Shown here: one piece after another, positions 1-64,000 of the stretch
Layout of the letters: every line of letters starts with the position of its first letter
Position numbering within the stretch: the first letter of the stretch is position 1
NCBI RefSeq assembly: GCF_046105845.1
Contig: NZ_CP151004.1
From: Escherichia coli
GTDB lineage: Bacteria; Pseudomonadota; Gammaproteobacteria; Enterobacterales; Enterobacteriaceae
DNA: 64,000 nucleotides
Direction: 5' to 3' (one strand)
Position numbers and translations under genes: made by a program
The notes under the pieces: generated by a model
What the model saw: only the letters and a program-made list of their open reading frames with translations
Databases searched by the model: none
Told to the model about the DNA's origin: nothing

Positions 1-205
1 TGTACACAGATGGTGCAATATGTTTGAAAAGATCGGAGTCTATGGGTTAGTTTTTATAGCAAACGTTGTTCTCAACGGCGCTAAAAAACAGACACATTAA
101 AAATGTGGGTAATTATTTTAAAAGAAAATCATATATTAAATAATAATACGAGATATGTTTTCATATTTAGTGTACTGTATACGGCCATTTATACAGGAAA
201 AGCCT

Positions 206-376
206 ATGTCAGAACGTAAAGACTCAAAATCACGCCGTAATTATCTCGTTAAATGTTCCTGCCCAAACTGCACCCAAGAGTCAGAACACAGTTTTTCAAG
301 AGTACAAAAAGGTGCCCTTTTGATCTGCCCTCATTGCAACAAAGTATTCCAGACAAATCTTAAAGCTGTAGCTTGA
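206..376 (+). CDS. Small zinc-ribbon protein (56 aa, two CxxC pairs), prophage moron of the YnfQ/YmcF kind
   Basis: ATG at 206 is preceded by AGGAAAA. Sequence is MSERKDSKSRRNYLVKCSCPNCTQ...ICPHCNKVF. It lies next to cspB as in Qin-type prophages. The family name is from memory only. Confidence 0.4.
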   Translation: MSERKDSKSRRNYLVKCSCPNCTQESEHSFSRVQKGALLICPHCNKVFQTNLKAVA

Positions 377-739
377 TTGATTTTATTCGTAACAAGTATT
401 TTTTATATTTTAATAACATATTTAAAGCAGATAATAAAAAACCCGCCTGAGCGGGTTTAATATTGTGGTACTTTTTGTGGGAGTCATCCACTTACGCACT
501 TTGTTTTGCTATGCCAGCAGTTAGCTTCTGCTGTAAAACTATTCATGCAGCAAACCTGCACTTCACCACAATGGTTAGCATACTTTTCCTGATTAAGTTA
601 TTGCCAAATATGCTGGCCATTGTTTCATGTATTGGACCTCCTTACTATTTATTAAAGAGATCCAATATTCACCACTCTGTCTGTATCTCCACTCAGGCAT
701 CAGCCTTCTTCGTTATCGTATACAGACAAACTATGAATT

Positions 740-955
740 TTAATCAGTAATTATGACATTTGCTGCTGCAGGACCTTTAGCACCACTCTCTACAGAGAAG
801 GTAACCTTTTGACCTTCAAATAAGGTTCGAAAATTATCATTCTGAATCGCAGAAAAATGCACAAACACATCTTTACTACCATCAACAGGAGAAATAAAGC
901 CAAAACCTTTATCAGCGTTAAACCATTTTACTAAACCAGTCATTTTATTTGACAT
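740..955 (-). CDS. cspB: Cold-shock protein CspB
   Basis: 71-aa [41 protein letters not shown]... with RNP1/RNP2 motifs KGFGFI and VFVHF. It matches my memory of E. coli CspB almost residue for residue. Confidence 0.9.
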
Positions 956-1255
956 TCTACATTCCTTAACTTGAGCCTTTCGGCATAAATGGCTTGTATA
1001 ACAGAAACGACTTCGTACTTAATTGGAGAGACTCAAAGAAGGAATAAGTGAATAACACCTGAAATGAGAACTGCTTTAGTAAACTACTTCGTATATCGTC
1101 TGTTCTTCAAACCGACGCAATCATTAACGCATAGTTGAACATATGAAGCAATGTTTATTTTAGACATCCAGCCATCTTCAACCCCATCAAAAAACTATAG
1201 CTTTCTTCAGGAACGTGTGTATAGTGCGCCCAGTTATCAGTATTAAGGAATTTTT

Positions 1256-1468
1256 TTGTCCCGTAAAATGACAGGAATTGTCAAAACCTTTGACGGCAAA
1301 AGCGGCAAGGGTCTTATCACCCCATCCGATGGTCGTATCGATGTCCAGCTTCATGTTTCAGCGCTCAATCTCCGCGATGCAGAAGAAATTACCACCGGAT
1401 TACGCGTGGAATTTTGCCGGATAAATGGTCTGCGTGGCCCTTCAGCTGCCAATGTTTACCTTTCATGA
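1256..1468 (+). CDS. cspF: CspF/CspH-type cold-shock-domain paralog
   Basis: 70 aa, [26 protein letters not shown]...[22 protein letters not shown] start lies 7 nt after AAGGA. It is divergent from cspB as in Qin. Confidence 0.8.
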
Positions 1469-1751
1469 GCTATATTAAAGCTTTAATTTCAGGCCCCATC
1501 GAATCAAACATGGAGAGTTTTCATGAATAACCCCGTCTGTCTTGATGACTGGTTGATTGGCTTTAAAAGCTTATGCTGTACTTTGACCGTAATAGCTCTG
1601 CTAATAATGTAATATGCAGACTCATTGTATCTAGGGACATAGTACTGGAAGAAAACATTTTAAACATCAGGCAAAGTCACCCGATAAATAATAAGTAAAC
1701 AAACATGAATCCCGGAATGAGATTCAACATCTCTATTACCCTATTTAAAGC

Positions 1752-1780
1752 ACAAAAACCCGCTCATCAGCGGGTTTTCT
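1752..1780 (-). terminator. tR-prime-like intrinsic terminator (bidirectional hairpin)
   Basis: AACCCGC-tcatca-GCGGGTT stem (1757-1776) with a T-run on the minus strand (A-run 1754-1758 on plus), about 65 nt downstream of the putative late promoter. Confidence 0.6.
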
Positions 1781-1823
1781 ACTTTTTCTTAACGTCGGGT
1801 ATATAAAGCCCATCGTTGAAAAA

Positions 1824-1852
1824 ATTTTATCCATATTTTTTGAAAAATGCAA
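1824..1852 (-). promoter_or_regulatory. Putative late promoter PR-prime just downstream of Q
   Basis: On the minus strand: TTGCAT (1847-1852), 17-nt spacer, TAAAAT (1824-1829). It lies between the Q stop (1884) and the hairpin terminator. Confidence 0.55.
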
Positions 1853-1883
1853 GCATTACGTCGCCATCTTCGGCGAAAATCAT

Positions 1884-2636
1884 TTATCTCGTCACTTTTC
1901 TTAATTGCACCTCAGCATATGCTTCTTCCTGCCAGCACTTTGTAACCAGTTTATCAATGACATCTGCATATCCTTTGTACCACTGATAATCAGTCAGGTC
2001 TGGTACCAGCTTCTGGACATGACACCGCGCCAGTGTCGTTGGTAAACGACTAAACCGGTTTCCATTGCAACGCCCACAAATCTTATAAACAGGCGCGCCA
2101 TGAAGCCGGGTCCTTTTTTCATCCAGGACAATACCTTTACCCTTACACCCTCTGCACGCTGTGCTGACTTCTCCCTTACCATGACAATGCTGACATAGTT
2201 CCTTCACCCACTCTTCCTTGATAACAGACTCCCCGCTTCTGGAGTATTTCACCACTTCGCGCAATACATTATGAAATCCAGTACCAGCACAAGGCTCACA
2301 GCGAGCCTTACTTGCCGCAGACCTGGAATAATCAGCAAAGGCAAAACTCACAAGGTAAGGGATGATCTGTAACCGGATTTCTTCACTCAATTTGTTCAAT
2401 GTCGGGTTATCCAGTGCCATCGCGTAATTGAGCAGACCTTCAATCGCAAACTGAGGATCCTGAACGCCAGCTTTTGCCAGGAATAAGGCAAACCCAAGCG
2501 GTGCTTTCGACTGCACCATCCCCTGCGCAGCCATCACATCCGTAATCGTTAAACCACCTGAGCCTGTCGCCGGTGCGGCATCACTCAATTTTGGAGATTT
2601 TGGGGAGTAATATTTTGGTAAGGCTTCAAGGTTCAT
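1884..2636 (-). CDS. Late-gene antiterminator Q (QuuQ-like, 250 aa)
   Basis: ATG 2636 with a GGAGAA SD (the ORF track extends 14 codons further). It has a Cys-rich zinc region CEPCAGTG...CQHCHGKG...CRGCKGKG...CGRCNG and sits directly upstream of PR-prime/tR-prime. Confidence 0.8.
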   Translation of the reverse strand: MNLEALPKYYSPKSPKLSDAAPATGSGGLTITDVMAAQGMVQSKAPLGFALFLAKAGVQDPQFAIEGLLNYAMALDNPTLNKLSEEIRLQIIPYLVSFAFADYSRSAASKARCEPCAGTGFHNVLREVVKYSRSGESVIKEEWVKELCQHCHGKGEVSTACRGCKGKGIVLDEKRTRLHGAPVYKICGRCNGNRFSRLPTTLARCHVQKLVPDLTDYQWYKGYADVIDKLVTKCWQEEAYAEVQLRKVTR

Positions 2637-2649
2637 GCTCGTTCTCCAC

Positions 2650-3645
2650 TTACGCCAGTACGCCAATTGCCAGCGCACGATCGATAAAACGAAATATCAG
2701 CTCCAGTTGGGAGCCATACTTCTCTTCAAATGTCACGGTATCCGCATGCAGCTCGTCGTGATGCTTTCTGCACAAAGGCAACACAAAGAGATCATGCGCT
2801 TTTGTACCCATTCCACCCTGACCGTGGCCTATCAGGTGGTGGGGATCATCAGCTGGCTTTCCACAACATGCGCACGGCTGCGTCTTAACCCAGCGCGTGT
2901 ACTTTTCATTAACCCAGCGGCGACGTTTGGGGCGTAACATAAAAGACTCCGGCGACTCCGGATCCACTTTCAGCGCCAGCACCTTTTTCGCTTTATCCTG
3001 GATGATGCTGGTGGCAGGAACCGAAGGCACAAGGTCACTTTCCCGGGTGACAGATGGCACAACAGGCTTCGGTAATCTCAGTGCCTTACGGGCTGCACTT
3101 TCCGGTAAGGCATCCGCCAAATCATTACGAACCAGCCACCAGCACAGTTCCGGCATTGTCACAACGTGACTGTCATCAAAACCGAGATCCCGACGCACGA
3201 CAGACAACACCCAGCGGGCACAGTTATCCGTTGCCATTGATTCCAGCCGTTCCGTGAACTGGTCACGCAGCTGGTTATCGCAGTGCCAGCACAGACGAAT
3301 TGCTCCCGGAGCGTGCCGCATTGTGGTCATGTTCTCGCTGTGCCAGTCGGAATGAGGCCACTGACAGCCCTTTTCACGAAGTAACCAGCTTTCAAGACAT
3401 TCCACGCCACCAGCACGACGGATCACTGCCTCATTGCGGAACACGGCCCGAACGGCAGGATCATCCGCCAGCGGTTGTGATGCCGCCGGAACGGCACCAC
3501 TGGCGAAAGATGAATAACGTTCCGGCTCAGGCTCCAGCAGGACACGCCCCTGCATAAACAGGGGCATCAGCTCTGAACCTGGCCTGAACAATACAATCCC
3601 CATACGCGGGGCAATTTCAGGGGTCAGTAGTGCTCTCACGGTCAC
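2650..3645 (-). CDS. DUF968 / YdfU-like protein with HNH-like C-terminus
   Basis: 331 aa. The C-terminal segment CACCGKPADDPHHLIGHGQGGMGTKAHDLFVLPLCRKHHDELH is an HNH-type motif. It occupies the same position as ydfU in Qin (memory). Confidence 0.7.
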   Translation of the reverse strand: MTVRALLTPEIAPRMGIVLFRPGSELMPLFMQGRVLLEPEPERYSSFASGAVPAASQPLADDPAVRAVFRNEAVIRRAGGVECLESWLLREKGCQWPHSDWHSENMTTMRHAPGAIRLCWHCDNQLRDQFTERLESMATDNCARWVLSVVRRDLGFDDSHVVTMPELCWWLVRNDLADALPESAARKALRLPKPVVPSVTRESDLVPSVPATSIIQDKAKKVLALKVDPESPESFMLRPKRRRWVNEKYTRWVKTQPCACCGKPADDPHHLIGHGQGGMGTKAHDLFVLPLCRKHHDELHADTVTFEEKYGSQLELIFRFIDRALAIGVLA

Positions 3646-3646
3646 C

Positions 3647-4444
3647 TCAATGAACGGTATCGAGCAGCTTTAACAGCTCAGGGAATCGGGATTCGAAGAA
3701 ATGCGGCTGCGTCTCGCGCGGATTTGCAGGACTGGTGATGTTCTTGCCGAACATGCAGCCTTTCGCCGTCAGCGACCAGAATTTTTTGATGTTGTTAATC
3801 GCGGTACGGCTGTATCGTTCGCGTTGTTCAACGATCCCCAGCTTCACCATCTGGTGATATGCCTGATTAGCCGTCAGGCGGATACCATACTGCCTCAGCA
3901 GTGCACTCAGAGACAGCGTGGGGCGACTTGAGCCATCGTGTGCATCAGCAGGAGCATCAATGGCATAGCGCGGTGCCAGATTCGGTAAGCCAACAGCCTC
4001 CTGGAGTTTCTGGCAGGCACCAAGCACTGAAGAGTTAGACAGGTTTAATTCCCGGCGCATAAAGTCCAGCAGAATCACACCAGCCTGCATCTTGTCAGCA
4101 GCCTGTCCGGATAATTTTTCCGGTGCGCTGGTTACCATGTCGAAAGTACGGATCACCTTCAGATGGAATGACGGGCTGATCCACATTGCATAGGCATACA
4201 CCAGTTCTTTGCAGACATACGTCCCCTGGTTATTTCCGCCACGAATAACGTTAACTGGCTCTATATTGACCGAGTTGCAAATCTGCAACTCGCTTATTAA
4301 ACGCTCAGTTTGCTCATTGCGGAGCCAGAATGCGGGCTTATGCTTATCCAGAGAACCAGCAGCCCTGTGCAGATCGTTCAGGCTGTAACGCCCATAAGCA
4401 TCACGACGAACTTCAATACCATCAATAACCATCAGATTATTCAT
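3647..4444 (-). CDS. KilA-N domain antirepressor-like protein
   Basis: 265 aa. The N-terminus MVIDGIEVRRDAYGRYSLNDLHRAAG...KPAFWLRNEQT...YVCKELVYAYAMWISPSFHLKVI is a typical KilA-N domain. Confidence 0.7.
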   Translation of the reverse strand: MNNLMVIDGIEVRRDAYGRYSLNDLHRAAGSLDKHKPAFWLRNEQTERLISELQICNSVNIEPVNVIRGGNNQGTYVCKELVYAYAMWISPSFHLKVIRTFDMVTSAPEKLSGQAADKMQAGVILLDFMRRELNLSNSSVLGACQKLQEAVGLPNLAPRYAIDAPADAHDGSSRPTLSLSALLRQYGIRLTANQAYHQMVKLGIVEQRERYSRTAINNIKKFWSLTAKGCMFGKNITSPANPRETQPHFFESRFPELLKLLDTVH

Positions 4445-4463
4445 ACTTCGTTTCTCCTCTTAA

Positions 4464-4853
4464 TCAGGCGGCTGCACCCGCCGTTTTCTCGTACTTACTG
4501 ATAGTGATCTCGACCTTCCCTTCCGGGATAACCGGTCCCCACTCCACCAGCATTCTTTTCACCTGACTGTCGTCTTCCCACACACCCGCGTGGGTCAGGG
4601 CGTCAAACAGCGCCTTGTTATAGTTGTCCAGATCGCGGATCCGGTTATCCGGAGGAAACAACACGATCTCCACTGAAGCAGGTGCCGACGTTGGTTTTGG
4701 CAGACGACGTAACTGCTCAAATATTGCTGCACACGCCGCGCTCTGGAATTTGCGCCCCGCCGCGCTTATCAGGCTCTTACCAGCAAACGCCCCTTTGTTG
4801 GGGTGTCGCCAGTACGTGTTCACGCTGGGCGGGAAAGGCAGGATCAGCTTCAT
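4464..4853 (-). CDS. rusA: RusA-family Holliday junction resolvase
   Basis: 129 aa, MKLILPFPPSVNTYWRH...RDLDNYNKALFDALTHAGVWEDDSQV (RusA signature). ATGA overlap with the upstream gene. Confidence 0.85.
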   Translation of the reverse strand: MKLILPFPPSVNTYWRHPNKGAFAGKSLISAAGRKFQSAACAAIFEQLRRLPKPTSAPASVEIVLFPPDNRIRDLDNYNKALFDALTHAGVWEDDSQVKRMLVEWGPVIPEGKVEITISKYEKTAGAAA

Positions 4854-5176
4854 ACTTTCAGGCCCCTCTCATGTAACCAGTGGGCTGCACGCAGTCTGGC
4901 GTTTTCCTCACCGGCAAGCAGTGCGCGGATAATCCCGGCTGCCTCGCTGTCGTCGTCCTTCACTGTGGTATGAAGCGTGATACCCCGGGCCACGCCACGC
5001 TTTATCGTGATGACGCCTTTTTTCTCCAGTGCGCGAAGATGCTCCACCGCTGCATTCACCGAACGGTATCCCAGCATGGCTGCCACCTCCTGATTGGTTG
5101 GCGGGAAACCACGTTCTTTCTGATAAGAAATCAGCATATCCAGCACCTGCTGCTGGCATTGAGTTAACGTCGTCAT
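4850..5176 (-). CDS. LexA N-terminal DNA-binding-domain-only protein (108 aa)
   Basis: From ATG 5176 (TAATG overlap with the upstream stop): MTTLTQCQQQVLDMLISYQKERGFPPTNQEVAAMLGYRSVNAAVEHLRALEKKGVITIKRGVARGITL. This parallels the LexA winged HTH. No Ala-Gly cleavage site or S24 Ser/Lys domain follows. Confidence 0.7.
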   Translation of the reverse strand: MTTLTQCQQQVLDMLISYQKERGFPPTNQEVAAMLGYRSVNAAVEHLRALEKKGVITIKRGVARGITLHTTVKDDDSEAAGIIRALLAGEENARLRAAHWLHERGLKV

Positions 5177-5664
5177 TAAGCCCACACGTAATTCCCTGAC
5201 AGATACCACTCATCACCCGATACAGCGCGCTTGCTGCTTTTCCGTAAGCACCGCTCACGGCGCGCCAGAAAATTGTTTCGTTCTGACTGGGAGTGGCTTT
5301 CACGGAATGCCGCCATCCACACGGTTGCAGCACGACGGTATAAGCCCCTGGACTCCAGTTCTTCAGCCTGGCGGGTCAGGCACAAAATTACCCGGGGATC
5401 GTTAGTGCCGACATAGAAATTGCGCACAGGTCTGGTTTCACGAACTGGTTGTGGTTCCGGCTCCTGCGCTCTCTCAGTCAGGCGCGGGAAATGTCTGCGT
5501 GTATTTCCTTCACAACGGTGAGCCACACGCCCACTCTGACGTAACTTGCTTGCTGACTGCAGAACGCGCTGCCGTGAGTAACCTGCAAAAGCATCTGCAA
5601 TGTCTCCGGAAGTACACCCCGGATGGGCTTCAATGAATTTCTGAACTTCATTCAAAAGACTCAT
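5176..5664 (-). CDS. Phage protein with PerC-like C-terminal segment
   Basis: 162 aa. LESRGLYRRAATVWMAAFRESHSQSERNNFLARRERCL resembles the PerC/Pch activator motif (memory). The N-terminus looks like a winged HTH. Confidence 0.45.
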   Translation of the reverse strand: MSLLNEVQKFIEAHPGCTSGDIADAFAGYSRQRVLQSASKLRQSGRVAHRCEGNTRRHFPRLTERAQEPEPQPVRETRPVRNFYVGTNDPRVILCLTRQAEELESRGLYRRAATVWMAAFRESHSQSERNNFLARRERCLRKSSKRAVSGDEWYLSGNYVWA

Positions 5665-5666
5665 GA

Positions 5667-6485
5667 TTACCCCCTGAATCCTGCCGGGATCTGGCTGTAG
5701 TCCACGTTGTCGTAACTGGCTTTGAAGTACGGGTCCTCGCGTCTGGCTGCAGATACCGCAGGAACTTCCCAGGATTCTTCGAAATGACGATCCGGACCAA
5801 AGAACGTGACAGCCTGTTTCACAAATTGTGTGCCGCTGTTACCCATCGCAGATACCCAGCCCGCGTAGCGTTTCACACCTTCCAGCATGGTTTCGGGTTT
5901 TACCCCCTCATTCAAACGGGCTTTCCAGGCTTTGAAGGCTGCAGATTTTGAATTGCCACCAGCACGTTTGGGGTATGCCAGCCATGCCTGCTCAAACTCC
6001 GGAGAGTATTCCGGTCGGTTTGAACGAACTCGCACAGACTCATCAGCAGATGCACCAACAGCTATTGGTTCATTGACTGGTTCTTTGACTGGTTCAAAAG
6101 AGTGACTGGTTCTGGGTGAATCTCCTGCACCACCCCCTGGTGCAACTCCTGCACTACCTGGTGAATTTGCTGCACCAGATAGTGAATTATTTGCACTACC
6201 CCCTAGTGAATCTCCTGCACCATCAAGATGAAGGAGATAGATATTACTTGAGTTACCTTTTTCACCTTTCCGGGTGACTTTTTTTACCAGCCCGGAATCA
6301 CAAAGGGCCGCAATATGATTCATCACAGAACGTTTGCTAATCTCGCACTGGTCAGCAATATGCTGGTAGCTGGGCCAGCACTCACCCTGATCGCTGGCAT
6401 TATCAGCCAGCTTGATCAGAACCAGTTTTCGCAATGGATTACCCACTCGAATTTTCATCGCTTTAACCATCAGCTCCATACTCAT
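5667..6485 (-). CDS. Replication initiator (O-like): N-terminal wHTH, repeat linker, DnaT-like C-terminus
   Basis: Start ATG 6485 (GGAGGT SD, ATGA overlap with the upstream ORF). It has an HTH segment ...SYQHIADQCEISKRSVMNHIAALCDSGLV, an internal iteron array, and ends ...SQIPAGFRG like host DnaT (...SQIPPGFRG). Confidence 0.7.
   Translation of the reverse strand: MSMELMVKAMKIRVGNPLRKLVLIKLADNASDQGECWPSYQHIADQCEISKRSVMNHIAALCDSGLVKKVTRKGEKGNSSNIYLLHLDGAGDSLGGSANNSLSGAANSPGSAGVAPGGGAGDSPRTSHSFEPVKEPVNEPIAVGASADESVRVRSNRPEYSPEFEQAWLAYPKRAGGNSKSAAFKAWKARLNEGVKPETMLEGVKRYAGWVSAMGNSGTQFVKQAVTFFGPDRHFEESWEVPAVSAARREDPYFKASYDNVDYSQIPAGFRG
6115..6224. repeat. Five 20-nt iterons (spacing 24-21-21-24 bp) inside the O-like gene: candidate phage ori
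   Basis: GGTGAATCTCCTGCACCACC (6115), GGTGCAACTCCTGCACTACC (6139), GGTGAATTTGCTGCACCAGA (6160), AGTGAATTATTTGCACTACC (6181), AGTGAATCTCCTGCACCATC (6205). They are flanked by three TGACTGGTTC repeats (6074, 6086, 6103) and an AT-rich stretch (6225-6290). Confidence 0.65.
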
Positions 6486-6718
6486 GCTGCACCTCCGAGA
6501 TGCTTCATGTTTTTTCCGGAGCAAAAGGCTATAAGCGGCATACTGATGCGGTAATTACGGCCCAGCGGTTCACAAATCACCTTCTGACATTCACGGTCAA
6601 CCAGGCTAACACGTAGAACATGCCCTGCAGGCGTGGTGTACCACTGCCCAACTGTAGGAATTGATGTTTTTTTACGCTGAAGCAAACGGCAAATATTGAG
6701 GATCAACGGATTAAGCAT
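6482..6718 (-). CDS. Hypothetical phage protein (78 aa), translationally coupled
   Basis: The ORF overlaps both neighbours: 8 nt with the upstream gene, and ATGA with the O-like start. I recognise no motif. Confidence 0.45.
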   Translation of the reverse strand: MLNPLILNICRLLQRKKTSIPTVGQWYTTPAGHVLRVSLVDRECQKVICEPLGRNYRISMPLIAFCSGKNMKHLGGAA

Positions 6719-7547
6719 GACGATGCCCTCCGCTGATATTCAGGAGACGGTGAATATGAAAATTAGCCTTATCCGCCAGACGAATACGTTCAGCCTGCAA
6801 GTTAAGAAGGGTTTCTACCAAAACCTGATGCGCCTGCGGATCCGAAAGAGTTACCTTGCGCAGAGCACGTAGTGCAGTTGTTACATAACTGAGTTTATGT
6901 AAGTCTTCATCATTCAGACGAGTGAGGGCTGGGACAGTAGCCATGATGGCAGCCTCCGATAACAGTGAATTACCTTCACCACCGGAAACGCCAATTTCGC
7001 TGGTGGTGAACTGAACGGGGTTGGCGTAACCGGCGTTATCGGAAACCGGCGCACCTTTCGGTGCCCCCGTCCAGCCCACCATAATTTGGGTGTGCACAGA
7101 CACAGACGATAAAAAAGACGCTGGCGCGTCATATATCGCCGATAACATTTCCAGGACGCCAATCCCGTCACCCGCTTTATAAGGTGCCTGAACAGTGTAA
7201 CGTCCCGGAATGGCAGAATCAATGTGCTGGTGGTCCTTCACACTCAACAAAATCACGCCTGAATTTCCACAAAGGACTAAAGCACTCATGCGGGTAGTCT
7301 TTGCGAAGATAGATAACGCGCTGTGTTTCTGGTTCCCAACGAATAACATGGACATAAAGCCCTCTTCCGTCACGAAACCAGCGGTTAAGTTCCCGCACAA
7401 CTCGCCCCCCACAGTCAGGTAAAGTTCTCTGTGGTTACTTACAGCCAGGTGATTTGGTAATCTGCATTCATGCCGTAACAACAGGTGTTCAGCGACACTG
7501 ACCACCAGCTGTTGCGACAAACGGTTATTTGCCGTTAAACTGTTCAT
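6711..7547 (-). CDS. Hypothetical phage protein (278 aa)
   Basis: ATGA overlap with the cII-like gene stop. I recognise no family. Confidence 0.6.
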   Translation of the reverse strand: MNSLTANNRLSQQLVVSVAEHLLLRHECRLPNHLAVSNHRELYLTVGGELCGNLTAGFVTEEGFMSMLFVGNQKHSALSIFAKTTRMSALVLCGNSGVILLSVKDHQHIDSAIPGRYTVQAPYKAGDGIGVLEMLSAIYDAPASFLSSVSVHTQIMVGWTGAPKGAPVSDNAGYANPVQFTTSEIGVSGGEGNSLLSEAAIMATVPALTRLNDEDLHKLSYVTTALRALRKVTLSDPQAHQVLVETLLNLQAERIRLADKANFHIHRLLNISGGHRHA

Positions 7548-8107
7548 GCGTTAGTTTCTCCACAGACACAAAACGCCACGACGCCCGGAGCTGCACACTC
7601 GCGGGCGTCACTCTTTTCTGGAGCGCAAAAGATTTTGTAGACCAGTGCTGCATGCTCTTGGAGCTTCGAAATTGACAGATACAACTCATCATTAATTGCT
7701 GTCTGCTCGTGTGGCTCCACGACCCCATCTTCGATTGCCGAACGAATCTGCTTTGAGTAATTCCCGATCTGTTCGATGACTTCCAGCAGGCGCTGGTTTA
7801 TATCGGCGTTCTCTACTTCCTCAATTTCAGGAAGCGATACGAACACCCCACCAGCAGACTGTGCGACAGCATCCGCAATGTAGTGAGTGTCAGCCGCGCG
7901 CTGTAAAACCATTGCCCATCCCAGCGGGAAAATCTGATCGCCATCGGCACGAAGGCGGTTAAATAATGCGTTCTCTGTTACATCCAGCCAGTCAGCTGCT
8001 TCAGCGTAACCACCCGGCAACGCTGCGATAGTTTTTCTGACAGCTTTCACGTACCACTCAGGCTGTTTTTCTACTTTCCAGTGATACTTACCCACGGTTA
8101 GCCTCAT
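7544..8107 (-). CDS. CII-type (phage 186 CP76-like) regulatory protein
   Basis: 187 aa, directly downstream of cro. ...LPGGYAEAADWLDVTENALFNRLRADGDQIFPLGWAMVLQRA... resembles the CP76/CII family (memory). Confidence 0.55.
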   Translation of the reverse strand: MRLTVGKYHWKVEKQPEWYVKAVRKTIAALPGGYAEAADWLDVTENALFNRLRADGDQIFPLGWAMVLQRAADTHYIADAVAQSAGGVFVSLPEIEEVENADINQRLLEVIEQIGNYSKQIRSAIEDGVVEPHEQTAINDELYLSISKLQEHAALVYKIFCAPEKSDARECAAPGVVAFCVCGETNA

Positions 8108-8138
8108 CGTTCTGTGGTTAAAAATTGAAGGTGTTCTG

Positions 8139-8339
8139 TTAATCTTTCGGATAGATATCCGGTCTTAAGTCAGATTTCGTAATTGCACCTGACGTGCATT
8201 GCTCAAGTTTTTTCGCCAGCACAAAACTGGCTTTTTTATAACCATTGAAAACCAGCCGTAAGTAGCCAGGTGTTGAGCCAACTTTTCCGGCCAACTCGCC
8301 CTGCTGTTCTTTGGTTAAAGAGTCCCAATACGCTTTCAT
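8139..8339 (-). CDS. Cro-like / YdaS-family small HTH repressor (66 aa)
   Basis: ATG 8339 with a GGAGG SD. MKAYWDSLTKEQQGELAGKVGSTPGYLRLVFNGYKKASFVLAKKLEQ... It is divergent from cI. The ORF-track N-terminal extension runs through the operator region. Confidence 0.7.
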   Translation of the reverse strand: MKAYWDSLTKEQQGELAGKVGSTPGYLRLVFNGYKKASFVLAKKLEQCTSGAITKSDLRPDIYPKD

Positions 8340-8344
8340 ACAAT

Positions 8345-8423
8345 ATGTACCTCCAGTATACATATTACATGATTGAAATGAACCTTCAAGATACTTGTAC
8401 CTTATCGGTACAAAGGTTTTAAT
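8345..8423. promoter_or_regulatory. OR-type switch: operators plus divergent PR / PRM promoters
   Basis: Operators are ATGTACC-N7-TACAT (8345-8363) and TTGTACC-ttatc-GGTACAA (8395-8413). PR on the minus strand is TTGAAG (8384-8389), 16 nt, TAATAT (8362-8367). PRM on the plus strand is TTGTAC (8395-8400), 17 nt, TTTAAT (8418-8423). Confidence 0.55.
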
Positions 8424-8429
8424 TTCGTT

Positions 8430-9104
8430 ATGAAAACAATCCATGACATCCGGCGGTCTAACGCCAGAAAACTGAGAGATGGTGTTGGCGGAAATTCATC
8501 CTTTGCCACCATGATTGATCGCGAGCCAACCCAAACCAGCAGGTTTATGGGGGATGGCGCTACTAAAAATATCGGTGACAGCATGGCACGGCACATCGAA
8601 AAATGTTTCGACCTGCCTGTCGGATGGCTTGATCAAGAACACCAGACAACGAACATCACAAAAAAACCTGATGTTTCAATCACTAACAAACAAATAACGT
8701 TAGTCCCTGTCATATCATGGGTACAGGCCGGAGCATGGAAAGAAGTTGGCTATTCTGAGGTTGATTTGAGCACAGCAGAAACGTATCCCTGCCCTGTACC
8801 CTGTGGCGAAATGACTTATATCTTGCGGGTGATTGGTGATTCAATGATTGATGAGTACCGCCCTGGAGACATGATTTTTGTTGATCCCGAAGTCCCTGCC
8901 TGCCACGGTGACGACGTTATTGCATTGATGCACGATACAGGCGAAACCACCTTCAAGCGATTGATAGAAGATGGAACACAGCGTTATCTCAAAGCATTAA
9001 ACCCAAACTGGCCTGAGCCTTACATTAAGATTAACGGTAATTGCTCTATAATTGGTACAGTGATTTTCTCGGGAAAACCAAGAAGATACACAATAAAGGC
9101 CTAA
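8430..9104 (+). CDS. CI-type prophage repressor (HTH + S24 LexA-like autopeptidase)
   Basis: 224 aa. The C-terminal segment ...LRVIGDSMIDEYRPGDMIFVDPE...TTFKRL... carries the S24 Ser/Lys dyad context. It is divergent from cro. Confidence 0.85.
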   Translation: MKTIHDIRRSNARKLRDGVGGNSSFATMIDREPTQTSRFMGDGATKNIGDSMARHIEKCFDLPVGWLDQEHQTTNITKKPDVSITNKQITLVPVISWVQAGAWKEVGYSEVDLSTAETYPCPVPCGEMTYILRVIGDSMIDEYRPGDMIFVDPEVPACHGDDVIALMHDTGETTFKRLIEDGTQRYLKALNPNWPEPYIKINGNCSIIGTVIFSGKPRRYTIKA

Positions 9105-9116
9105 TCAATATTTATG

Positions 9117-9139
9117 AACCTGCTTCGGCAGGTTTTTTT
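9117..9139 (+). terminator. Intrinsic terminator after cI
   Basis: AACCTGC-ttcg-GCAGGTT followed by a T7 run. Confidence 0.8.
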
Positions 9140-9143
9140 ATAC

Positions 9144-9171
9144 TTGACAATGTACCTATGAGATACATAAT
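9144..9171 (+). promoter_or_regulatory. PL-equivalent promoter with embedded operator
   Basis: TTGACA (9144-9149), 16 nt, CATAAT (9166-9171). The spacer contains ATGTACC-N7-TACAT (9150-9168), the same operator form as at OR. Confidence 0.6.
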
Positions 9172-9589
9172 GTATCCAAAAGAAACATGAGGCAGGCAAG
9201 ATTCAAACAAAATTTGGTTGTAACACGGCGTATGGCACATGCGTCGTTAGCGGTCTGGGGACGTTAAAGGGGACAATCCACTCCTTGCTAGGGCAAACAA
9301 ACCAGGTAGCCGGAATGTGCAAGTCAATGATGATGCTGATAAGACGCCTAACCAGCGTGGCGATCCGGTTTGACGCCTGGGAAGAGACCAGGGTGCAACG
9401 ATGAGGGCATTTATGGAGCCGCGACAAAGTGTGGTGCCGTAACTGGCTAAGTGCTCTCAGCGTTGTGGTCATCCGCGAAATGGCGCGGCGGTAAGTATGG
9501 CTGGGTTACTCTTTCCCCGTTGAGGACACCGGATTGTCAGGTTGACCATACGCCTGAGTGACAACCCCACCACAACAGCCACTGCTTTG

Positions 9590-9635
9590 GCGGTACCAGT
9601 TTGTACACTTGCTTCCGGCTGGTACCGCTCTTTTT
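9590..9635 (+). terminator. Intrinsic-terminator-like hairpin inside the long PL leader
   Basis: A 10-bp stem GCGGTACCAG / CTGGTACCGC with a 19-nt loop, followed by TCTTTTT. Confidence 0.55.
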
Positions 9636-9772
9636 ACAAAACAGAGAAGAGCATCACCGGACGACGGGCTCATAACCCAATCCATCCGGGCGGCTGCCAC
9701 CGCAGGTGTTCTTCTCTGTTTTGTGGAGAAACCAACCGACCTTGCAGGGTCGATATGATGAGGAGCAGCAAA

Positions 9773-10135
9773 ATGGCTAGCGAACGCAGTACTGATGTGC
9801 AGGCATTTATCGGGGAGCTGGACGGCGGCGTATTTGAAACCAAAATCGGCGCAGTTCTCAGTGAAGTCGCTTCCGGTGTGATGAACACGAAAACCAAAGG
9901 TAAGGTCTCACTCAACCTGGAAATCGAACCATTTGATGAGAACCGTGTGAAAATCAAACACAAACTCTCATATGTTCGCCCGACTAACCGCGGGAAAATT
10001 TCCGAAGAAGACACCACCGAAACGCCGATGTATGTCAATCGCGGTGGTCGCCTGACTATTCTGCAGGAAGACCAGGGACAATTACTGACTCTTGCCGGTG
10101 AACCTGACGGAAAACTACGCGCAGCAGGTCATTAA
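9773..10135 (+). CDS. YfdP-like phage protein (120 aa)
   Basis: ATG 9773 lies 8 nt after GAGGAG. MASERSTDVQAFIGELDGGVFETKIG... The longer ORF-track form (from 9542) runs through the structured leader. Confidence 0.65.
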   Translation: MASERSTDVQAFIGELDGGVFETKIGAVLSEVASGVMNTKTKGKVSLNLEIEPFDENRVKIKHKLSYVRPTNRGKISEEDTTETPMYVNRGGRLTILQEDQGQLLTLAGEPDGKLRAAGH

Positions 10136-10200
10136 TATCGTTCTTAATTAACTGATTATTTATCTCATCACTGAATATCTTTATATAGTGAGGACTTATT

Positions 10201-11025
10201 ATGTCTCAGAACTTAGACGCAACCGCAATTAATCAAATCCATGCCCTTATTTCTGCTCAGGGTGTTAATGAAATTATCAGTAAGATTGGTGCCGATGCTG
10301 TGGTATTGCCTGAGAATTTCCGCATTCATGATCTGGAAAAATTTAATTTAAATCGCTTCCGTTTCCGTGGTGCGCTTTCCACTGCCAGCATCGATGACTT
10401 TACCCGTTATTCTAAAGATCTTGCAGATGAAGGCACCCGCTGCTTTATCGATGCTGATAATATGCGTGCCGTCAGTGTACTTAACCTGGGTACTATTGAT
10501 GAACCAGGTCACGCAGATAACACCGCCACTCTCAAACTGAAAAAGACAGCACCGTTCTCTGCCCTGTTGTCTGTTAACGGCGAGCGTAACTCCCAGAAGT
10601 CACTGGCAGAATGGATTGAAGACTGGGCCGACTACCTTGTGGGCTTTGATGCTAATGGTGACGCTATTCAGGCAACAAAAGCGGCTGCGGCAGTCCGTAA
10701 AATCACGATTGAAGCAAACCAGACCGCTGATTTTGAAGATAATGACTTCAGCGGCAAACGCTCCCTGATGGAATCTGTCGAAGCGAAGACCAAAGACATT
10801 ATGCCAGTGGCATTTGAAATTAAATGCGTTCCGTTTGAAGGTCTGAAAGAACGTCCGTTTAAATTACGCCTCAGCATTATCACTGGCGATCGTCCTGTAC
10901 TGGTTCTGCGCATTATTCAGCTGGAAGCGGTGCAGGAAGATATGGCTAACGAATTTCGTGATCTGCTTGTTGAGAAATTCAAAGACAGCAAAGTAGAAAC
11001 CTTTATTGGTACTTTCACCGCCTGA
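10201..11025 (+). CDS. yfdQ: YfdQ-like (DUF2303) phage protein
   Basis: 274 aa, [21 protein letters not shown]... It has the same length and order as CPS-53 yfdQ (memory). The SD is GAGGA. Confidence 0.6.
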
Positions 11026-11152
11026 TTTCATTACTGCAAATGCCCCTGCGGGGGCATTTATGGAAACGTAATTAACTCAATAATCACCGGATGGTGAGGG
11101 CTTCCTTTTACCCAAACTCAGCGCGGTGCAGCGCATATACGTGGAGAACAAA

Positions 11153-11689
11153 ATGTCATTTATTAAAACTTTTTCCGGGAAGCATTTTTATTATGACAAG
11201 ATAAATAAAGACGACATCGTGATTAACGATATCGCGGTTTCCCTTTCAAATATCTGCCGCTTTGCCGGTCATCTTTCTCACTTCTACAGTGTCGCCCAAC
11301 ATGCGGTGCTTTGCAGCCAGCTGGTGCCGCAGGAATTTGCTTTTGAAGCGTTAATGCATGATGCAACAGAAGCGTATTGCCAGGATATTCCCGCTCCACT
11401 GAAACGCCTTCTTCCTGACTATAAACGGATGGAAGAAAAAATTGACGCCGTAATCCGTGAGAAATACGGGTTACCCCCAGTTATGAGTACGCCCGTGAAA
11501 TATGCCGATCTTATCATGCTGGCAACCGAACGCCGCGATCTCGGGCTTGATGATGGCTCTTTCTGGCCTGTACTGGAAGGCATCCCGGCAACAGAGATGT
11601 TCAACGTGATTCCACTGGCACCTAGCCATGCCTACGGGATGTTTATGGAACGTTTTAACGAGTTATCGGAGTTACGCAAATGCGCATGA
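11153..11689 (+). CDS. yfdR: HD-domain 5-prime-deoxynucleotidase YfdR
   Basis: 178 aa from ATG 11153, MSFIKTFSGKHFYYDKINKDD... HD-type residues are present (SVAQHAV...LMHDATEAY). It matches K-12 YfdR from memory. Confidence 0.7.
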   Translation: MSFIKTFSGKHFYYDKINKDDIVINDIAVSLSNICRFAGHLSHFYSVAQHAVLCSQLVPQEFAFEALMHDATEAYCQDIPAPLKRLLPDYKRMEEKIDAVIREKYGLPPVMSTPVKYADLIMLATERRDLGLDDGSFWPVLEGIPATEMFNVIPLAPSHAYGMFMERFNELSELRKCA

Positions 11690-12042
11690 ATGTTTTCGAA
11701 ATGGAAGGGTTTCTTCGCGGTAAATGTGTACCGCGAGATCTGAAAGTGAACGAAACAAATGCTGAGTACCTGGTACGTAAATTCGACGCGCTTGAAGCTA
11801 AATGTGCGGCACTGGAAAACAAAATAATACCAGTGTCAGCTGAACTGCCACCAGCAAATGAAAGTGTTCTGTTATTTGATGCTAACGGAGAAGGCTGGCT
11901 GATTGGCTGGCGTTCTCTCTGGTACACCTGGGGACAAAAAGAAACCGGAGAATGGCAGTGGACATTTCAGGTCGGGGACCTTGAAAACTTCAATATCACT
12001 CACTGGGCAGTAATGCCAAAAGCGCCGGAGGCTGGAGCATAA
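11680..12042 (+). CDS. yfdS: YfdS-like DUF551 protein
   Basis: 120 aa. The C-terminus ...GWLIGWRSLWYTWGQ...ITHWAVMPKAPE is DUF551-like. It overlaps the yfdR stop. Confidence 0.55.
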   Translation: MRMNVFEMEGFLRGKCVPRDLKVNETNAEYLVRKFDALEAKCAALENKIIPVSAELPPANESVLLFDANGEGWLIGWRSLWYTWGQKETGEWQWTFQVGDLENFNITHWAVMPKAPEAGA

Positions 12043-12662
12043 TGACCACATTTACCAATAAAGAACTGATTAAAGAAATCAAAGAACGAATCAGCAGCCT
12101 AGAGGTTCGAGACGATATTGAGCGCCGTGCTTATGAAATTGCTCTGGCATCGCTAGAAGAGGAGCCGGTGGCATGGCTGCATTCAGAAAATGGCTTAGGT
12201 ATTCCGGCAATAACGAGGAGTAAAAACATTGCTGACAGTTGGTTATCAAAGGGCTGGTATGTTCAGCCGCTATATATAGCCAAGCCAGTGCCGGTGGTGC
12301 CAGATGCTCGTCCGTCTTTAAATAATGGCATAGTCGGCTTTGATGAAGGCTGGAACGCCTGCCGCGCCGCCATGCTTAATGGTGCCGAACCTGTAAGCCA
12401 GACTTACAAGTTGAACGAGCTGTCGGGCAACTCTCCGGTAACTCCGGATGGTTGGATAAGCTGTAGTGAGCGAATGCCGAACGATAAACAGTATGTTTGG
12501 TGTTGGGGTAAGTCTTACGGCTGGACTGAGTACGATACCTTCGAAGGGTATTACGATTGTTCGAGAAACAAATGGTGGGCAGTTACTGACAATGGGGAAG
12601 AACCGGCATCGAAAGTAACCCACTGGATGCCGCTACCGGAGCCGCCGCAGGAGGTGAAGTAA
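12042..12662 (+). CDS. DUF551 domain phage protein (206 aa)
   Basis: The C-terminus ...DGWISCSERMPNDKQYVWCWGKS...VTHWMPLPEPP is the DUF551 pattern. ATGA-type coupling to both neighbours. Confidence 0.6.
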   Translation: MTTFTNKELIKEIKERISSLEVRDDIERRAYEIALASLEEEPVAWLHSENGLGIPAITRSKNIADSWLSKGWYVQPLYIAKPVPVVPDARPSLNNGIVGFDEGWNACRAAMLNGAEPVSQTYKLNELSGNSPVTPDGWISCSERMPNDKQYVWCWGKSYGWTEYDTFEGYYDCSRNKWWAVTDNGEEPASKVTHWMPLPEPPQEVK

Positions 12663-12856
12663 TGAACAACTTAATGACAACTAAACAAGTCGCCGATTTC
12701 TGTGGTGTTTCAGTATCGACAGTTCTTCGCTGGAACAGCGTAAACAGGAGAACTGGCCAGAAATACAGGCCTGACTTTCCAGATCCTGATATTAAATCCT
12801 GCCCAAATAAATGGGCATCACACAAGATTTACAGATTTGCGGGAGTGATTGATTAA
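12662..12856 (+). CDS. Excisionase-type small HTH protein
   Basis: 64 aa. MTTKQVADFCGVSVSTVLRWNS is an HTH_17/excisionase-like helix-turn-helix. It is the last gene of the early-left operon, near int. Confidence 0.55.
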   Translation: MNNLMTTKQVADFCGVSVSTVLRWNSVNRRTGQKYRPDFPDPDIKSCPNKWASHKIYRFAGVID

Positions 12857-13138
12857 TATGTATTAGCTTAGATGTGAGCTGACACATCTATGATTAGATG
12901 CCAAACCAAATCTGAGCGTCCACTCTTTAACAAGAGCGGACGTTACCAATGACCATATGACATGAATCGATAAGATCAAAACATTATCGCCAAGAAATGT
13001 CATACCATTGATACAAATAAAATTGATTACCCCCTTACTCTTGTTGAAAAGTTAGTCGTAGAGTACCTATCGCAATGTAATCAGCTTTAATCATCTGAAA
13101 ATTACTCCTTAAAAATTAGCTTTTATATACTGAACAAA

Positions 13139-13858
13139 TTAAATCTCTGTTTCTTTTCCTGTTCGGCTCAACCAATACTCCATTGTTTGAGTATGAATCT
13201 TTTCAGCGTATATTTTATCAATTAATTTATCTCGTTTTTCTTTAATGACTTTACGCAGTGAATCATATAACATAAAAAAACGTTCATCATCTTCCTCATT
13301 ATTACCATAATTTATTTGATTGAGTTCTGAAAAAATATGATAGCACCTTTTTTTCTTGGTCCCCGGCAATATTAAAACCAAGCCACATTGATCATATTCA
13401 AATTCACCTTTATGGGCAGCAAAGTTATGTCTAACATTCATAATAGAATCATGTAAATCTCTGTATTTTTCTGGCACATGCTTTCTCTGCAATGTGAATC
13501 GACGCCCTTTCGCCTCTGTAAAACACTTACCGTAAGTAACAACTTTTGATATAAATAAAGACTTTAATATTAGATTCTTTTCTAAATCAGGATAAATAAA
13601 GTGTTGTTCTCTATTAATGTTATTACAAATGTTTTTTATTATATTCTCCCAACCAATAACATTCCGAAGATCTTTATCCAGCAACTGTAAGGCCACATAT
13701 TGTTCTACAAAGCGGCCTTTTAAAGGTATTCGTGGTAATATTACACCTTTCTGCTTATAAACTCTTTCTATCGTATTATCTGGATATTGGATCTTCCTTA
13801 TTTCTATTCCGTCTTCTTCTGATACCCTTACTAATGGTTCATTTTTTAACTTTGACAT
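13139..13858 (-). CDS. AT-rich accessory gene (239 aa) with HEPN-like R-x4-A-H motif
   Basis: AAGAGGG SD. It is visibly more AT-rich than the rest of the prophage. The NVRHNFAAHKG motif is at aa 141-151 (core R143-H149, nt 13412-13432). It sits between xis and int. Confidence 0.75.
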   Translation of the reverse strand: MSKLKNEPLVRVSEEDGIEIRKIQYPDNTIERVYKQKGVILPRIPLKGRFVEQYVALQLLDKDLRNVIGWENIIKNICNNINREQHFIYPDLEKNLILKSLFISKVVTYGKCFTEAKGRRFTLQRKHVPEKYRDLHDSIMNVRHNFAAHKGEFEYDQCGLVLILPGTKKKRCYHIFSELNQINYGNNEEDDERFFMLYDSLRKVIKEKRDKLIDKIYAEKIHTQTMEYWLSRTGKETEI

Positions 13859-14143
13859 GTTAACCCTCTTAAATAAAAAACTAACTTTATCCAGATAGTG
13901 TCCGTTAAGAAGTTTTCGTTACAACTAAGTTTCTAGGTAAATCATGAATCAACCTATAGTATCAAAAACATTTGGTGGTAAACATCTGCATTTATCAAAT
14001 AGCAGGAGCGATTTAGGGGCATAGGGATAGTGATGATATCTATACCCGTGCCCTCTTATGTCAACACAATGGCGTAAACTTAACGCTCACATCTCGCTCA
14101 AAGTGTGCTAGGAGATTTGGTTATGTTCAGGTGATACAAACCG

Positions 14144-15367
14144 TCAGTTTGAATCAGAGATAGTACAATTAACAATCGATTCAACCCTCTTCCACCATGC
14201 CAGGTAAGCTTTACGCTGTTCTTCTAGATAATCGCTCTTATCATAAACTTGCCATACCCCTGGCAGCTTATGACCAAGCATAATTTCTGCGATATGAGGC
14301 GCAGTAAGATCAGAAAAATTTGTTCGTGCTGTCCGTCTCAAGTCATGAAGAGACCAATGAGGGAATTGATATCCTAAACGCCGCCACGCGTACTGCATTA
14401 AATTGTAAGGCAGCGACTGTAATGATGTCCTACCGACTGGCTCCCTGCTTCCTTCCTTAGTAAAAAGCATATCGGAACCGTTGTTCATAGAGATAACGTA
14501 TTTTATAAGCTCTTCAACCGGTTCAATAATGGGCCGCTTTAGCGGTTCGCCTGTTATGTCCCCTGTCTTATGTCGTTCAGGTGGTACAGTCCATACCTTA
14601 TTTATGAAATCAAAATCACCCACCCTAGCAGTAATTAGCTCCGAACTACGGCAACCAAAATGCAGTAATAGTTTAATGAAGGCCCGGTATTTGGGAACCA
14701 TTCTAGAGCCATCGATCGCAGCATAAAGAATTTTAATTTCATCGTGTGTCAGAAACCGTTTCTTCTGACCTTTACGGATATCCATATCTTTACCCGTGAT
14801 ATCCGACAGCGGGCGAGTTTCAATAAGCTTTCTCTTATACGCCCAGACATGGGCCTGCTTTGCGTTAATTAGCAATCGGTCTGCTATTGCTGGAGTCTTA
14901 GTGCTAAGAGGCTCCAGGACTTCTAACCAATCATGCAATGTAGCTGCATCGTGAGGGATATTCCCGATTTTAGAGAACAGGTGCAGCTCAAACGAGCGGA
15001 GTATCTGTTCAGAACCCTTTTTATTTTTTACACAATATGCTTCATACCAGGCACGGATCACAGACTCTACCGTCATGGCTTCAGTAGCTTTTCGTTTTTC
15101 AGCCTGCTTGACCAATCGTGGATTACGGTTTGACTCGAGTTCACCACGGAGACGGATAACTTCTTCTCTGGCCTCTTTTAATCCAGTTGCCGGGTAAGTT
15201 CCGATATCAAGACGCTCACCTTTCCCTGCCCATTGATAACGATATTGAAACACTACGCGACCTTTCGGTGATACTCTGACAGACAGACCATCACGATCGG
15301 ATTTAACCAAAACCTTATCACGTTCCTTTCCAACGACTGAACGCAACCACGCATCAGACAGCGCCAT
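14144..15367 (-). CDS. int: Tyrosine integrase (P4/CP4-57 type, DUF4102 N-terminal arm-binding domain)
   Basis: 407 aa. N-terminus ...DGLSVRVSPKGRVVFQYRYQWAGKGERLDIGTYP. C-terminal catalytic context ...HFGCRSSEL...WSLHDLRRTARTNF...LGHKLPGVWQVYD (R..HxxR..Y). Confidence 0.9.
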   Translation of the reverse strand: MALSDAWLRSVVGKERDKVLVKSDRDGLSVRVSPKGRVVFQYRYQWAGKGERLDIGTYPATGLKEAREEVIRLRGELESNRNPRLVKQAEKRKATEAMTVESVIRAWYEAYCVKNKKGSEQILRSFELHLFSKIGNIPHDAATLHDWLEVLEPLSTKTPAIADRLLINAKQAHVWAYKRKLIETRPLSDITGKDMDIRKGQKKRFLTHDEIKILYAAIDGSRMVPKYRAFIKLLLHFGCRSSELITARVGDFDFINKVWTVPPERHKTGDITGEPLKRPIIEPVEELIKYVISMNNGSDMLFTKEGSREPVGRTSLQSLPYNLMQYAWRRLGYQFPHWSLHDLRRTARTNFSDLTAPHIAEIMLGHKLPGVWQVYDKSDYLEEQRKAYLAWWKRVESIVNCTISDSN

Positions 15368-15596
15368 TACTCACCTTGTACAAATCGCAAAACACCTCTG
15401 CTGCTTTGTACATTATGTACAAGCATATGTACAGATTTTTGATGAAAGCAACCTGATCGATTTAAAGTTACATGAAAGAATTTTCAATTAAAGAAGCCAC
15501 ATAACTATATGTATTTAAATGAGTTATATAACCAGACCTCAATTAACTGAAAGGATTTTGAAAGAGTAAAAGAGCTTTAATTTGGGATTAATTATT

Positions 15597-15662
15597 GGGG
15601 TGAGAAATAATGGCAAAAGTGCGGCGCTTCGCCACCTCTTGCAAATAAGGAGACAACGTCAT
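15597..15662 (-). pseudogene. prfC: prfC 5-prime stub (codons 1-22) cut by the prophage junction
   Basis: Reverse complement reads ATG ACG TTG TCT CCT TAT ... = [22 protein letters not shown], the RF3 N-terminus just before its P-loop (HPDAGKT). It then diverges into AT-rich phage DNA (..NN stop at 15588). Confidence 0.8.
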
Positions 15663-15752
15663 AATTCTTTCTTCTTGAGTAAGCGGCATCGCGCCGCGCT
15701 TGTTGAAAACGAAAAATTGCGGCTATTTTACCCATCAACGGGGGGGAGGCAA

Positions 15753-16430
15753 TCAGTGTTTACACAGGAGCTGCTCCAGTTCGTGCAACGAAGAAACTGT
15801 CCAGGTGGGCGCGATGCCTTCTGGTTGCTCGCGATTGTGCGCATTCAGCCAGCAGGTCGCAAGCCCGGCGTTGATGCCACCGAGAATATCGGACTCGGCA
15901 GTGTCGCCAACCATCAGCACGCGTGAACGGTCAGGATTGCCCGCCTGTTCCAGCGCATAATCGAAAATTTTCTTATTCGGTTTGGCAACGCCAACTTCTT
16001 CGGAAATCACCAGCAAATCGAAATAATCACGCAGGCCCGTGCGTTCCAGACGCACTTGCTGCAAAGCGCTAAAGCCGTTGGTGATGATGCCAATTTTAGC
16101 ATTGCCACGAATGGCGTTAAGCAGAGAAACCGCGCCCGGCAGCGGCGTACAGATTTCCGCCATCGCATTAATAAAGGCTTCGTTGAGTTTACCCGGCTCG
16201 ACGTTCAGCCGTTCGGCCCAGCTCTCAAACCGCCCGTGCTGAAGCTGTAATGAAGTGATCGCGCCGTTTTGATAATCCACCCACAGTGGCTTGTTAACGG
16301 CCTGATAGTCCTGAAAATCTTCAGCGGTAAAGGTGACGCTGTAATCAAGAAACATCCGCTGCAGGCCGGTGAATGAGTCAAAGGTAAACAGCGTTTCATC
16401 GGCATCAAAGAAAATCCAGTCCCACTTCAT
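15753..16430 (-). CDS. yjjG: HAD-family pyrimidine 5-prime-nucleotidase YjjG
   Basis: 225 aa, [15 protein letters not shown]... (HAD motif I DxDxT). Synteny with rimI and holD. Confidence 0.9.
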
Positions 16431-16444
16431 TATTCCACCTTGTC

Positions 16445-16891
16445 TTACATACTGATTGGCAACGCCATGATGATGGCGTCTTCGCGACCGTCCGTGGTGG
16501 GGTAGTAATTGCGGCGAATCGTCGCCTCGTTAAAGCCTAAACTTTCGTACAGTGCAATGGCGGCAGCGTTTGAGGCACGGACTTCCAGCCATAGCGTCGC
16601 CACGCCGCGTTTTTCCAGTTCGTCGATCAGATGTTCCAGCAGCGCCCTTCCCAATCCCTGACGCTGATAGTCAGGATCGACCGCAATATTGAACAATGTA
16701 GCTTCATCCAGCACCACTTGCGTAATCGCAAACGCCGCCATTTTGCCGTTTTGCGTTAACTGAAAGTTGAGATAACGCTCGCCCTGGTTGCTGGCAAAGG
16801 TTTTTTCACTCCACGGAAAGGCGTGGGCGCGTTGTTCAATGTGGTAAGCCGCTGGTAAATCAGTCGTTTCGAGGGAAGAAATCGTGTTCAT
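16445..16891 (-). CDS. rimI: Ribosomal protein S18 alanine N-acetyltransferase RimI
   Basis: 148 aa GNAT protein (...[18 protein letters not shown]...) that overlaps holD as in K-12. Confidence 0.9.
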
Positions 16892-17273
16892 ATGTGCAAA
16901 TTTGTTGCCATAACGCGGCGCGTGCCGTTGGGTTTGCCCGTAATTCGGTGAGCGCCGGTGATGCCACCTGAGCGCCTTCCAGTGATAGCGGTTCGTCAGT
17001 ACCCAACCGCCAGCTGTTGCAGCGACTGCCTTGCGGCAGCATCGCGATTTTTTCTGGCGTCAGTTGCAGCACTTGATCGGGGCTGACGGTTAATGCGCGC
17101 AGAACATCGCTCACTAAAGGATCAGTCAGGGCGGGAAGATCGTTTGCCACCATCACCAGACGGACGTGTGCCGGGATCGCAATGGCAATCTCCCCCTGCA
17201 ACGCGCCAGGGCGACGCAGCGACCACTGGGTAATGCCCAGTTGCTGTAACTGCCAGTCTCGTCGGGATGTCAT
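16860..17273 (-). CDS. holD: DNA polymerase III psi subunit
   Basis: 137 aa, MTSRRDWQLQQLGITQWSLRRP... Synteny. Confidence 0.9.
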   Translation of the reverse strand: MTSRRDWQLQQLGITQWSLRRPGALQGEIAIAIPAHVRLVMVANDLPALTDPLVSDVLRALTVSPDQVLQLTPEKIAMLPQGSRCNSWRLGTDEPLSLEGAQVASPALTELRANPTARAALWQQICTYEHDFFPRND

Positions 17274-17375
17274 AGCGAATCGCTCCTGTTGTCAGGGGCG
17301 CAAATATAGCAAATTCGTCGATACCGCGCCAACATATGGCTATAATCGCCGCCAGTATCAATTGAGGAGCATTCC

Positions 17376-18407
17376 ATGTCTGCATTTACCCCGGCAAGTG
17401 AAGTCTTGCTGCGTCACAGTGATGATTTCGAACAAAGCCGTATTCTTTTTGCCGGAGACTTACAGGATGACCTGCCCGCGCGTTTAGATACCGCGGCCAG
17501 CCGTGCTCATACCCAGCAATTCCACCATTGGCAGGTGTTAAGCCGCCAGATGGGGGATAACGCCCGTTTTAGTCTGGTCGCCACGGCGAATGATGTCGCA
17601 GATTGCGATACGTTGATTTACTACTGGCCGAAGAACAAACCGGAAGCCCAGTTCCAGTTGATGAATTTACTTTCTCTGCTGCCGGTGGGCACGGATATTT
17701 TTGTCGTTGGCGAGAACCGCAGCGGCGTGCGCAGCGCCGAACAGATGCTGGCAGATTATGCGCCGTTGAATAAAGTCGACAGCGCCCGTCGCTGTGGCCT
17801 CTATTTTGGTCGTCTGGAAAAACAGCCGGTGTTTGATGCCGATAAATTCTGGGGCGAATACAGCGTCGATGGCCTGACGGTCAAAACGCTGCCGGGCGTG
17901 TTTAGCCGCGACGGTCTGGATGTCGGTAGCCAGTTGCTGCTCTCGACGTTAACTCCGCACACGAAAGGTAAAGTGCTGGATGTCGGCTGTGGCGCGGGCG
18001 TGCTTTCTGTTGCCTTTGCGCGCCATTCGCCGAAAATTCGTCTCACTCTGTGCGATGTCTCTGCGCCAGCGGTAGAAGCCAGCCGCGCAACACTTGCCGC
18101 CAACGGTGTTGAAGGTGAAGTCTTTGCCAGTAACGTCTTTTCCGAGGTGAAAGGTCGTTTTGATATGATCATCTCCAACCCGCCGTTCCACGATGGGATG
18201 CAAACCAGCCTCGATGCGGCGCAAACGCTGATTCGCGGCGCGGTGCGTCATCTTAATAGCGGCGGCGAGCTGCGAATTGTAGCGAACGCCTTCCTGCCTT
18301 ATCCGGACGTGCTGGATGAGACATTTGGCTTCCACGAAGTGATCGCGCAAACCGGGCGCTTCAAGGTGTATCGCGCCATTATGACCCGCCAGGCGAAGAA
18401 AGGTTAA
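17376..18407 (+). CDS. rsmC: 16S rRNA m2G1207 methyltransferase RsmC
   Basis: 343 aa with the SAM motif [12 protein letters not shown] and NPPFH. Confidence 0.9.
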
Positions 18408-18420
18408 GTATCTGATATCT

Positions 18421-18468
18421 GTCGCCGCATACCGTGTCGGATGCGGCGTACACGCCTTCTCTGACCGA
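18421..18468. repeat. REP element
   Basis: GCCGCATACCGTGTCGGATGCGGCGTACACGCC is the typical REP palindrome, located after rsmC. Confidence 0.6.
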
Positions 18469-18537
18469 CAAACGAATTATCCACAATCCGCTGATGGACA
18501 TTTTTCCAGCAATTACACCTCCGGCGATAATTAACTA

Positions 18538-18565
18538 TTGACGAAAAGCTGAAAACCACTAGAAT
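18538..18565 (+). promoter_or_regulatory. leuV operon promoter
   Basis: TTGACG (18538-18543), 16 nt, TAGAAT (18560-18565), followed by the GC-rich discriminator GCGCCTCC. It is about 40 nt upstream of the first tRNA. Confidence 0.7.
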
Positions 18566-18606
18566 GCGCCTCCGTGGTAGCAATTCTTTTTAAGAATTGA
18601 TGGTAT

Positions 18607-18693
18607 GCGAAGGTGGCGGAATTGGTAGACGCGCTAGCTTCAGGTGTTAGTGTCCTTACGGACGTGGGGGTTCAAGTCCCCCCCCTCGCACCA
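18607..18693 (+). tRNA. leuV: tRNA-Leu (CAG), copy 1
   Basis: 87 nt, GCGAAGGTGGCGGAATTGGTAGAC...TTCAAGTCCCCCCCTCGCACCA. The anticodon loop TTCAGGT gives CAG. It has a long variable arm and an encoded CCA. Confidence 0.95.
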
Positions 18694-18721
18694 AAAACCA
18701 CGTTGATATTGCTCGCACTGG

Positions 18722-18808
18722 GCGAAGGTGGCGGAATTGGTAGACGCGCTAGCTTCAGGTGTTAGTGTTCTTACGGACGTGGGGGTTCAAGTCCCCCCCC
18801 TCGCACCA
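18722..18808 (+). tRNA. leuP: tRNA-Leu (CAG), copy 2 (one variable-arm C to T difference at 18769)
   Basis: The same 87-nt sequence except GTGTTC instead of GTGTCC in the extra arm, which turns a C-G pair into a U-G pair. Confidence 0.95.
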
Positions 18809-18842
18809 AACGAGGCGATATCAAAAAAAGTAAGATGACTGT

Positions 18843-18929
18843 GCGAAGGTGGCGGAATTGGTAGACGCGCTAGCTTCAGGTGTTAGTGTCCTTACGGACG
18901 TGGGGGTTCAAGTCCCCCCCCTCGCACCA
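18843..18929 (+). tRNA. leuQ: tRNA-Leu (CAG), copy 3
   Basis: Identical to copy 1. Confidence 0.95.
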
Positions 18930-18967
18930 ATTATCTTTACTTCCTTTCTTGTTGCTTCCCTGTTTTA

Positions 18968-19204
18968 TCATCCCTGCTTCAAATTCATTATCATCAGCAT
19001 GATGCCAGCAATAAGCGCCAGGCACGATGGCAGCAAAACGTAATGCCGCAACTGTTTGTGATACAGCATCACCGGCGTCAATACTAATCCCATCAGAATG
19101 ATAATCCGCCATTGATCCGGCGATAAATCCGCATACATCAGCCCTGCAATCAGCAATCCCGGCAGCAACACTCCCCAGCCACTGCCCAGCGTACGTTGCA
19201 ACAT
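18968..19204 (-). CDS. yjjZ: Small membrane protein YjjZ (78 aa)
   Basis: ATG at 19204. MLQRTLGSGWGVLLPGLLIAGLMYADLSPDQW... is hydrophobic. It is divergent from fhuF and shares the Fur-box region. Confidence 0.65.
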   Translation of the reverse strand: MLQRTLGSGWGVLLPGLLIAGLMYADLSPDQWRIIILMGLVLTPVMLYHKQLRHYVLLPSCLALIAGIMLMIMNLKQG

Positions 19205-19222
19205 GGTTTCATCTCTTTCATT

Positions 19223-19262
19223 GATAATGATAACTAATATCATATGATAATTTTTATCATTT
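19223..19262. promoter_or_regulatory. Fur boxes in the yjjZ-fhuF divergent region
   Basis: GATAATGATAACTAATATC (19223-19241) matches the 19-bp Fur consensus GATAATGATAATCATTATC at 16/19. A second GATAAT...TATCAT element lies at 19246-19260. Confidence 0.75.
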
Positions 19263-19344
19263 GCAAGCCAGAGAAATCCCTTGCTATCGGGTAAACCTAT
19301 CGCTAGGATTAGCAATCATTATCATTTAGATTACTATCCCGATT

Positions 19345-20133
19345 ATGGCCTATCGTTCCGCACCGCTCTATGAAGATGTTATCTGGCGAACGCATCTCCA
19401 GCCGCAGGATGCTGGGCTTGCACAAGCCATACGGGCGACGATCGCCGAACATCGTGAACATTTGCTCGAGTTTATCCGCCTGGATGAACCCGCTCCGCTT
19501 AACGCCATGACGCTGGCGCAATGGTCATCAACGAATGCGCTAAGTTCTCTACTCGCGGTCTATTCCGATCATATCTATCGCAACCAACCAACGATGATCC
19601 GCGAGAACAAACCGCTGATCTCACTATGGGCGCAATGGTATATCGGCCTGATGGTGCCACCATTAATGCTGGCGCTACTGACGCAGGAAAAAGCATTAGA
19701 TGTGTCGCCGGAACATTTCCACGTTGAGTTTCACGAAACCGGACGCGCCGCCTGTTTCTGGGTCGATGTGTGTGAAGATAAAAACGCAACACTACATTCG
19801 CCGCAGCAGCGAATGGAAACGTTAATCAGCCAGGCGCTTGTTCCGGTTGTGCAGGCACTAGAAGCGACGGGAGAGATCAACGGCAAACTTATCTGGAGTA
19901 ATACCGGTTATTTGATCAACTGGTATCTCACTGAGATGAAGCAGCTGCTTGGCGAGGCGACGGTTGAATCGCTGCACCATGCCCTCTTTTTTGAGAAAAT
20001 GCTCACGAACGGTGAAGATAATCCACTCTGGCGTACCGTGGTACTGCGCGACGGCCTGCTGGTGCGCCGCACTTGCTGCCAGCGTTATCGCTTACCGGAT
20101 GTGCAGCAATGTGGCGATTGTACGCTGAAATGA
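19345..20133 (+). CDS. fhuF: Ferric-siderophore reductase FhuF
   Basis: 262 aa with the C-terminal 2Fe-2S motif CCQRYRLPDVQQCGDCTL. Confidence 0.9.
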   Translation: MAYRSAPLYEDVIWRTHLQPQDAGLAQAIRATIAEHREHLLEFIRLDEPAPLNAMTLAQWSSTNALSSLLAVYSDHIYRNQPTMIRENKPLISLWAQWYIGLMVPPLMLALLTQEKALDVSPEHFHVEFHETGRAACFWVDVCEDKNATLHSPQQRMETLISQALVPVVQALEATGEINGKLIWSNTGYLINWYLTEMKQLLGEATVESLHHALFFEKMLTNGEDNPLWRTVVLRDGLLVRRTCCQRYRLPDVQQCGDCTLK

Positions 20134-20170
20134 AAGCACTGCCGGGGAAGTAAACCCGGCATCATGCGGA

Positions 20171-20848
20171 TTAATAGGGATGCAACACATTACTTGCTTC
20201 GCAATGCCGCATACATAACAGAATATCTGCGGCCTCCAACAACCCTGCGTCAGAACTTACGCCCAGTTTCGACATCACATTAAATTTATGTGCACGGATC
20301 GTTTTGATATTGCGTTTAAGCTGCTCGGCAATTTGTGTCATTGAGTAGCCACGCGACATAAAGCGCAATATTTCTCTCTCCGTCGGGCTTAGCGTCCGGC
20401 TTTGGTTAATGTACCACTGATTGTTCAGTCGGTCGGTCGCCTGACGTACACCATTTAATGACAAAAAGAGTTCCTGATGAAAAATCTCCAGCGTTGACGC
20501 TTTACTTAATACACCGTCCAGCGGTGATGGCGACAATGAACCAATCAGCCGAGCTTCAATATCATCATCCGCAATAACTAAACGCCGGGTACGCGGAAAC
20601 TTAATCGCCAGTTCAGTCAGGCAAGATAATCCCTCTCTGCGCTCACTTCTCATGGCAGAAAAAGAAAAAATGACCGCCGCAAACGAGATCCGCGACATGG
20701 CATCCTGAAATGACTCCTGACTGGTATAGGTATGGAGCTTATAAGGGTTACCCGCAAACTTTCTGAATAAACTCTCAATACCGATACTACTCATGACGCA
20801 TTTTTCTATGAGTGCGACATTTCTCTTCTTAATTCGGCTGTGTTCCAT
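20171..20848 (-). CDS. bglJ: LuxR-type regulator BglJ
   Basis: 225 aa with the C-terminal LuxR HTH ([36 protein letters not shown]). It overlaps yjjQ. Confidence 0.85.
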
Positions 20849-21531
20849 TCTGCGGCATCTCCATAAACAGAAGGCAAGTTAAGTTCTCTTGCACCCTGCG
20901 CGCTATTTATCCATGCATACATTTCAGCGTTGCTGTGAATTGCCAGTCGACGCATCGCACTGTTTTTTTGGGCGCTGATAGTTTTATTACTTTTCTTAAG
21001 CAATGAAGCTATCTGGTTGATGCCCCATCCTTTACCTAATAGCCGCAGTACCTTGCGCTCTGAAAGAGTGAGAATGACGGAGCGATAGCTAAAATCATGA
21101 GTTTCAATCATTGCCGGAGAGGTCAGCATGGCGCTGATACGCTCTGAGTGCGTATTGCCGGAACGTACGGTCTTGACCAGATTCTCAATGGGTTCAACAT
21201 CAGACAATAACGTCGCCGTAGGGCACATGAGCATTTCTACTGCCTGGGAATACCAGGAACGTGACACCATGAAAACCCAGTGAATTTCCCGATATTGTGA
21301 GATTAAAGAATAATAATGTTCACAAACAGAACGTGGATCTTCACTTTCACCGGCTAAATCAGCAATGACTAATCCGGAACGACGTAATTGTAATAAGGTA
21401 AGGTCCTCCGCAGAGGCGCTGGATATTATTTCATATTCAGGGAAGTGAGTCCTCATGACCTCTTTTAACCCTGCTTGCATAACAGGTATTTTACTGATAA
21501 CAATTCCATTTTTGCAGCATCCTGGCAACAT
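20806..21531 (-). CDS. yjjQ: LuxR-type regulator YjjQ
   Basis: 241 aa with the LuxR HTH ([34 protein letters not shown]). It lies upstream of bglJ in the same operon. Confidence 0.85.
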
Positions 21532-22150
21532 ATTTCCTCCACATCCACTGTCTATAAATCATGATGGTTTATTCAGGATATTCATCCCTTAAATATTTTC
21601 AGCAAATTAATAGATTAAGCGAATAAATTATCCTTTGCATTCACTTTTATATCAGCATACTCCTGCTGCACATTAACTCCACTGCATGTGTCAGAAGGTT
21701 AGCATCAAATGATAACCTGGTGAAATAGCCTGGAGACATTTAAAATATCTACATTAAGTTGTTAGAAATACTTAATGAAAAACAGAAATCTCATTCATTT
21801 AATTTATAATTAAATGATATCTCTTCTCGCAGAATGCGGGAATCACACAATCAATATTTATTCAATAAAATCTAATGGTTTTAACTTGTTAACATTAAAA
21901 AACGCGCCCAGCTATCTATTATCCTGACTCGTAAAGGTCAAACAATAAATTCATTATAGTGATAATATTCATTCGATAGTTTGTTTACGGCGAGAGATAA
22001 TTCGCTTTTTATCACCAAGCGTCTCCCGATAACCAGGATTAATCAGCGCAATTTTGATCTTAACCTACCGCAAAACAGCCGTGCTTCATGATACAAATGG
22101 ATTCTCATTATCTGAACAATACGCAGCACGTCTATGACAAAGGGCGAGTT
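21532..22150. promoter_or_regulatory. AT-rich divergent yjjQ / yjjP control region (H-NS-silenced in K-12 per literature)
   Basis: About 600 bp, strongly AT-rich, with no credible ORF. The regulatory role is established knowledge for K-12 and is not read from this sequence. Confidence 0.4.
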
Positions 22151-22921
22151 ATGCAAACTGAGCAACAGCGAGCCGTAACACGGCTTTGTATCCAGTGTGG
22201 ATTATTTCTTTTGCAACATGGTGCGGAAAGCGCGTTGGTTGATGAGCTTTCCTCACGACTGGGTCGGGCGCTGGGAATGGACAGCGTCGAAAGTTCTATC
22301 TCTTCGAACGCCATAGTGCTGACAACTATTAAAGATGGGCAATGCCTGACATCGACACGAAAAAATCAAGATCGCGGCATTAATATGCATGTGGTGACTG
22401 AAGTCCAGCACATTGTGATTCTGGCGGAGCATCATCTGCTGGATTACAAAGGTGTAGAGAAACGATTTAGCCAAATTCAGCCATTACGTTACCCGAGATG
22501 GCTGGTAGCCTTAATGGTCGGCCTTTCTTGCGCCTGTTTCTGTAAACTCAATAAAGGTGGCTGGGATGGTGCCGTCATCACCTTCTTTGCCAGTACGGTC
22601 GCGATGTATATCCGCCAGCTACTGGCACAGCGTCATCTTCATCCACAGATCAACTTTTGCCTCACCGCTTTCGCCGCCACCACCATTTCCGGATTGCTTT
22701 TGCAACTTCCCACTTTCAGCAATACCCCCACCATCGCGATGGCCGCCAGCGTTCTGCTGCTGGTGCCGGGCTTTCCGTTGATTAATGCCGTCGCCGATAT
22801 GTTTAAAGGCCACATCAATACCGGACTGGCACGCTGGGCGATCGCCAGTCTGCTGACACTGGCTACCTGCGTCGGCGTAGTGATGGCACTGACGATTTGG
22901 GGGCTACGCGGATGGGTGTGA
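22151..22921 (+). CDS. yjjP: Inner membrane protein YjjP (ThrE family; 256 aa)
   Basis: ATG 22151, [27 protein letters not shown]... The ORF-track start is 21 codons upstream. Confidence 0.8.
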
Positions 22922-23385
22922 TCGAATTTCTGTTAGCGTTGGCGCAGGATATTATCCTCGCCGCCATTCCTGCGGTCGGCTTTGCGATGGTGTTCAACGT
23001 TCCCGTGCGGGCGTTACGCTGGTGTGCGCTGCTTGGCGCGATTGGTCATGGTTCACGAATGATCTTAATGACCAGCGGGCTGAATATTGAGTGGTCAACC
23101 TTTATGGCCTCCATGCTGGTCGGCACCATTGGTATTCAATGGTCGCGCTGGTATCTGGCGCATCCGAAAGTGTTTACCGTGGCGGCTGTTATCCCCATGT
23201 TTCCGGGCATATCGGCTTATACCGCAATGATTTCGGCGGTAAAAATCAGCCAGCTAGGTTACAGCGAACCGTTGATGATTACCCTGTTAACCAACTTTCT
23301 TACAGCTTCATCGATTGTTGGTGCGTTATCTATCGGTCTTTCCATTCCTGGATTATGGTTGTACCGCAAGCGCCCTCGCGTATAA
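22912..23385 (+). CDS. yjjB: Inner membrane protein YjjB (157 aa)
   Basis: ATG 22912, [13 protein letters not shown]... It overlaps the end of yjjP. Confidence 0.8.
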
Positions 23386-23491
23386 AATTGCCTCGCTTAA
23401 GCACACGGATGAGAGACAGCCTCCTCTCCTCCGTGTGTTACTATAAAAGTTATCTCCCTTCTCGTTCATCGTTCCATATTTGAGAAACAGT

Positions 23492-24031
23492 ATGTCTTCC
23501 AGAGTTTTAACCCCGGACGTCGTTGGTATTGACGCCCTGGTACACGATCACCAAACCGTTCTGGCAAAAGCTGAAGGCGGTGTGGTTGCCGTATTTGCTA
23601 ACAATGCCCCGGCGTTTTATGCCGTCACGCCTGCACGCCTGGCTGAACTGCTAGCGCTGGAAGAAAAGCTGGCGCGTCCGGGAAGCGATGTCGCTCTGGA
23701 CGATCAACTCTATCAGGAACCGCAAGCTGCTCCCGTTGCTGTACCCATGGGGAAATTCGTCATGTATCCGGACTGGCAACCCGATGCCGACTTTATCCGC
23801 CTGGCGGCGCTATGGGGCGTGGCACTAAGAGAGCCGGTGACCACCGAAGAACTGGCCTCATTCATTGCCTACTGGCAGGCGGAAGGTAAAGTCTTTCACC
23901 ATGTGCAGTGGCAACAAAAACTGGCGCGCAGCCTGCAAATCGGTCGTGCCAGCAACGGCGGACTGCCGAAACGAGATGTGAATACGGTCAGTGAACCTGA
24001 CAGCCAAATTCCACCAGGATTCAGAGGGTAA
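23492..24031 (+). CDS. dnaT: Primosomal protein DnaT (179 aa)
   Basis: [21 protein letters not shown]...[13 protein letters not shown]. It is followed 2 nt later by dnaC. Confidence 0.9.
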
Positions 24032-24033
24032 CG

Positions 24034-24771
24034 ATGAAAAACGTTGGCGACCTGATGCAACGCCTGCAAAAAATGATGCCTGCCCATATCAAACCTGCTT
24101 TCAAAACGGGTGAAGAACTACTGGCCTGGCAGAAAGAACAAGGGGCGATCCGCTCCGCCGCTCTCGAACGTGAAAATCGGGCGATGAAAATGCAGCGCAC
24201 CTTTAACCGCTCCGGTATTCGTCCACTGCATCAGAACTGCTCCTTTGAGAACTATCGCGTTGAGTGTGAAGGGCAAATGAATGCGTTAAGCAAAGCGCGC
24301 CAGTATGTCGAAGAGTTTGACGGCAACATCGCCAGCTTCATCTTTTCTGGTAAGCCAGGAACCGGCAAAAACCATCTGGCGGCGGCAATCTGCAACGAGC
24401 TGCTGCTACGCGGTAAATCCGTATTGATCATCACCGTGGCCGATATTATGTCGGCGATGAAAGATACCTTCAGGAATAGCGGTACCAGCGAAGAACAACT
24501 GCTTAACGATCTGAGCAACGTTGATCTGCTGGTGATCGATGAGATCGGCGTGCAGACCGAATCGAAATACGAAAAAGTGATCATCAACCAGATCGTCGAT
24601 CGCCGCTCTTCTTCCAAACGCCCAACCGGGATGCTGACCAACAGTAATATGGAAGAGATGACCAAGTTGCTGGGCGAACGCGTGATGGACCGTATGCGCC
24701 TGGGTAATAGTTTGTGGGTGATCTTCAACTGGGATAGCTACCGTAGTCGGGTAACGGGTAAAGAGTATTAA
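24034..24771 (+). CDS. dnaC: Helicase loader DnaC
   Basis: 245 aa with Walker A GKPGTGKNHL and Walker B LLVIDEIG. Confidence 0.95.
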   Translation: MKNVGDLMQRLQKMMPAHIKPAFKTGEELLAWQKEQGAIRSAALERENRAMKMQRTFNRSGIRPLHQNCSFENYRVECEGQMNALSKARQYVEEFDGNIASFIFSGKPGTGKNHLAAAICNELLLRGKSVLIITVADIMSAMKDTFRNSGTSEEQLLNDLSNVDLLVIDEIGVQTESKYEKVIINQIVDRRSSSKRPTGMLTNSNMEEMTKLLGERVMDRMRLGNSLWVIFNWDSYRSRVTGKEY

Positions 24772-24816
24772 TCTCCGTTTCTGGCGGTATACTGCGACAC
24801 AATTCCACCTTGAGTA

Positions 24817-25314
24817 ATGATGATGAAAACTGTTAAACACCTTCTGTGCTGTGCCATTGCCGCCAGCGCATTAATTTCCACCGGGGTGCATGCTGCGTCC
24901 TGGAAAGATGCGCTCTCCAGCGCCGCCAGCGAACTTGGCAACCAAAACAGCACGACACAAGAAGGCGGTTGGTCGCTCGCGTCATTAACTAACTTGCTTA
25001 GCAGCGGGAATCAGGCCTTAAGCGCAGATAACATGAACAACGCCGCAGGCATTCTGCAATACTGCGCGAAGCAAAAGCTGGCTTCGGTAACCGATGCCGA
25101 AAACATCAAGAATCAGGTACTGGAAAAACTGGGCCTGAACAGTGAAGAGCAAAAAGAAGACACCAACTATCTGGATGGCATTCAGGGTTTGCTGAAAACT
25201 AAAGATGGTCAGCAACTCAATCTGGATAATATCGGAACGACTCCGCTGGCAGAAAAGGTGAAAACCAAAGCCTGCGATCTGGTGTTAAAGCAGGGGCTGA
25301 ACTTCATTTCCTGA
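24817..25314 (+). CDS. yjjA: Secreted/periplasmic protein YjjA (DUF2501)
   Basis: A signal-peptide-like N-terminus MMMKTVKHLLCCAIAASALISTGVHA. The start is ambiguous among three consecutive ATG codons. Confidence 0.75.
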   Translation: MMMKTVKHLLCCAIAASALISTGVHAASWKDALSSAASELGNQNSTTQEGGWSLASLTNLLSSGNQALSADNMNNAAGILQYCAKQKLASVTDAENIKNQVLEKLGLNSEEQKEDTNYLDGIQGLLKTKDGQQLNLDNIGTTPLAEKVKTKACDLVLKQGLNFIS

Positions 25315-25567
25315 ACCGCGAAACGCCGCGTTTTAGCTGTTACCCGGCTGACGCGGCTCTCTCCTGCCCTTTTCCCTGCTCCTGGACGGTTTTCCCCCTG
25401 TTACACGGGAAGCGACCGTAATCAAAAAAGTCTGTTTATAAACTAATTCCTAACAACATCGCATTTTTTTGACACTAGAATTGCAGCAATATGGCGACGC
25501 CATTACATTGTGCTTCTCAAAAAGCTTAAACGTTGGCTAAACGGCCCGGTTTAGTGAGGATCGCCCG

Positions 25568-27859
25568 TTGTCAGAACTACTCTCTTTCGCCCTTTTTCTC
25601 GCCTCTGTGCTGATTTACGCATGGAAAGCGGGACGTAACACCTGGTGGTTTGCAGCCACATTAACGGTACTGGGGCTATTTGTCGTTTTAAATATCACCC
25701 TGTTTGCCAGCGACTATTTTACTGGCGATGGTATTAACGACGCGGTTCTCTATACCTTAACCAACAGCCTGACCGGTGCTGGTGTCAGCAAATACATTCT
25801 TCCGGGTATCGGCATTGTGCTGGGGCTGACGGCGGTGTTCGGTGCGCTGGGCTGGATCCTGCGCCGTCGTCGCCATCATCCGCACCATTTTGGTTACAGC
25901 CTGCTGGCACTATTACTGGCGCTGGGTTCAGTGGATGCCAGCCCGGCATTTCGTCAGATAACGGAACTGGTGAAATCCCAGTCACGCGACGGCGACCCGG
26001 ACTTTGCGGCTTATTATAAAGAGCCGTCGAAAACTATCCCTGACCCGAAACTCAACCTGGTTTATATCTACGGCGAAAGTCTCGAGCGAACCTATTTTGA
26101 TAACGAGGCTTTCCCGGATCTCACGCCTGAACTGGGCGCGTTGAAAAATGAAGGCCTGGATTTCAGCCACACGCAGCAGCTGCCAGGAACGGATTACACG
26201 ATTGCGGGCATGGTGGCTTCTCAGTGCGGAATACCGCTGTTTGCCCCATTTGAAGGCAACGCCTCCGCTTCTGTTTCCAGCTTCTTCCCGCAGAACATCT
26301 GTCTGGGCGATATCCTGAAAAACTCGGGTTATCAGAACTATTTCGTGCAGGGCGCGAATCTGCGTTTTGCCGGTAAAGATGTGTTCCTGAAGTCGCATGG
26401 CTTCGACCACTTATATGGCTCAGAAGAGCTGAAAAGCGTGGTGGCCGACCCGCACTATCGCAACGACTGGGGATTCTACGACGATACCGTTCTCGACGAA
26501 GCGTGGAAAAAGTTTGAAGAGCTTTCCCGCTCAGGTCAGCGATTCTCACTGTTTACCCTGACAGTCGATACCCATCACCCGGATGGTTTTATCTCGCGCA
26601 CCTGTAACCGCAAAAAATATGATTTTGACGGTAAGCCTAATCAGTCATTCAGCGCGGTAAGTTGCAGCCAGGAGAACATCGCGACGTTTATCAACAAAAT
26701 CAAAGCGTCACCGTGGTTTAAAGATACCGTCATCGTCGTCTCTTCTGACCATTTAGCGATGAACAACACGGCGTGGAAATACCTCAATAAGCAGGATCGC
26801 AATAACCTGTTTTTTGTCATCCGTGGCGACAAGCCGCAGCAAGAGACGCTGGCAGTGAAGCGTAATACGATGGATAACGGCGCGACGGTGCTGGACATTC
26901 TCGGTGGCGATAACTATCTCGGACTTGGTCGTAGCAGTTTATCCGGGCAGTCAATGTCGGAAATCTTCCTCAATATCAAAGAGAAAACATTGGCGTGGAA
27001 GCCGGATATCATCCGCCTGTGGAAATTCCCTAAAGAGATGAAAGAGTTCACCATCGACCAGCAGAAAAACATGATTGCCTTCTCGGGTAGCCATTTCCGT
27101 TTGCCGCTGCTGTTGCGGGTTTCAGACAAGCGCGTAGAACCGCTGCCGGAAAGCGAATACTCAGCACCGCTGCGTTTCCAGCTGGCCGATTTCGCTCCAC
27201 GCGACAATTTCGTCTGGGTTGACCGTTGCTACAAGATGGCACAACTTTGGGCTCCGGAACTGGCACTCTCCACCGACTGGTGTGTCTCGCAAGGGCAGCT
27301 TGGCGGTCAGCAAATTGTCCAGCATGTTGATAAAACAATGTGGAAGGGCAAAACGGCATTTAAAGATACGGTCATCGACATGGCGCGTTACAAAGGCAAT
27401 GTCGATACGCTGAAGATTGTTGATAACGATATTCGCTACAAAGCCGACAGTTTCATCTTTAACGTCGCCGGTGCGCCAGAAGAGGTGAAACAGTTTAGCG
27501 GAATTTCCCGTCCGGAGTCGTGGGGCCGCTGGTCCAACGCTCAGCTGGGCGATGAAGTAAAAATCGAGTACAAGCATCCGCTGCCGAAGAAATTTGACCT
27601 GGTGATTACCGCCAAAGCATACGGCAATAACGCCAGCCGTCCTATTCCGGTACGCGTAGGCAATGAAGAACAAACCCTTGTGCTGGGCAATGAAGTGACC
27701 ACCACCACACTGCATTTCGATAACCCAACCGATGCAGGCACACTGGTAATTGTGCCGCCGGAACCTGTCTCAACCAACGAAGGGAATATCCTCGGACACT
27801 CGCCGCGTAAGCTCGGGATCGGCATGGTGGAAATTAAAGTGGTAGAACGTGAAGGGTAA
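25568..27859 (+). CDS. opgB: Phosphoglycerol transferase I OpgB (MdoB)
   Basis: 763 aa with a TTG start. It has N-terminal transmembrane segments and a sulfatase-type domain (...[10 protein letters not shown]...SSDHLAMNN). Confidence 0.9.
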
Positions 27860-27872
27860 TTCCTGACTGATG

Positions 27873-27899
27873 TGTAGGTCGCATAAGGTGCGACCTACA
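27873..27899. repeat. REP-like perfect 11-bp hairpin after opgB
   Basis: TGTAGGTCGCA-taagg-TGCGACCTACA. Confidence 0.5.
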
Positions 27900-27997
27900 C
27901 ACCTTCTCCGGCCTACAAAACATCATTGAGAAACAGAAAAAAACAGCGCCCAACACTTCCCCGGACGCTGCATGGCAACTTTAATAATCTCGCCTTA

Positions 27998-29020
27998 TCA
28001 GAAAGTAATTACACCCTTAATCAACTCACGATTGTTAATCACATCGCGCTCGTAGGTTTCTGCCAGCGTGGCGAACGGATAGCGATGGGTTAACATCATG
28101 TCGGCAGTGATTTTCCCTTCCGCCATCAGTCGACCGACTTTAGCGAAATCTTCTGGCGTGGCGTTGCGGCTGCCCATCATCGTCGTTTCTTTTTTATGGA
28201 ATTCCGGATCGGAGAACTGCAACTCACCTTTAAACAGGCCGACAAATACCACCGTGCCGCCGTGACGAATCAGATTCACGGTGTTATTCATCGCATGTTG
28301 ATTACCTGTCGCGTCGATCACTTTCTGCGCCAGAGAACCACCAAACTGCGCCCGCAGCTGCGCGTCAAAATCTTCGGCTGACGGGTCCAGTACAGGTAAT
28401 TCCAGACGCGTTGCCACATGTTCACGGCGCGCCGGACTGGTATCCGCCACCACCACCTGTGCGCCATCGGCTTTAGCGATTGCCGCCGCGCCCAGACCGA
28501 TTGGCCCCGCCCCGACCACCAGCACCTGCTCGCCGGGAGCAATGGCTGCGCGACGCACCGCATGAGCGCTAATAGCGAAAGGTTCAATTAATGCTGCCGC
28601 CTGCGGGTCAATACCGTCTGCGGGCAAAATGTTCGCCACCGGCACGCTCAAATACTCACTAAAACCGCCATCCTGATGCACGCCAATGACTGAAATTTTT
28701 TCACAGCAATTGGTACGACCGCTTTTACATGCAGGGCATTGCTGACAGGCAACATAAGGGATCACAGCAACTTGCTGACCATTTTTAAGATCAGCAATAT
28801 TTTTACCCAGCCCAACAATCTCCCCACATATTTCATGGCCTAAAACACGTGGATAACTAAAAAATGGTTGATTTCCACCCCAGGCATGAATATCGGTACC
28901 GCAAATCCCGACAGACTTAATTTTTATTAATGCTTCATTGTCACCCGGAATAGGTATCTCGCGTTGTTTCCAGACTAATTCTTTCGGCTGCTGGCAAATT
29001 AAAACATTCATCGTAGACAT
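27998..29020 (-). CDS. lgoD: L-galactonate-5-dehydrogenase (Zn-dependent ADH family)
   Basis: 340 aa from ATG 29020 (GGAGAG SD), MSTMNVLICQQPKE...GICGTDIHAW...GHE. Confidence 0.85.
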   Translation of the reverse strand: MSTMNVLICQQPKELVWKQREIPIPGDNEALIKIKSVGICGTDIHAWGGNQPFFSYPRVLGHEICGEIVGLGKNIADLKNGQQVAVIPYVACQQCPACKSGRTNCCEKISVIGVHQDGGFSEYLSVPVANILPADGIDPQAAALIEPFAISAHAVRRAAIAPGEQVLVVGAGPIGLGAAAIAKADGAQVVVADTSPARREHVATRLELPVLDPSAEDFDAQLRAQFGGSLAQKVIDATGNQHAMNNTVNLIRHGGTVVFVGLFKGELQFSDPEFHKKETTMMGSRNATPEDFAKVGRLMAEGKITADMMLTHRYPFATLAETYERDVINNRELIKGVITF

Positions 29021-29158
29021 GATTCGGCTCTCCATTTTTTGTTGCCTTAGATATCAATGAAAATGAAAAATGGCAGCGGAACGGAAAATCTATTTTGTGA
29101 AAACACACGCATAAAAATGTTTTAAATCGGGTTTTAATGGACTCACAAGGAGGAAAAT

Positions 29159-30073
29159 ATGAGTCGTTCACAAAATTTACGCCACAATGTGATTAACCAG
29201 GTCATTGATGATATGGCGCGGGGTCATATCCCTTCCCCACTTCCATCGCAAAGTGCGCTGGCGGAAATGTACAACATCAGCCGCACTACAGTGCGTCATA
29301 TTCTCAGCCACTTACGCGAATGCGGCGTCTTAACGCAGGTTGGAAACGACTATGTTATTGCGCGTAAACCTGACCATGATGACGGTTTCGCCTGTACTAC
29401 CGCTTCAATGAGTGAACAAAACAAAGTGTTTGAGCAGGCTTTTTTCACGATGATAAACCAGCGCCAGTTACGCCCTGGGGAAACTTTTTCTGAACTGCAA
29501 CTGGCTCGGGCCGCGGGTGTCAGCCCGGTTGTAGTAAGAGAATATCTTTTAAAATTCGGCCGTTATAATCTTATTCAAAGCGAAAAGCGCGGCCAGTGGA
29601 GCATGAAGCAATTCGATCAATCCTACGCTGAGCAGCTGTTTGAGCTACGCGAAATGCTCGAAACTCATTCACTTCAGCACTTTCTCAACCTGCCTGATCA
29701 TGATCCTCGCTGGCTGCAGGCGAAAACCATGCTCGAACGTCATCGGCTACTGCGTGACAACATCGGCAATAGCTTTCGCATGTTCTCGCAACTTGACAGA
29801 GATTTTCACTCCTTACTGCTTTCAGCTGCCGACAATATCTTTTTTGATCAATCGCTTGAGATCATCTCAGTCATCTTTCATTTTCACTATCAATGGGACG
29901 AAAGCGATCTTAAACAGCGCAATATCATTGCCGTCGATGAGCATATGACCATTCTCAGCGCTCTGATTTGCCGCAGTGACCTTGATGCCACCCTTGCGCT
30001 CCGTAACCATTTGAATTCAGCTAAACAATCAATGATTCGATCCATTAATGAGAACACGCGTTATGCTCATTAA
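29159..30073 (+). CDS. lgoR: GntR-family regulator LgoR (YjjM)
   Basis: 304 aa with an N-terminal GntR wHTH (LPSQSALAEMYNISRTTVRHILSHL). Confidence 0.85.
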   Translation: MSRSQNLRHNVINQVIDDMARGHIPSPLPSQSALAEMYNISRTTVRHILSHLRECGVLTQVGNDYVIARKPDHDDGFACTTASMSEQNKVFEQAFFTMINQRQLRPGETFSELQLARAAGVSPVVVREYLLKFGRYNLIQSEKRGQWSMKQFDQSYAEQLFELREMLETHSLQHFLNLPDHDPRWLQAKTMLERHRLLRDNIGNSFRMFSQLDRDFHSLLLSAADNIFFDQSLEIISVIFHFHYQWDESDLKQRNIIAVDEHMTILSALICRSDLDATLALRNHLNSAKQSMIRSINENTRYAH

Positions 30074-30287
30074 GTACGGATTAAAAACAGCAAACTATTA
30101 GCGGGTGCACGGTTTTATCAAAAGATAAATACCGGGAAATTCCCGCTTACCTATGCTCACAATCAGTCGACTAAAAATGTTTTTGTGAGCGGTAGTAAAG
30201 TCCTAAAACTTTAACCTGCCGTTAATGTCAACCTTGCGTAATGCACAATTACGTAAACAATTAAAATTATAAATACAGGAGTCCGGC

Positions 30288-31649
30288 GTGGAAAAAGAAA
30301 ATATCACCCTCGATCCGCGTTCTTCATTTACTCCATCTTCGTCGGCAGATATTCCCGTGCCACCAGATGGATTAGTTCAACGCAGTACCCGAATTAAACG
30401 CATTCAAACCACCGCCATGTTGTTATTATTTTTTGCGGCGGTAATCAATTATCTCGACCGCAGTTCGCTGTCGGTAGCAAATTTAACGATTCGTGAAGAA
30501 TTGGGATTAAGTGCCACCGAAATCGGCGCTTTGCTCTCCGTGTTTTCACTCGCTTACGGGATTGCGCAACTTCCTTGCGGCCCACTATTGGATCGTAAAG
30601 GCCCACGCCTGATGCTGGGACTGGGGATGTTCTTCTGGTCACTGTTCCAGGCCATGTCTGGCATGGTGCACAGCTTTACGCAGTTCGTGTTGGTGCGTAT
30701 CGGTATGGGAATTGGTGAAGCGCCGATGAACCCATGCGGTGTAAAAGTCATTAACGACTGGTTCAACATCAAAGAGCGCGGACGCCCGATGGGCTTCTTC
30801 AACGCAGCTTCTACCATTGGCGTTGCCGTAAGCCCACCGATTCTGGCGGCGATGATGCTGGTGATGGGCTGGCGCGGGATGTTTATTACCATTGGTGTAC
30901 TGGGGATTTTTCTCGCCATCGGCTGGTATATGCTCTATCGCAACCGCGAGCACGTAGAACTGACTGCCGTTGAACAAGCTTATCTCAATGCAGGTAGCGT
31001 CAATGCCCGCCGAGATCCGCTCAGTTTTGCCGAATGGCGCAGCCTGTTCCGTAACCGCACAATGTGGGGAATGATGCTCGGATTCAGTGGCATCAACTAC
31101 ACTGCGTGGCTGTATCTGGCCTGGCTTCCTGGTTACCTGCAAACAGCCTATAACCTGGATTTAAAAAGCACAGGGTTGATGGCGGCTATCCCTTTCCTGT
31201 TTGGGGCTGCCGGGATGCTGGTCAACGGTTACGTTACTGACTGGCTGGTCAAAGGGGGAATGGCTCCGATTAAAAGCCGTAAGATCTGCATTATTGCCGG
31301 GATGTTCTGTTCTGCCGCCTTTACGCTGGTCGTACCGCAAGCGACAACATCCATGACGGCGGTTCTGCTGATTGGCATGGCACTGTTCTGTATTCACTTT
31401 GCCGGAACATCCTGCTGGGGCTTGATCCACGTCGCAGTTGCTTCTCGCATGACGGCATCGGTGGGCAGTATCCAGAACTTTGCCAGCTTCATCTGCGCCT
31501 CTTTCGCGCCGATCATTACTGGTTTTATTGTTGATACCACCCACTCATTCCGTCTGGCACTAATCATCTGCGGTTGCGTCACTGCAGCGGGGGCACTGGC
31601 GTACATCTTCCTGGTTCGTCAGCCGATCAACGACCCGCGTAAAGATTAA
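30288..31649 (+). CDS. lgoT: MFS L-galactonate:H+ symporter LgoT (YjjL)
   Basis: 453 aa with a GTG start after ACAGGAG. A 12-TM MFS pattern including DRKGPR. Confidence 0.85.
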   Translation: MEKENITLDPRSSFTPSSSADIPVPPDGLVQRSTRIKRIQTTAMLLLFFAAVINYLDRSSLSVANLTIREELGLSATEIGALLSVFSLAYGIAQLPCGPLLDRKGPRLMLGLGMFFWSLFQAMSGMVHSFTQFVLVRIGMGIGEAPMNPCGVKVINDWFNIKERGRPMGFFNAASTIGVAVSPPILAAMMLVMGWRGMFITIGVLGIFLAIGWYMLYRNREHVELTAVEQAYLNAGSVNARRDPLSFAEWRSLFRNRTMWGMMLGFSGINYTAWLYLAWLPGYLQTAYNLDLKSTGLMAAIPFLFGAAGMLVNGYVTDWLVKGGMAPIKSRKICIIAGMFCSAAFTLVVPQATTSMTAVLLIGMALFCIHFAGTSCWGLIHVAVASRMTASVGSIQNFASFICASFAPIITGFIVDTTHSFRLALIICGCVTAAGALAYIFLVRQPINDPRKD

Positions 31650-31656
31650 ACTCCCT

Positions 31657-31691
31657 ATGCCCGATAACATTTTGCTTATCGGGCATTTTTA
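31657..31691 (+). terminator. Intrinsic terminator between lgoT and tsr
   Basis: ATGCCCGATAA-cattttgc-TTATCGGGCAT followed by TTTTT. Confidence 0.75.
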
Positions 31692-31697
31692 TGGCGA

Positions 31698-33362
31698 TTA
31701 AAACGTTTCCCAATTCTCGCCGCTATCTGCCACGGCCATTTTACGCGGCGTAGCTGGCGTCACGGTTTTTACTACAGCCGATGTTTCACGCTGCTGTTGC
31801 TGCTGTTGCTGAATCCGGAACACTGCCACAGCTTCGGTCAGGCGACTGGCCTGCTCTTCCAGCGCGGCGGCGGCGGCGGCAGATTCTTCCACCAGCGCGG
31901 CGTTCTGTTGAGTTACCCGGTCCATCTCAGCAACCGCTAAGCCAACCTGATCGATACCACGGCTCTGCTCATCAGAAGCAGAAGCAATTTCGCCCATAAT
32001 GTCCGTCACGCGGGTCACGGCGCTGACAATCTCCGCCATTGTTTCCCCGGCGCTTTCGACCAGCGTAGAGCCAACATCCACTTTCCCCACCGAGTCTTCA
32101 ATCAGGCTTTTAATTTCACGAGCCGCCTGGGCGCTGCGCTGGGCCAGATTACGCACTTCTCCCGCGACCACCGCAAAACCGCGCCCTTGCTCACCCGCAC
32201 GCGCAGCCTCAACCGCGGCGTTCAAAGCCAGAATATTGGTCTGGAAGGCAATGCCGTCAATTACGCTGATAATATCGGCGATTTTCTGCGAACTGGTGGA
32301 GATATCGCGCATGGTCTGTACTACGTTATCCACCACTTTGCCGCCGCGTTGCGCCGTTTCAGAAGCACTTAACGCCAGATGGCTGGCCTGACGCGCATTC
32401 TCGGCGTTCTGTTTCACCGTTGCGGTCAGTTGCTCCATGCTGGCTGCCGTCTCTTCCAGCGAAGCGGCCTGTTGCTCGGTGCGCGAAGAGAGATCGTTAT
32501 TGCCGGTGGCGATTTCGCTGGCACCGCTATAAATGGCATTGGCCCCGTTGCGCACATCACCGACGGTACGCATCAGCTCTCCCTGCATATGGCGCAAACT
32601 CTCTGCCAGTTGCCCCATCTCATTAGAGCCATCCACCTCAATCGGTTTCACCAGATCGCCGCCTGCAATATGACGAATGCTGTCAATCAGGCGATTCATT
32701 GGCGCTACCAACGAGGCTTTAATACCGAACCAGACGGCGAAGATGACCGCCAGTACGACGATCATCACGCCCACCAGAATCCACATCGCCTGGCTGTAGG
32801 AGGCATTATTATCGCTGACGGCGATATCATAGAGCCGATCGTTTTGCTCCATGTAAGCCACATACTGCTTCTCGAAACCGTCCTGATATCCCTGGGTCGG
32901 CTGATCAAAGAACTCGTTGATTTTGCCTGCACCTAACAGTTGGATCAGCTCCGCCAGCGCATTGTGATAAATATCGTAATTACGTTTGATCTCTGACGCT
33001 GCGGCGGTGCTCTGACGCGGGTCACGCGGCAACGCTTCGTAATCCGCCCAGTTTTTTTCCGCCTGTTTCAGCGAAATACTGGCACTCTGCATTAGCTCAG
33101 CAACGGTTGAACCGCTACCAATATTATTCTGATCCATCATGTAGCGGATACCCGCGCGGTTGAGGGTGTTACGCGTCTGCAACAACGCAACCCAGCTGCC
33201 ATTCAGCGTGGATTGCTGCTGGCGAATGGTTTGTAAAACAGTGAAATTTTCTTTGTCATTCTTTAAGGCATTAAAGAACAGACCGCCTGATGTCAGTTGT
33301 AAAAGGCCAAAAACGGCCAAAACCAGCAGTAAGCTGGTCACAATTTTGATACGTTTTAACAT
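31698..33362 (-). CDS. tsr: Serine chemoreceptor Tsr (MCP-I), 554 aa with a 7-Gln run in the C-terminal linker
   Basis: The N-terminus is [23 protein letters not shown]. It has a HAMP domain, methylation helices and the highly conserved MCP hairpin, and ends with the NWETF pentapeptide. Confidence 0.95.
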
Positions 33363-33591
33363 GGTTTCTCTTTCCTGTGGACCGATGCAAGATTTTCGGC
33401 CTGGAAAGGAAAAACTTTATAGTCAACGTCATTATCACCGTCGAACATAATTCGTTTTGTTTCATTTTTGTACAAAACTAAGAGCGTCATGAATAAAAAA
33501 ATTAATCTTGTTTATTTATTTCACGCTATTTATCGCAATTTTGCACAATGATGCATCGTATGATGCGCGTTTTAAAGAAAGGATATCTGAT

Positions 33592-34134
33592 ATGTTAAAC
33601 CGTGATTTTGATCATCTATCAACCCTGCTCCATCTTTTTTTTGAGCGTGACGATATTTGCCAAAAGCTTAATATTATTGATCAAAACGAGATCACCGGGT
33701 GGGAAGTTTGGTTCCAGGTGGAGTTTGCTAATATGCTTTGCTCAACAGACCATGAATGGTGGCGTGAACAAACACTATCCTGTGATATGCGCAAAAAGCC
33801 CGAACGCCCCACCCTACGTACAGATTTTTTATTACGCAAAAAAGGCTGGGCACAAGATAGCTATATTGCGCTTGAAATTAAACAGAACAGAGATGCGACA
33901 AGTTGTGTTAAAAATATGATCGCAGACTTAGAGAAAAGCGCCAAAATTAAACGTTCTGAGCTTGATTTGCGTAGTTTCTGGACTTTAGGTATTACCCCGA
34001 TGATCGACAGAGAAAGACTGAACTCTCTCATCGACAGTTATTTAGATGAGAAATTCTATCTTACTAAATCTCGTAAAAAACACGTTTTACTTAAAGAAAT
34101 AAAAAATACACCATATTGCTATATTGTTATTTAA
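33592..34134 (+). CDS. AT-rich orphan protein (180 aa) with PD-(D/E)XK-like D...E-x-K motif
   Basis: ATG 33592 after AAGGA. The segment ...RTDFLLRKKGWAQDSYIALEIKQN... is at nt 33823-33882. It sits in the tsr-btsT intergenic region and is visibly AT-rich. Confidence 0.6.
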   Translation: MLNRDFDHLSTLLHLFFERDDICQKLNIIDQNEITGWEVWFQVEFANMLCSTDHEWWREQTLSCDMRKKPERPTLRTDFLLRKKGWAQDSYIALEIKQNRDATSCVKNMIADLEKSAKIKRSELDLRSFWTLGITPMIDRERLNSLIDSYLDEKFYLTKSRKKHVLLKEIKNTPYCYIVI

Positions 34135-34426
34135 CATTTATGGCATGAATATAATTTTTAGATGAGTAACACAACTGAGGGCTAAAACTCGCCTTGGTTG
34201 TGATCATCATCACATAAATAGCCTTCATAAACCTTGCTCAATACCGCTCAACCGCAAAACTGACCGCTTACGTCCCTAAAATAACCACTCAGTTATTTAC
34301 CTTACTTTACGCGCGCGTAACTCTGGCAACATCACTGCAGGATAGCGGTCAATTTACCTCCTCAAACGCAACGCAAACCTAGAACGGCTTCGGCCAACTA
34401 TTAATCAATACATGCCAGGTTTTACT

Positions 34427-36577
34427 ATGGATACTAAAAAGATATTCAAGCACATACCCTGGGTGATTCTCGGAATCATCGGTGCATTCTGCCTCGCGGT
34501 AGTTGCATTACGTCGGGGGGAGCACGTCAGCGCCCTGTGGATCGTGGTCGCCTCTGTGTCGGTGTATCTGGTGGCGTATCGCTACTACAGTCTGTACATC
34601 GCCCAGAAGGTGATGAAACTCGACCCCACGCGCGCGACGCCTGCGGTTATTAACAACGACGGTCTGAACTATGTTCCGACTAACCGTTACGTGTTGTTTG
34701 GTCACCACTTCGCCGCTATCGCCGGTGCTGGTCCGCTGGTTGGTCCGGTTCTCGCCGCGCAGATGGGCTACCTGCCTGGCACGCTGTGGCTGCTGGCGGG
34801 GGTAGTGCTGGCCGGTGCGGTACAGGACTTTATGGTGCTGTTTATCTCCTCTCGCCGTAACGGCGCATCTCTCGGTGAGATGATCAAAGAAGAGATGGGA
34901 CCAGTACCGGGGACTATCGCGCTGTTTGGCTGTTTCTTAATCATGATCATCATCCTCGCCGTCCTGGCGCTGATTGTGGTTAAAGCCCTGGCCGAAAGTC
35001 CGTGGGGTGTCTTCACCGTTTGCTCAACCGTACCGATTGCGCTGTTTATGGGTATCTACATGCGCTTTATCCGTCCGGGGCGTGTGGGTGAAGTCTCTGT
35101 CATTGGTATCGTGCTGCTGGTTGCCTCTATCTACTTCGGTGGCGTGATTGCTCACGATCCGTACTGGGGTCCGGCACTGACCTTTAAAGACACCACCATT
35201 ACCTTCGCGCTGATTGGCTATGCGTTTGTTTCCGCACTGCTGCCGGTGTGGCTGATCCTCGCACCGCGCGACTATCTGGCAACCTTCCTGAAAATCGGCG
35301 TTATCGTCGGCCTGGCGCTGGGTATCGTGGTGCTGAACCCGGAACTGAAAATGCCTGCGATGACCCAGTACATTGACGGTACTGGCCCGCTGTGGAAAGG
35401 CGCTCTGTTCCCGTTCCTGTTCATCACCATCGCCTGTGGTGCGGTATCTGGCTTCCACGCGCTGATCTCTTCCGGTACGACGCCGAAACTGCTGGCTAAC
35501 GAAACCGACGCGCGTTTCATTGGCTACGGCGCAATGCTGATGGAGTCCTTCGTGGCGATTATGGCGCTGGTTGCTGCGTCCATCATCGAACCGGGTCTTT
35601 ACTTCGCGATGAACACCCCGCCTGCTGGCCTTGGCATCACCATGCCTAACCTGCATGAAATGGGTGGCGAGAACGCGCCGATCATCATGGCGCAGCTGAA
35701 AGACGTTACCGCACACGCGGCAGCGACCGTCAGCTCCTGGGGCTTCGTGATTTCGCCAGAGCAGATCCTGCAAACCGCGAAAGACATTGGTGAGCCTTCT
35801 GTCCTGAACCGTGCAGGTGGTGCGCCGACGCTGGCGGTAGGTATCGCTCACGTGTTCCACAAAGTGCTGCCGATGGCTGACATGGGCTTCTGGTATCACT
35901 TCGGTATTCTGTTCGAAGCCCTGTTCATCCTGACCGCGCTGGATGCGGGTACCCGTTCTGGCCGCTTTATGCTGCAAGACCTGCTGGGTAACTTCATCCC
36001 GTTCCTGAAAAAAACCGACTCTCTGGTTGCCGGTATCATCGGTACTGCGGGCTGTGTGGGTCTGTGGGGCTACCTGCTGTATCAGGGCGTGGTCGATCCG
36101 CTGGGCGGCGTTAAGAGTCTGTGGCCGCTGTTCGGTATTTCCAACCAGATGCTGGCAGCCGTAGCGCTGGTACTGGGCACCGTTGTGCTGATTAAGATGA
36201 AGCGCACCCAATACATCTGGGTAACTGTTGTTCCGGCTGTATGGCTGCTTATCTGCACCACCTGGGCGCTGGGTCTGAAACTGTTCAGCACCAACCCGCA
36301 GATGGAAGGCTTCTTCTACATGGCAAGCCAGTACAAAGAGAAGATTGCTAACGGTACTGACCTGACGGCGCAGCAGATTGCCAACATGAACCACATCGTT
36401 GTGAATAACTACACCAACGCAGGTCTGAGTATTCTGTTCCTGATCGTGGTGTACAGCATCATCTTCTACGGTTTCAAAACCTGGCTTGCGGTGCGTAACA
36501 GCGACAAACGTACTGACAAAGAAACACCGTACGTTCCAATCCCGGAAGGCGGCGTGAAGATCTCTTCGCACCACTAA
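34427..36577 (+). CDS. btsT: Pyruvate:H+ symporter BtsT (YjiY, CstA family)
   Basis: 716 aa from ATG 34427, MDTKKIFKHIPWVILGIIGAF... A polytopic membrane protein. Confidence 0.9.
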   Translation: MDTKKIFKHIPWVILGIIGAFCLAVVALRRGEHVSALWIVVASVSVYLVAYRYYSLYIAQKVMKLDPTRATPAVINNDGLNYVPTNRYVLFGHHFAAIAGAGPLVGPVLAAQMGYLPGTLWLLAGVVLAGAVQDFMVLFISSRRNGASLGEMIKEEMGPVPGTIALFGCFLIMIIILAVLALIVVKALAESPWGVFTVCSTVPIALFMGIYMRFIRPGRVGEVSVIGIVLLVASIYFGGVIAHDPYWGPALTFKDTTITFALIGYAFVSALLPVWLILAPRDYLATFLKIGVIVGLALGIVVLNPELKMPAMTQYIDGTGPLWKGALFPFLFITIACGAVSGFHALISSGTTPKLLANETDARFIGYGAMLMESFVAIMALVAASIIEPGLYFAMNTPPAGLGITMPNLHEMGGENAPIIMAQLKDVTAHAAATVSSWGFVISPEQILQTAKDIGEPSVLNRAGGAPTLAVGIAHVFHKVLPMADMGFWYHFGILFEALFILTALDAGTRSGRFMLQDLLGNFIPFLKKTDSLVAGIIGTAGCVGLWGYLLYQGVVDPLGGVKSLWPLFGISNQMLAAVALVLGTVVLIKMKRTQYIWVTVVPAVWLLICTTWALGLKLFSTNPQMEGFFYMASQYKEKIANGTDLTAQQIANMNHIVVNNYTNAGLSILFLIVVYSIIFYGFKTWLAVRNSDKRTDKETPYVPIPEGGVKISSHH

Positions 36578-36586
36578 CCGTGTTTA

Positions 36587-36614
36587 GCCCCGCTTCGGCG
36601 GGGCTTTGTTCTTA
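36587..36614 (+). terminator. Intrinsic terminator after btsT
   Basis: AGCCCCGC-ttcg-GCGGGGCT followed by TTGTTCTT. Confidence 0.7.
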
Positions 36615-36626
36615 TCAGAGTGAACT

Positions 36627-36830
36627 ATGTTTGGTAACTTAGGACAGGCAAAAAAATATCTCGGCCAGGCGGCGAAGATGTTGATTGGCATTCCAGACTA
36701 CGACAACTACGTCGAGCATATGAAGACCAACCATCCCGACAAGCCGTACATGAGCTATGAAGAATTCTTCCGCGAACGCCAGAACGCGCGCTACGGCGGC
36801 GATGGTAAAGGCGGTATGCGCTGTTGTTAA
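36627..36830 (+). CDS. yjiX: YjiX (YbdD/YjiX small protein family)
   Basis: 67 aa, [52 protein letters not shown]... Confidence 0.85.
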
Positions 36831-36840
36831 TGGAGAGAGC

Positions 36841-37797
36841 ATGAACCCGATTGCAGTTACCCTACTCACCGGTTTTTTAGGCGCAGGAAAAACCACCCTG
36901 CTGCGCCATATTCTTAACGAACAGCACGGCTACAAGATTGCCGTAATTGAAAACGAATTTGGCGAAGTCTCTGTTGATGATCAACTGATTGGCGACCGCG
37001 CCACGCAGATCAAAACGCTGACCAACGGCTGCATCTGTTGTTCGCGCTCCAACGAGCTGGAGGACGCGCTACTCGACCTGCTGGACAATCTCGACAAGGG
37101 CAATATTCAGTTCGATCGTCTGGTTATTGAATGCACCGGCATGGCCGATCCCGGCCCGATTATTCAGACCTTTTTCTCCCATGAAGTTTTATGCCAGCGC
37201 TACCTGCTGGACGGGGTGATTGCACTGGTGGATGCGGTACATGCCGATGAGCAGATGAACCAGTTCACCATCGCCCAGTCACAGGTTGGCTACGCCGACC
37301 GCATTCTGCTGACCAAAACCGACGTCGCAGGTGAAGCAGAAAAACTGCGTGAACGCCTGGCGCGCATCAACGCCCGTGCACCGGTCTACACCGTTACCCA
37401 CGGCGATATCGACCTGGGCCTGCTATTCAACACCAACGGTTTTATGCTGGAAGAGAACGTGGTCAGCACCAAACCGCGTTTCCACTTTATCGCGGATAAA
37501 CAAAACGATATTTCGTCGATTGTGGTGGAACTGGATTACCCGGTAGATATCAGCGAAGTTTCTCGGGTGATGGAAAACCTGCTGCTGGAATCGGCAGATA
37601 AACTGCTGCGTTACAAAGGGATGCTGTGGATTGACGGCGAACCTAACCGCCTGCTGTTCCAGGGCGTTCAGCGCCTCTACAGCGCCGACTGGGACCGCCC
37701 GTGGGGCGATGAAAAACCGCATAGCACGATGGTGTTTATCGGGATTCAGCTGCCGGAGGAAGAGATTCGGGCAGCGTTTGCGGGGTTGAGGAAGTAA
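36841..37797 (+). CDS. yjiA: COG0523 GTPase / metal chaperone YjiA
   Basis: 318 aa from ATG 36841. MNPIAVTLLTGFLGAGKTTLL is the P-loop, and the CICC motif is present. Confidence 0.9.
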   Translation: MNPIAVTLLTGFLGAGKTTLLRHILNEQHGYKIAVIENEFGEVSVDDQLIGDRATQIKTLTNGCICCSRSNELEDALLDLLDNLDKGNIQFDRLVIECTGMADPGPIIQTFFSHEVLCQRYLLDGVIALVDAVHADEQMNQFTIAQSQVGYADRILLTKTDVAGEAEKLRERLARINARAPVYTVTHGDIDLGLLFNTNGFMLEENVVSTKPRFHFIADKQNDISSIVVELDYPVDISEVSRVMENLLLESADKLLRYKGMLWIDGEPNRLLFQGVQRLYSADWDRPWGDEKPHSTMVFIGIQLPEEEIRAAFAGLRK

Positions 37798-37805
37798 GGG
37801 GTTAT

Positions 37806-37835
37806 GGGCCGGATAAGGCGCAGCCGCATCTGGCC
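37806..37835. repeat. REP element
   Basis: GGGCCGGATAAGGCGCAGCCGCATCTGGCC, between yjiA and mrr. Confidence 0.6.
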
Positions 37836-37842
37836 TGATATT

Positions 37843-38757
37843 TCACTCAAAATAGTCCATATCCAGTTTCGGCACCTTCAACAAACGTGAAGAAACCCCT
37901 ACTTCGTTTTCGATCATTAAGTGCACCAGGCGTTCCCCATCAACCAGCACCATACCCTCGACGGATTGGGCAAAGTCACGCGCCTGAGAAGTAAACCCAG
38001 AAGTGGTAATAAACACCCCACGTTTCGCTTTTTGCCCAGCCAGTGCGCCGTAAAATGCCTGTAATTCTGGCCTGCCTACAGTATTCTGCCAACGTTTTGC
38101 CTGAACATAAACTTTCTCCAGGCCAAGTTTATCAAGCGATATCACACCATCGATGCCACCATCTCCAGTACCGCCAACACGCTGCAAATCATCACGGTGG
38201 CCGCCATACCCCAGGCGATGCAAAACATCCAGAACAATGACTTCAAAGCGCGAAGGAGAAACCTGCAATAAGTTTTCCAGAACCTCATCAGCCACCGCAT
38301 CACGAAGCTCTTTTAGCGCCTGATCTAACCGATCGTCCGGGCTGCTCTTTGCAAGTTCTTCATGATCGGGAGAGTCGGCTTTCGGATCTAAATCGACGGC
38401 ATCCGGCCGTGACTTAAGTTTGACATTCACAAAAGCGAAGGCCAGATGGTTCGTCTCCTGCTCCGTCATTGGCTGGGGATGAGACGCAACCCAGTCAAAA
38501 CCCGCAGGAGTCAGGCACCATTTGCCACGCGACAAACTTTGCGACAACCCGGCACGTTTTAAACGGTCATGCGCCCAGCCTGCACGATTTTTATAAACAA
38601 GTTGTCCGCTGGTAATGACTTTCGCTCGCTGGCTGTCATCCAGTCCTAATGCATCCGCGGCAGCCTCATGAACATCACGCGCGGCTGCACCTTCCGGTTT
38701 TGTCGCCAGATAACGCAGAACAGGTTCAATAAATTTGTCATAGGTTGGAACCGTCAT
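37843..38757 (-). CDS. mrr: Type IV methyl-dependent restriction endonuclease Mrr
   Basis: 304 aa, MTVPTYDKFIEPVLRYLATKPEGA... The C-terminal Mrr_cat segment is ...GGIDGVISLDKLGLEKVYVQAKRW (D..QxK). Confidence 0.9.
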   Translation of the reverse strand: MTVPTYDKFIEPVLRYLATKPEGAAARDVHEAAADALGLDDSQRAKVITSGQLVYKNRAGWAHDRLKRAGLSQSLSRGKWCLTPAGFDWVASHPQPMTEQETNHLAFAFVNVKLKSRPDAVDLDPKADSPDHEELAKSSPDDRLDQALKELRDAVADEVLENLLQVSPSRFEVIVLDVLHRLGYGGHRDDLQRVGGTGDGGIDGVISLDKLGLEKVYVQAKRWQNTVGRPELQAFYGALAGQKAKRGVFITTSGFTSQARDFAQSVEGMVLVDGERLVHLMIENEVGVSSRLLKVPKLDMDYFE

Positions 38758-38944
38758 AGTACATCCTTGCAGAATCAGGTAGATGTTTTTCGGCTACTAT
38801 AACACTACAAAAATAGACGAACACGTTAGAAATGAGTCAGTTGCTGTGACTCCGGTCATTGCCCGGAAAGGTACAGAAAGCTAAGATAGGGCGTTATGGG
38901 CCTTAAATATTTGGACAGGCCCACACAGCAATGGATTAATAACA

Positions 38945-41900
38945 ATGATGAATAAATCCAACTTCGAATTCCTGAAGGGCGTCAACGACTTCACTTATGC
39001 CATCGCCTGTGCGGCGGAAAATAACTACCCGGATGATCCCAACACGACGCTGATTAAAATGCGTATGTTTGGCGAAGCCACAGCGAAACATCTTGGTATG
39101 TTACTCAACATCCCCCCTTGTGAGAATCAACACGATCTCCTGCGCGAACTCGGCAAAATCGCCTTCGTTGATGACAACATTCTCTCTGTATTCCACAAAT
39201 TACGCCGCATTGGTAACCAGGCGGTGCACGAATATCATAACGATCTCGACGATGCCCAGATGTGCCTGCGGCTAGGCTTCCGTCTGGCTGTCTGGTACTA
39301 CCGTCTGGTCACCAAAGATTATGACTTCCCGGTGCCGGTATTTGTGTTGCCGGAACGTGGCGAAAACCTCTATCACCAGGAAGTGCTGACGCTAAAACAA
39401 CAGCTTGAACAGCAGGCGCGAGAAAAAGCGCAGACTCAGGCAGAAGTCGAAGCGCAACAGCAGAAGCTGGTTGCCCTGAACGGCTATATCGCCATTCTGG
39501 AAGGCAAACAGCAGGAAACAGAAGCGCAAACCCAGGCTCGCCTTGCGGCGCTGGAAGCACAGCTTGCCGAGAAGAACGCGGAACTGGCAAAACAGACCGA
39601 ACAGGAACGTAAGGCTTACCACAAAGAAATTACCGATCAGGCCATCAAGCGCGCACTCAACCTTAGCGAAGAAGAGAGCCGCTTCCTGATTGACGCGCAA
39701 CTGCGTAAAGCAGGCTGGCAGGCCGATAGCAAAACCCTGCGCTTCTCCAAAGGCGCACGCCCGGAACCCGGCGTCAATAAAGCCATTGCCGAATGGCCGA
39801 CCGGGAAAGATGAAACGGGTAATCAGGGCTTTGCGGATTATGTGCTGTTTGTCGGCCTCAAGCCCATCGCGGTGGTAGAGGCGAAACGTAAAAATATCGA
39901 CGTTCCCGGCAAGCTCAATGAGTCGTATCGCTACAGCAAATGCTTCGATAATGGCTTCCTGCGGGAAACCTTGCTTGAGCATTACTCGCCGGATGAAGTG
40001 CATGAAGCGGTGCCGGAGTATGAAACCAGCTGGCAGGACACCAGCGGCCAACAACGGTTTAAAATCCCCTTCTGCTACTCGACCAACGGGCGCGAATACC
40101 GCGCAGCAATGAAGACTAAAAGTGGCATCTGGTATCGCGACGTGCGTGATACCCGCAATATGTCGAAAGCCTTACCCGAGTGGCATCGCCCGGAAGAGCT
40201 GCTGGAAATGCTCGGCAGCGAACCGCAAAAACAGAATCAGTGGTTTGCCGATAACCCTGGCATGAGCGAGCTGGGCCTGCGTTATTATCAGGAAGATGCT
40301 GTCCGCGCGGTGGAAAAGGCAATCGTCAAGGGTCAACAAGAGATCCTGCTGGCGATGGCGACCGGTACCGGTAAAACCCGTACCGCAATTGCCATGATGT
40401 TCCGCCTGATCCAGTCCCAGCGTTTTAAACGCATTCTCTTCCTTGTCGATCGCCGTTCTCTTGGCGAGCAGGCGCTGGGGGCGTTTGAAGATACGCGTAT
40501 TAACGGCGACACCTTCAACAGCATTTTCGACATTAAAGGTCTGACGGATAAATTCCCGGAAGACAGCACCAAAATTCACGTTGCCACCGTACAGTCGCTG
40601 GTGAAACGCACCCTGCAATCAGATGAACCGATGCCGGTGGCCCGTTACGACTGTATCGTCGTCGATGAAGCGCATCGCGGCTATATTCTCGATAAAGAGC
40701 AGACCGAAGGCGAGCTGCAATTCCGCAGCCAGCTGGATTACGTCTCTGCCTACCGTCGCATTCTCGATCACTTCGATGCGGTAAAAATCGCCCTCACCGC
40801 CACCCCGGCGCTGCATACGGTACAGATTTTCGGCGAGCCGGTTTACCGTTATACCTACCGTACCGCGGTTATCGACGGGTTTCTGATCGACCAGGATCCG
40901 CCTATTCAGATCATCACCCGCAACGCCCAGGAGGGGGTTTATCTCGCCAAAGGCGAGCAGGTTGAGCGCATCAGCCCACAGGGGGAAGTGATCAACGACA
41001 CCCTGGAAGACGATCAGGATTTTGAGGTCGCCGACTTTAACCGTGGCCTGGTGATCCCGGCGTTTAACCGCGCCGTCTGTAACGAACTCACCAACTACCT
41101 TGATCCGACCGGGTCACAAAAAACGCTGGTCTTCTGCGTCACCAATGCCCATGCCGATATGGTGGTGGAAGAGTTGCGTACCGCGTTCAAGAAAAAGTAT
41201 CCGCAACTGGAGCACGACGCGATCATCAAGATCACCGGTGATGCCGATAAAGACGCGCGCAAAGTGCAGACCATGATCACCCGCTTCAATAAAGAGCGGC
41301 TGCCCAATATCGTGGTAACCGTCGACCTGCTGACGACCGGCGTCGATATTCCGTCGATCTGTAACATCGTGTTCCTGCGTAAAGTACGCAGCCGTATTCT
41401 GTACGAGCAGATGAAAGGCCGCGCCACGCGCTTATGCCCGGACGTGAATAAAACCAGCTTTAAGATTTTCGACTGTGTCGATATCTACAGCACGCTGGAG
41501 AGCGTCGACACCATGCGTCCGGTGGTGGTGCGTCCGAAGGTGGAACTGCAAACGCTGGTCAATGAAATTACCGATTCAGAAACCTATAAAATCACCGAAG
41601 CGGACGGCCGTAGCTTTGCCGAGCACAGCCATGAACAACTGGTGGCGAAGCTCCAGCGCATCATCGGCCTGGCCACGTTTAACCGTGATCGCAGCGAAAC
41701 GATAGATAAACAGGTGCGTCGTCTGGATGAGCTATGCCAGGACGTGGCGGGGGTGAGCTTTAACGGCTTCGCCTCGCGCCTGCGGGAAAAAGGACCGCAC
41801 TGGAGCGCCGAAGTCTTTAACAAACTGCCTGGCTTTATCGCCCGCCTGGAAAAGCTGAAAACCGACATCAATAGCCTGAATGATGCGCCGATCTTCCTCG

Positions 41901-42457
41901 ATATTGACGATGAAGTGGTGAGCGTAAAATCGCTGTACGGTGATTACGACACGCCGCAGGATTTCCTCGAAGCCTTTGACTCGCTGGTGCAACGTTCCCC
42001 GAACGCGCAACCGGCATTGCAGGCGGTGATCAATCGCCCGCGCGATCTCACCCGTAAAGGGCTGGTTGAACTCCAGGAGTGGTTTGACCGCCAGCACTTT
42101 GAGGAATCTTCCCTGCGCAAAGCGTGGAAAGAGACGCGCAATGAAGATATCGCTGCCCGGCTGATTGGACATATTCGCCGCGCTGCGGTGGGCGATGCGC
42201 TGAAACCGTTTGAGGAACGTGTCGATCACGCGCTGACGCGCATTAAGGGCGAAAACGACTGGAGCAGCGAGCAATTAAGCTGGCTCGATCGTTTAGCGCA
42301 GGCGCTGAAAGAGAAAGTGGTGCTCGACGACGATGTCTTCAAAACCGGCAACTTCCACCGTCGCGGCGGGAAGGCGATGCTGCAAAGAACCTTTGACGAT
42401 AATCTCGACAACCTGCTTGATAAATTCAGCGATTATATCTGGGACGAGCTGGCCTGA
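38945..42457 (+). CDS. hsdR: Type I restriction enzyme R subunit (EcoKI family, IA)
   Basis: 1170 aa, MMNKSNFEFLKGVNDF... It has helicase motifs MATGTGKTRTA, VVDEAHRG and QMKGRATR, and a nuclease motif ...ADYVLFVGLKPIAVVEAKR. Confidence 0.95.
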   Translation: MMNKSNFEFLKGVNDFTYAIACAAENNYPDDPNTTLIKMRMFGEATAKHLGMLLNIPPCENQHDLLRELGKIAFVDDNILSVFHKLRRIGNQAVHEYHNDLDDAQMCLRLGFRLAVWYYRLVTKDYDFPVPVFVLPERGENLYHQEVLTLKQQLEQQAREKAQTQAEVEAQQQKLVALNGYIAILEGKQQETEAQTQARLAALEAQLAEKNAELAKQTEQERKAYHKEITDQAIKRALNLSEEESRFLIDAQLRKAGWQADSKTLRFSKGARPEPGVNKAIAEWPTGKDETGNQGFADYVLFVGLKPIAVVEAKRKNIDVPGKLNESYRYSKCFDNGFLRETLLEHYSPDEVHEAVPEYETSWQDTSGQQRFKIPFCYSTNGREYRAAMKTKSGIWYRDVRDTRNMSKALPEWHRPEELLEMLGSEPQKQNQWFADNPGMSELGLRYYQEDAVRAVEKAIVKGQQEILLAMATGTGKTRTAIAMMFRLIQSQRFKRILFLVDRRSLGEQALGAFEDTRINGDTFNSIFDIKGLTDKFPEDSTKIHVATVQSLVKRTLQSDEPMPVARYDCIVVDEAHRGYILDKEQTEGELQFRSQLDYVSAYRRILDHFDAVKIALTATPALHTVQIFGEPVYRYTYRTAVIDGFLIDQDPPIQIITRNAQEGVYLAKGEQVERISPQGEVINDTLEDDQDFEVADFNRGLVIPAFNRAVCNELTNYLDPTGSQKTLVFCVTNAHADMVVEELRTAFKKKYPQLEHDAIIKITGDADKDARKVQTMITRFNKERLPNIVVTVDLLTTGVDIPSICNIVFLRKVRSRILYEQMKGRATRLCPDVNKTSFKIFDCVDIYSTLESVDTMRPVVVRPKVELQTLVNEITDSETYKITEADGRSFAEHSHEQLVAKLQRIIGLATFNRDRSETIDKQVRRLDELCQDVAGVSFNGFASRLREKGPHWSAEVFNKLPGFIARLEKLKTDINSLNDAPIFLDIDDEVVSVKSLYGDYDTPQDFLEAFDSLVQRSPNAQPALQAVINRPRDLTRKGLVELQEWFDRQHFEESSLRKAWKETRNEDIAARLIGHIRRAAVGDALKPFEERVDHALTRIKGENDWSSEQLSWLDRLAQALKEKVVLDDDVFKTGNFHRRGGKAMLQRTFDDNLDNLLDKFSDYIWDELA

Positions 42458-42460
42458 CAC

Positions 42461-42589
42461 GTATACACTTCATCCTTCAGGCTACCTCTGCGTTGGCTGC
42501 GCTCGTTCACCCCGGTCACGTACTTCTGTACGCTCCCGGGGATTCACTCACTTGCCGCCTTGATGCAACCTGAATGATTTTGTGTATAT
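42461..42589. repeat. ERIC (IRU) element between hsdR and hsdM
   Basis: An imperfect ~127-bp palindrome GTATACAC...GTGTATA. It contains GTACGCTCCCGGGGATTCAC and CGCTCGTTCACCCCGGTCACGTACTT, which match the ERIC1R/ERIC2 primer regions from memory. Confidence 0.7.
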
Positions 42590-42658
42590 TACCCTCGGCA
42601 ATTTCTTTTTCTGCGGCCCCAAACAATGCGGGCCGCTGCTTAATTTACGGAACTCACA

Positions 42659-44248
42659 ATGAACAATAACGATCTGGTCGCGAAGCTGTGGAAGCTGTGC
42701 GACAACCTGCGCGATGGCGGCGTTTCCTATCAAAACTACGTCAATGAACTCGCCTCGCTGCTGTTTTTGAAAATGTGTAAAGAGACCGGACAGGAAGCGG
42801 AGTACCTGCCGGTAGGCTACCGCTGGGATGATCTGAAATCCCGTATCGGTCAGGAGCAGTTGCAGTTCTACCGTAACCTGCTGGTACATCTGGGCGCCGA
42901 CAATCAAAAGCTGGTGCAGGCGGTGTTCCAGAACGTCAACACCACCATTACCCAGCCGAAACAGTTGACCGAGCTGGTCAGCAATATGGATTCACTGGAC
43001 TGGTACAACGGTGCGCACGGTAAGTCGCGCGATGACTTCGGCGATATGTACGAAGGGCTGCTGCAGAAGAACGCCAACGAAACCAAGTCTGGCGCGGGCC
43101 AGTACTTCACCCCGCGTCCGCTGATTAAAACCATTATTCATCTGCTGAAACCGCAGCCGCGTGAAGTGGTGCAGGATCCGGCAGCAGGTACGGCGGGCTT
43201 TTTGATTGAAGCCGACCGCTACGTTAAGTCGCAAACCAATGATCTGGACGACCTTGATGGCGACACGCAGGATTTCCAGATCCACCGCGCCTTTATCGGC
43301 CTCGAACTGGTGCCCGGCACCCGTCGTCTGGCGCTGATGAACTGCCTGCTACACGATATTGAAGGCAACCTCGACCACGGCGGCGCAATCCGTCTGGGCA
43401 ACACCCTGGGTAGCGACGGTGAAAATCTGCCGAAGGCGCATATTGTCGCCACTAACCCGCCGTTTGGCAGCGCCGCAGGCACCAACATTACCCGCACCTT
43501 TGTCCACCCGACCAGCAACAAACAGTTGTGCTTTATGCAGCATATTATCGAAACGCTGCATCCCGGCGGTCGTGCGGCGGTAGTGGTGCCAGATAACGTG
43601 CTGTTTGAAGGCGGCAAAGGCACCGACATCCGTCGTGACCTGATGGATAAGTGTCATCTGCATACCATCCTGCGTCTGCCGACCGGTATTTTTTACGCTC
43701 AGGGCGTGAAAACTAACGTGCTGTTCTTTACCAAAGGGACGGTGGCGAACCCGCATCAGGATAAGAACTGCACCGATGATGTGTGGGTGTACGACCTGCG
43801 TACCAATATGCCGAGCTTCGGCAAGCGCACGCCGTTTACCGACGAGCATTTGCAGCCGTTTGAGCGCGTGTATGGCGAAGATCCCCACGGTTTAAGCCCG
43901 CGCACTGAAGGTGAATGGAGTTTTAACGCCGAAGAGACGGAAGTTGCCGACAGCGAAGAGAACAAAAACACCGATCAGCATCTGGCTACCAGCCGCTGGC
44001 GCAAGTTCAGCCGCGAGTGGATCCGCACCGCGAAATCCGATTCGCTGGATATCTCCTGGCTGAAAGATAAAGACAGTATTGATGCCGACAACCTGCCGGA
44101 GCCGGATGTATTAGCGGCAGAAGCGATGGGTGAACTGGTGCAGGCGCTGGGCGAACTGGATGCGCTGATGCGTGAACTGGGGGCGAGCGATGAGGCCGAT
44201 TTGCAGCGTCAGTTGCTGGAAGAAGCATTTGGTGGGGTGAAGGAATGA
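42659..44248 (+). CDS. hsdM: Type I R-M N6-adenine methyltransferase subunit
   Basis: 529 aa with the SAM motif DPAAGTAGF and catalytic NPPF. Confidence 0.95.
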   Translation: MNNNDLVAKLWKLCDNLRDGGVSYQNYVNELASLLFLKMCKETGQEAEYLPVGYRWDDLKSRIGQEQLQFYRNLLVHLGADNQKLVQAVFQNVNTTITQPKQLTELVSNMDSLDWYNGAHGKSRDDFGDMYEGLLQKNANETKSGAGQYFTPRPLIKTIIHLLKPQPREVVQDPAAGTAGFLIEADRYVKSQTNDLDDLDGDTQDFQIHRAFIGLELVPGTRRLALMNCLLHDIEGNLDHGGAIRLGNTLGSDGENLPKAHIVATNPPFGSAAGTNITRTFVHPTSNKQLCFMQHIIETLHPGGRAAVVVPDNVLFEGGKGTDIRRDLMDKCHLHTILRLPTGIFYAQGVKTNVLFFTKGTVANPHQDKNCTDDVWVYDLRTNMPSFGKRTPFTDEHLQPFERVYGEDPHGLSPRTEGEWSFNAEETEVADSEENKNTDQHLATSRWRKFSREWIRTAKSDSLDISWLKDKDSIDADNLPEPDVLAAEAMGELVQALGELDALMRELGASDEADLQRQLLEEAFGGVKE

Positions 44249-45615
44249 GTGCGGAGAAATTGCCGGAGGGGTGGGTTGAGTGTGAATTATCCGAACTCGG
44301 TAACATTGTTACAGGGAAAACTCCCAGTACCAAGGAGCCTTCCAATTTTGGAGGCAGCATTCCTTTCATTAAACCAGGCGATCTTGATCTCGGTGGCTAT
44401 ATCATGAATACCGCCGATACTCTGACGGAGAAAGGGTTATCTCTTGTCCCCACTCTTCCTGCCAATTCAGTCGTTGTGACGTGTATTGGAAATTTAGGAA
44501 AAGTTGGAATTACCGCTAAAAAATCAGCATCTAATCAACAAATAAATGCATTGATCCCGTCAGAAAAGCTAAATGTAAAATTTGTTTATTACCAAATTTT
44601 AACATTAAAACCATGGTTAGAGTCTCAATCAGCAGCTACTACAATTGCGATTGTGAACAAGAGCAAATTTTCTCAGGCACCATTTAAATTCCCGTCGCTT
44701 GCCGAACAAAAAATCATCACTGAAAAACTCGATACGCTGCTGGCGCAGGTAGACAGCACCAAAGCACGTCTTGAGCAAATCCCACAAATCCTGAATCGTT
44801 TTCGTCAGGCTATTCTAGCTAATGCTGTGGAAGGAAAATTGACCGACGAATGGCGAGCCGGAAAATGTTATATTACAGAAATCAAAAAAATATCTGATAT
44901 TATTCAGAATGCTCAAGTCGGATTAGTTCGTTCAGCTTCAGATCAAAGCGAAATATGCACTCAAAAAATGAGAACGCCTTATATAAAAATGAATAACATT
45001 CACAATGTTCTCGGAACAAATTTAGAAAAACTCGCTTATGTCAACTGTGATAGCTATGAACTGGAAAAATATAGATTAAAAAATGGAGATTGGCTCTTTA
45101 ATACACGAAATAGTTATGAGTTAGTTGGTAAATCCTGTGTCTGGAATGGATGTAGCAATGCTGTATATAATAATAATATATTAAGAGTTAGACTAAAAGA
45201 AAACTACAATTCTGTTTTTTTAGATTATTGGTTTCACTCGTTCTATGGAGTGAGCATGCTTAATAGTATTAAATCCGCAACAACAAATGTTGCTGCGATA
45301 TATCAGAAAGAACTCTTAAGTAAAAGTGTTCCATTCCCCCCCCTTCCCGAACAAGCCGAGATTGTTCGCCGCGTCGAACAACTCTTCGCCTACGCCGACA
45401 CCATAGAAAAACAGGTCAACAACGCCTTAGCCCGCGTTAACAACCTGACGCAATCCATCCTGGCAAAAGCGTTCCGTGGTGAACTCACCGCCCAGTGGCG
45501 GGCCGAAAACCCGGATTTAATCAGCGGAGAAAACAGCGCCGCCGCGTTGCTGGAAAAAATCAAAGCTGAACGCGCAGCCAGCGGGGGTAAAAAAGCCTCG
45601 CGTAAAAAATCCTGA
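44245..45615 (+). CDS. hsdS: Type I R-M specificity subunit with non-EcoKI target recognition domains
   Basis: 456 aa. The conserved central region (LAEQKIITEKLDTLLAQVDSTKARLEQIPQIL) and C-terminal region (LPEQAEIVRRVEQLFAYADTIEKQVNN...) are as in EcoKI HsdS. The two intervening AT-rich TRDs differ from EcoKI as I remember it. Confidence 0.9.
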   Translation: MSAEKLPEGWVECELSELGNIVTGKTPSTKEPSNFGGSIPFIKPGDLDLGGYIMNTADTLTEKGLSLVPTLPANSVVVTCIGNLGKVGITAKKSASNQQINALIPSEKLNVKFVYYQILTLKPWLESQSAATTIAIVNKSKFSQAPFKFPSLAEQKIITEKLDTLLAQVDSTKARLEQIPQILNRFRQAILANAVEGKLTDEWRAGKCYITEIKKISDIIQNAQVGLVRSASDQSEICTQKMRTPYIKMNNIHNVLGTNLEKLAYVNCDSYELEKYRLKNGDWLFNTRNSYELVGKSCVWNGCSNAVYNNNILRVRLKENYNSVFLDYWFHSFYGVSMLNSIKSATTNVAAIYQKELLSKSVPFPPLPEQAEIVRRVEQLFAYADTIEKQVNNALARVNNLTQSILAKAFRGELTAQWRAENPDLISGENSAAALLEKIKAERAASGGKKASRKKS

Positions 45616-45627
45616 TCATTATTTTCT

Positions 45628-45652
45628 GGCGCACCTTTCCGGTGCGCTTTTT
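45628..45652 (+). terminator. Intrinsic terminator after hsdS
   Basis: GCGCACC-tttcc-GGTGCGC followed by TTTTT. Confidence 0.75.
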
Positions 45653-45747
45653 ATTATTTTACGCCAATCATAACTCACGCAAATATATTTAAATCATTCC
45701 AGAAATTGCCTATTTTATTCTATTTTTAGCTGGACTTTCCCTGTATT

Positions 45748-45767
45748 TACTGATGATATATCCAGGT
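45748..45767. promoter_or_regulatory. LexA (SOS) box upstream of symE
   Basis: TACTGATGATATATCCAGGT has the form CTG-N10-CAG (45750-45765), compared with the consensus TACTGTATATATATACAGTA. Confidence 0.7.
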
Positions 45768-45771
45768 ATTT

Positions 45772-45848
45772 AGCGCGGTGCGGATGTGCGCCAACACACC
45801 CGCACCGCTCATCACAATCACTATTCCAGGAGAATAGCAGTTATGACT
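45772..45848 (-). ncRNA. symR: SymR antisense RNA (antitoxin of symE)
   Basis: Mapped from the remembered K-12 geometry: 77 nt, starting 6 nt inside symE and running antisense over its RBS. A TAAAAT -10 lies 7 nt upstream of the predicted start (AGTCATAACTGC...). The 3-prime hairpin is GCGGTGCGG...CCGCACCGC. Confidence 0.65.
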
Positions 45849-46184
45849 GACACGCATTTTATTGCACAACCGTTCGAAGCAGAAGTCTCCCCGGCAAATA
45901 ACCGTCAATTAACCGTGAGTTATGCGAGCCGCTACCCGGATTACAGCCGTATTCCCGCCATCACCCTGAAAGGTCAGTGGCTGGAAGCCGCCGGTTTTGC
46001 CACCGGCACGGCGGTAGATGTCAAAGTGATGGAAGGCTGTATTGTCCTCACCGCCCAACCCCCCGCCGCTGAAGAGAGCGAACTGATGCAGTCGCTGCGC
46101 CAGGTGTGCAAACTGTCGGCGCGTAAACAAAAGCAGGTGCAGGCGTTTATTGGAGTGATTGCCGGTAAACAGAAAGTCGCGTAA
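45843..46184 (+). CDS. symE: SOS-induced toxin SymE (AbrB-fold, type I TA)
   Basis: 113 aa from ATG 45843, [52 protein letters not shown]... Confidence 0.9.
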
Positions 46185-46345
46185 CAGCGTTTACTCCCGG
46201 TTAACCACCGGGAGCCTTCCACTGACTCAATAGAAACTTTCCCCCTCAGTAAATATTTACCTGCCTGATTGTGCAGTAAAAATCTATTGTTTCAGTACGT
46301 TGCGAAAGCGATAATAGAGGCTTAGCAATGAGGAAGGCACATCTT

Positions 46346-47725
46346 ATGGAATCAATTCAAGCCTGGATTGAAAAATTTATTGAGCAAGCACAGCAACAAA
46401 GTTCGCAATCCACTAAAGATTATCCAACGTCTTACCGTAACCTGCGAGTAAAAGTGAGTTTCGGTTATGGCAATTTTACATCTATTCCCTGGTTTGCATT
46501 TCTTGGAGAAGGTCAGGAAGTTTCTAACGGTATATATCCCGTTATTCTCTATTATAAAGATTTTGATGAGTTGGTTTTGGCTTATGGTATAAGTGACACG
46601 AATAAACCACATGCACAATGGCACTTTTCTTCTGACATACCTAAAACAATCGCAGAGTATTTCCAGGCAACTTCAGGTGTATATCCTAAAAAATACGGAC
46701 AGTCCTATTACGCCTGTTCCCAAAAAGTCTCACAGGGTCTTGATTATACCCGGCTTGCCTCCATGCTGGACAACATAATCAACGACTATAAATTAATATT
46801 TAATTCTGGCAAGAGTGTTATTCCACCTATGTCAAAAACTGAATCATACTGTCTGGAAGATGCGTTAAATGATTTGTTTATCCCTGAAACCACAATAGAG
46901 ACGATACTCAAACGATTAACCATCAAAAAAAATATTATCCTCCAGGGGCCGCCCGGCGTTGGAAAAACCTTTGTTGCACGCCGTCTGGCTTACTTGCTGA
47001 CAGGAGAAAAGGCTCCGCAACGCGTCAATATGGTTCAGTTCCATCAATCTTATAGCTATGAGGATTTTATACAGGGCTATCGTCCGAATGGTGTCGGCTT
47101 CCGACGTAAAGACGGTATATTTTACAATTTTTGTCAGCAAGCTAAAGAGCAGCCAGAGAAAAAGTATGTTTTTATTATAGATGAAATTAATCGTGCCAAT
47201 CTCAGTAAAGTATTTGGCGAAGTGATGATGTTAATGGAACATGATAAACGAGGTGAAAACTGGTCTGTTCCCTTAACCTACTCCGAAAACGATGAAGAAC
47301 GATTCTATGTCCCGGAGAATGTTTATATTATCGGTTTAATGAATACTGCCGATCGCTCTCTGGCCGTTGTTGATTATGCCCTGCGCAGACGATTTTCTTT
47401 CATAGATATTGAGCCAGGTTTTGATACACCACAGTTCCGGAATTTTTTACTGAATAAAAAAGCAGAACCTTCATTTGTTGAGTCTTTATGCCAAAAAATG
47501 AACGAGTTAAACCAGGAAATCAGCAAAGAGGCCACTATCCTTGGGAAAGGATTCCGCATTGGGCATAGTTACTTCTGCTGTGGGTTGGAAGATGGCACCT
47601 CTCCGGATACGCAATGGCTTAATGAAATTGTGATGACGGATATCGCCCCTTTACTCGAAGAATATTTCTTTGATGACCCCTATAAACAACAGAAATGGAC
47701 CAACAAATTATTAGGGGACTCATAG
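46346..47725 (+). CDS. mcrB: 5-methylcytosine-specific restriction enzyme McrBC, GTPase/DNA-binding subunit McrB
   Basis: 459 aa from ATG 46346 (MESIQAWIEKFIEQ...) with the AAA+ GTPase motif GPPGVGKT. An internal in-frame ATG at 46829 (Met162, MSKTESY...) corresponds to the known McrB-S start. Confidence 0.95.
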   Translation: MESIQAWIEKFIEQAQQQSSQSTKDYPTSYRNLRVKVSFGYGNFTSIPWFAFLGEGQEVSNGIYPVILYYKDFDELVLAYGISDTNKPHAQWHFSSDIPKTIAEYFQATSGVYPKKYGQSYYACSQKVSQGLDYTRLASMLDNIINDYKLIFNSGKSVIPPMSKTESYCLEDALNDLFIPETTIETILKRLTIKKNIILQGPPGVGKTFVARRLAYLLTGEKAPQRVNMVQFHQSYSYEDFIQGYRPNGVGFRRKDGIFYNFCQQAKEQPEKKYVFIIDEINRANLSKVFGEVMMLMEHDKRGENWSVPLTYSENDEERFYVPENVYIIGLMNTADRSLAVVDYALRRRFSFIDIEPGFDTPQFRNFLLNKKAEPSFVESLCQKMNELNQEISKEATILGKGFRIGHSYFCCGLEDGTSPDTQWLNEIVMTDIAPLLEEYFFDDPYKQQKWTNKLLGDS

Positions 47726-48771
47726 TGGAACAGCCCGTGATACCTGTCCGTAATATCTATTACATGCTTACCTATGCATGGGGTTATTTACAGGACATTA
47801 AGCAGGCCGACCTTGAAGCCATACCCGGTAACAATCTTCTTGATATCCTGGGGTATGTATTAAATAAAGGGGTTTTACAGCTTTCACGCCGAGGGCTTGA
47901 GCTTGATTACAATCCTAATACCGAGATCATTCCTGGCATCAAAGGGCGAATAGAGTTTGCTAAAACAATACGCGGCTTCCATCTTAATCATGGGAAAACC
48001 GTCAGTACTTTTGATATGCTTAATGAAGACACGCTGGCTAACCGAATTATAAAAAGCACATTAGCCATATTAATTAAGCATGAAAAGTTAAATTCAACTA
48101 TCAGAGATGAAGCTCGTTCACTTTATAGAAAATTACCGGGCATTAGCACTCTTCATTTAACTCCGCAGCATTTCAGCTATCTGAACGGCGGAAAAAATAC
48201 GCGTTATTATAAATTCGTTATCAGTGTCTGCAAATTCATCGTCAATAATTCTATTCCAGGTCAAAACAAAGGACACTACCGTTTCTATGATTTTGAAAGA
48301 AACGAAAAAGAGATGTCATTACTTTATCAAAATTTTCTTTTTGAATTTTGCCGTCGTGAATTACCATCTGTAAATACAACTCGCCCACATTTAAAATGGG
48401 ATGCATCAAGCATATCGGATCAATCACTTAGCTTGTTACCTCGAATGGAAACTGACATCACCATTAACTCATCAGGGAAAATACTTATCGTTGATGCCAA
48501 ATACTATAAAAGCATTTTTTCACGACGAATGGGTACAGAAAAGTTTCATTCTCAAAATCTATATCAACTGATGAGTTACTTATGGTCGTTAAAGCCTGAA
48601 AATGGCGAAAAAACAGGGGGGTTATTAATATACCCACACGTAGACACCTCAGTGAAACATCGTTATAAAATTAATGGCTTCGATATTGGCTTGTGTACCG
48701 TCAATTTAGGTCAGGAATGGCCGTGTATACATCAAGAATTACTCGACATTTTCGGTGAATATCTCAAATAA
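47725..48771 (+). CDS. mcrC: McrBC nuclease subunit McrC
   Basis: 348 aa. GTG start at 47725 overlaps the mcrB stop (TAGTG). PD-(D/E)XK segment ...ETDITINSSGKILIVDAKYY. Confidence 0.9.
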   Translation: MEQPVIPVRNIYYMLTYAWGYLQDIKQADLEAIPGNNLLDILGYVLNKGVLQLSRRGLELDYNPNTEIIPGIKGRIEFAKTIRGFHLNHGKTVSTFDMLNEDTLANRIIKSTLAILIKHEKLNSTIRDEARSLYRKLPGISTLHLTPQHFSYLNGGKNTRYYKFVISVCKFIVNNSIPGQNKGHYRFYDFERNEKEMSLLYQNFLFEFCRRELPSVNTTRPHLKWDASSISDQSLSLLPRMETDITINSSGKILIVDAKYYKSIFSRRMGTEKFHSQNLYQLMSYLWSLKPENGEKTGGLLIYPHVDTSVKHRYKINGFDIGLCTVNLGQEWPCIHQELLDIFGEYLK

Positions 48772-48793
48772 GCGGTAAGTTTTATAGAAAATA

Positions 48794-48820
48794 CCGCTCC
48801 CGACACCACATCGGGAGCGG
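48794..48820. terminator. Perfect 10-bp hairpin between convergent mcrC and the giant helicase gene
   Basis: CCGCTCCCGA-caccaca-TCGGGAGCGG, with a T-rich tail on the minus strand (tattttct). Confidence 0.6.
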
Positions 48821-48827
48821 CTCATCA

Positions 48828-51800
48828 TCAGGAGGCGATCACCTCCACCAGCACATCCGTTGCCCAACTCTCTTCGCTGTTGGCGACATTCCCTTCCTTG
48901 CAGGCCTGAGCCATTTTGACTAACTGGAAAGAAACGTCATCGCGGAAATCAAAGTAATGCCATTGCGATGCAAAGTTGATGCGCCAGTAGCCCATCCCCT
49001 GATCGAAGCGGATCTTCAATACCTGACCATCATCAAAAGTCACCGTCAGTTTACGATGGTGAGGGATATCGCGCGGCGAGTCGAACACCGTCAGTTCTAC
49101 CGGCCTGCCCAGCGCAGCAGCAAACCACTGATCAGCGAAATCCTGAAAATCCGCTATGCTCATCCAGTCATGGAAAGGCCGGTTACCGGGGCGATCTTTA
49201 TCTTTAAATAGCGTATCCAGCGTCACTTCAGCGCCATCGGTCAGCTTTGTTTTTAGCGGTCTCAAAATTGATCCCAACAACGCCAGCGCAACCGGGTTTT
49301 GCAGATAGCGATCGGTATAGTGAACGCCGGTAATTCGCGTGTTATTCATCAGTGACTGCGCTTCTTCATGGTCGTTAAACAGCACGTCCCAGAAGCGTTG
49401 CCCAAACTGCGACAGTGGTCCATTCAACTGTTTGTGGATCTGAATGTCTTTGACCCGCTCGACAGCGTTGGCGGCTTTAGCCGGCAGAATAAATTCGTTC
49501 AGCTCTACCGTTTTATAGCCGAGACTACGTACCACCAGTTCGTCATTCAGGTGCCACTCCGGCCCCGGAATCGTTGCCTGCTGGCTACGAGAGGCCAGCG
49601 TCATCACGCGATCGGCAAAGGTGACCTGAGCAACGATCGGTAATTTCAAATCCTGTTCAACATGGCATAGCCGCACACCCAGCGCAGTAAATTGCGATAG
49701 TTCGTGCAACAGGTCCGGGTCATCCACTCCCGCAGGAATAACAAGATCGACCTCGACGTTGTCTTTTAGCCGATAGTTCTGAACCGCCGCGCGGAACTGA
49801 CGTGCGTATAAATCCCACTCATTGGGCGCGCCGGTCATCCACAGGGTGAGCTTTTCAGCGCCTTCGTTAATCGCCCGGCGAATCGTATCGCCAATGGCGC
49901 CAGGGCAGTAGCGGGCATCCGGCAGCGAGAATGTCTCTTCATCCGGTAAACCGATGTAATACGTGAAGTCATCGCCAAGCCAGGCCAGCGCCGCTTTGCG
50001 ATCCAGCAAATCGTGATCGTGGCGAGTCTGGGAATCAAGCAGGCATTCACTACATGCAGTCTCACAATGGCGGCAGCCTAACTGTTTCACCATTCCCTGC
50101 AATATAGCTTCAATGTGTACCGGTGCGCTGGAGGCAAAACCTGCACCACCGCTGATCACATCATAAAGCTGTACGGCTAATACCGATTGCCCATCCTCCA
50201 GTCTGACCGGACGTACAGAATAGCCGAGTTCTGCGGCGGAGATACCCAGAACGCCCGCCAGCGCCTGACGCAGAGCAACCGCCAGAGTCATGGCAACAAT
50301 CCGCCCCTCCTCTGTGTTATCTGGCAGATACTCGCCGTTTTGCGGTTTGCGCAGAACCATTTCAAAGACATCGGTGCGCGCCAGTGCGCCCAGGGTGACG
50401 TTCTTCATGAGTGCCGTCGAACCGGGGCAAATCAGACGATGATTCTGGCTATCGCGGTCCGCTTTACCCGGACGCGGTGGATAGTGAGCTTCCATGCTTT
50501 TCGGCGCATCATTTTCATTCAGCATCGACTCAGCACGGCCACAGCTCAGACACAATGCATAACCGTGTCCACCTTCCCCCAAACTTTGCTGGAAAACATG
50601 CCCATCAGCCCCAGAAGCCATATAACCCATTAGCGGGTTAGGCAACGGTACGGGCTCTGCTTTAACAAAGACCCACGCGGGGACAACCGGGACGAATTTC
50701 ATGGTTTCAATATTGTTCGTTACCGGAGCGTGTGCATCGGTGACAAACCCGGCAGGCTGCAGCACCTGACGGCGATTATCCATGATTATTTTTTCGCCGC
50801 AGGCGCTATTGGAGCAAAAGAGCATCCCGGAACTGCTCATCCCCTCTTCATAGCCAATGGTCCCGCATTTGTGACAGCGCCAGGCGCAATCCAGACGCTG
50901 GGCTTCATTGGTATCAGCATTAATGTTGTGCCAGTGCAGTGAGACACCGGCAGAGCGGAAGACACGGCCATCAAGAATGATCTCTGCTCCCGGTGCATAT
51001 TCACGAATGGCAACACCGAGGTTACGGGAAGGTAATCCTTTATAACGGGAGACGTTATCTTCACGGTCCTTTTTATCACGACTTTTTTGCGATTTTTCGC
51101 GGATATAATCTTCCATTGTGAAGTTATCAAACGTCACTACATCTGTCGGGAAACCGTATCCCGGCAAGAAGGTTCTGGCAGCTAGATCGCGCAGCAGATA
51201 CTCGCCACAGTGCCGTTTCTTCTCCAGCTCTATGCGCTTACGATAAGGCGTTTGCGGCTGCGACTCACGCTCCTGTGTCACGAGATCGCGATAAACGGAG
51301 AGCCACCGCTGCTGCAGGAAGGTGATCGCGTTGATTGTTTTATCCCGCAGATATTCGGCTCTTGCACCATGCAACGCCGTACCTTTCACCAGCCGTTCCA
51401 GCGCCGTGTCGATATCAAGAACAGGGCGTTCCAGCCAGACTTTGAAGCGTTCGCATTTTGACTGCCCGTCATCTTCACCGAAAAACCAGAGGCTATCGAG
51501 GCTGGTTTTCTCTTTATCGGTTTCGCCAATAACGTTACATAAAAAGTCGGACAGTAATAATGCATTGACGTGACGTTGCACCAGTCGGGCGGAGTTCATC
51601 GCGACCATGGGTGCCGGGATCATGGTTTCAAATGGCCAGAGCGGGTTGGCAAAAACCTGCTGGTCGTGTGGGTTACCTTTACATAGGGTGTAAGAGATCG
51701 CACGTGATTCTTTACTACGCCCGGCTCGCCCGGCGCGCTGTAAATAGTTGGCCGGATGTGGCGGTACGTTGTTCATTACCACCGCAGTAATGCCCCCGAT

Positions 51801-54800
51801 ATCAACCCCCATTTCCATGGTGGTGGAACAGTTGAGAACATTTAGTTGCCCATTCTTGAACATCTTTTCATAGCTTTGCAGACGTTCTGACGACTGCTGG
51901 GCAGAGTGCTCGGCAGTGCGATAGTAGAAACCGCCTTCCACGACACGATCGTTGATGTCTGTCCAGACGTTTTCCGACCGCAATTGTGCGATCAGCGGAT
52001 CATTGCTGACCCAGTCGCGTGCTTTTGCCAGACCCTCTGCGTAGTCTTCCTGTGAACGATCCAGCTTCCAGATTTCCGGCATGGTGACTTTCTGCGCGAC
52101 AAAAGTGTCATATTGCGCCTGGGTAAGATGCTCGAACGAAATATGGGTAGGCAGATAAGGGGTTAAGCCTTTAAAAGCCGTATCCAGGATTTTATTGGTT
52201 ACCGGGCAAATCCAGGCATCCGTGATTAATGAAAAAGTCATATGCTCTTTCGGTAAATAAAAACGGTTGCCATCGGGTTTCAGTACTGCAAGCGGTCCGG
52301 TAAGTTGGGCCCATGCTTCTTTCAGCCATGTATTGATAATATCAATAGTCGCCGTATTGACGGTTTTGAATCCAGCCCCCAGCATCAGTAACTTCGCTAA
52401 ACGATGGGATACGTTGCCATTACGAATTTGAGGCCAGCGTCTGTTCTGATTATCTTCAGGATCTTTTGATTCCGGGTTACGGACGAATTTTGATGAAAAA
52501 CGGCTACCGATCCAGTTTTTCAGCTCATCATCCAGCTGTGTGAAGTTGCTCTCACGAACGTAATGATCCAGCGTAACTTTGAGAAAATCGCGCCAGTCAT
52601 CCAGCGTTAATCCTTTTTCCTGCCAGTGCAGAGGGATCTTATGTATTTTCTCCAGCCCCAGGTAACCAACCTGAACCAGCCCTTGTGTTTCCAGGCTGTT
52701 AGTCCGTTTAGGGCGACGCATGAATTCCCGGAATAACAACATTTCCGAAAGCTTTAGAGGCCCGCCGTTTTCATTAAACACTTCAGGCTTAAGATAATGG
52801 TTATATTGCAGAACCGGGCCACGGATATCGGCTCTCTCTTTAAGCTCGTTAACCATTTCTGTCCAGGTTCGGGATACCAGAGTAATTGCAGCTTTTCCAC
52901 CGATTGCAGACTGGTAAGCCTGTTCAAGCTGCTCGGCCTGCGCTTCTGATAATTTCGCTTGATCCGGCAATCCCCAGCTTCGATATTCTTCTGCCTGCTC
53001 ACGGGCTTGCTTTACCCTGGTCGCTAATTTTTCCAGATCGGCATTAGCGTTCGGCGCCGTGGGCGTTTGCGTTCGTTGATGCCAGCTCAGAATTTCGACT
53101 ACGCTTCCGCGTAAGCGACTACGTTCTGCTTCTTGCTGCATACGCACCGCCATCCGGGCTGTCCCTTGTCGACTATCCGTAAAGGTAATGAGTCGACGTC
53201 CTCGCCCTGGCAACGAATCTGGTCCGACGCCCTCTTTGCCTTCATCACTGGCAAAGTCCTGACAATACTCAAGAACGGTAGGCACGATGTTAGTAACGTA
53301 AAATGGCCCACCTAATAATGCACGCCGAAAGGGTTGTTTTCCGCTCATGCCTCGGTAGCCACAGCCGCTGGCGCTACAAACCTGTTCAATATCATTAATA
53401 ATCAGCGGAATGCTGTCATTATTAATAACGCCAATACGGCGCGTCTGACGGTCGAGGCGTTGTAGGGTATAGCCTGTCTCGCTGGTCTCTCCTGCGGCAA
53501 TAATCAACGGAGGCTGGAAACTGTTCTCTTTTTCGACTTTTTCCTCTGTAGTGTCATGTTCAACAGGTACTTCATCCTGCAAGGAGAACTCATCGCCACC
53601 TTTATTTTCCCATTGGACAAGTTTGCCCTTTTTGTCCTGCGCCAGAAGATGAGGCTCATTACAATCATTACAGAACGCCACTTCGTATACAGGGCTTCCA
53701 CAGTCACAATTTTGTCGCTGGTTCACATACACATAGCCAAAGGGCCAGCCTTTTTCGAGCGGTGTACCGTGCTTTAATCTGCAATCTTTATCAACACAAG
53801 CCCATATTCCCTGGGTATTACGCTGGAAGATATGCGCCCTGACTTTAAGAAATGCGGGATCCTTTGCATTAGGTTGAGTCCCTGAACAGACATCGATCCA
53901 ACGCAGTACTTCCTGCTGGCTGTAATGCTGTTTTGTCAGCACGTTTAACCGCTCTGTTATCTCATCCAGCTTCATCGGATTGGGCTGTTTGACCAACATC
54001 TCACGTATGTAACGCGCTTCGGGGGAATGCGTAAGCGCATAAAAGCGATCAGGACTTATACCTTTAATTTTATTATCATTTTTATCTCTTAGATCCAGAT
54101 CGGGTATTTGCTCTATTTCGTCTAACGGAAGAGAAACGTTTTTGGATGGTTCCAGTTCAGGAATCACCCGACTTCCGTCCAGAACATCGATGCGCTCCTT
54201 CGGGATACCGGATAATTCAGAGAGAAATTTTTTCAGCTGCTTTTCGACGTCGCTGCCGGCAATGGTCGCAGAGGTCGCTACAAAGCGCACATCATCTGGC
54301 GTCACGCCAAACGCTGTCATCACACGACGCAGCTGGAGCGCCAGTTCAGCGGCCTGCGACCCGACATAGGTATGCGCTTCATCCAGTACAATCCAGCGTA
54401 GTGATTTTTGTGCTTTGGATTGCTGGATAATCGGGGCGTCGACCTGGCGAACCATCATATATTCCAGCATCGTGCCGTTGGTCACCAGAATCGGGGCAGG
54501 TTCTTCACGCATTTTTTCGCGCGAGAGCACCTCATTCGGCCTTTTTGCCTGTTCGCTTTTTACCGAAGCGTGTAGGTTTTCGGTGTTACCGTTGTAAAGG
54601 CAGTAGCGGATCCCGGTACCAAAACCACGCGTCCAGGCATCCAGACGCTCGCGCTGTGAATTAATCAGGGCGTTCAATGGATAGAGAAAAAGGGCTCGGA
54701 CACCGACCAACGGATTGTTGCCATTTTCATGCAGTTCCCGGTAAAGATCTTCCAGCACCGGTACCATAAAACATTCCGTTTTACCTGAACCCGTACCACT

Positions 54801-55172
54801 GGTTACCACCACTGAATGTTTCTTTTCCAGCAAAGCTTTCCAACTGGCTAACTGGTGTGTAAAAGGCTTCCAGTCAGCACCAAATCGGTACCGGCCATTA
54901 CTCTGATCATCCAGTGAATCAACCACTGCTTTGCTCAACAATGCGTTGCCTTCCGTCAGACTGCGCATCGTGTGGTTTGACTCCTTCCAGCCAAACATTT
55001 GCTGGAATACCGGAGAAGCAAGGAATGAGCCCGGTTTCCCACAATCAGCCCCCATTTGTTGCGCGAGATGTTCACGCAGCTGCGGGTTGGTTACGCCCAT
55101 GATACTGAGCGTTGCTTCAGTTGAACGAGACAACGATTGTTCAATAAGTGACGAAAAATAGCGTGTAGTCAT
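48828..55172 (-). CDS. druE: 2114-aa DExH-box helicase with DUF1998/MrfA-type zinc module and ~400-aa C-terminal extension (DruE-like)
   Basis: It has GTGSGKT (aa 126-132), DEAH (263-266), SAT (301-303), [12 protein letters not shown] (661-672), [11 protein letters not shown] (1117-1127), QRAGRAGR (1145-1152) and the cysteine cluster [11 protein letters not shown] (1700-1710). AGGA-type SD, 12 nt after the upstream stop. The symbol is assigned from architecture and memory only. Confidence 0.8.
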
Positions 55173-55184
55173 CCTTATTCCTTT

Positions 55185-58100
55185 TTATTTTTTAGCAACA
55201 TAACGCAACAGGCTGCACTGAAAGATGGTCTTAAACCAGCGGGAATCGAAGTCCCTGACTTGCCTCAGGAAAAATACGGCACCGGGTTTACGGTCAAATA
55301 CAGCTTCAAAAGAAGTATTTCCGCTTGCCACAGCTGCAGCGAAGACGGGTAACCAGGCCACGGAATAGCGGTGATTTGCGTCAGGATTAATACCAATCAC
55401 TGGCTTTTTTTGTGACATCATCCATTTATACAGACGCTTGCAGCCATATTCAGGCCAGCGAGCTTCACTGTGCTCACGTAAAAGCTCCTGATACCACCCG
55501 TGGACACAAGATTCAGGAATAGACGGAGGGAGATATCCGTTACTTAACCATTTCTCAATTTCATCGGCATATGTCGGGAACACGAGCCCCAGCCGTTGAA
55601 ACATATTAGTAACCAGTAATTTCTGGGTTTCCTCCGGTGCACCTTTTTGGCTCAGGAACAATTTGAAACGCTCAGATGCAGCTTTGATCTCAAAGATGGG
55701 GAAAAACTCCCATAGAATAGGGAACTCATTCTCAATACGACTCAGGTACTCTGCTGACATTTCAAATTTGAAGAGCGACATTGCCAATGCCTGCGGATGC
55801 TGCACCAGTGCACGCCATACTTCAAAGGTTGCCAGTGGTAAATACCCGAATTGATCGTACAGGCTACGCATAAATTGCCAGCCGGAATGGGCAGGATCGT
55901 TAGCCATCTGTCCGAGAACCAGTGTGATGGTATTAACTTCTGCCTGTGGATTAAAAAGCTGGGTCGCTTTCTGCAATGAGCGGATGTTGCTTTCTTCTAC
56001 CGGTAACGAAGATTCGCCACGAATGAAGCAGGGACGAAAAGCCATCTCTTCACCCGGTTTAGGGACAACCAACCACGGTCCATTTTTGTTAACGATTGAG
56101 CTCAACTCATATTCACCGACAGGCACTCCCTCGCTCATTCTAGATGCTAAGGGAATGGATTTCCTCTCGGGTTCACTTAACAGCATGATAACGGGGGAAG
56201 GAATCTGCCCAGCACGATGGTTCACTGACTGGCTGAGTAATAGTTCTTTTTCATAATCATAGCGCAGGCTGTATTTATAGCGACGAATTTGCCAGGCCAT
56301 GACCACACCTGCCCCCGTAATACGCATCTCAACAACCTGATCAATACCTGCCTCAAGTGAAATCAGGTTCTCAATATGTTCGCGAAGACTATAGAGATTC
56401 AATTCAACAGGACGATCGCTCAACGCCGTATAACACCATTCATGCCATGCCTGTAATCCACTAACGGAGCGCAAATACAACTGCAATGTATATTTTGTCG
56501 GCTCACCATTTCTGGAGAACAGAAACGCTCTGGAACCCAGCAGATCATGCAGCGTAATGTTTTTATCCAGAGGACGTCCGTTTACATCAAGAGCGAGACA
56601 GCCTTTAGCGGGAAAAGGTAACTCAATGTCGATGGGGTCAGCCGCCAAATTAGGCAGAACTTGTAATGTAATAAATGCCGGAGGTACCCCTTCCGCTTTA
56701 AGTTGTATCTCTGTTCGCCCCTCAGTACGCTTACGTGTAGCCTCCAATGTTTTATCTTTAAGTTTTGCTACACAAGGATGCTGTGTGGTGATTAAGATAG
56801 TGCCTTCATTTGCGTGCATTCCACCTTTTATCTCAATACTGAAATCAGCAGGCAAGATACCGATTTTGCGACGCAAGAGCGTTTCATTGTTACTATTACG
56901 GATAGAAAGATATTGAGCCCCCAGCATCTCTTGTATATGACATTGCTCAATTGAAATTCCGCTCAGGTAACGCGTTACATCAATGCTTTGAATATCCGGT
57001 AGTGTAGAAATGACTTTTGGTACACCAATAAATGTTTCATCTGGATGACAAACCCAGCTTGCACGCTTTCCATTTAGAGCAAACCTTCCGATGCTGATTT
57101 GTTCTCTTCCGGTGCGAATCCGATAAGTTTCATTTGCTGTAACTGTAACGTCCTGACATCCCTTCACAGGTAGTGCTTTTAGTCCTAATACGTTTACTGC
57201 GCTCGATTGGCCATCAAAACCAGCAACATTGCTATTATCCCGAGGGAGTACAATCAGAACATCGCTGCTTCGCACACTGCAAGAAGCCTGTCCCTGTAAC
57301 AGCCATTGATCTGCATCAACGATGAAGGTTAACGGCACCTCACCAATGGCAATTTCACTGTCATCAAGTTTAATGCTCCCAACAATCATCCCTCCAGCAC
57401 GAGCCACTAATGACAAACCTGCCGATGGATTTTGCCTGACAAATCTCACTTCGCTTTTACGTAATCGAACTGTTGCCTGTCTGTTTTCCAGGGAAGCATA
57501 GGCTGGCCCAAGGCCAGAGACTTCCTCACCATCTTCACAAATGGCAAGTTCAAAGCGCGTAGTTGACGGCTCGCTTGTTACAGGAAAGGAAACTTCGTCC
57601 GGAAGAGATACTATCACCCTAAGCTCATCTGGATGCTTTTCTGACCAATAGAATTGGCAACGCGTACTCTTATTTTTTTGTAGTCGAGGCTTAGCCTCTA
57701 CAGAGGCTGCGCATAGCAGTCCATTCAAAAAATGCGTTCCTGTTTCATCATCTAACGGTATTGGAAACTCGCTTCGCCAGGTAGGGTGAACCTTCTCAAG
57801 CTGTTGTACTGGTTCTTTGTGATTTATTAGGTTGTGAGTAAGTACTAAGGAATTGAGGTTATCAGCCATATGACTGATAAGTTCTACAGAGGTATCTTCG
57901 CTAAAAACAGTTGGCAGCGCTGATTTTTCTATGACAGCTCTTGCCAGCGAAAGGGCAGAAAAACCTGACTGCTTTGCTTGCTCATATTGTCCAAGGATCC
58001 TGGAGAAAACAGCCAGAAAGCGACTGTCTGATTCTTTGAGTAGCCGGAAAGGTAAACCACCTTCACTGAATAATGTTCCGAGAAAATTGCGTCGTTCAGA

Positions 58101-58475
58101 TTCATAAAATCGAATTGGGCGCAGCCAGTAATCTTCCATCCCTTTCGGTACGATAGTACCAAGCTCTGTGGCGGTGAATGAAATCCCTATTTTTTTATAT
58201 ATAGGGTCCCACGTCCATCCGCATTGCCGTTCATAATCCCTGCGGTACCACTCAGAGCAAAAAAGAACAAAACAGGCAGCAAAGTCCCTATTACATATAT
58301 TAGATTGTGATTGATCGACCGCACGGAGTAGCTGCGTTAATTGGGTATATTCATCATTGGTTGCATGATATTCATAAAGAGGACGGCCATCCGGTTGTCT
58401 CAACCCTCTAAGATTCACAAAGTTACTTAGCCAGGAAGTACATTTTACCCATGAAATGTATTCTGATTGACCCAA
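55185..58475 (-). CDS. druH: ~1100-aa protein of unknown function, operon partner of the helicase (DruH-like; STY4851/ECs_5259-type from memory)
   Basis: The long ORF has no recognisable catalytic motif. The preferred start is TTG 58475, 6 nt after AAGGAG (58482-58487). The ORF-track start GTG 58523 has no SD. There is no in-frame ATG near the 5-prime end. Confidence 0.75.
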   Translation of the reverse strand: MGQSEYISWVKCTSWLSNFVNLRGLRQPDGRPLYEYHATNDEYTQLTQLLRAVDQSQSNICNRDFAACFVLFCSEWYRRDYERQCGWTWDPIYKKIGISFTATELGTIVPKGMEDYWLRPIRFYESERRNFLGTLFSEGGLPFRLLKESDSRFLAVFSRILGQYEQAKQSGFSALSLARAVIEKSALPTVFSEDTSVELISHMADNLNSLVLTHNLINHKEPVQQLEKVHPTWRSEFPIPLDDETGTHFLNGLLCAASVEAKPRLQKNKSTRCQFYWSEKHPDELRVIVSLPDEVSFPVTSEPSTTRFELAICEDGEEVSGLGPAYASLENRQATVRLRKSEVRFVRQNPSAGLSLVARAGGMIVGSIKLDDSEIAIGEVPLTFIVDADQWLLQGQASCSVRSSDVLIVLPRDNSNVAGFDGQSSAVNVLGLKALPVKGCQDVTVTANETYRIRTGREQISIGRFALNGKRASWVCHPDETFIGVPKVISTLPDIQSIDVTRYLSGISIEQCHIQEMLGAQYLSIRNSNNETLLRRKIGILPADFSIEIKGGMHANEGTILITTQHPCVAKLKDKTLEATRKRTEGRTEIQLKAEGVPPAFITLQVLPNLAADPIDIELPFPAKGCLALDVNGRPLDKNITLHDLLGSRAFLFSRNGEPTKYTLQLYLRSVSGLQAWHEWCYTALSDRPVELNLYSLREHIENLISLEAGIDQVVEMRITGAGVVMAWQIRRYKYSLRYDYEKELLLSQSVNHRAGQIPSPVIMLLSEPERKSIPLASRMSEGVPVGEYELSSIVNKNGPWLVVPKPGEEMAFRPCFIRGESSLPVEESNIRSLQKATQLFNPQAEVNTITLVLGQMANDPAHSGWQFMRSLYDQFGYLPLATFEVWRALVQHPQALAMSLFKFEMSAEYLSRIENEFPILWEFFPIFEIKAASERFKLFLSQKGAPEETQKLLVTNMFQRLGLVFPTYADEIEKWLSNGYLPPSIPESCVHGWYQELLREHSEARWPEYGCKRLYKWMMSQKKPVIGINPDANHRYSVAWLPVFAAAVASGNTSFEAVFDRKPGAVFFLRQVRDFDSRWFKTIFQCSLLRYVAKK

Positions 58476-58973
58476 AGCAAGCTCCTTAGAGATAAAAGAT
58501 ACAAAAACAAAACCCCACAACACTTCTAATTTGAAAGAAAACTTTTCAAAATATCGTATAATTAATCAGGCGGCAACAACTAATTTTTCAGGTCGGTACT
58601 ATAAATTAATTTTAGATAAAAATGATATCAACCATCTATTAATCACAACTCATTTATCACCTGGTTTTATAATTTCAAATGAAAATAAATCTCAAACAAT
58701 CAAAAAGTATGCAGTAGCTAACATTTAACTTTCCAGGATATAAAACAATTAGAGAAACTGCACAATAGCGAATAATGAAAGTTGTAAAGTCAGTCAAAAA
58801 ACACAAGCAATCAGTGTGCGTTTTTTGACCGTTATCGACATGAGTTTAAAGAGTTTAGTGAAGAAGATATTCCTGTACACTCCATACCTATTGATGAATT
58901 GTCTCGGGAAAATTTTTATAACTTAATTTAAAAACATAAAAACGTTTTATTATATATAAATCTATACCCCCCC

Positions 58974-59138
58974 TCACTCCACATCCTCCCTGCGTAACCC
59001 AATATCCCTCAACCGCTCATCACTCATCTGCTGTAACACCCGCCGGGCCTGCATTTGCCGCCGCCAACGCCTCACTGCCTGCCAGAGTTGCACAAGTCCA
59101 ATAAACGGTGCTTTAGCTTTGTTTTCGTGAAATTCCAT
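58974..59138 (-). CDS. yjiS: DUF1127 small protein YjiS (54 aa; below ORF-track cutoff)
   Basis: My own translation of the minus strand is MEFHENKAKAPFIGLVQLWQAVRRWRRQMQARRVLQQMSDERLRDIGLRREDVE. There is a GAGGAGG SD 6 nt upstream. Confidence 0.8.
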   Translation of the reverse strand: MEFHENKAKAPFIGLVQLWQAVRRWRRQMQARRVLQQMSDERLRDIGLRREDVE

Positions 59139-59314
59139 CTGCTGCCTCCTCATCTTTCAGAGGCTTCATCATCCGTCTTCTGGCAGTTCACAATACAGAT
59201 GCAAATATTAGTTTTATTTAACATACAGACAGGTTAAAACAGCATCTGCATCCGGTTTTTTAGCCTCATCTGTACCGGTTTTTCTCTCTGTATGGTCCAA
59301 ATAAGGAACACAGC

Positions 59315-60727
59315 ATGACGCGTTATCAACATCTGGCGACTCTACTTGCCGAGCGGATTGAGCAGGGGCTGTATCGTCACGGGGAGAAATTGCCGTCGGT
59401 GCGCAGCTTAAGTCAGGAGCACGGCGTCAGTATCAGCACCGTGCAGCAAGCGTACCAGACGCTGGAGACGATGAAGCTCATCACTCCGCAGCCGCGTTCG
59501 GGTTATTTTGTCGCACAACGTAAAGCCCAGCCGCCAGTGCCGCCGATGACGCGTCCGGTGCAGCGCCCGGTGGAAATAACCCAGTGGGATCAGGTGCTGG
59601 ACATGCTGGAGGCGCATAGCGACAGTTCCATTGTTCCGTTAAGCAAAAGCACGCCGGATGTCGAAACGCCCAGCCTGAAACCGCTCTGGCGGGAGCTAAG
59701 CCGGGTGGTGCAGCATAATCTGCAAACCGTTCTCGGTTATGACTTGTTAGCCGGTCAGCGGGTATTGCGCGAGCAGATTGCCCGCCTGATGCTCGACAGC
59801 GGCTCGGTAGTCACCGCCGATGACATCATCATTACCAGCGGCTGCCATAATTCGATGTCGATGGCGTTAATGGCGGTGTGTAAACCGGGCGATATTGTCG
59901 CGGTCGAATCCCCCTGTTATTACGGTTCGATGCAGATGCTGCGCGGCATGGGCGTGAAAGTGATTGAAATCCCAACCGATCCAGAAACTGGCATCAGCGT
60001 TGAAGCGCTGGAATTGGCGCTGGAACAGTGGCCGATTAAAGGCATCATTCTGGTGCCAAACTGTAATAATCCGCTGGGATTTATTATGCCGGACGCGCGC
60101 AAACGGGCCGTTCTCTCGCTCGCTCAGCGTCATGATATTGTGATTTTTGAAGATGATGTCTACGGCGAACTGGCGACGGAGTATCCGCGCCCGCGGACCA
60201 TTCATTCCTGGGATATCGACGGGCGAGTGCTACTGTGCAGCTCGTTCAGTAAAAGTATTGCACCTGGCCTGCGCGTGGGTTGGGTCGCACCGGGGCGTTA
60301 TCACGATAAACTGATGCATATGAAATACGCCATCAGCAGCTTTAATGTGCCGTCCACGCAAATGGCGGCGGCAACGTTTGTGCTGGAAGGTCACTATCAT
60401 CGCCATATCCGGCGGATGCGGCAGATCTATCAGCGCAATCTGGCACTTTATACCTGCTGGATACGGGAATATTTTCCCTGCGAAATCTGTATTACGCGCC
60501 CGAAAGGCGGATTTTTACTGTGGATAGAATTGCCTGAACAGGTCGATATGGTCTGCGTCGCGCGGCAGCTGTGCCGCATGAAAATCCAGGTGGCGGCAGG
60601 CTCGATTTTCTCGGCTTCCGGCAAATACCGTAATTGTCTGCGCATCAACTGCGCTTTGCCGCTCAGCGAAACCTATCGCGAAGCACTAAAACAAATTGGC
60701 GAGGCCGTGTATCGGGCAATGAAATGA
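59315..60727 (+). CDS. yjiR: MocR-type regulator YjiR (GntR HTH + aminotransferase-like domain)
   Basis: 470 aa with an N-terminal GntR HTH (LPSVRSLSQEHGVSISTVQQAYQTLE) and a PLP-fold C-terminus (...SSFSKSIAPGLRVGW). Confidence 0.85.
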   Translation: MTRYQHLATLLAERIEQGLYRHGEKLPSVRSLSQEHGVSISTVQQAYQTLETMKLITPQPRSGYFVAQRKAQPPVPPMTRPVQRPVEITQWDQVLDMLEAHSDSSIVPLSKSTPDVETPSLKPLWRELSRVVQHNLQTVLGYDLLAGQRVLREQIARLMLDSGSVVTADDIIITSGCHNSMSMALMAVCKPGDIVAVESPCYYGSMQMLRGMGVKVIEIPTDPETGISVEALELALEQWPIKGIILVPNCNNPLGFIMPDARKRAVLSLAQRHDIVIFEDDVYGELATEYPRPRTIHSWDIDGRVLLCSSFSKSIAPGLRVGWVAPGRYHDKLMHMKYAISSFNVPSTQMAAATFVLEGHYHRHIRRMRQIYQRNLALYTCWIREYFPCEICITRPKGGFLLWIELPEQVDMVCVARQLCRMKIQVAAGSIFSASGKYRNCLRINCALPLSETYREALKQIGEAVYRAMK

Positions 60728-60844
60728 ATTCGAAATAGTGGCGAGCCCCCTGATTTCCTCTCACGAATAGCGTGTGACTCGTTTTAACTTTGCAGGGTCA
60801 TCTCCACGTTCCAGCATGGCTTAGGCAAAATGCGCTTCGTTCAT

Positions 60845-60944
60845 GCCGGATGCCATGTGAACGCCTTACCAGGGCTACAAAAATCTTTAAAATTCAATAT
60901 ATTGAATTAGTTATGTAGACCTGATAAGCGTAGCACATCAGGCA
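60845..60944. repeat. BIME/RIP-type element (two REPs flanking an 18-bp palindrome)
   Basis: GCCGGATGCCATGTGAACGCCTTACCAGGGCTACA, then AATTCAATATATTGAATT, then TGTAGACCTGATAAGCGTAGCACATCAGGCA. Confidence 0.6.
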
Positions 60945-60970
60945 GCTTTGCGTTTGTCATCAGTCTCTGA

Positions 60971-61928
60971 TTAGTACTCGATCCAAGGATCGCGCTTGCT
61001 TTCAGGCAAGGGCTGCTCTAATGCCTGCATTTGCTCTGCCGAGAGTCCGGTATATCGTTGTATCCATTCAGGATCTGCCCCATTCTGCAACAACAATCGG
61101 AGGAGGCTCCGTTCCCCTTCTACTTTCCCTTCTTTCCTCCCCCTCTCCCTTCCCAACAGCCATCCATCATTATGAATTCGCTCTGCAATCGTCATTATTC
61201 GCTCCCTTTGTTGTGGCATTCGACTGGTTAGTTCGCTGATAAACTCTTTAAAACGCGCTTCATCGCCAGTCAGTAAAATGTAATTTAACAGCGCAGTTAT
61301 CTGGCTGTCATTAGTACACTCTGTAACCAGTAATACTACCAGTTGGTCGATAAGTCCCATCAGATCGCGCTGGCGAATATGCTTTTGGATCAACTCCAAC
61401 AGGGCGACTCTGCGATGCTGCACAATCTCGTCGTCTGGCACGACAGTGACATCCACCAGCGGGAACGCGGCGTTATAAACTTTCCGTGCGGTAGCCGGGT
61501 CGGCAAATTCGTCCAGCCAGCACAGGGACCAGGGATAAGGACTACGGCTACCGTGATAAAACAGCATCGGGATGACCAGCGGTAGCGGCCGGCGTTTATC
61601 ATGCTCGATATGGCGCTGCATCACCGCCATGGAATAGCGCATAAGGCGAAACGCCATATGAATATCCTCGCGGCTCTGATGTTCAATCACTACGTAAATA
61701 TAACCATCACCTTCACGGGTCTTTACCGACCACAGAAATATCGGAATGTAGCGCCCGCAATTTTTCATCGACAAAGCTGGCGGATTCCAGTTTTAAGCTG
61801 TCGAGATCGCACAGTTCACGTAAATCTTTGGGTAAGTGGATCTCCATAAAATCCCGCGCGGTGTCAGGGTGCGTGAGAAAGGATTTAAATAATGCGTCAT
61901 GCGGCGTGCTGGTTGTGAAGTTTGTCAT
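60971..61928 (-). pseudogene. rpnD: Rpn-family recombination-promoting nuclease (PD-(D/E)XK, transposase_31), split by a 1-nt frameshift
   Basis: ORF 61713-61928 ([27 protein letters not shown]...LHSDI) and ORF 60971-61774 (...[21 protein letters not shown]...) join into one Rpn protein if one base of the A-run at 61736-61738 is removed. Confidence 0.75.
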
Positions 61929-62405
61929 GGCGATCCGTCACCTGTAGATAAGATGGCCCGACTGTAGCGACTAACAAAACCATTCTCACCCGGCAATTTC
62001 TCGTTCCCCGAGGCGCTTTCCAGGCTATTTTTATTCTTCTGCAAACGATACATTTTTCCGGAAACAGGCTCGCATTTTACATTTCCTGTACCCGGCAGAT
62101 ATTCCCCTTTCCACCGCGCTCTTTTGATTAACCGCAAATTTTAATTACACTTAAGGTGTATATTTTCTATGCAACCCATCAATTCAAGAGGTGTAATGTG
62201 CTGATGACTATTTGTAATCGTTATACATTCTGACCTGGAGTCAGAAGGTATTTCTCTGTCTGTGTGTTCACAGGCAGTGTGGTTGATTACATGAAATTCA
62301 GTACATTTGCAGTCTCGTTGCCCTTCTCGCCTGCCTTTCGTCATTACCGACGGTATTGAATTTCGTTTTCCCCGTTGGGGTTCTCCGGACAAGGAGTTGT
62401 TTGTT

Positions 62406-63638
62406 ATGCCACGTTTTTTTGCTCGCCATGCCGCCACGTTGTTTTTCCCGATGGCGTTGATTTTGTATGACTTTGCTGCGTATCTGTCGACGGACCTGAT
62501 CCAGCCTGGGATCATTAATGTGGTCCGTGATTTTAATGCCGATGTCAGTCTGGCCCCTGCTGCCGTCAGTCTCTATCTGGCTGGAGGCATGGCGTTACAG
62601 TGGCTGCTGGGGCCGCTTTCCGACAGAATTGGCCGCAGGCCGGTGCTGATTACCGGGGCGCTAATTTTTACCCTTGCCTGCGCTGCGACAATGCTCACAA
62701 CGTCTATGACACAGTTTCTTATCGCACGTGCAATTCAGGGCACCAGTATCTGTTTTATTGCCACCGTTGGTTATGTCACGGTGCAGGAGGCGTTCGGACA
62801 GACAAAAGGGATCAAGTTGATGGCGATTATCACCTCCATCGTACTGATTGCGCCGATTATTGGCCCGCTTTCCGGCGCAGCTCTGATGCACTTTGTGCAT
62901 TGGAAAGTCCTTTTTGCCATCATTGCGGTTATGGGTTTTATCTCATTTGTTGGCTTACTGCTGGCGATGCCAGAGACGGTGAAGCGCGGCGCGGTTCCGT
63001 TTAGCGCCAAAAGCGTCTTGCGCGATTTTCGTAATGTCTTTTGCACTCGGCTGTTCCTCTTTGGCGCAGCAACCATCTCTTTAAGCTATATCCCAATGAT
63101 GAGCTGGGTGGCTGTCTCGCCGGTGATCCTGATCGACGCAGGCGGCTTAACAACTTCGCAGTTCGCCTGGACACAGGTTCCGGTGTTCGGCGCGGTGATT
63201 GTCGCGAATGCCATCGTGGCGCGTTTCGTTAAAGATCCGACCGAACCGCGGTTTATCTGGCGTGCCGTCCCCATTCAACTGGTCGGCCTCGCGCTGTTGA
63301 TTATCGGCAATCTGCTGTCGCCGCACGTCTGGCTGTGGTCGGTGCTGGGCACCAGTCTGTATGCTTTCGGGATTGGTTTGATTTTCCCGACCTTATTCCG
63401 CTTTACGCTGTTTTCCAATAACTTACCGAAAGGGACCGTCTCCGCATCGCTAAATATGGTGATCCTGATGGTGATGTCGGTCTCGGTCGAAATCGGCCGC
63501 TGGCTGTGGTTTAACGGCGGTCGCTTGCCGTTTCATCTATTAGCCGTTGTGGCGGGCGTTATCGTCGTTTTCACCCTGGCGGGATTGCTCAATCGCGTGC
63601 GCCAACATCAGGCTGCCGAGCTGGCGGAGGAGCGGTGA
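62406..63638 (+). CDS. mdtM: MFS multidrug efflux pump MdtM (YjiO)
   Basis: 410 aa from ATG 62406, [23 protein letters not shown]... with the MFS motif [11 protein letters not shown]. Confidence 0.9.
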
Positions 63639-63678
63639 TTTTTGCGCGATCCTACCGTCAGGCTCTATTCTTAACGTT

Positions 63679-64000
63679 ATGAATAAACTCATTGAACTCA
63701 GACGCGCCAAAATGTTGGCGCTCTCTTTACTGCTTATCGCCGCTGCTACCTTTGTCGTTACGCTGTTTTTGCCACCCAATTTTTGGGTGAGCGGCGTGAA
63801 GGCGATTGCTGAAGCGGCGATGGTCGGCGCACTGGCGGACTGGTTTGCGGTGGTGGCGCTGTTTCGCCGCGTGCCGATTCCGATCATTTCTCGTCATACG
63901 GCGATTATTCCGCGTAATAAAGACCGGATTGGCGAAAATCTCGGCCAGTTCGTGCAGGAAAAATTTCTCGATACCCAGTCTCTGGTGGCATTGATTCGAC
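63679..64000 (+). CDS. yjiN: DUF445 membrane protein YjiN, 5-prime part (runs off the window)
   Basis: ATG 63679, [62 protein letters not shown]... The frame stays open to the window end. Confidence 0.75.

Follow-up and report, generated by a model that had tools for sequence, protein, structure and literature searches.

A portable DnaT-type C-terminal peptide of phage replication initiators as a candidate docking element for DnaB·DnaC-type helicase/loader complexes

The replication initiator of a lambdoid prophage in the Escherichia coli chromosome, encoded on the minus strand at positions 5667..6485 of the 64,000-nucleotide window (the whole stretch of DNA analysed here), ends in ...DYSQIPAGFRG, and this DnaT-type tail is a portable, exchangeable module of enterobacterial phage initiators. 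The tail may dock a DnaB·DnaC-type helicase/loader complex, in which case the initiator would stand in for DnaT and bring the host helicase to the phage origin with neither a P-type loader nor a phage helicase; judging from sequence evidence, we give this reading an even chance of being right. The original prediction had been that the phage recruits the host primosome through a DnaT-like C-terminus, and the evidence supports it in part: the tail identity is genuine and conserved, and the tail is tied statistically to the source of the helicase, but recruitment of PriB or DnaT themselves finds no support. From the same evidence we infer that the PriA/PriB/DnaT restart pathway is more likely to be bypassed than recruited.

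The prophage adjoins yjjG, with its integrase at ~14.1-15.4 kb and its structural genes to the left of the window. Its early region reads cI-like, YdaS/Cro-like, YmfL/CII-like, Ash, a 78-aa ORF, the initiator, PerC-like, LexA-DBD, RusA, KilA-N, DUF968 and Q, so that the initiator occupies the place of a lambdoid O-type gene in the early right operon, after the cro/cII-like genes and before the nin-region/Q genes. The initiator ORF (272 aa from its ATG) is annotated as a RefSeq CDS, WP_000061487, in strain NCTC11151, which is 99.2% identical over 24 kb. The whole protein matches PHROG 270 ('replication initiation protein', E=6.9e-89) and also PHROGs 8540 and 391 ('replication initiation (O-like)'), with separate PHROG families on the N-terminal half and on residues 160-285 of the 285-aa ORF. 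The initiator protein and its module are known objects, the protein being 97-99.6% identical to the 'replication protein' of SfV (orf39), mEp460, 2H10 and many Stx2 phages (Stx2c/Stx2a).

Directly downstream, in the position of lambda 'ren', lies the gene of a protein with a winged helix and a PerC domain (5176..5664, minus strand; Pfam PerC, 1.1e-9; PHROG 1324 'transcriptional activator'), which is not a loader. Further downstream follow a LexA DNA-binding domain lacking the peptidase part (Pfam, 4.3e-19) and RusA (8.9e-15), and all three genes are thus what they had originally been named. The accompanying claim that the prophage has no helicase-loader gene held as well: no DnaC-, P- or DnaB-like annotation occurs from the tail-fibre genes to the integrase in the NCTC11151 copy, and comparison of the unnamed early genes with PHROGs gave no DnaC-, P- or DnaB-like match. 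Lambdoid O-type initiators are recognised in part by a P, DnaC-like or DnaB-like gene immediately downstream, and the window initiator has none there.

At its N-terminus the initiator carries a winged-helix HTH_36 domain (aa 1-90; 6216..6485, minus strand), presumed to bind the origin. This is the sole Pfam match on the protein (E=2.9e-11), and together with the PHROG matches and a confident AlphaFold2 fold (pLDDT 85-97; alignment of 147 sequences) it provides the N-terminal winged-helix DNA-binding domain of lambdoid O-type proteins; its Foldseek matches are winged-helix proteins throughout, the DnaD N-domain 2v79 among them. A Gly/Ser/Ala/Pro-rich linker follows (aa 91-156; 6018..6215, minus strand), predicted to be disordered (pLDDT 29-40) and differing in length among homologues of 250-302 aa. 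Within the DNA that encodes it lie five iteron-like units, GTGCAnnAnnTTCAC, spaced 21-24 bp (6115..6219, no strand assigned; tandem and direct repeat output and sequence reading). By analogy with lambda, whose iterons were seen on comparison of its sequence to lie within O, these units are a probable origin.

The linker leads into a small helical C-domain (aa 157-240; 5766..6017, minus strand), which runs from YSPEFEQAW to FFGPDRHFEESW, is modelled at pLDDT ~95 and has no Pfam model. Its motifs, YSPEFEQAW...YPKR...FFGPDxHFxExW, characterise a large family with 4478 representative clusters at E<=0.001. The protein ends in a tail cassette, EVPAVSAARREDPYFKASYDNVDYSQIPAGFRG (aa 241-272; 5670..5765, minus strand), and at its extreme C-terminus stands the core DnaT-type motif NVDYSQIPAGFRG (5670..5708, minus strand), located by sequence reading, BLASTP and a DNA-pattern scan. 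The cassette is predicted to be disordered (pLDDT ~50), as expected of a docking peptide, and the DnaT tail is flexible in published work. Besides, the cassette is exchanged between near-identical initiators, in that relatives ~85-90% identical up to ...FFGPDRHFEESW continue right after it with one of at least four tails.

Host dnaT lies in the same window (23492..24031, plus strand; NCBIfam PRK02854, E=1.7e-104; Pfam DnaT domain at aa 89-154 in the 179-aa numbering) and is followed after 2 nt by dnaC (24034..24771, plus strand), an order that recurs in at least 48 phage modules in which a tail-bearing initiator precedes dnaC. BLASTP of the initiator against DnaT aligned the last nine residues and nothing else, with 8/9 identical (E=0.010 for the pair), so that the initiator has the extreme C-terminal ...IPxGFRG of DnaT and the originally reported resemblance of the two tails is borne out, coordinates and sequences included. 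Upstream of these nine residues, to which the canonical match is limited, the window tail is a divergent variant, with VDYSQIP in place of EPDxxIP. The likeness is confined to a tail of ~10-20 residues past the DnaT domain. A profile search for the DnaT C-terminal ssDNA-binding domain, suggested with the original prediction, was negative (Pfam PF17948 without a match on the initiator), and profile-profile comparison of the initiator C-domain family with the DnaT C-terminal domain gave a probability of 6%. Homology of the C-domain to the DnaT domain was therefore rejected, Pfam, NCBIfam and local hhalign all being negative, and the idea of a DnaT C-terminal ssDNA-binding domain fails because the original prediction had itself been made to depend on a domain-level alignment. 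The N-terminal oligomerisation domain and the acidic PriB-binding linker of DnaT are likewise absent from the initiator, which has no PRK02854 match and, outside the last nine residues, no BLASTP alignment.

The conservation of the tail in DnaT was assessed with a divergent Phaseolibacter DnaT from which the last 26 residues had been removed, to avoid circularity. All 119 full-length orthologues retrieved with this tail-less query, at a median pairwise identity of 61%, end in [IVT][PFL]xGFRG plus 0-2 residues; in the window the corresponding segment lies past the three-helix-bundle domain (23987..24028, plus strand). Conservation of the tail equals that of the DNA-binding domain's core, and the 15-20 residues that precede the tail are variable. 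Identification of the tail as a beta-clamp-binding motif (QLxLxL/F) was rejected, as the Gln is conserved neither in DnaT orthologues nor in the phage tails, and identification as a mimic of the SSB tip was rejected for lack of a free terminal Phe.

A first homology search with the initiator returned close relatives only, and the diversity of tail-bearing proteins came from a search of representatives and from DNA-pattern scans. Scanning viral contigs for QIPxGFRG plus a stop codon gave at least 120 matches, and in every contig listed the pattern is the end of a replication-initiator ORF, in several architectures that have the tail alone in common. The pattern P[DE]xxIPxGFRG, with no stop codon required, added at least 120 further viral contigs. 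Among the 120 matches listed, 105 stop at once (~5% would be expected by chance), 14 stop within 2-5 codons and one is unrelated, which puts the tail 0-5 residues from the C-terminus in 119 of them; the consensus among these matches is (R-D-V-N-x-[IV]-S-x-)P-D-x-x-I-P-x-G-F-R-G. On these sequence grounds, the match between initiator and DnaT tails can be taken to lie far beyond chance. Tail-bearing proteins comprise ~10 sequence-distinct N-terminal regions, HTH_36, DUF1376 and Phage_rep_O among them, and the tail sits on five unrelated C-domains: the FFGPD domain of the window initiator, a lambda-O-type domain (NVLSPxKLRxKW...), the true DnaT domain PF17948, a 'YQGLF' domain and a Phg_2220_C-like domain. 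YdaU of the Rac prophage of E. coli K-12 ends in ...VSLPDSAIPPGFRG and is followed by the gene of the DnaC-like YdaV. When one genome per species was scanned, the genuine matches were all from Enterobacterales (~75 DnaT genes, each preceding dnaC, and ~35 prophage initiators), and ~8 short or out-of-frame chance matches fell outside this order; the named members of divergent tail-bearing clusters are likewise from Enterobacterales. Enterobacterales are the group that has DnaT and DnaC.

The type of tail goes together with the genes downstream, which were counted in viral loci with at least 2.5 kb of downstream sequence. Among close relatives of the window initiator, all 20 loci with another tail have a DnaC-like and a DnaB-like gene, whereas the 54 loci with the DnaT-type tail have neither; this contrast of 20/20 against 0/54 may stem from no more than a handful of events. 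In three examples with other tails (...SDKLTF, ...GENLNF and ...LPVSGFSEQDYG..CNW), the genes after the initiator encode a 292-aa IstB/DnaC-like ATPase and a DnaB_C helicase. Among the matches listed for QIPxGFRG plus stop, none of 76 loci has a DnaC-like, DnaB-like or lambda-P-like gene, and among those listed for the canonical P[DE]xxIPxGFRG, 48 of 86 have a DnaC-like gene and none has a DnaB-like or lambda-P-like one. The 48 phage DnaC homologues among the matches listed share 43-54% identity with host DnaC along their full length. The original notion that the tail goes with the lack of a loader thus applies to the window prophage but not to the 48 of the 86 canonical-tail initiators among the matches listed that a DnaC homologue follows, and the strict correlate of the tail is that phage DnaB-like helicases and P-type loaders are missing (0/162 for each downstream of the tail-bearing phage loci among the matches listed). 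An identical tail, ISEPDTEIPPGFRG, occurs among the matches listed 16 times with a phage dnaC and 14 times without, and modules that are otherwise similar differ by the presence or absence of the dnaC(+DUF1627) segment, as by an insertion/deletion.

Helicases and loaders were sought with two DnaB-like seeds, lambda P, Pfam searches of the common downstream clusters and the N-termini of ORFs >=300 aa, a combination that an unfamiliar loader could escape. Common neighbours of tail-bearing loci other than DnaC are DUF977, DUF1627, PerC-like, RuvC-like, Dam and ParB-like genes, and the nearby ORFs >=300 aa, judged by their N-termini, seem to be DUF968, methyltransferases, a transposase or accessory genes and not helicases. 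Lambda O shares its C-domain with one tail-bearing family, has a different tail of its own and is followed by P; a control scan for lambda O relatives returned 80 virtually identical copies of lambda O and added nothing. The loci are not independent, as many are near-identical E. coli prophages and a single recombination block can carry the tail together with the genes after it; independent events are fewer than the counts suggest, and the weight of the argument lies more in the diversity of architectures and neighbours than in the raw numbers.

Since the tail occurs, among the loci listed, only on initiators without a phage helicase gene, it probably docks the host helicase-loading machinery. 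The winged-helix N-domain would presumably bind the iteron-like repeats inside its own gene, and the disordered linker and small helical C-domain would then present the last 10-20 residues, here D-Y-S-Q-I-P-A-G-F-R-G, as a docking peptide that may bind DnaC, or DnaB, within a DnaB·DnaC-type complex. If the tail docks such complexes, the phage would use host DnaB·DnaC directly, and the host helicase would reach the phage origin with host DnaC or, where present, a phage copy of DnaC. Provided that DnaT contacts DnaB or DnaC through the tail, the window initiator would replace DnaT, and PriA, PriB and DnaT itself would be bypassed. The last residues of an initiator would thereby specify its helicase-loading route, a DnaT-type peptide standing for a DnaC-type loader and host DnaB.

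Besides DnaB and DnaC, candidate partners of the tail are PriA, PriB, SSB and ssDNA, and published data on the DnaT tail allow other functions to be weighed. For DnaT residues 154-179, the published data found are limited to ssDNA binding and oligomeric state: compared with DnaT 84-179, DnaT 84-153 has a ~2-3 fold lower affinity for dT30 and lower cooperativity, and loss of the tail changes the Kd for ssDNA about 2-fold (PMC4132743), and DnaT 1-161 is a dimer instead of a trimer (PMC5778457). On this basis the tail could be an aid to ssDNA binding or self-oligomerisation, its association with loader and helicase genes being genetic linkage in mosaic blocks, an explanation in keeping with the clonality of many loci that we nevertheless regard as rather unlikely. 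A DNA-binding function sits poorly with the acidic E-P-D immediately before the core, and the tail cannot pack against one conserved domain surface, because it is attached to five unrelated C-domains. Moreover, a terminal G-F-R-G that is invariant in DnaT proteins of 50-60% overall identity better suits a specific protein pocket.

Docking on DnaB·DnaC, as we favour, has also to be weighed against binding to PriA or PriB, through which the initiator would draw the entire PriA-PriB-DnaT restart pathway to the phage origin. The acidic residues of the tail and its I-P-x-G-F are reminiscent of PriA/PriB-binding peptides, and the tail is confined to Enterobacterales, which have PriB and DnaT. In addition, DnaT makes contact with PriB, and its C-terminal domain docks on PriA via a hydrophobic interface that is conserved (PMC13377028). 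However, the PriB contact described lies in the acidic inter-domain linker (Asp66/Asp70) and outside the tail, PriA is said to be contacted by the folded DnaT domain, and an initiator already bound to an origin has no obvious need of PriA. The recurrent pairing of a tail-bearing initiator with dnaC (at least 48 loci, plus dnaT-dnaC and ydaU-ydaV) points instead to the loader side, and recruitment of the restart pathway seems to us quite unlikely.

We consider it very improbable that the tail binds a hidden loader, be it the PerC-like winged-helix protein, the LexA-DBD protein or another unnamed early protein acting as an unrecognised helicase loader. Several early genes have no known function, and a small winged-helix gene directly follows the initiator in most loader-less loci, but the first downstream gene varies widely (PerC-like, DUF977, RuvC-like, Dam, ParB-like) and host DnaT has the tail with no such neighbour. 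The downstream winged-helix/PerC gene in particular is an unlikely candidate: the related DUF977/winged-helix genes occur both with and without a phage dnaC (dnaC-DUF1627-DUF977 against DUF977 alone) and are therefore no replacement for it. That the tail is a functionless, hitch-hiking remnant of recombination between phage replication and dnaT-like genes is scarcely credible, even for so short a peptide in highly mosaic lambdoid genomes, given its strict C-terminal position (119 of the 120 matches listed), its invariance in 119/119 DnaT orthologues next to a variable linker and its spread over many architectures.

Docking of DnaB·DnaC by the tail would bear on DnaT itself. The hand-over of DnaB·DnaC by the E. 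coli restart primosome was still described as unknown in 2026, when cryo-EM work suggested the DnaT N-terminal domain as a candidate recruiter of DnaB/DnaC (PMC13377028), and no DnaT-DnaC contact is documented despite the common operon (PMC5778457). No paper that assigns a partner to the DnaT tail was found, and the tail offers a testable candidate for this recruitment. More tentatively, with chances that we place somewhat below even, the DnaT ending ...PDxxIPxGFRG may be the element that docks DnaB·DnaC to the PriA-PriB-DnaT preprimosome; dnaT-dnaC would then be a domesticated phage initiator-loader module, and phages would trade the peptide as a cassette that decides between the host helicase (DnaT-type tail) and a phage loader/helicase pair (other tails). 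If true, this points to an origin of dnaT, as of dnaC, in a phage replication module, and it would explain the working of 'initiator-only' replication modules, a frequent type among Shiga-toxin and serotype-converting phages (Eru6, SfV, mEp460). In phage initiators that reuse the DnaT peptide, gene content indicates that the host helicase and a DnaC-type loader are probably required.

That DnaT C-domains occur in O-like proteins is already known (PMC5509034). In the literature searched we found neither the tail as a separate exchangeable peptide of DnaT, YdaU and many initiator families, nor its strict association with an absent phage helicase and P-type loader, nor a tail-based hypothesis for DnaB/DnaC recruitment by DnaT. 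Related in composition to the window initiator are DopC/DopE (Brezellec et al., 2017; PMC5509034) and other O-like proteins with a DnaT_C domain, which likewise join an HTH_36 O-like N-terminus to a DnaT-derived C-terminal sequence and show that DnaT and phage initiators exchange parts; what they have in common with DnaT is the folded C-domain, and they have a P-like partner, while the window initiator has the tail only and no partner gene. The Eru6 unit of Shiga-toxin phages has the same layout, an Ash/Rha-family protein followed by the HTH_36 protein found in the window, that of Stx2a_WGPS2 being 97.5% identical; the Eru work classifies replication units, states that nothing is known on the replication of Eru phages and does not discuss the tail (PMC8951638).

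In the Rac pair YdaU-YdaV, YdaU is also a phage replication protein that ends in the same type of tail, but it has a DUF1376 N-domain, another C-domain and its own DnaC homologue, YdaV, of which the window prophage has no counterpart. The SSB C-terminal tip (…DDDIPF) is, like the DnaT-type tail, a short, disordered, acidic-then-hydrophobic C-terminal docking peptide in replication; its sequence differs, and the DnaT-type tail lacks the terminal Phe-COOH. With lambda O-P the window module shares an initiator gene in the early right operon, iteron-like repeats in this gene and, as we propose for the window, origin binding by the initiator and a C-terminal part that secures host DnaB; lambda O, however, has a different tail and needs P to capture DnaB, whereas the window module has no P and presumably relies on host DnaC. 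Finally, the window protein differs from DnaT in lacking the N-terminal oligomerisation domain, the acidic PriB-binding linker and the PF17948 domain, and it would be targeted by its sequence-specific winged-helix domain where DnaT is targeted by PriA/PriB, yet it shares with DnaT the C-terminal peptide (8/9), and many phage versions keep the order of the dnaT-dnaC operon, with the gene of the tail-bearing protein ahead of dnaC.

The initiator gene itself carries a repeat array within its linker-coding part. Five iteron-like units (GTGCAnnAnnTTCAC), which form imperfect dyads at a spacing of 21-24 bp, lie at 6115-6219 in the window and are followed by 2.6 copies of a 12-bp repeat at 6066-6096. 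Homologues of the initiator range from 250 to 302 aa, and this length variation falls in the repeat-containing linker stretch. The stretch at 6115-6219 is probably a phage origin.

Directly after tail-bearing initiators, small winged-helix genes (DUF977, PerC-like) recur. The PerC-like protein of the window (5176-5664, minus strand) comprises an N-terminal winged-helix part, which weakly matches a Ren-like PHROG, fused to a C-terminal PerC domain, and its gene occupies the position of ren in phage lambda. Between this gene and rusA lies a LexA-DBD gene (4850-5209, minus strand), an arrangement conserved in 78 of the 120 tail-bearing viral loci among the matches listed. Its product (108-119 aa) consists of the LexA DNA-binding domain alone (Pfam, 4.3e-19) without the autocleavage/peptidase part, and could be a non-cleavable occupant of SOS boxes.

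On the other side of the initiator gene, the window contains a single 278-aa ORF with an Ash domain (6711-7547, minus strand), whereas the RefSeq annotation of the matching stretch in strain NCTC11151 shows one gene of the Ash family and a separate DUF4222 gene; either the two sequences differ by a frameshift or the annotation has divided a single ORF. Between its lysis genes and Q, the prophage also harbors a cluster resembling that of Qin, with genes for cold-shock and small proteins (cspB, cspF, cspI, ymcF, ynfN, gnsB, and ynfU), at 1-1500 in the window and at 21900-27000 in the comparison locus L001.

Relatives of the window initiator in two sets of comparison loci (L122-L128 and L129-L143) carry other C-terminal cassettes, namely ...MSDKFGKSSDKLTF, ...MSDDFGESGENLNF, and ...LPVSGFSEQDYG..CNW, all with an aromatic final residue. 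These cassettes are always accompanied by a 292-aa DnaC-like gene and a DnaB-like helicase gene, and are presumably peptides that dock the loader or helicase encoded by the phage itself.

At 3620-5230 in L448, from the Rac prophage of E. coli K-12 MG1655, the DUF1376 protein YdaU terminates in the DnaT-type tail (...VSLPDSAIPPGFRG), and K-12 therefore possesses two proteins so tailed; ydaV, encoding a DnaC homologue, starts 6 nt after ydaU. As for lambda O (187-1086 in L449, phage lambda), its C-terminal domain (…NVLSPAKLRDKWTQL…), for which Pfam holds no model, is a homologue of the C-domain shared by a large family of initiators with the DnaT-type tail; unlike these, lambda O ends in …TNTDWIYGVDL.

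Follow-up and report, generated by a model that had tools for sequence, protein, structure and literature searches.

Within the window, by which we mean the whole 64,000-nt stretch of DNA analysed here, a cI-type S24 repressor gene (8430-9104; Pfam 1.5e-26) adjoins the early-left operon of a lambdoid prophage. The repressor transcript ends at an intrinsic terminator, beyond which stands a PL-like promoter overlapped by the operator-like ATGTACC...TACATA at 9150-9169; a second copy of this element stands at 8345-8364, within the divergent region of cI/cro, and in the record of phage Ayreon a promoter is annotated at the counterpart of 9144-9171. The first early-left gene is yfdP, whose product matches phrog_204 (1.2e-49). 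The elements that frame the leader are the following:

9116-9135, plus strand: intrinsic terminator of the cI-like repressor transcript, an 8-bp stem with a T-run, marked as such in the Ayreon and SfV records
9144-9171, plus strand: PL-equivalent sigma-70 promoter, TTGACA-16-CATAAT, with 11 of 12 consensus matches
9760-9775, plus strand: SD GAGGAG and ATG (9773) of yfdP, first early-left gene

About 600 nt separate the promoter from the SD-preceded start at 9773, and they hold no credible gene. The initial annotation had drawn attention to this stretch, and the sequence features that it listed were all found where it placed them; its premise, namely that all the early-left genes lie behind one terminator and that the head of the operon lacks an N-like gene, is correct. 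The Rfam search that it recommended returned no family for 9172-9772, either at E <= 10 (searched as window 8000-11000) or over the whole window at gathering thresholds, and ARAGORN detected neither a tRNA nor a tmRNA in the leader. The folding of the whole leader had z = -4.27.

The terminator described at the outset, a perfect 10-bp GC hairpin followed by TCTTTTT, is indeed present, with arms at 9590-9599 and 9619-9628. It has a stem of 10-13 bp (dG -21.2 kcal/mol, z -4.74) directly followed by UCUUUUU, as in an intrinsic terminator, and an atypically long loop of 19 nt; it was solely for this loop that our automated terminator scan, whose limit is 8, skipped it. The hairpin with 5-8 U is kept in 17 diverse loci, the stem sequences differing, and its foot, UUUGGCGGUAYCAGUUU, is common to DicF, the small RNA of the Qin prophage. 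The RNA modules at this point of the leader are:

9459-9579, plus strand: cassette closed by helix P1, with a core of the Qin pre-DicF type, about 91% identical to positions 2501-2607 of the Qin locus (L005)
9462-9469 (GUUGUGGU) with 9569-9576 (ACCACAAC), plus strand: arms of helix P1
9586-9635, plus strand: DicF-type terminator hairpin and U-run (stem 9590-9599/9619-9628, 19-nt loop), the predicted 3' end of a small RNA
9461-9635, plus strand: predicted small RNA of about 175 nt, corresponding to sRNA-17 and to the 190-nt form of DicF

A covariance model built on the cassette (R1) scored 142 bits here and gave no other credible match in the window. Helix P1 covaries, with pair types UG:26/UA:20, GU:30/GC:16 and CG:37/UA:7, and in mEp460 and SfV the same P1 arms enclose a replaced core, while in Phytobacter a tRNA occupies the slot. 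The fold of the cassette is poorly resolved, with support for only P1 and one variable hairpin, two single sequences showing conflicting compensatory changes; most columns of the cassette alignment are invariant, partly since the sequences were retrieved by pattern from that region. As a whole, the predicted 175-nt RNA folds no more stably than shuffled sequence (z = -0.33). The conserved helices contain many G-U pairs, each of which the opposite strand would show as an A-C mismatch; this indicates that the plus strand is the functional RNA.

The closest parallel is found in the dicBF operon of Qin, which likewise follows an early-left promoter under repressor control in an N-less lambdoid prophage. 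The domain of about 115 nt that lies 5' of DicF, in the ydfC-dicF spacer, and supplies the 5' portion of the 190-nt species, is about 91% identical to window 9461-9576, and in Qin the Rfam DicF match lies about 25 nt downstream of the block homologous to window 9462-9568; in the window, too, the hairpin with the DicF-type foot stands downstream of this domain. The Qin DicF species measure 190 nt and 53 nt, the former being RNase III-dependent and the latter RNase E-dependent (PMC10448788). A length of 190 nt measured upstream from the terminator of Qin reaches the 5' arm of P1, so that the 190-nt DicF starts with GGTTGTGGC, and the equivalent in the window is 9461-9635. A 17-bp stem directly follows the U-run of DicF in Qin, and a long stem occupies the same place in the window; in Qin, however, it encloses an STnc100-like core (34.4 bits, below the gathering score of 47), whereas in the window it encloses a three-way junction. 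Other differences concern the flanks, since ydfABC lie upstream and dicB downstream in Qin, against the non-coding module A and yfdP in the window, and the mature DicF itself. When aligned with Qin, the window misses 19 nt that include the seed (UAUCAAUUUUCUGGUGACG), the DicF 5' seed UUCUGGUGAC is absent upstream of the terminator hairpin, and the hairpin diverges in its loop and 3' arm; Rfam DicF (RF00039) had no match in window 8000-11000 at E <= 10, the Qin control scoring 76.7 bits. Because the seed is missing, regulation of ftsZ, xylR, pykA and manX by the window RNA appears unlikely from its sequence.

The second parallel is sRNA-17 of E. coli K1 RS218, a 193-nt RNA established by RACE and Northern blot upstream of yfdP in a mEp460-like prophage (Sun et al. 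2020, PMC7719688). We compared it through mEp460 and the primer table of that paper: the full-length primers span 194 nt in mEp460, from CGTTGTGG to CTCTTTT, and the orientation of the RACE primers and of the Northern probe shows that sRNA-17 is PL-sense. The order of elements is the same in the two prophages, namely module A, the P1-closed cassette, the terminator hairpin and the long stem, both of them identical, and yfdP. The two ends of sRNA-17, CGTTGTGGTG... and ...GGTACCGCTCTTTT, both match the window, and identity extends over the last ~70 nt (window 9569-9635), the long stem and the start of yfdP. The core of about 110 nt between the P1 arms is instead of the pre-DicF type in the window and of the sRNA-17 type in RS218; a core-dependent function of sRNA-17 therefore need not carry over. 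The authors of PMC7719688 list this sequence class as "degenerative sRNA-17". In their deletion mutant yfdP was up-regulated, which may reflect read-through from the retained CmR cassette, so this effect cannot be used as proof of an efficient terminator.

A third relative is STnc100 (Rfam RF02076), in which a GUGGUG/CACCAC-type helix closes a cassette followed by a terminator hairpin, as here. No STnc100 match was obtained in window 8000-11000 at E <= 10, because the core is of another type; in SfV an STnc100-like core fills this slot, and together with the shared terminator hairpin it matches the model at 39.5 bits (E = 6e-6), short of the gathering score, which is 47. STnc100 and its relative PasD, the latter detected in Hfq RIL-seq data (bioRxiv 10.64898/2026.05.13.724894), are prophage-borne like the window RNA, but many of their copies lie near the late (Q/lysis) region.

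Upstream of the cassette the leader consists of a further conserved block:

9212-9461, plus strand: module A, a conserved non-coding leader common to unrelated phage contexts that carry RNA genes
9376-9392, plus strand: covarying hairpin CCUGG-GAAGAGA-CCAGG in module A, with 3 of 5 pairs changing on both sides

Module A is about 82% identical to the sequence 5' of tRNA-Arg(UCU) in another prophage (L002) and about 78-89% identical to the sequence 3' of tRNA-Ile in P1, P7 and P1-like plasmids; it is also found in P22-like phages, adjoining tRNA genes as in P1 and P7. Wherever annotation exists, it is left blank or merely called "hypothetical". RNAalifold gave 44 pairs in module A, 6 of them covarying, and the stem at 9376-9392 reads CCUCG/CGAGG in the loci of tRNA-Arg type and GCCGG/CCGGC in those of P1 type.

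Downstream of the terminator, the initial annotation had noticed the perfect inverted repeat 9636-9650/9710-9724. The repeat is perfect and extends to 25 nt, so that the 5' strand of the resulting helix starts with the terminator's own U-run. The elements are:

9631-9730, plus strand: three-way junction, a 25-bp helix (9631-9655/9705-9729) with capping hairpins 9657-9689 and 9690-9703
9664-9683, plus strand: apical motif ACGGGCUCAUAACCCAAUCC of hairpin 1, nearly invariant, single copy in the window

The region 9631-9730, inclusive of the U-run, has dG -51 kcal/mol and z = -8.25. Among 15 diverse Enterobacterales loci 97.8% of cells were paired, against 40-55% when the partners were slid. The check on covariation across homologous prophages, suggested at the outset, gave a strong signal for the long stem: compensatory changes affect 14 of the 32 junction pairs, compared with 4.0 +/- 1.3 in shuffles (0/500), the structure having been derived from the same alignment. 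Since 9588-9772 is almost invariant within E. coli (33 haplotypes), the covariation evidence comes from yfdP loci of other genera. The apical motif ACGGGCUCAUAACCCAAUCC was found in 161 loci ahead of differing first genes, and the junction almost always lies directly 3' of a hairpin with its U-run. Hairpin, U-run and junction travel together behind cassettes of the pre-DicF, STnc100 or sRNA-17 type, or behind a tRNA. A constant hairpin/junction pair combined with varied cassettes and first genes fits an element that serves the transcript and is not tied to a single gene.

With 25 consecutive pairs (9631-9655/9705-9729), the helix exceeds the near-uninterrupted duplex of at least about 20 bp that typifies RNase III substrates. 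RNase III maturation of DicF (PMC10448788; title of Faubladier 1990) offers a comparison for a long duplex after the 3' end of a small RNA, and cleavage is predicted here. Judging from this geometry and from the analogy with dicF-dicB, the long stem is most likely a RNase III processing site; the papers on RNase III that we consulted (PMC6212723, PMC5371410) cite DicF only and hold no site data for this element. Among phage leaders, the comparison extends to lambda, although its N leader has no sequence similarity to the window helix. The RNase III site of that leader is a long near-perfect duplex that follows the early-left promoter region and precedes the first gene.

Homology is established for each module, and so are the conserved structures and the RNA ends mapped in homologues. 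We consider it likely that the leader, far from being an empty 5' UTR, is a mosaic of non-coding RNA modules, in which a small RNA of the DicF/sRNA-17/STnc100 kind ends at the flagged terminator and is cut from the PL transcript, with a probable RNase III helix downstream. Modules of this kind occur at early-left operon heads in N-less lambdoid prophages, of which Qin dicBF is the studied example. Transcription from the PL-like, repressor-controlled promoter would proceed through module A (9212-9461) and then across the structured cassette closed by P1 (9462-9576). At the DicF-type hairpin and U-run (9586-9635) a fraction of the polymerases would terminate; RNA 3' ends are predicted at this U-run, as mapped in the homologues for sRNA-17 by 3' RACE and for DicF. 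The terminated RNA would be trimmed at the 5' foot of P1 to give a small RNA of about 175 nt (9461-9635), counterpart of the 190-nt DicF, sRNA-17 and STnc100. The polymerases that read through would transcribe the 25-bp helix (9631-9655/9705-9729) capped by two hairpins, and RNase III would cut this helix, so that the yfdP-yfdQ-yfdR...xis message would be detached from the small RNA and acquire a defined 5' end. For this phage, we infer that termination is partial, that the RNA is processed at P1 and that the long helix is cleaved by RNase III. In the dicBF operon both a 1146-nt terminated and a 1608-nt read-through transcript exist (PMC10448788), and this analogy suggests that the terminator may be passed through leakiness.

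Three explanations had been offered for a terminator at this place: a stable small RNA released from PL, an HK022 put-like RNA and a host-factor boxA. Only the small RNA is backed by our analysis, in that the hairpin and U-run form the 3' end of RNAs detected in homologous prophages. HK022 is similar in being an N-less lambdoid phage with a structured RNA near PL, but its put elements, of about 70 nt and with two adjacent stems, follow the promoter in both the PL and the PR operon and lie upstream of the terminators that they suppress. In the window no such element occurs right after the promoter (9172-9250), the structured element initially pointed out lies downstream of the terminator and not upstream, and the cassette and the junction motif are each single-copy, hence without a counterpart in the PR operon. 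The put-like reading was thus rejected on architecture and copy number. The cassette model R1 had no match in HK022, and BLAST of putL and putR against the leader gave 7-9-mers only, a comparison that is uninformative as the putL-versus-putR control was equally weak. According to the boxA reading, CGCUCUUUUUACAA at 9626-9639 would load NusB/NusE and yield a termination-resistant polymerase. GCUCUUU is common to the rrn and lambda boxA, but CGCTCTTT occurs 4 times in the window with 2.65 expected, that is at chance level, and rrn boxA searched with up to 3 mismatches had no match at this site. The candidate is simply the 3' arm of the terminator with its U-run, it is conserved neither in other genera nor in Qin (the GCUCUUU flank reads CGCAAUUUUUU, CGCACUUUUUU or GCCCUUUUU in other species), and no boxB-like hairpin follows it. 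Compared with a conserved UGCUCUUUAACAA or CGCUCUUA with boxB nearby, it is a chance match and was discarded; we regard this mechanism as very improbable. It is equally hard to believe that the leader encodes one or more small proteins, either from the Arg-rich frame or from the ORFs annotated in related phages. The 26-codon Arg-rich ORF reported at 9187-9267 does exist, but it lacks an SD, and homologous leaders preserve neither its start nor its frame nor its stop, so it was dismissed as an N-like peptide. ORFs of 39-89 codons lie on both strands, two of them match PHROG families, and records of related phages annotate hypothetical proteins in the leader; on the other hand, these ORFs have no Pfam match, and the PHROG families, of unknown function only, are hit by overlapping ORFs of opposite strands, which we judged to be annotation artefacts. 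Moreover, ORF limits differ among Ayreon, mEp460, SfV and the window, homologues carry 1-nt indels, whole cores are swapped between conserved RNA helices, and the variation of the leader is dominated by compensatory base-pair changes.

A different possibility, less likely in our view, is that module A, cassette and terminator together make up an independent "RNA moron" driven from a promoter of its own within 9212-9461. This promoter would be the ArcA-regulated one that Sun et al. propose in module A for sRNA-17 (PMC7719688); if real, the small RNA need not derive from PL and would be made in lysogens independently of it, and its terminator would merely happen to stand in the path of the PL transcript. 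Promoter, gene and terminator are indeed in the classic moron order, sRNA-17 is detected in uninduced lysogens and increases in stationary phase, and phosphorylated ArcA (ArcA-P) shifts a module A fragment in EMSA (PMC7719688). Furthermore, in L002 module A precedes a tRNA-Arg oriented opposite to its upstream neighbours, the next downstream gene being on the same strand, and this orientation means that the module A/tRNA unit needs a promoter on that side. Nevertheless, on the plus strand of 9172-9772 no sigma-70-like site reaches 9 of 12 matches, the promoter in the sRNA-17 work is supported by a BPROM prediction and by EMSA at 20-80 uM protein, and in Qin primer extension found no internal promoter, DicF deriving from dicBp (PMC10448788). 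The covarying hairpins of module A point to a role at the RNA level, and an internal promoter would in any case be compatible with processing from the PL transcript, not exclusive of it. Turning to the junction, we think it improbable that the long stem controls translation or stability of the first early-left gene specifically, as a thermosensor, a riboswitch or by autoregulation. It lies in the 5' UTR about 45 nt before the start codon, and hairpin 1 has conserved unpaired nucleotides; yet SD and start codon are outside the helix, the junction precedes at least 5 unrelated first genes, and it is physically fused to the U-run of the upstream terminator. Slightly less credible still is that the junction acts in cis, as an RNA, to modify RNA polymerase or block Rho across the whole early-left operon, substituting for N by a put-like action without put family membership. 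In favour of it, the junction stands at the head of the early-left operon of phages that lack an N gene at this place, is indifferent to the identity of the first gene, carries two hairpins on a platform, and displays an apical motif that hardly varies between covarying stems, which is what a binding surface would show; the untranslated 600-nt leader would otherwise be exposed to Rho. However, the junction is 3' of the only strong intrinsic terminator and therefore cannot explain the passage of that terminator, and no strong plus-strand intrinsic terminators are predicted in 9700-15500, which leaves little need for antitermination. Unlike putL/putR, it has no second copy in the window and hence none in the PR operon. 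It is closed by a 25-bp duplex, whereas put consists of two adjacent stems of about 70 nt right after the promoter (PMC9378689), and a near-perfect duplex of this length is a typical RNase III substrate.

We would also give little weight to a broader proposal, taken jointly in all its parts, that the hairpin/U-run and the covarying 25-bp junction with ACGGGCUCAUAACCCAAUCC represent an undescribed cis-acting RNA class that does more than provide a RNase III site. Such a class might tune the ratio of small RNA to read-through mRNA, or make the polymerase resistant to Rho or terminators as an RNA substitute for N, and the P1-flanked slot might be a general docking site for swapped tRNAs and small RNA cores. 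If this were true, an undescribed class would head the early-left operons of N-less lambdoid phages across Enterobacterales.

Under the preferred explanation, a small RNA processed from the PL transcript, the apparent paradox of a terminator before all the early-left genes in a phage without N protein would be resolved as the known dicBF/sRNA-17 arrangement, where the early-left transcript is cut to release a prophage small RNA. The comparison links three separately named RNAs, the long form of DicF, sRNA-17 and STnc100, which we did not find described as one modular family in the literature searched. It also brings to attention, for Rfam curation as well, two conserved RNA structures that are unannotated and undescribed, the post-terminator three-way junction and module A. 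Since prophages of this type include Stx2c-converting and cdt-converting phages, the predicted small RNA, like its processing, could have consequences for the physiology of the host and for induction.

Between the junction and the SD lies one more element:

9737-9752, plus strand: small hairpin CGACCU-UGCA-GGGUCG, upstream of the SD

Its dG of -8.5 kcal/mol is not significant alone; other genera retain a GC hairpin here, in which one pair covaries.

A lambdoid prophage with SfV, mEp460 and CPS-53 among its relatives lies in the window, and the leader, i.e., the roughly 600 nt without a gene (9172–9772) between its PL-equivalent promoter and yfdP, is, judging from homology, an early-left locus for a prophage sRNA of the DicF/sRNA-17/STnc100 type. 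This stretch is 98–100% identical to phages 2H10, cdtI and Ayreon and to Stx2c-converting phages. The surrounding features are:

7544–8107 (-): CII-like gene, divergent from the repressor gene
8139–8444 (-): Cro-like gene, divergent from the repressor gene
8430–9104: cI-type S24 repressor gene (Pfam 1.5e-26)
9116–9135: terminator closing the repressor gene
9144–9171: promoter TTGACA-16-CATAAT
9773: start of yfdP, the next SD-preceded gene, followed by yfdQ, yfdR and more genes through xis

An operator-like sequence overlaps the 9144–9171 promoter and occurs a second time in the cI/cro intergenic region.

The initial annotation had described the leader as highly structured and, in fact, the folding of the entire leader beats that of shuffled sequence (z = −4.27). 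The hairpin that it had reported (9590–9599 paired with 9619–9628, followed by UCUUUUU) was found, with a dG of −21.2 kcal/mol and z = −4.74, as was the inverted repeat 9636–9650/9710–9724, which reaches 25 nt when extended. Together, the U-run and the repeat form a 25-bp helix with two capping hairpins (dG −51 kcal/mol, z = −8.25), a three-way junction, hereafter the junction (9631–9730). The Rfam search that had been advised gave no match in 9172–9772, and no further strong intrinsic terminator was predicted on the plus strand as far as 15500. A coding function of the leader was rejected: no Pfam match was obtained, PHROG matches fell on both strands, ORF limits were inconsistent and cores were swapped between RNA helices; the Arg-rich ORF, which is not conserved, was likewise discarded as a gene. 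The plus strand is the functional RNA strand, because its G-U pairs are A-C mismatches on the other one.

The small RNA unit has homologues whose RNA ends have been mapped. Compared by BLAST with 5,426 complete E. coli genomes, the leader proved to be a mosaic, whose most widespread piece, 9462–9568, has its K-12 copy between ydfC and dicB of the cryptic prophage Qin, where Rfam places DicF (76.7 bits) about 25 nt downstream of this conserved block. In the alignment, the window and Qin agree in the block and at the DicF hairpin foot (UUUGGCGGUAYCAGUUU), but the window lacks the 19 nt bearing the DicF seed and differs in the hairpin loop and 3′ arm; in Qin, a 17-bp stem lies directly 3′ of the DicF U-run, in the same layout as in the window. 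It has been reported that DicF exists in a 53-nt, RNase E-dependent form and a 190-nt, RNase III-dependent form, with a common end at the terminator, and that both the terminated ydfABC-dicF and the read-through ydfABC-dicFB-ydfD transcripts occur (Ragunathan et al., PMC10448788). Counting 190 nt upstream from the Qin U-run leads exactly to GGUUGUGGC, the first bases of the conserved block. At least seven kinds of 3′ units were observed behind the pre-DicF domain; besides classic DicF and the window type, they comprise several DicF variants that differ in seed and hairpin.

The second homologue, sRNA-17 of E. coli K1 RS218, was mapped as a 193-nt RNA by RACE and Northern blot upstream of yfdP in a mEp460-like prophage, and the supplementary alignment of the same study includes the 3′ ~70 nt of the window's sRNA unit as ‘degenerative sRNA-17’ (Sun et al., PMC7719688). 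Its full-length primers, which lie 194 nt apart end to end in mEp460, correspond to the reverse complement of 9604–9635 and to a variant of the window from 9460 onward, and the orientation of the RACE primer and Northern probe gives it the sense of yfdP. From the Qin count-back and the sRNA-17 mapping, therefore, the small RNA of the window is predicted to span 9461–9635 (~175 nt). The up-regulation of yfdP reported in the RS218 deletion mutant (Sun et al., PMC7719688) may come from read-through out of the retained CmR cassette.

The window, mEp460 and SfV have in common the flanks AGCGUUGUGGU ... CACCACAAC, an identical hairpin and terminator, the long stem and the start of yfdP; between the flanks they carry three unrelated cores of ~110 nt. 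For the SfV core taken together with its terminator hairpin, Rfam gave a match to STnc100 (39.5 bits, E = 6e-6), and the Qin region 3′ of DicF is also STnc100-like. The flanks pair as helix P1 (9462–9469 with 9569–9576), which in 46 distinct pre-DicF-type sequences from viral contigs changes by wobble and compensation (UG:26/UA:20, GU:30/GC:16, CG:37/UA:7). A covariance model of the domain matched the window only at 9459–9579 and gave no match in HK022, mEp460 or SfV; the columns of this domain are mostly invariant, in part since the sequences were retrieved with a pattern taken from it. In its GGGG segment, two single sequences (L032 and L071) give opposed compensatory changes (~9503–9506, ~9518–9521, ~9565–9568), one favouring a local hairpin with a nearby CCCC and the other a long-range pairing with the CCCC beside the P1 3′ arm; the domain may have alternative folds. 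In two Phytobacter ursingii loci the P1-flanked slot holds a genuine tRNA (L243, 2222–2300; L248, 1186–1264), assigned by ARAGORN as Ile, anticodon AAT (Rfam tRNA, 52.8 bits for the L243 copy), directly upstream of a DicF-type hairpin and U-run, the junction and yfdP. Thus, a slot that elsewhere houses sRNA cores is able to take a tRNA.

Since E. coli shows almost no variation over the 200 nt preceding yfdP (33 haplotypes), yfdP loci were fetched from other species, one genome per species. Despite many sequence changes, the layout (cassette, hairpin and U-run, long helix with two inner hairpins, GGAGAAACUAAC, small GC hairpin, SD) is retained in Mangrovibacter, Enterobacter, Atlantibacter, Leclercia, Superficieibacter, Phytobacter, Kosakonia, Scandinavium, Pseudocitrobacter and Providencia. 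The structures of P1, terminator and junction are conserved. For the junction, RNAalifold on 15 sequences gave 32 pairs, 14 of them with compensatory changes (4.0 ± 1.3 pairs changed on both sides after shuffling, none of 500 shuffles reaching 14), and 97.8% of cells pair, versus 40–55% with partners slid by 1–3 columns; the alignments used to test the structures are those from which they were derived, and pattern retrieval fixes some columns. The 5′ strand of the 25-bp helix starts with the U-run of the terminator, paired to GGAGA, and the apical motif ACGGGCUCAUAACCCAAUCC (9664–9683), present once in the window, is almost invariant. Across 161 loci, the first gene after the junction is of the yfdP type or one of at least four further kinds, and cassettes of every type occur before the junction, which nearly always comes right after a hairpin and U-run; the terminator hairpin is retained in 17 diverse loci, with differing stems and 5–8 U. 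Two exceptions were noted: a Buttiauxella locus has a STnc100-type cassette and neither terminator nor long stem before yfdP, and a ‘Martelella alba’ contig has the terminator without the long stem.

Upstream of the small RNA, module A (9212–9461) occurs also beyond PL leaders, with no feature, or a hypothetical one at most, in annotated records. Other prophages, P22-like phages and podoviruses have it in their structural region ahead of tRNA-Arg(UCU), whose acceptor stem begins there at the position of the P1 arm, and in P1, P7 and P1-like plasmids it lies between tRNA-Ile and ban, 3′ of the tRNA. Among 11 representatives, 6 of 44 predicted pairs covary, mainly in the hairpin 9376–9392 (CCUGG-GAAGAGA-CCAGG; elsewhere CCUCG/CGAGG or GCCGG/CCGGC). 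Module A was taken as the sRNA-17 promoter from BPROM and EMSA (Sun et al., PMC7719688); no consensus-like sigma-70 site was found within it. Together with the junction, it flanks the sRNA, and these two conserved RNA modules appear to be undescribed so far. In a P1-like plasmid (L004, 2501–2700) and in phage P1 (AF234173, 70691–70875) the homologue directly follows tRNA-Ile and is itself followed, upstream of ban/dnaB, by AUCCUGAUUUUCUGGUGAUGAC, a sequence similar to the DicF seed (UUUUCUGGUGACG), with no Rfam DicF match; the same plasmid has a STnc100-like core at 1199–1318 (38 bits).

For a terminator ahead of all early-left genes and no visible antiterminator gene, three possibilities had been put forward. 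A put-like RNA was rejected, as it disagrees in position, size and single copy; putL and putR share just 7–9-mers with the leader, and the control of putL against putR was as weak. The boxA reading was rejected too, its match being at chance level and not conserved. The third, a stable sRNA released from PL, agrees with DicF and sRNA-17, known prophage sRNAs whose homologous 3′ ends correspond to this terminator. A fraction of PL transcripts would terminate at 9635 and the resulting RNA would then be trimmed near 9461, as in Qin and RS218; read-through transcripts would fold the 25-bp helix, and RNase III would cut it, parting the sRNA from the early-left message. No element found here accounts for the passage of polymerase past the terminator; the dicBF precedent suggests that the terminator may be inherently leaky, and its 19-nt loop is atypical of an efficient one.

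Elsewhere in the window, Rfam detected a cspA thermoregulator at 677–1116 (-) (156.5 bits) and SymR antitoxin RNA at 45772–45848 (-) (93.5 bits), and three tandem tRNA-Leu(CAG) genes with equal scores lie at 18607–18929 (+). C4 antisense RNA (82.8 bits) and isrK (55.4 bits), at 6999–7086 and 7111–7187, fall inside a 278-aa ORF (6711–7547, -), precisely where this ORF matches Pfam Phage_ASH (aa 117–210, nt 6918–7199). This leaves two readings: RNAs nested within a protein-coding gene, or a protein family assembled from a region that encodes RNA.

Follow-up and report, generated by a model that had tools for sequence, protein, structure and literature searches.

Type III Druantia systems, the closest described relatives of the locus analysed here, have been the subject of five studies from 2026, which include cryo-EM structures and describe DruE as a 3'-5' DNA helicase that acts together with DruH on single-stranded or forked phage DNA. 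Homologous systems confer 10^3- to 10^7-fold protection against phage and depend on both DruH and DruE. Growth at high multiplicity of infection, observed in three independent studies, argues against abortive infection, and DNA alone is sufficient for the assembly of the DruE-DruH complex in vitro. The same studies conflict on which component serves as nuclease. For the system of E. coli ATCC8739, Hu et al. and Himpich et al. found the PLD domains to be dispensable and no nuclease activity, whereas two other groups (the P. aeruginosa study and the Nobrega study) found nuclease activity of DruE to be essential. Reports on DruH differ in a similar manner, describing it either as a 3'-5' exonuclease, as a dimer-dependent nickase combined with a phage-protein sensor (Wu et al.) or as an ATP-inhibited binder of ssDNA devoid of nuclease activity (Hu et al. 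and Himpich et al.). An earlier note on the DNA, made from its sequence alone, had called the mechanism of such systems unresolved, a statement that is outdated by these five papers despite their disagreement.

The locus is part of a 64,000-nucleotide stretch (the window) of E. coli (assembly GCF_046105845.1, contig NZ_CP151004.1), where druE and druH are both intact on the minus strand and flanked by the convergent mcrC on one side and by yjiS/yjiR on the other. We consider it very probable that both genes constitute a complete anti-phage system of Druantia type III-A that is maintained by selection and acts by the DruH-assisted unwinding and, most likely, degradation of phage DNA by DruE. 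The identification as type III follows from end-to-end matches to the DruE3 and DruH3 profiles, from homology to solved structures and from the conservation of essential residues. The features of the locus are as follows.

48793..48821, minus strand: predicted intrinsic terminator hairpin of druE (folding energy and terminator scan)
48828..55172, minus strand: druE, the intact form of K-12 yjiV, encoding a predicted YprA/MrfA-like SF2 helicase of 2114 residues (DruE3 profile, Pfam, match to 9tu7)
55173..55184, minus strand: 12-nt intergenic spacer with the Shine-Dalgarno sequence AAGGA of druE (sequence reading)
55185..58475, minus strand: druH, the intact form of K-12 yjiT, encoding 1096 residues from a TTG start (DruH3, NF038336, RefSeq start, Shine-Dalgarno sequence AAGGAG, AF2 model)
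58476..58972, minus strand: AT-rich stretch 5' of druH and 3' of yjiS, the presumed promoter region (composition and sequence)

The open reading frame of druE comprises 2114 codons with an ATG start. The longest frame of druH extends over 55185-58523 with 1112 codons and a GTG start, whereas RefSeq begins the protein at a TTG in codon 17 of this frame (window position 58475), which yields 1096 residues. This TTG is preceded at a distance of 6 nt by AAGGAG, and profile alignments start at residues 19-31. The spacer between both genes is AAAGGAATAAGG and carries AAGGA 6 nt upstream of the ATG of druE, making translational coupling across its 12 nt likely. The arrangement of two co-directional frames, their lengths, their separation and the ribosome-binding site were thus reproduced as first described. 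The stretch upstream of druH has a GC content of about 36% and is retained in K-12 at 98% identity; a simple scan for a sigma-70 consensus between 58476 and 58972 gave no match at the threshold of the tool and did not locate the promoter.

At the other end of the operon, the 10-bp hairpin proposed at 48794-48820 was recovered with all 10 Watson-Crick pairs and is extended in the minus-strand RNA by two G.U pairs at its flanks. It is located in the 56-nt gap between druE and the convergent stop codon of mcrC and has a free energy of -24.1 kcal/mol (z = -4.35), with none of 200 shuffled sequences folding equally well. On the minus strand, a terminator scan assigned 13 pairs, with ATTTTCTATA coming next. 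Since the U-rich tail is found on this strand only and a U-run is absent 3' of the hairpin on the mcrC strand, the element reads as the terminator of druE.

A partner gene located directly 5' of druE on the same strand is a feature of type III systems, and among the scanned neighbours, a set that leaves out some small open reading frames, no other Druantia profile matched, including those of the accessory genes DruA-D, DruM and DruF/G. Judged by its sequence, the locus would thus constitute the two-gene system that defines type III. At the distant end of the window, positions 1-14 kb form one end of a lambdoid prophage, whose open reading frames showed no further defence system in PADLOC scans.

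The relationship to type III Druantia is most evident in DruE, which matches the PADLOC profile DruE3 (PDLC00037) with 2696.7 bits between residues 1-2110 of the protein and positions 1-2053 of the 2055 of the profile, whereas the DruE profiles of types I, II and IV match in pieces only, with 355-540 bits. By sequence, residues 5-2089 also match the solved structure of an E. coli DruE (9tu7, 1026 bits), and YprA (6znp) is found with an E-value of 3.7e-17. Pfam assigns DEAD, Helicase_C, MZB and ResIII, and the domains of the protein are listed below together with its C-terminus.

54243..54857, minus strand: RecA1 (DEAD) domain, residues 106-310 (Pfam PF00270, 81.3 bits)
51714..51920, minus strand: RecA2 (Helicase_C) core, residues 1085-1153 (Pfam PF00271, 45.7 bits)
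50040..50282, minus strand: MrfA zinc-binding domain MZB/DUF1998, residues 1631-1711 (Pfam PF09369, 38.6 bits)
48831..50030, minus strand: predicted tandem PLD-like domains, residues 1715-2114 (AF2 model and Foldseek)

The motifs read from the protein in the earlier note are all present. Their positions are exact for the Walker A sequence GTGSGKT (residues 126-132, nt 54777-54797), SAT (301-303), the motif-IV-like segment (661-672), a further motif (1117-1127), QRAGRAGR (1145-1152, nt 51717-51740) and the four-cysteine cluster C1700/C1703/C1707/C1710 of the MZB domain (1700-1710, nt 50043-50075), while DEAH is found at residues 264-267 (nt 54372-54383) instead of 263-266. The motif residues of RecA1 (Walker A, DEAH and SAT), helicase motif VI and the cysteine clusters of the protein, among them the four MZB cysteines, are invariant across 30 DruE homologues. 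Their functional relevance is underlined by the E. coli protein EcDruE, where mutation of the residues aligning with the RecA1 motifs (G118/G120/K121/D251/E252) abolishes defence and where R1135 and R1138, the equivalents of R1149 and R1152, and C1681/C1683/C1687, the equivalents of C1700, C1703 and C1707, are essential. With motifs I, II (DExH), III and VI and a C-terminal four-cysteine MZB module, DruE can be classified as a putative YprA/MrfA-like SF2 helicase, and the combination of a giant helicase of this kind with DUF1998/MZB and a full-length, type-specific profile match points to type III. The assignment to DruH-DruE, initially proposed from architecture, and the DUF1998/MrfA-type zinc module are borne out by the matches to DruE3, DruH3 and PF09369, and the lack of profile matches that had been named as grounds for abandoning the assignment did not materialize.

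The 400 or so residues that had been noted after the cysteine cluster of DruE, correctly as to length (about 404) but left without explanation, fold in an AF2 model of residues 1715-2114 (mean pLDDT 88.9) into two alpha/beta repeats. A comparison of this model with the PDB by Foldseek retrieved folds of the PLD superfamily with E-values down to 2.5e-8, among them PPK C-domains, PssA, MITD1, a Streptomyces PLD, PLD3/4, TDP1 and SauUSI. The structures 9tu7 and 9tud were not among the matches in the Foldseek copy of the PDB, which covers releases up to 8 April 2026, whereas both were found by sequence search. The region is thus modelled as a tandem PLD-like fold, which would place the system into subtype III-A, where DruE carries two C-terminal PLD-like domains, as opposed to III-B, which lacks both (Bell et al., 2025).

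Within this part of the protein, Y1952, D1954-R1955-Y1956 (DRY, nt 49305-49313), H2038-x-R2040 (HxR, nt 49053-49061) and D2057 are invariant, with conservation of DRY and HxR extending over 30-40 DruE homologues of 34-89% identity, including the O157 protein. The motif HxK(x)4D, which characterizes nucleases of the PLD superfamily, is absent from DruE of the window, whose sole conserved histidine motif is the HxR in H2038-H-R2040-K-L-T-V-T-F-D. In P. aeruginosa, the mutations D1917A and R1918A of PaDruE abolish defence. A residue-by-residue transfer of such mutants via the 59% identical DruE of P0156 had to be discarded, as in this protein the positions given in the publication are not occupied by the residues described there. 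Because its numbering differs from that of the studied P. aeruginosa protein, DRY and HxR correspond to D1917/R1918/Y1919/H1999/R2001 of PaDruE at the level of invariant motifs only.

These features bear on the question whether the system cleaves DNA at all. It is conceivable, although we regard it as doubtful, that DruE of the same system only unwinds DNA and that DruH, freed from inhibition by ATP as DruE consumes the nucleotide, coats and immobilizes ssDNA, with PLD-like domains that would be catalytically dead and dispensable and with clearance left to other host nucleases, possibly the adjoining McrBC or type I enzyme. Such a mechanism would accommodate the results on the ATCC8739 system by Hu et al. 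and Himpich et al., the absence of the canonical motif and the alignment of R1079 and K1082 in DruH of the window with the ATP-contacting residues R1064 and K1067 of EcDruH. However, the invariance of DRY, HxR and D2057 across very divergent DruE proteins is difficult to reconcile with a dispensable domain, the C-terminal 400 residues are constrained (dN/dS 0.12), and defence is lost in the PLD-pocket mutants of P. aeruginosa and upon the mutation R1258A in the Nobrega study.

DruH, for which the earlier note recognized no motif, matches the PADLOC profile DruH3 (PDLC00049) with 1829.3 bits at residues 19-1112 and the NCBIfam family NF038336 (YjiT_fam) with 1261.5 bits at a cut-off of 150, while an older copy of Pfam gave no match for the protein. 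Its AF2 model (pLDDT 82.1) contains a helical region at 1-265 (helices 3-265), a beta-rich, Ig-like region at 272-820 (strands 272-818), for which Foldseek finds multi-Ig receptors, and a second helical region at 834-1095. The predicted organization is that of the DruH/YjiT fold observed in cryo-EM structures, with an Ig-like array framed by helical domains, although by sequence the solved DruH (9tud) matches residues 14-266 only. The N-terminal domain, which in PaDruH holds residues required for function, contains the invariant charged residues R23, D29, R31, E42, E75, R78, R79 and E138.

The long Ig-like array modelled at 272-820 might also be viewed in light of a role of DruH mainly as protein sensor, whose Ig-like, baseplate-J-like region would detect a tail or baseplate protein of the phage and license DruE, perhaps with abortive infection as outcome. 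In the study of Wu et al., DruH co-immunoprecipitated weakly with a baseplate protein resembling T4 gp7, and its Ig-like domains showed positive selection. [quoted passage not shown] We nevertheless consider this role improbable for the locus, where constraint between E. coli alleles of this clade is strongest in the Ig-like region of DruH (dN/dS 0.07 compared to 0.41 in the N-terminal domain, both from few substitutions), and it is also at odds with the growth at high multiplicity of infection and with the assembly of DruE and DruH on DNA alone in homologous systems.

In comparison to another E. coli allele, both frames of the operon show a dN/dS of 0.10-0.12, which as judged from these sequences places druHE under purifying selection (dN/dS about 0.1). 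Among 5426 complete E. coli genomes, about 223 (about 4%) carry the intact operon at the same locus. It has decayed repeatedly, as reflected in two deletions in K-12, a truncation in BL21, insertions of IS3 and IS66 and a split druE in S. Typhi. This decay, together with the AT-rich upstream region devoid of a sigma-70 consensus match and the resemblance of the DruE core to MrfA, could be taken as sign of a silent relic or of a housekeeping MrfA-like repair helicase unrelated to defence. We find either highly improbable in view of full-length frames that have remained under constraint, of the protection conferred by homologous systems, and of a setting in a restriction island that recurs in S. 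Typhi and P. aeruginosa, whose homologues are equally found amid restriction and defence genes.

The operon had been described as docked onto mcrBC, which we reject in a functional sense, since strain JNEC-KY178 contains an intact druHE pair without mcrBC, and K-12 carries mcrBC next to a decayed pair. [quoted passage not shown]

By analogy to the systems of P. aeruginosa and E. coli ATCC8739/EDL933, we infer that the Druantia system of the window acts directly, without killing of the cell or dependence on host methylation, and requires both proteins. DruH would bind or trim the 3' end of ssDNA and join DruE at forked DNA, a step that would turn DruE from an autoinhibited dimer into part of an active complex, and the phage DNA would be unwound and then most likely degraded via the conserved pocket with DRY and HxR in the second PLD-like domain, with the nuclease step being the least certain part of this mechanism. 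The clade residing in the immigration control region may have a phage range of its own and cooperate functionally with the restriction enzymes in its surroundings (McrBC, the type I enzyme Hsd and Mrr), a speculative and rather unlikely extension modelled on the synergy of cluster 11 with Zorya II, in which the system might use, or create, DNA ends or ssDNA produced by these enzymes. As a divergent natural variant, the operon should be useful for studying catalysis in the PLD-like pocket and cooperation with adjoining restriction systems, and as an orthologue in which DRY and HxR of the pocket are fully conserved, its DruE could help to settle the dispute on the nuclease activity of DruE.

Among known proteins, MrfA/YprA, the mitomycin repair helicase of B. 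subtilis (6znp), shares with DruE the SF2 core, the OB and connector domains and the MZB zinc domain, and it translocates in 3'-5' direction. In contrast to DruE, MrfA has 751 residues, contains neither PLD-like domains nor large insertions and works with the exonuclease MrfB in DNA repair rather than defence. The type III-A system of E. coli ATCC8739/EDL933 (O-island 172, 'cluster 11'; 9tu7-9tuc for DruE, 9tud for DruH) has the same two-gene druH-druE operon, with a DruE of about 2100 residues that follows the same order of helicase core, zinc clusters, MZB and two PLD-like domains, can be aligned over its full length (1026 bits) and shares the catalytic helicase residues and MZB cysteines, and with a DruH of about 1100 residues from the same NCBIfam family (STY4851/ECs_5259, YjiT). 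Identities of only 33-35% for DruE and 22-24% for DruH, however, assign both systems to different clades. The residues Y191, H1415, H1574 and H1576 of the DruE dimer interface III are not conserved in the window, the genes are 12 nt apart whereas those of cluster 11 overlap (L003 coordinates), and Zorya or ARMADA genes, which would indicate membership in cluster 11, were not found near the locus. Homologues from Pseudomonas are closer (59% identity for DruE, about 45% for DruH), and the P. aeruginosa type III system (Loeff, Chanez and Jinek, 2026) has the same architecture, with a helical, six Ig-like and helical organization of DruH, a DruE consisting of helicase, DUF1998, OB and two PLD-like domains, and a spacing between DRY and HxR of 82 residues compared to 84 in the window.

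In the immigration control region of K-12, the pseudogenes yjiT and yjiV occupy the same locus in the same orientation, and what is retained of them is 95.7-98.4% identical at the nucleotide level. The expectation that K-12 keeps only decayed remnants agrees with the alignment of W3110, which is confined to window positions 48601-49615, 51800-53949 and 56967-59400. Of the two deletions in between, one (49616-51799) falls into the 3' half of druE and the other (53950-56966) removes the 5' end of druE together with the 3' half of druH, whereas both genes are intact in the window. The link between yjiT/yjiV and Druantia is already known. PADLOC and NCBIfam incorporate it, as do the new Pfam families YjiT_N, YjiT_2nd and YjiV_N, whose names derive from these pseudogenes, and it has been mentioned in the 2026 literature. 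The comparison thus illustrates that yjiT and yjiV of K-12, long annotated as pseudogenes, are what is left of a Druantia III system, of which a small share of E. coli strains retains an intact copy at this chromosomal position.

The identification of the minus-strand gene pair in the earlier note as a Druantia type III operon was correct. System and locus are both known already, so that the finding is not new in kind, and PADLOC and like automated tools would make the same call. Both open reading frames were found as described:

48828-55172, minus strand, druE open reading frame, 2114 codons, ATG start
55185-58523, minus strand, longest druH open reading frame, 1112 codons, GTG start

DruE aligns end to end with the PADLOC type III DruE profile (2696.7 bits, residues 1-2110 on profile positions 1-2053 of 2055); it matches the corresponding profiles for types I, II and IV only piecewise. 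Its Pfam domains comprise DEAD (106-310), Helicase_C (1085-1153) and the MrfA zinc-binding domain, formerly DUF1998 (1631-1711). Residues 19-1112 of DruH match the type III DruH profile with 1829.3 bits, and in NCBIfam the protein falls into the YjiT/STY4851/ECs_5259 family (1261.5 bits), the link between YjiT and DruH being already described in the literature. A search of DruH against our local Pfam copy gave no match; the newer Pfam families YjiT_N, YjiT_2nd and YjiV_N are recorded on homologues of the druHE products. Since both Druantia profiles and the zinc-binding domain are matched, the assignment to type III stands. The DruE motifs previously read from the sequence are exact in residues and bases, except for the DEAH box, which is located one codon later at 264-267 (nt 54372-54383).

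The start of druH is likely at 58475, since identical genes of other strains begin in RefSeq with the TTG at codon 17, which yields a protein of 1096 residues, since this codon is preceded by AAGGAG six bases upstream and since the alignment of family profiles begins at residues 19-31. The two genes are separated by a 12-nt spacer (AAAGGAATAAGG) containing an AAGGA Shine-Dalgarno sequence, as proposed. The hairpin at 48794-48820 contains the ten Watson-Crick pairs noted before and two additional G.U pairs in the minus-strand RNA (free energy -24.1 kcal/mol, z = -4.35 relative to shuffles). It had been regarded as shared with mcrC but, because a U-rich tail follows on the minus strand only, we assign it as the druE terminator, which merely adjoins the mcrC stop codon.

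A model of DruE 1715-2114, based on 40 aligned homologues (mean pLDDT 88.9), consists of two alpha/beta repeats whose best structural matches are all folds of the phospholipase D (PLD) superfamily, including polyphosphate kinase C-domains, phosphatidylserine synthase, MITD1, Streptomyces PLD, PLD3/4, TDP1 and the SauUSI nuclease domain. As modelled, this region is a tandem PLD-like module, which defines subtype III-A. The module lacks the canonical HxK(x)4D motif; Y1952, D1954-R1955-Y1956, H2038, R2040 and D2057 are invariant in 30-40 homologues with identities down to 34%. The model of DruH (pLDDT 82.1) shows a helical region (1-265), a long array of beta-domains (272-820) matching multi-Ig receptors and a helical C-terminal part (834-1095), the same architecture as reported from cryo-EM. 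Charged residues that are invariant in DruH are concentrated in its N-terminal domain (R23, D29, R31, E42, E75, R78, R79 and E138).

A query with the 10.3-kb locus matched 675 of 5426 complete E. coli genomes, in every case on the chromosome, with at least 80% of the query covered in 223. Both genes are intact in the window, and K-12 was found to retain decayed fragments, as stated in the earlier note: it keeps only 48601-49615, 51800-53949 and 56967-59400, and the two deletions (49616-51799 and 53950-56966) therefore account for the yjiT and yjiV fragments. BL21 retains about one third of the query, and insertions of IS3 or IS66 occur in other strains, exemplified by two IS3 copies in druH of E. 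coli DLI.6n (locus L009, 2125-5988) and IS66-family elements in further strains. Besides the K-12 and BL21 deletions, independent insertions of such elements have repeatedly inactivated the system, suggesting frequent loss. A cluster of 921-residue proteins (229 members), which share 98% identity with the initial 40% of DruH and also match the MZB domain, presumably represents a DruH-DruE fusion created by deletion. Compared to the allele of strain 24AR0357, dN/dS ratios of 0.115 for druE and 0.102 for druH indicate purifying selection on the intact genes. The synonymous divergence of druE between the window and the E. coli allele at locus L008 is high (dS 0.11). Within druH, dN/dS is highest in the N-terminal helical domain (0.41, from 12 substitutions only) and 0.07 in the Ig-like region, the opposite of the cluster 11 E. 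coli clade, where positive selection was reported in the Ig-like domains.

The described docking onto mcrBC is not obligatory, as intact druHE of strain JNEC-KY178 abuts symE without mcrBC. In S. Typhi, the homologues adjoin a ScoMcrA-like HNH enzyme and are also flanked by an IS element (read assembly, locus L006, 13313-19637), and in P. aeruginosa they are flanked by type I hsdMS, an OLD-family nuclease and DarT. Due to these neighbours, both sets of homologues are also assigned to defence islands. The S. Typhi DruH homologue STY4851 is intact and 63% identical to DruH of the window; the respective druE consists of two overlapping frames of 845 and 1281 residues, where no gene is called in the NCBI assembly (locus L005), and is probably a pseudogene. 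The dense P. aeruginosa island (locus L007, 1-26336) encodes RmuC, type I HsdM/HsdS, an OLD-family ATPase-nuclease, DruH, DruE, DarT, a VWA/PP2C/kinase trio and a large AAA_11/AAA_12 helicase.

Within the window, the GC content is 39-45% over hsdS-symE-mcrBC (44000-49000), 36% upstream of druH and 51-55% in the 3' half of druE (49000-51000), a mosaic that is consistent with separate origins of the individual modules in the immigration control region. HsdS (44245-45615) matches the EcoKI-type model below its cut-off (469 versus 662 bits) and has 456 residues compared to 496 in the closest strain, which, as judged from sequence, implies a different recognition specificity with otherwise conserved hsdRM. 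An Rpn-family recombination-promoting nuclease frame in the yjiP/yjiQ region (60971-61774) aligns only from about profile position 60 and may be truncated at its N-terminus or use another start; its K-12 counterpart is a pseudogene, interrupted by an internal stop. Three tandem tRNA-Leu(CAG) genes resembling leuQPV (18607-18929) reside between rsmC and fhuF in ordinary core-genome context. One end of a lambdoid prophage, in which PADLOC detected no defence genes, occupies 1-15400 and adjoins yjjG (15753-16430); besides CII-like, Ash, replication HTH, KilA-N and DUF968/HNH proteins, it encodes:

14144-15367, minus strand, prophage integrase
8430-9104, prophage S24 repressor
1884-2678, prophage antiterminator Q

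The earlier view of the mechanism as unresolved has been overtaken: after broad protection by type III Druantia in E. coli had been shown in 2022, mechanisms were reported in 2026 by four preprints and one journal paper, although these reports conflict in part. They agree that both genes are needed, that defence in E. coli hosts is direct and not abortive, and that DruE is an MrfA-type 3'-5' DNA helicase, which dimerises, depends on ATP and engages single-stranded DNA at tails and forks, and whose helicase and MZB motifs are essential. According to Loeff et al., DruH is a 3'-5' exonuclease and forked DNA brings DruE and DruH together in a 1:1 complex, which degrades DNA by its PLD pocket. Wu et al. 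ascribe nuclease activity to DruE and describe DruH as a dimer-dependent nuclease doubling as sensor of phage proteins. In contrast, Hu et al. and Himpich et al. detected no nuclease activity and found the PLD domains dispensable, with DruH proposed by Hu et al. to be an ATP-inhibited binder of single-stranded DNA. The M. smegmatis system, described as abortive, blocks circularisation of phage DNA with a tail protein as trigger. [quoted passage not shown]

The closest named relatives of the system are found in Pantoea/Kalamiella (88-89% identity for DruE, 75% for DruH), S. Typhi (63% for DruH, STY4851) and Pseudomonas (59% and about 45%). Its identity to the cluster 11 system of E. coli, whose clade includes the solved structures of DruE (9tu7) and DruH (9tud), amounts to 33-35% for DruE and 22-24% for DruH. 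Residues that are essential for defence in EcDruE, the cluster 11 protein, are all aligned with identical residues in the window, namely G118, G120, K121, D251, E252, R1135 and R1138 and the MZB cysteines C1681, C1683 and C1687, whereas none of the dimer-interface residues Y191, H1415, H1574 and H1576 is identical. Since we found no evidence in the literature for experimental tests of its clade, the copy in the window offers a useful divergent variant of type III Druantia.

Follow-up and report, generated by a model that had tools for sequence, protein, structure and literature searches.

A tandem PLD-like tail on the type III-A Druantia helicase DruE of Escherichia coli: fold, conserved pocket residues and a possible helicase-coupled nuclease

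The open reading frame at 48828..55172 (minus strand) of the window, by which we mean the whole 64,000-nucleotide stretch of E. coli DNA under analysis, encodes a 2114-aa helicase whose sequence identifies it as the DruE component of a Druantia defence system of type III, more precisely type III-A, and its C-terminal tail is almost certainly the module of two PLD-like domains, PLD1 and PLD2, that has been described for this protein. Such a tandem PLD-like tail is already known in type III-A DruE, having been predicted in 2025 and then observed by cryo-EM in four 2026 preprints, and four groups disagree as to whether it constitutes an effector nuclease. The analysis establishes what protein the studied allele encodes, how its tail folds, which residues are truly conserved and that purifying selection acts on them, while we infer that this allele may cleave DNA. 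We give about an even chance to the reading in which the tail acts as a nuclease that is coupled to the helicase and needed only under some conditions, the chemistry of which would be other than the classical two-HKD type.

Concerning the identity of the protein, the PADLOC DruE3 profile (PDLC00037) matches it at 2696.7 bits, with residues 1-2110 aligned to positions 1-2053 of the 2055 in the profile, and among PDB sequences the DruE of entry 9TU7 is matched over residues 5-2089 (E=0). Pfam places a DEAD domain at residues 106-310 (8.5e-23), Helicase_C at 1085-1153 (8.6e-12) and the MrfA-type Zn-binding domain (MZB/DUF1998, PF09369) at 1631-1711 (1.7e-9), while the DEAH of the SF2 core is found at aa 264. 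The co-directional gene druH (55185..58523, minus strand) lies directly upstream and encodes a 1112-aa protein of the YjiT family, which is matched by the PADLOC DruH3 profile over residues 19-1112 (1829.3 bits) and whose counterpart in the syntenic strain FDAARGOS_497 is labelled ‘protein YjiT’. druH is the sole partner gene of druE. The pair lies between mcrC and yjiS/yjiR and belongs to the E. coli immigration control region, where it adjoins mcrBC and hsdRMS. PF27116, present on three retrieved proteins (P0003-P0005), was considered as a new partner domain and rejected, as these proteins proved to be chimeras, generated by deletion, in which pieces of DruH and DruE are joined. Just past the druE stop codon, between the convergent druE and mcrC genes, a terminator-like hairpin (48793..48821, minus strand) is formed by a 13-bp stem with eight GC pairs and a T-rich tail; two such sites were found as against 0.4 expected in shuffled sequences. 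The yjiV pseudogene of strain K-12 is a dead remnant of the druE allele studied, and all that K-12 deltaRM retains of the pair are remnants of yjiT and yjiV.

The last Cys cluster of DruE (C1700/C1703/C1707/C1710) closes the MZB domain (50040..50282, minus strand), and residues 1711-2114 correspond to 48831-50042 of the window. The first-pass annotation had treated this whole 404-residue stretch past C1710 as one possible effector domain. The stretch is real and Pfam finds nothing in it, but its first 45 or so residues still belong with the zinc module, and it is the remainder that makes up PLD1 and PLD2. The former part, aa 1712-1755 (49908..50039, minus strand), consists of a post-MZB helix (L1723, R1725, A1728) and a linker; AF2 predicts the helix at residues 1720-1732, where pLDDT is low in a model of the isolated segment, and among 117 homologues that are less than 60% identical to the DruE tail (and lie at 20-55% identity to it) R1725 is retained in 115 and L1723 in 109.

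PLD1 (approximately aa 1756-1900; 49473..49907, minus strand), which is the PLD1 or PLDi of the literature, was delineated using the AF2 model and Foldseek and is recognisable by fold alone. It displays a beta-alpha-beta-alpha-beta-beta-beta arrangement in the AF2 model, its well-conserved positions being confined to W1786, D1787 (Asp in 65%), L1825, A1860 and W1873. An H-x-K/R motif is lacking, and the positions that correspond to HKD residues by secondary-structure register are L1844 and I1846, leaving no polar residue there. In the W1873-H1874 pair (49551..49556, minus strand), H1874 is clade-specific, being found in 8 of the 117 homologues.

The well-folded PLD2 (approximately aa 1905-2114; 48831..49460, minus strand) carries the family-invariant residues of a putative pocket. 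Y1952-T-D1954-R1955-Y1956 (49305..49319, minus strand) is located at the end of the first PLD2 strand and is followed by P1960. A 20-residue segment, aa 2037-2056 (49005..49064, minus strand), comprises a loop and a beta-hairpin with strands at 2040-2046 and 2051-2056 in the structure model; H2038-H2039-R2040 (49053..49061, minus strand) opens the first of these strands, and past the hairpin D2057-Q2058-G2059 (48996..49004, minus strand) forms a loop that takes the place of the canonical GSxN loop.

When the two-domain PLD1+PLD2 model (pLDDT 79) was submitted to Foldseek, matches were obtained to MITD1 (4e-6), PssA (2e-5), PLD (4e-4), Tdp1 (1e-3) and SauUSI, with the vaccinia F13 protein also among the fold matches; PssA, PLD and Tdp1 are two-lobed PLD enzymes. 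The tail therefore has the PLD alpha/beta fold, substantiating the earlier guess of a PLD- or nuclease-type fold, and the alternative offered with that guess, an unknown domain, gives way to the described PLD1/PLD2 pair, the two C-terminal PLD-like domains being what sets type III-A apart from type III-B. Sequence-profile searches yielded little: Pfam produced no match on the DruE tail at E<=0.1, PLDc and PLDc_2 included, and a single marginal PLDc_2 match (E=0.011) on 29 diverse PLD2 domains. A PLD2 profile run against all PDB sequences found DruE 9TU7 alone (E=4e-40) and no PLD enzyme, while hhalign of this profile against E. coli ClsA gave a probability of 0.4%. Alignment of PLD1 with PLD2 by hhalign in search of an internal duplication revealed no significant similarity, the local mode pairing an alpha/beta unit out of register at E=0.086 and the global mode being meaningless.

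The closest structural neighbour of the PLD module is the C-terminal domain of MITD1. The PLD-like domain of MITD1 is non-catalytic and binds membranes. It might be proposed on the strength of this top match, and of the further matches to PssA, PLD and vaccinia F13, that the tail binds lipids or membranes, in the manner of MITD1, true phospholipases and cardiolipin synthases, and would thereby tether DruE to the membrane at which phage DNA comes in. We hold this to be highly improbable: the remainder of DruE is a DNA helicase, the residues of its pocket correspond to a site tied to DNA degradation by the authors working on P. aeruginosa DruE (PaDruE), and a functional DruE-mNeonGreen fusion of the EDL933 type is described in another preprint as cytosolic with or without infection.

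Conservation within PLD2 is concentrated in the pocket elements, as Y1952, D1954, P1960, H2038 and R2040 are invariant in 117/117 homologues and D2057 (115/117) and G2059 (116/117) are nearly so; R1955, Y1956, Q2058 and G2061 are retained in 102, 109, 91 and 99 of them, respectively. From these alignments PLD2 would appear to keep a non-canonical putative pocket composed of Y1952-x-D1954-R-Y, H2038-x-R2040 and D2057-Q-G. The equivalence of H2038 to an HKD histidine is proposed on the basis of the fold, the secondary-structure position and published structures rather than an alignment of our own.

The first-pass annotation had instead drawn attention to an HKD-like motif in the same segment, H2039-x-K2041 followed by D2047. 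These residues are present in a segment that starts at P2037, and their K-to-D spacing is non-canonical as had been conceded, no HxK(x)4D occurring anywhere in DruE. The motif was, however, read one residue out of register, the conserved pair being H2038-x-R2040, while among the 117 homologues position 2039 is mostly A/G/S, 2041 mostly E/V/K and 2047 variable. Nor does a relaxed HxK(x)4-5D pattern rise above chance, since it arises in 26% of whole-protein shuffles and 8% of tail shuffles. A classical HKD-type PLD nuclease site built from H2039, K2041 and D2047 can draw on the existence of these residues and on their persistence in the nearest clade, where seven listed representatives at 40-100% identity, the window included, retain H2039 in six, K2041 in seven and Asp or Glu at 2047 in six. 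Such a site nevertheless seems to us barely credible, given that its positions vary across the family while the neighbouring H2038 and R2040 do not, that residues i+1 and i+3 of a beta-strand would, judging from the secondary structure, point away from a pocket lined by i and i+2, and that 9TU7 has G and E there. In consequence of the shifted register, the H2039A/K2041A mutants suggested earlier would probe clade-specific residues and not the conserved pocket; the residues to mutate are the family-invariant H2038, R2040, Y1952, D1954 and D2057. The earlier statement that there is no second HKD copy is correct, yet it passed over a second, degenerate PLD-like domain in the form of PLD1 upstream.

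The PLD module is under purifying selection and is not decaying, as dN/dS among 11 enterobacterial DruE orthologues amounts to 0.13 for PLD1 and 0.115 for PLD2 (approximately 0.12 for the module). This indicates that dispensability in one assay does not equate to absence of function. All published functional data derive from homologues that are 25-35% identical to the DruE tail.

Among these reports, two preprints describe DruE as a helicase-coupled nuclease whereas two find the PLD domains to be dispensable and detect no nuclease activity; the C-terminal PLD had earlier been predicted to be active from an HHpred-based analysis (PMC12458937). In the PaDruE preprint (10.64898/2026.05.13.724313), D1740A, D1917A and R1918A abolish defence and D1740A also loses ATP-dependent ssDNA degradation in vitro, while the R2001A phenotype is only intermediate and no histidine mutants are reported in the text available. 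ECOR19 DruE is reported in a preprint to cleave long DNA, single- as well as double-stranded, when ATP and Mg2+ are present, and defence is abolished by R1258A in its PLD pocket. On the opposing side, the ATCC 8739 preprint states that loss of PLD2 or of both PLD domains leaves defence unchanged, and that neither nuclease activity nor a nuclease motif was found. In the EDL933 preprint, DruE 1-1723, cut just past its MZB domain, still protects against Bas26, in vitro nuclease activity was not reproducible and no cleavage was seen in cryo-EM samples. DruE of type III-B, such as the M. smegmatis protein of 1667 aa, is also reported to defend without a PLD tail.

The mechanism that we consider most likely for a helicase-coupled nuclease draws on these preprints on homologues for the loading of DruE on DNA, the movement of its domains and the nuclease activity. 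DruE would load on exposed 3' ssDNA of phage intermediates and translocate or unwind with ATP; DruH and DNA binding would reposition the mobile PLD module over the helicase, whereupon the PLD2 pocket would grip a phosphate in the backbone of the DNA strand that the motor feeds to it and then nick or degrade this strand, probably with the assistance of D1787 of PLD1 and, in this clade, of H1874.

A different reading of the same tail, to which we accord a substantial probability somewhat below even, is that of a non-catalytic, MITD1-like scaffold. Its conserved PLD2 pocket would bind a ligand that carries phosphate, be it ATP or another nucleotide or the end of a DNA molecule, and the module would tune oligomerisation, autoinhibition or cross-talk with neighbouring defence systems while DruH or other nucleases destroy the DNA. 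The lack of a canonical HKD motif and of a Pfam PLDc match would suit such a pseudo-enzyme, as would the dispensability findings of the two E. coli studies. It is likewise consistent with preprint reports that ATPgammaS occupies the PLD pocket of ECOR19 DruE, that its C-terminal domain mediates trimer formation, that the PLD module shifts by 13-24 Angstrom upon complex formation or oligomerisation and that DruH itself has nuclease activity (reported by two groups), and with the rate of evolution of the tail, which is about twice the protein average though still constrained. Against a scaffold stands the loss of in vitro ssDNA degradation in the PaDruE D1740A mutant. Absolute invariance of His, Arg and Asp residues is moreover commoner in catalysis than in scaffolding, though it would also fit ligand binding, and the deletion studies, so far as their available text indicates, are each tied to one phage, namely Bas26 for EDL933 and Bas08 in the plaque assays for ATCC 8739.

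Returning to the helicase-coupled nuclease, a more specific form of it would concern the clade of the allele studied. H1874 is shared by this allele and the PaDruE-like clade, a point in favour of the nuclease reading. The allele and the P. aeruginosa-like branch would constitute a minority DruE clade in which both PLD lobes contain a histidine (H1874 in PLD1, H2038 in PLD2), the closest relatives of the allele also having an extended H-H-R-K motif, and it is conceivable, if rather unlikely, that the clade possesses a two-histidine H-x-R nuclease. Should both histidines reach one pocket, the clade would represent a true two-histidine PLD-type nuclease with an H-x-R variant, the second histidine would have disappeared from the DruE of the Zorya-Druantia-ARMADA island (W-G, EHGRE), and such a division could account for some of the disagreement between the preprints, in which a nuclease in P. 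aeruginosa is set against the dispensable tails of ATCC 8739 and EDL933. As the allele studied has the putative second pocket histidine that is absent from the dispensable-tail proteins, it represents a good test case.

Comparison with known systems begins with the island-type III-A DruE proteins of E. coli (EDL933, ATCC 8739 and ECOR19; PDB 9TU7-9TUC), with which the allele studied shares the order helicase, MZB, PLD1, PLD2. Their locus is the Zorya II-Druantia III-ARMADA II island, whereas that of the present allele is the immigration control region, and the relationship is distant, with 375 residues of the tail aligned to 9TU7 DruE at E=1e-19 but only 73 bits. Both proteins have YSDRY or its equivalent, the H-x-R pair and the D-x-G loop, and PLD1 is degenerate in both; they differ in W-G of 9TU7 against W1873-H1874 here and in EHGRE against PHHRK. 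The dispensability of the PLD domains was reported for the island-type DruE.

Sequences for PaDruE, ECOR19 and ATCC 8739 DruE were sought among the retrieved proteins by means of published residue numbers, yielding no exact match, and representatives of the PaDruE part of the family are approximately 34% identical to the tail studied. The correspondence with PaDruE (ERY33374.1; 10.64898/2026.05.13.724313) was consequently deduced from motifs and spacing via the representative P0046, which has equal spacings, rather than from the PaDruE sequence. By this mapping, and for the residues that the preprint lists as a putative active site lining the pocket, D1740, H1830, D1917, R1918 and Y1919 would correspond to D1787, H1874, D1954, R1955 and Y1956 here, and H1999, R2001 and S2022 to H2038, R2040 and G2061, with R1951 lacking an identified counterpart. 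The same authors likewise name MITD1 as the nearest structural look-alike, and there it figures only as a PLD-like look-alike. The C-terminal PLD-like domain of MITD1 (PDB 2YMB, 4A5Z) is 16% identical to the DruE tail, with no sequence-profile link found, and MITD1 is, unlike DruE, a eukaryotic ESCRT-III-associated protein.

The PLD nucleases (Nuc, BfiI, NgoAVII, SauUSI, Zucchini and PLD3/4) have in common with DruE a histidine that starts a strand-hairpin element and a basic residue at +2, and SauUSI, a helicase-linked restriction enzyme, resembles DruE further in combining a PLD nuclease and an SF2 helicase in one polypeptide. Their motif is HxK(x)4D(x)6GSxN, in contrast to HxR(x)16DQG in DruE, where it occurs in one lobe only. 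Classical PLD nucleases are metal-independent and work through a phospho-histidine intermediate, with two catalytic histidines contributed by separate lobes or protomers, whereas Mg2+ and ATP, which the helicase needs, were present in the reported assays of DruE activity. DrmC of DISARM and the Dpd/BRIGADE PLD nucleases, finally, pair a PLD module with a YprA/MrfA-like MZB helicase, as is the case in DruE; DrmC is encoded by a separate gene, is described as a PLD endonuclease whose N-terminal part forms a four-helix bundle and, like the PLD tail of the island-type DruE, is reported to be dispensable against some phages.

The druE gene (48828..55172, minus strand; 2114 codons) encodes a type III Druantia helicase, residues 1-2110 of which are matched by the PADLOC DruE type III profile at 2696.7 bits, and lies downstream of the co-directional druH (55185..58523; DruH match, 1829.3 bits). 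Pfam assigns DEAD (aa 106-310), Helicase_C (aa 1085-1153) and MZB/DUF1998 (MrfA zinc-binding; aa 1631-1711) domains and none in the last 404 residues. The final cysteines are C1700, C1703, C1707 and C1710, and the tail that follows, aa 1711-2114, is encoded at the 3' end of the gene (window 48831-50042, minus strand), exactly where the first-pass annotation had placed it, as it had the 20-residue segment starting at P2037. Translation of druE ends at the first of three TGA codons that stand in tandem and in frame, directly followed by a GC-rich terminator-like hairpin with a 13-bp stem and T-rich tail (window 48793-48830 with the stop codons, minus strand). The genes druE and mcrC converge with 56 bp between them, and the hairpin in this gap is plausibly a terminator, possibly a bidirectional one. 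Two short plus-strand ORFs of 84 and 91 aa (window 48957-49211 and 49368-49643) run antisense within the PLD-coding part of druE, and nothing points to their being genes.

The architecture of this tail is already known: Bell et al. (Sept 2025; PMC12458937) described type III Druantia helicases with two PLD-like nuclease domains, the C-terminal one alone being predicted active, and four preprints of May 2026 presented cryo-EM structures of DruE while disagreeing on its function (10.64898/2026.05.12.722862, 10.64898/2026.05.13.724758, 10.64898/2026.05.13.724313, PMC13192584). Our AF2 model of residues 1711-2114 (mean pLDDT 79; first ~36 residues poorly modelled when out of context) comprises two successive alpha/beta domains, and Foldseek matched it in the PDB to MITD1 (E=4e-6), E. 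coli phosphatidylserine synthase, Streptomyces PLD, yeast Tdp1 and the SauUSI restriction enzyme. The model and these matches together indicate a tandem PLD-fold module, PLD1 (aa ~1756-1900) and PLD2 (aa ~1905-2114), thereby bearing out the earlier guess of a PLD-type fold. Since sequence profiles of PLD2 gave no link to Pfam PLDc and, among PDB proteins, found only DruE, membership of the PLD superfamily stands on the predicted fold; homology between PLD1 and PLD2 was likewise undetected by profile comparison.

A profile run against 1.84 billion representative proteins retrieved 997 relatives of the tail (182 at E<=1e-30), 128 of which span nearly its whole length and were aligned; conservation was scored on 117 sequences, namely the window tail and homologues sharing under 60% identity with it (mostly 20-35%). 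Y1952, D1954, P1960, H2038 and R2040 are invariant, followed by G2059 (116), R1725 and D2057 (115 each), W2003 (113), W1873 (112), Y1956 (109) and R1955 (102). The stretch aa 1712-1755 holds strongly conserved positions, R1725 included, and extends the zinc module; it is not part of the PLD tail. The canonical PLD motif is HxK(x)4D(x)6GSxN, and the first-pass annotation had proposed an HKD-like site at H2039, K2041 and D2047; this proposal is one residue out of register, as position 2039 is mostly A/G/S, 2041 is E/V/K and 2047 is variable. The relaxed pattern employed also occurs in 26% of DruE shuffles. A classical site at these residues is very improbable, while the retention of H2039 and K2041 within the nearest clade, to ~40% identity, leaves room for a clade-specific role. 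The family motif is instead H2038-x-R2040 and, after a beta-hairpin formed by strands 2040-2046 and 2051-2056, D2057-Q-G. The equivalent PLD1 strand reads L1844, P1845, I1846, with no conserved polar residue, and the only conserved positions of PLD1 are W1786, D1787, L1825, A1860 and W1873, in line with the names that the literature gives this domain, 'PLDi' and 'inactive'.

In a codon comparison of the full-length gene across 11 enterobacterial orthologues from genome contigs, dN/dS was 0.13 for PLD1, 0.115 for PLD2, 0.062 for the whole gene and 0.011 for RecA2, values which are approximate because dS is near saturation (0.8-0.95). They clearly point to purifying selection on the tail, with weaker constraint than in the motor.

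Annotated syntenic regions carry the order mrr-hsdR-hsdM-hsdS-symE-mcrB-mcrC-druE helicase-yjiT (DruH)-yjiS-yjiR, that is, the classical immigration control region. Across 38.8-60.0 kb, hsdS (window 44278-45348) is the sole block not aligning with FDAARGOS_497, bar a 110-bp internal piece, as expected of a variable type I specificity subunit; elsewhere, window 1-2000 and 12001-14000 are markedly low in G+C (0.37 and 0.39 versus ~0.50) and may be horizontally acquired islets. Of 5426 complete E. coli genomes, 648 carry a match to the tail at 95-100% identity, and E. coli 2012C-4221 has a chromosomal gene with 100% identity to it; in that strain, in contrast to the intact 1112-codon druH of the window, druH is broken by an IS100 (IS21-family) insertion and annotated as a pseudogene (22358-27606 of that locus). 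In K-12 MG1655 (NC_000913.3 4572414-4576855, compared with window 48828-58523), the 906-codon pseudogene yjiV joins DruE residues 481-1124 and 1854-2114 (97-99% identity), which identifies it as an in-frame deletion remnant, and yjiT (505 aa) equals DruH aa 17-519; judged from these two remnants, the K-12 immigration control region holds a dead type III Druantia. Tail coverage falls below 80% in 337 of the 648 matching genomes, probably through the same deletion. Public assemblies hold further deletion chimeras (proteins P0003-P0005 and P0032), one joining DruH 1035-1058, DruE 350-533 and DruE 1746-2114 and another DruH 533-1010 and DruE 1995-2114. The locus appears to decay repeatedly via internal deletions that keep frame into the PLD tail.

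Concerning function, we give an even chance to the tail being a helicase-coupled, conditionally required nuclease. DruE would load on 3' ssDNA and translocate, DruH and DNA binding would reposition the mobile PLD module, and the strand would then be engaged and cut through non-classical chemistry by a PLD2 pocket of H2038, R2040, D1954, R1955, Y1956 and D2057, with PLD1 supplying D1787 and H1874. For P. aeruginosa DruE (PaDruE), one preprint (10.64898/2026.05.13.724313) describes a conserved pocket of D1740, H1830, D1917, R1918, Y1919, R1951, H1999, R2001 and S2022, in which D1740A, D1917A and R1918A abolish defence, R1951A, R2001A and S2022A are intermediate, and D1740A also abolishes ATP- and Mg-dependent ssDNA degradation; ECOR19 DruE, whose domains are named PLDi and PLDa, is reported to cleave long DNA and to lose defence with R1258A (PMC13192584). 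The main rival is a module without catalysis, resembling MITD1, that binds phosphate or nucleotides and regulates assembly or cross-talk; we hold it to be a serious possibility of slightly less than even probability. MITD1 is also the closest look-alike named in the PaDruE preprint, and the ECOR19 trimer carries ATPgammaS in its PLD pocket (PMC13192584). ATCC 8739 DruE has two PLD-like domains without the canonical motif, retains defence upon removal of one or both, and is concluded to possess no active nuclease domain (10.64898/2026.05.12.722862), while EDL933 DruE (PDB 9TU7-9TUC) restores Bas26 protection when truncated to 1-1723, shows no reproducible nuclease activity and is cytosolic (10.64898/2026.05.13.724758). 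A lipid-binding role, which the phospholipid enzymes among the fold matches might bring to mind, is very unlikely. Type III-B DruE lacking any PLD tail also defends.

This analysis names DruE residues worth mutating and, by motif, flags the window allele as carrying a putative second pocket histidine. From published residue numbers and motifs, PaDruE D1740 would correspond to D1787 (W-D motif), H1830 to H1874 (W-H) and S2022 to G2061; D1917-R-Y to H1999-x-R2001 spans 82 residues in PaDruE and D1954-R-Y to H2038-x-R2040 spans 84 here. A representative homologue, P0046, has exactly the PaDruE spacings. Only 8 of the 117 scored sequences have H1874, and they all belong to the branch nearest window DruE. 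EDL933-type DruE, whose structure is solved, reads EHGRE...DMG at the H2038-R2040 and D2057-Q-G positions. It has Gly in place of H1874, which suggests that the window DruE pocket is closer to that of the 'nuclease-positive' PaDruE than to the 'dispensable' E. coli island type.
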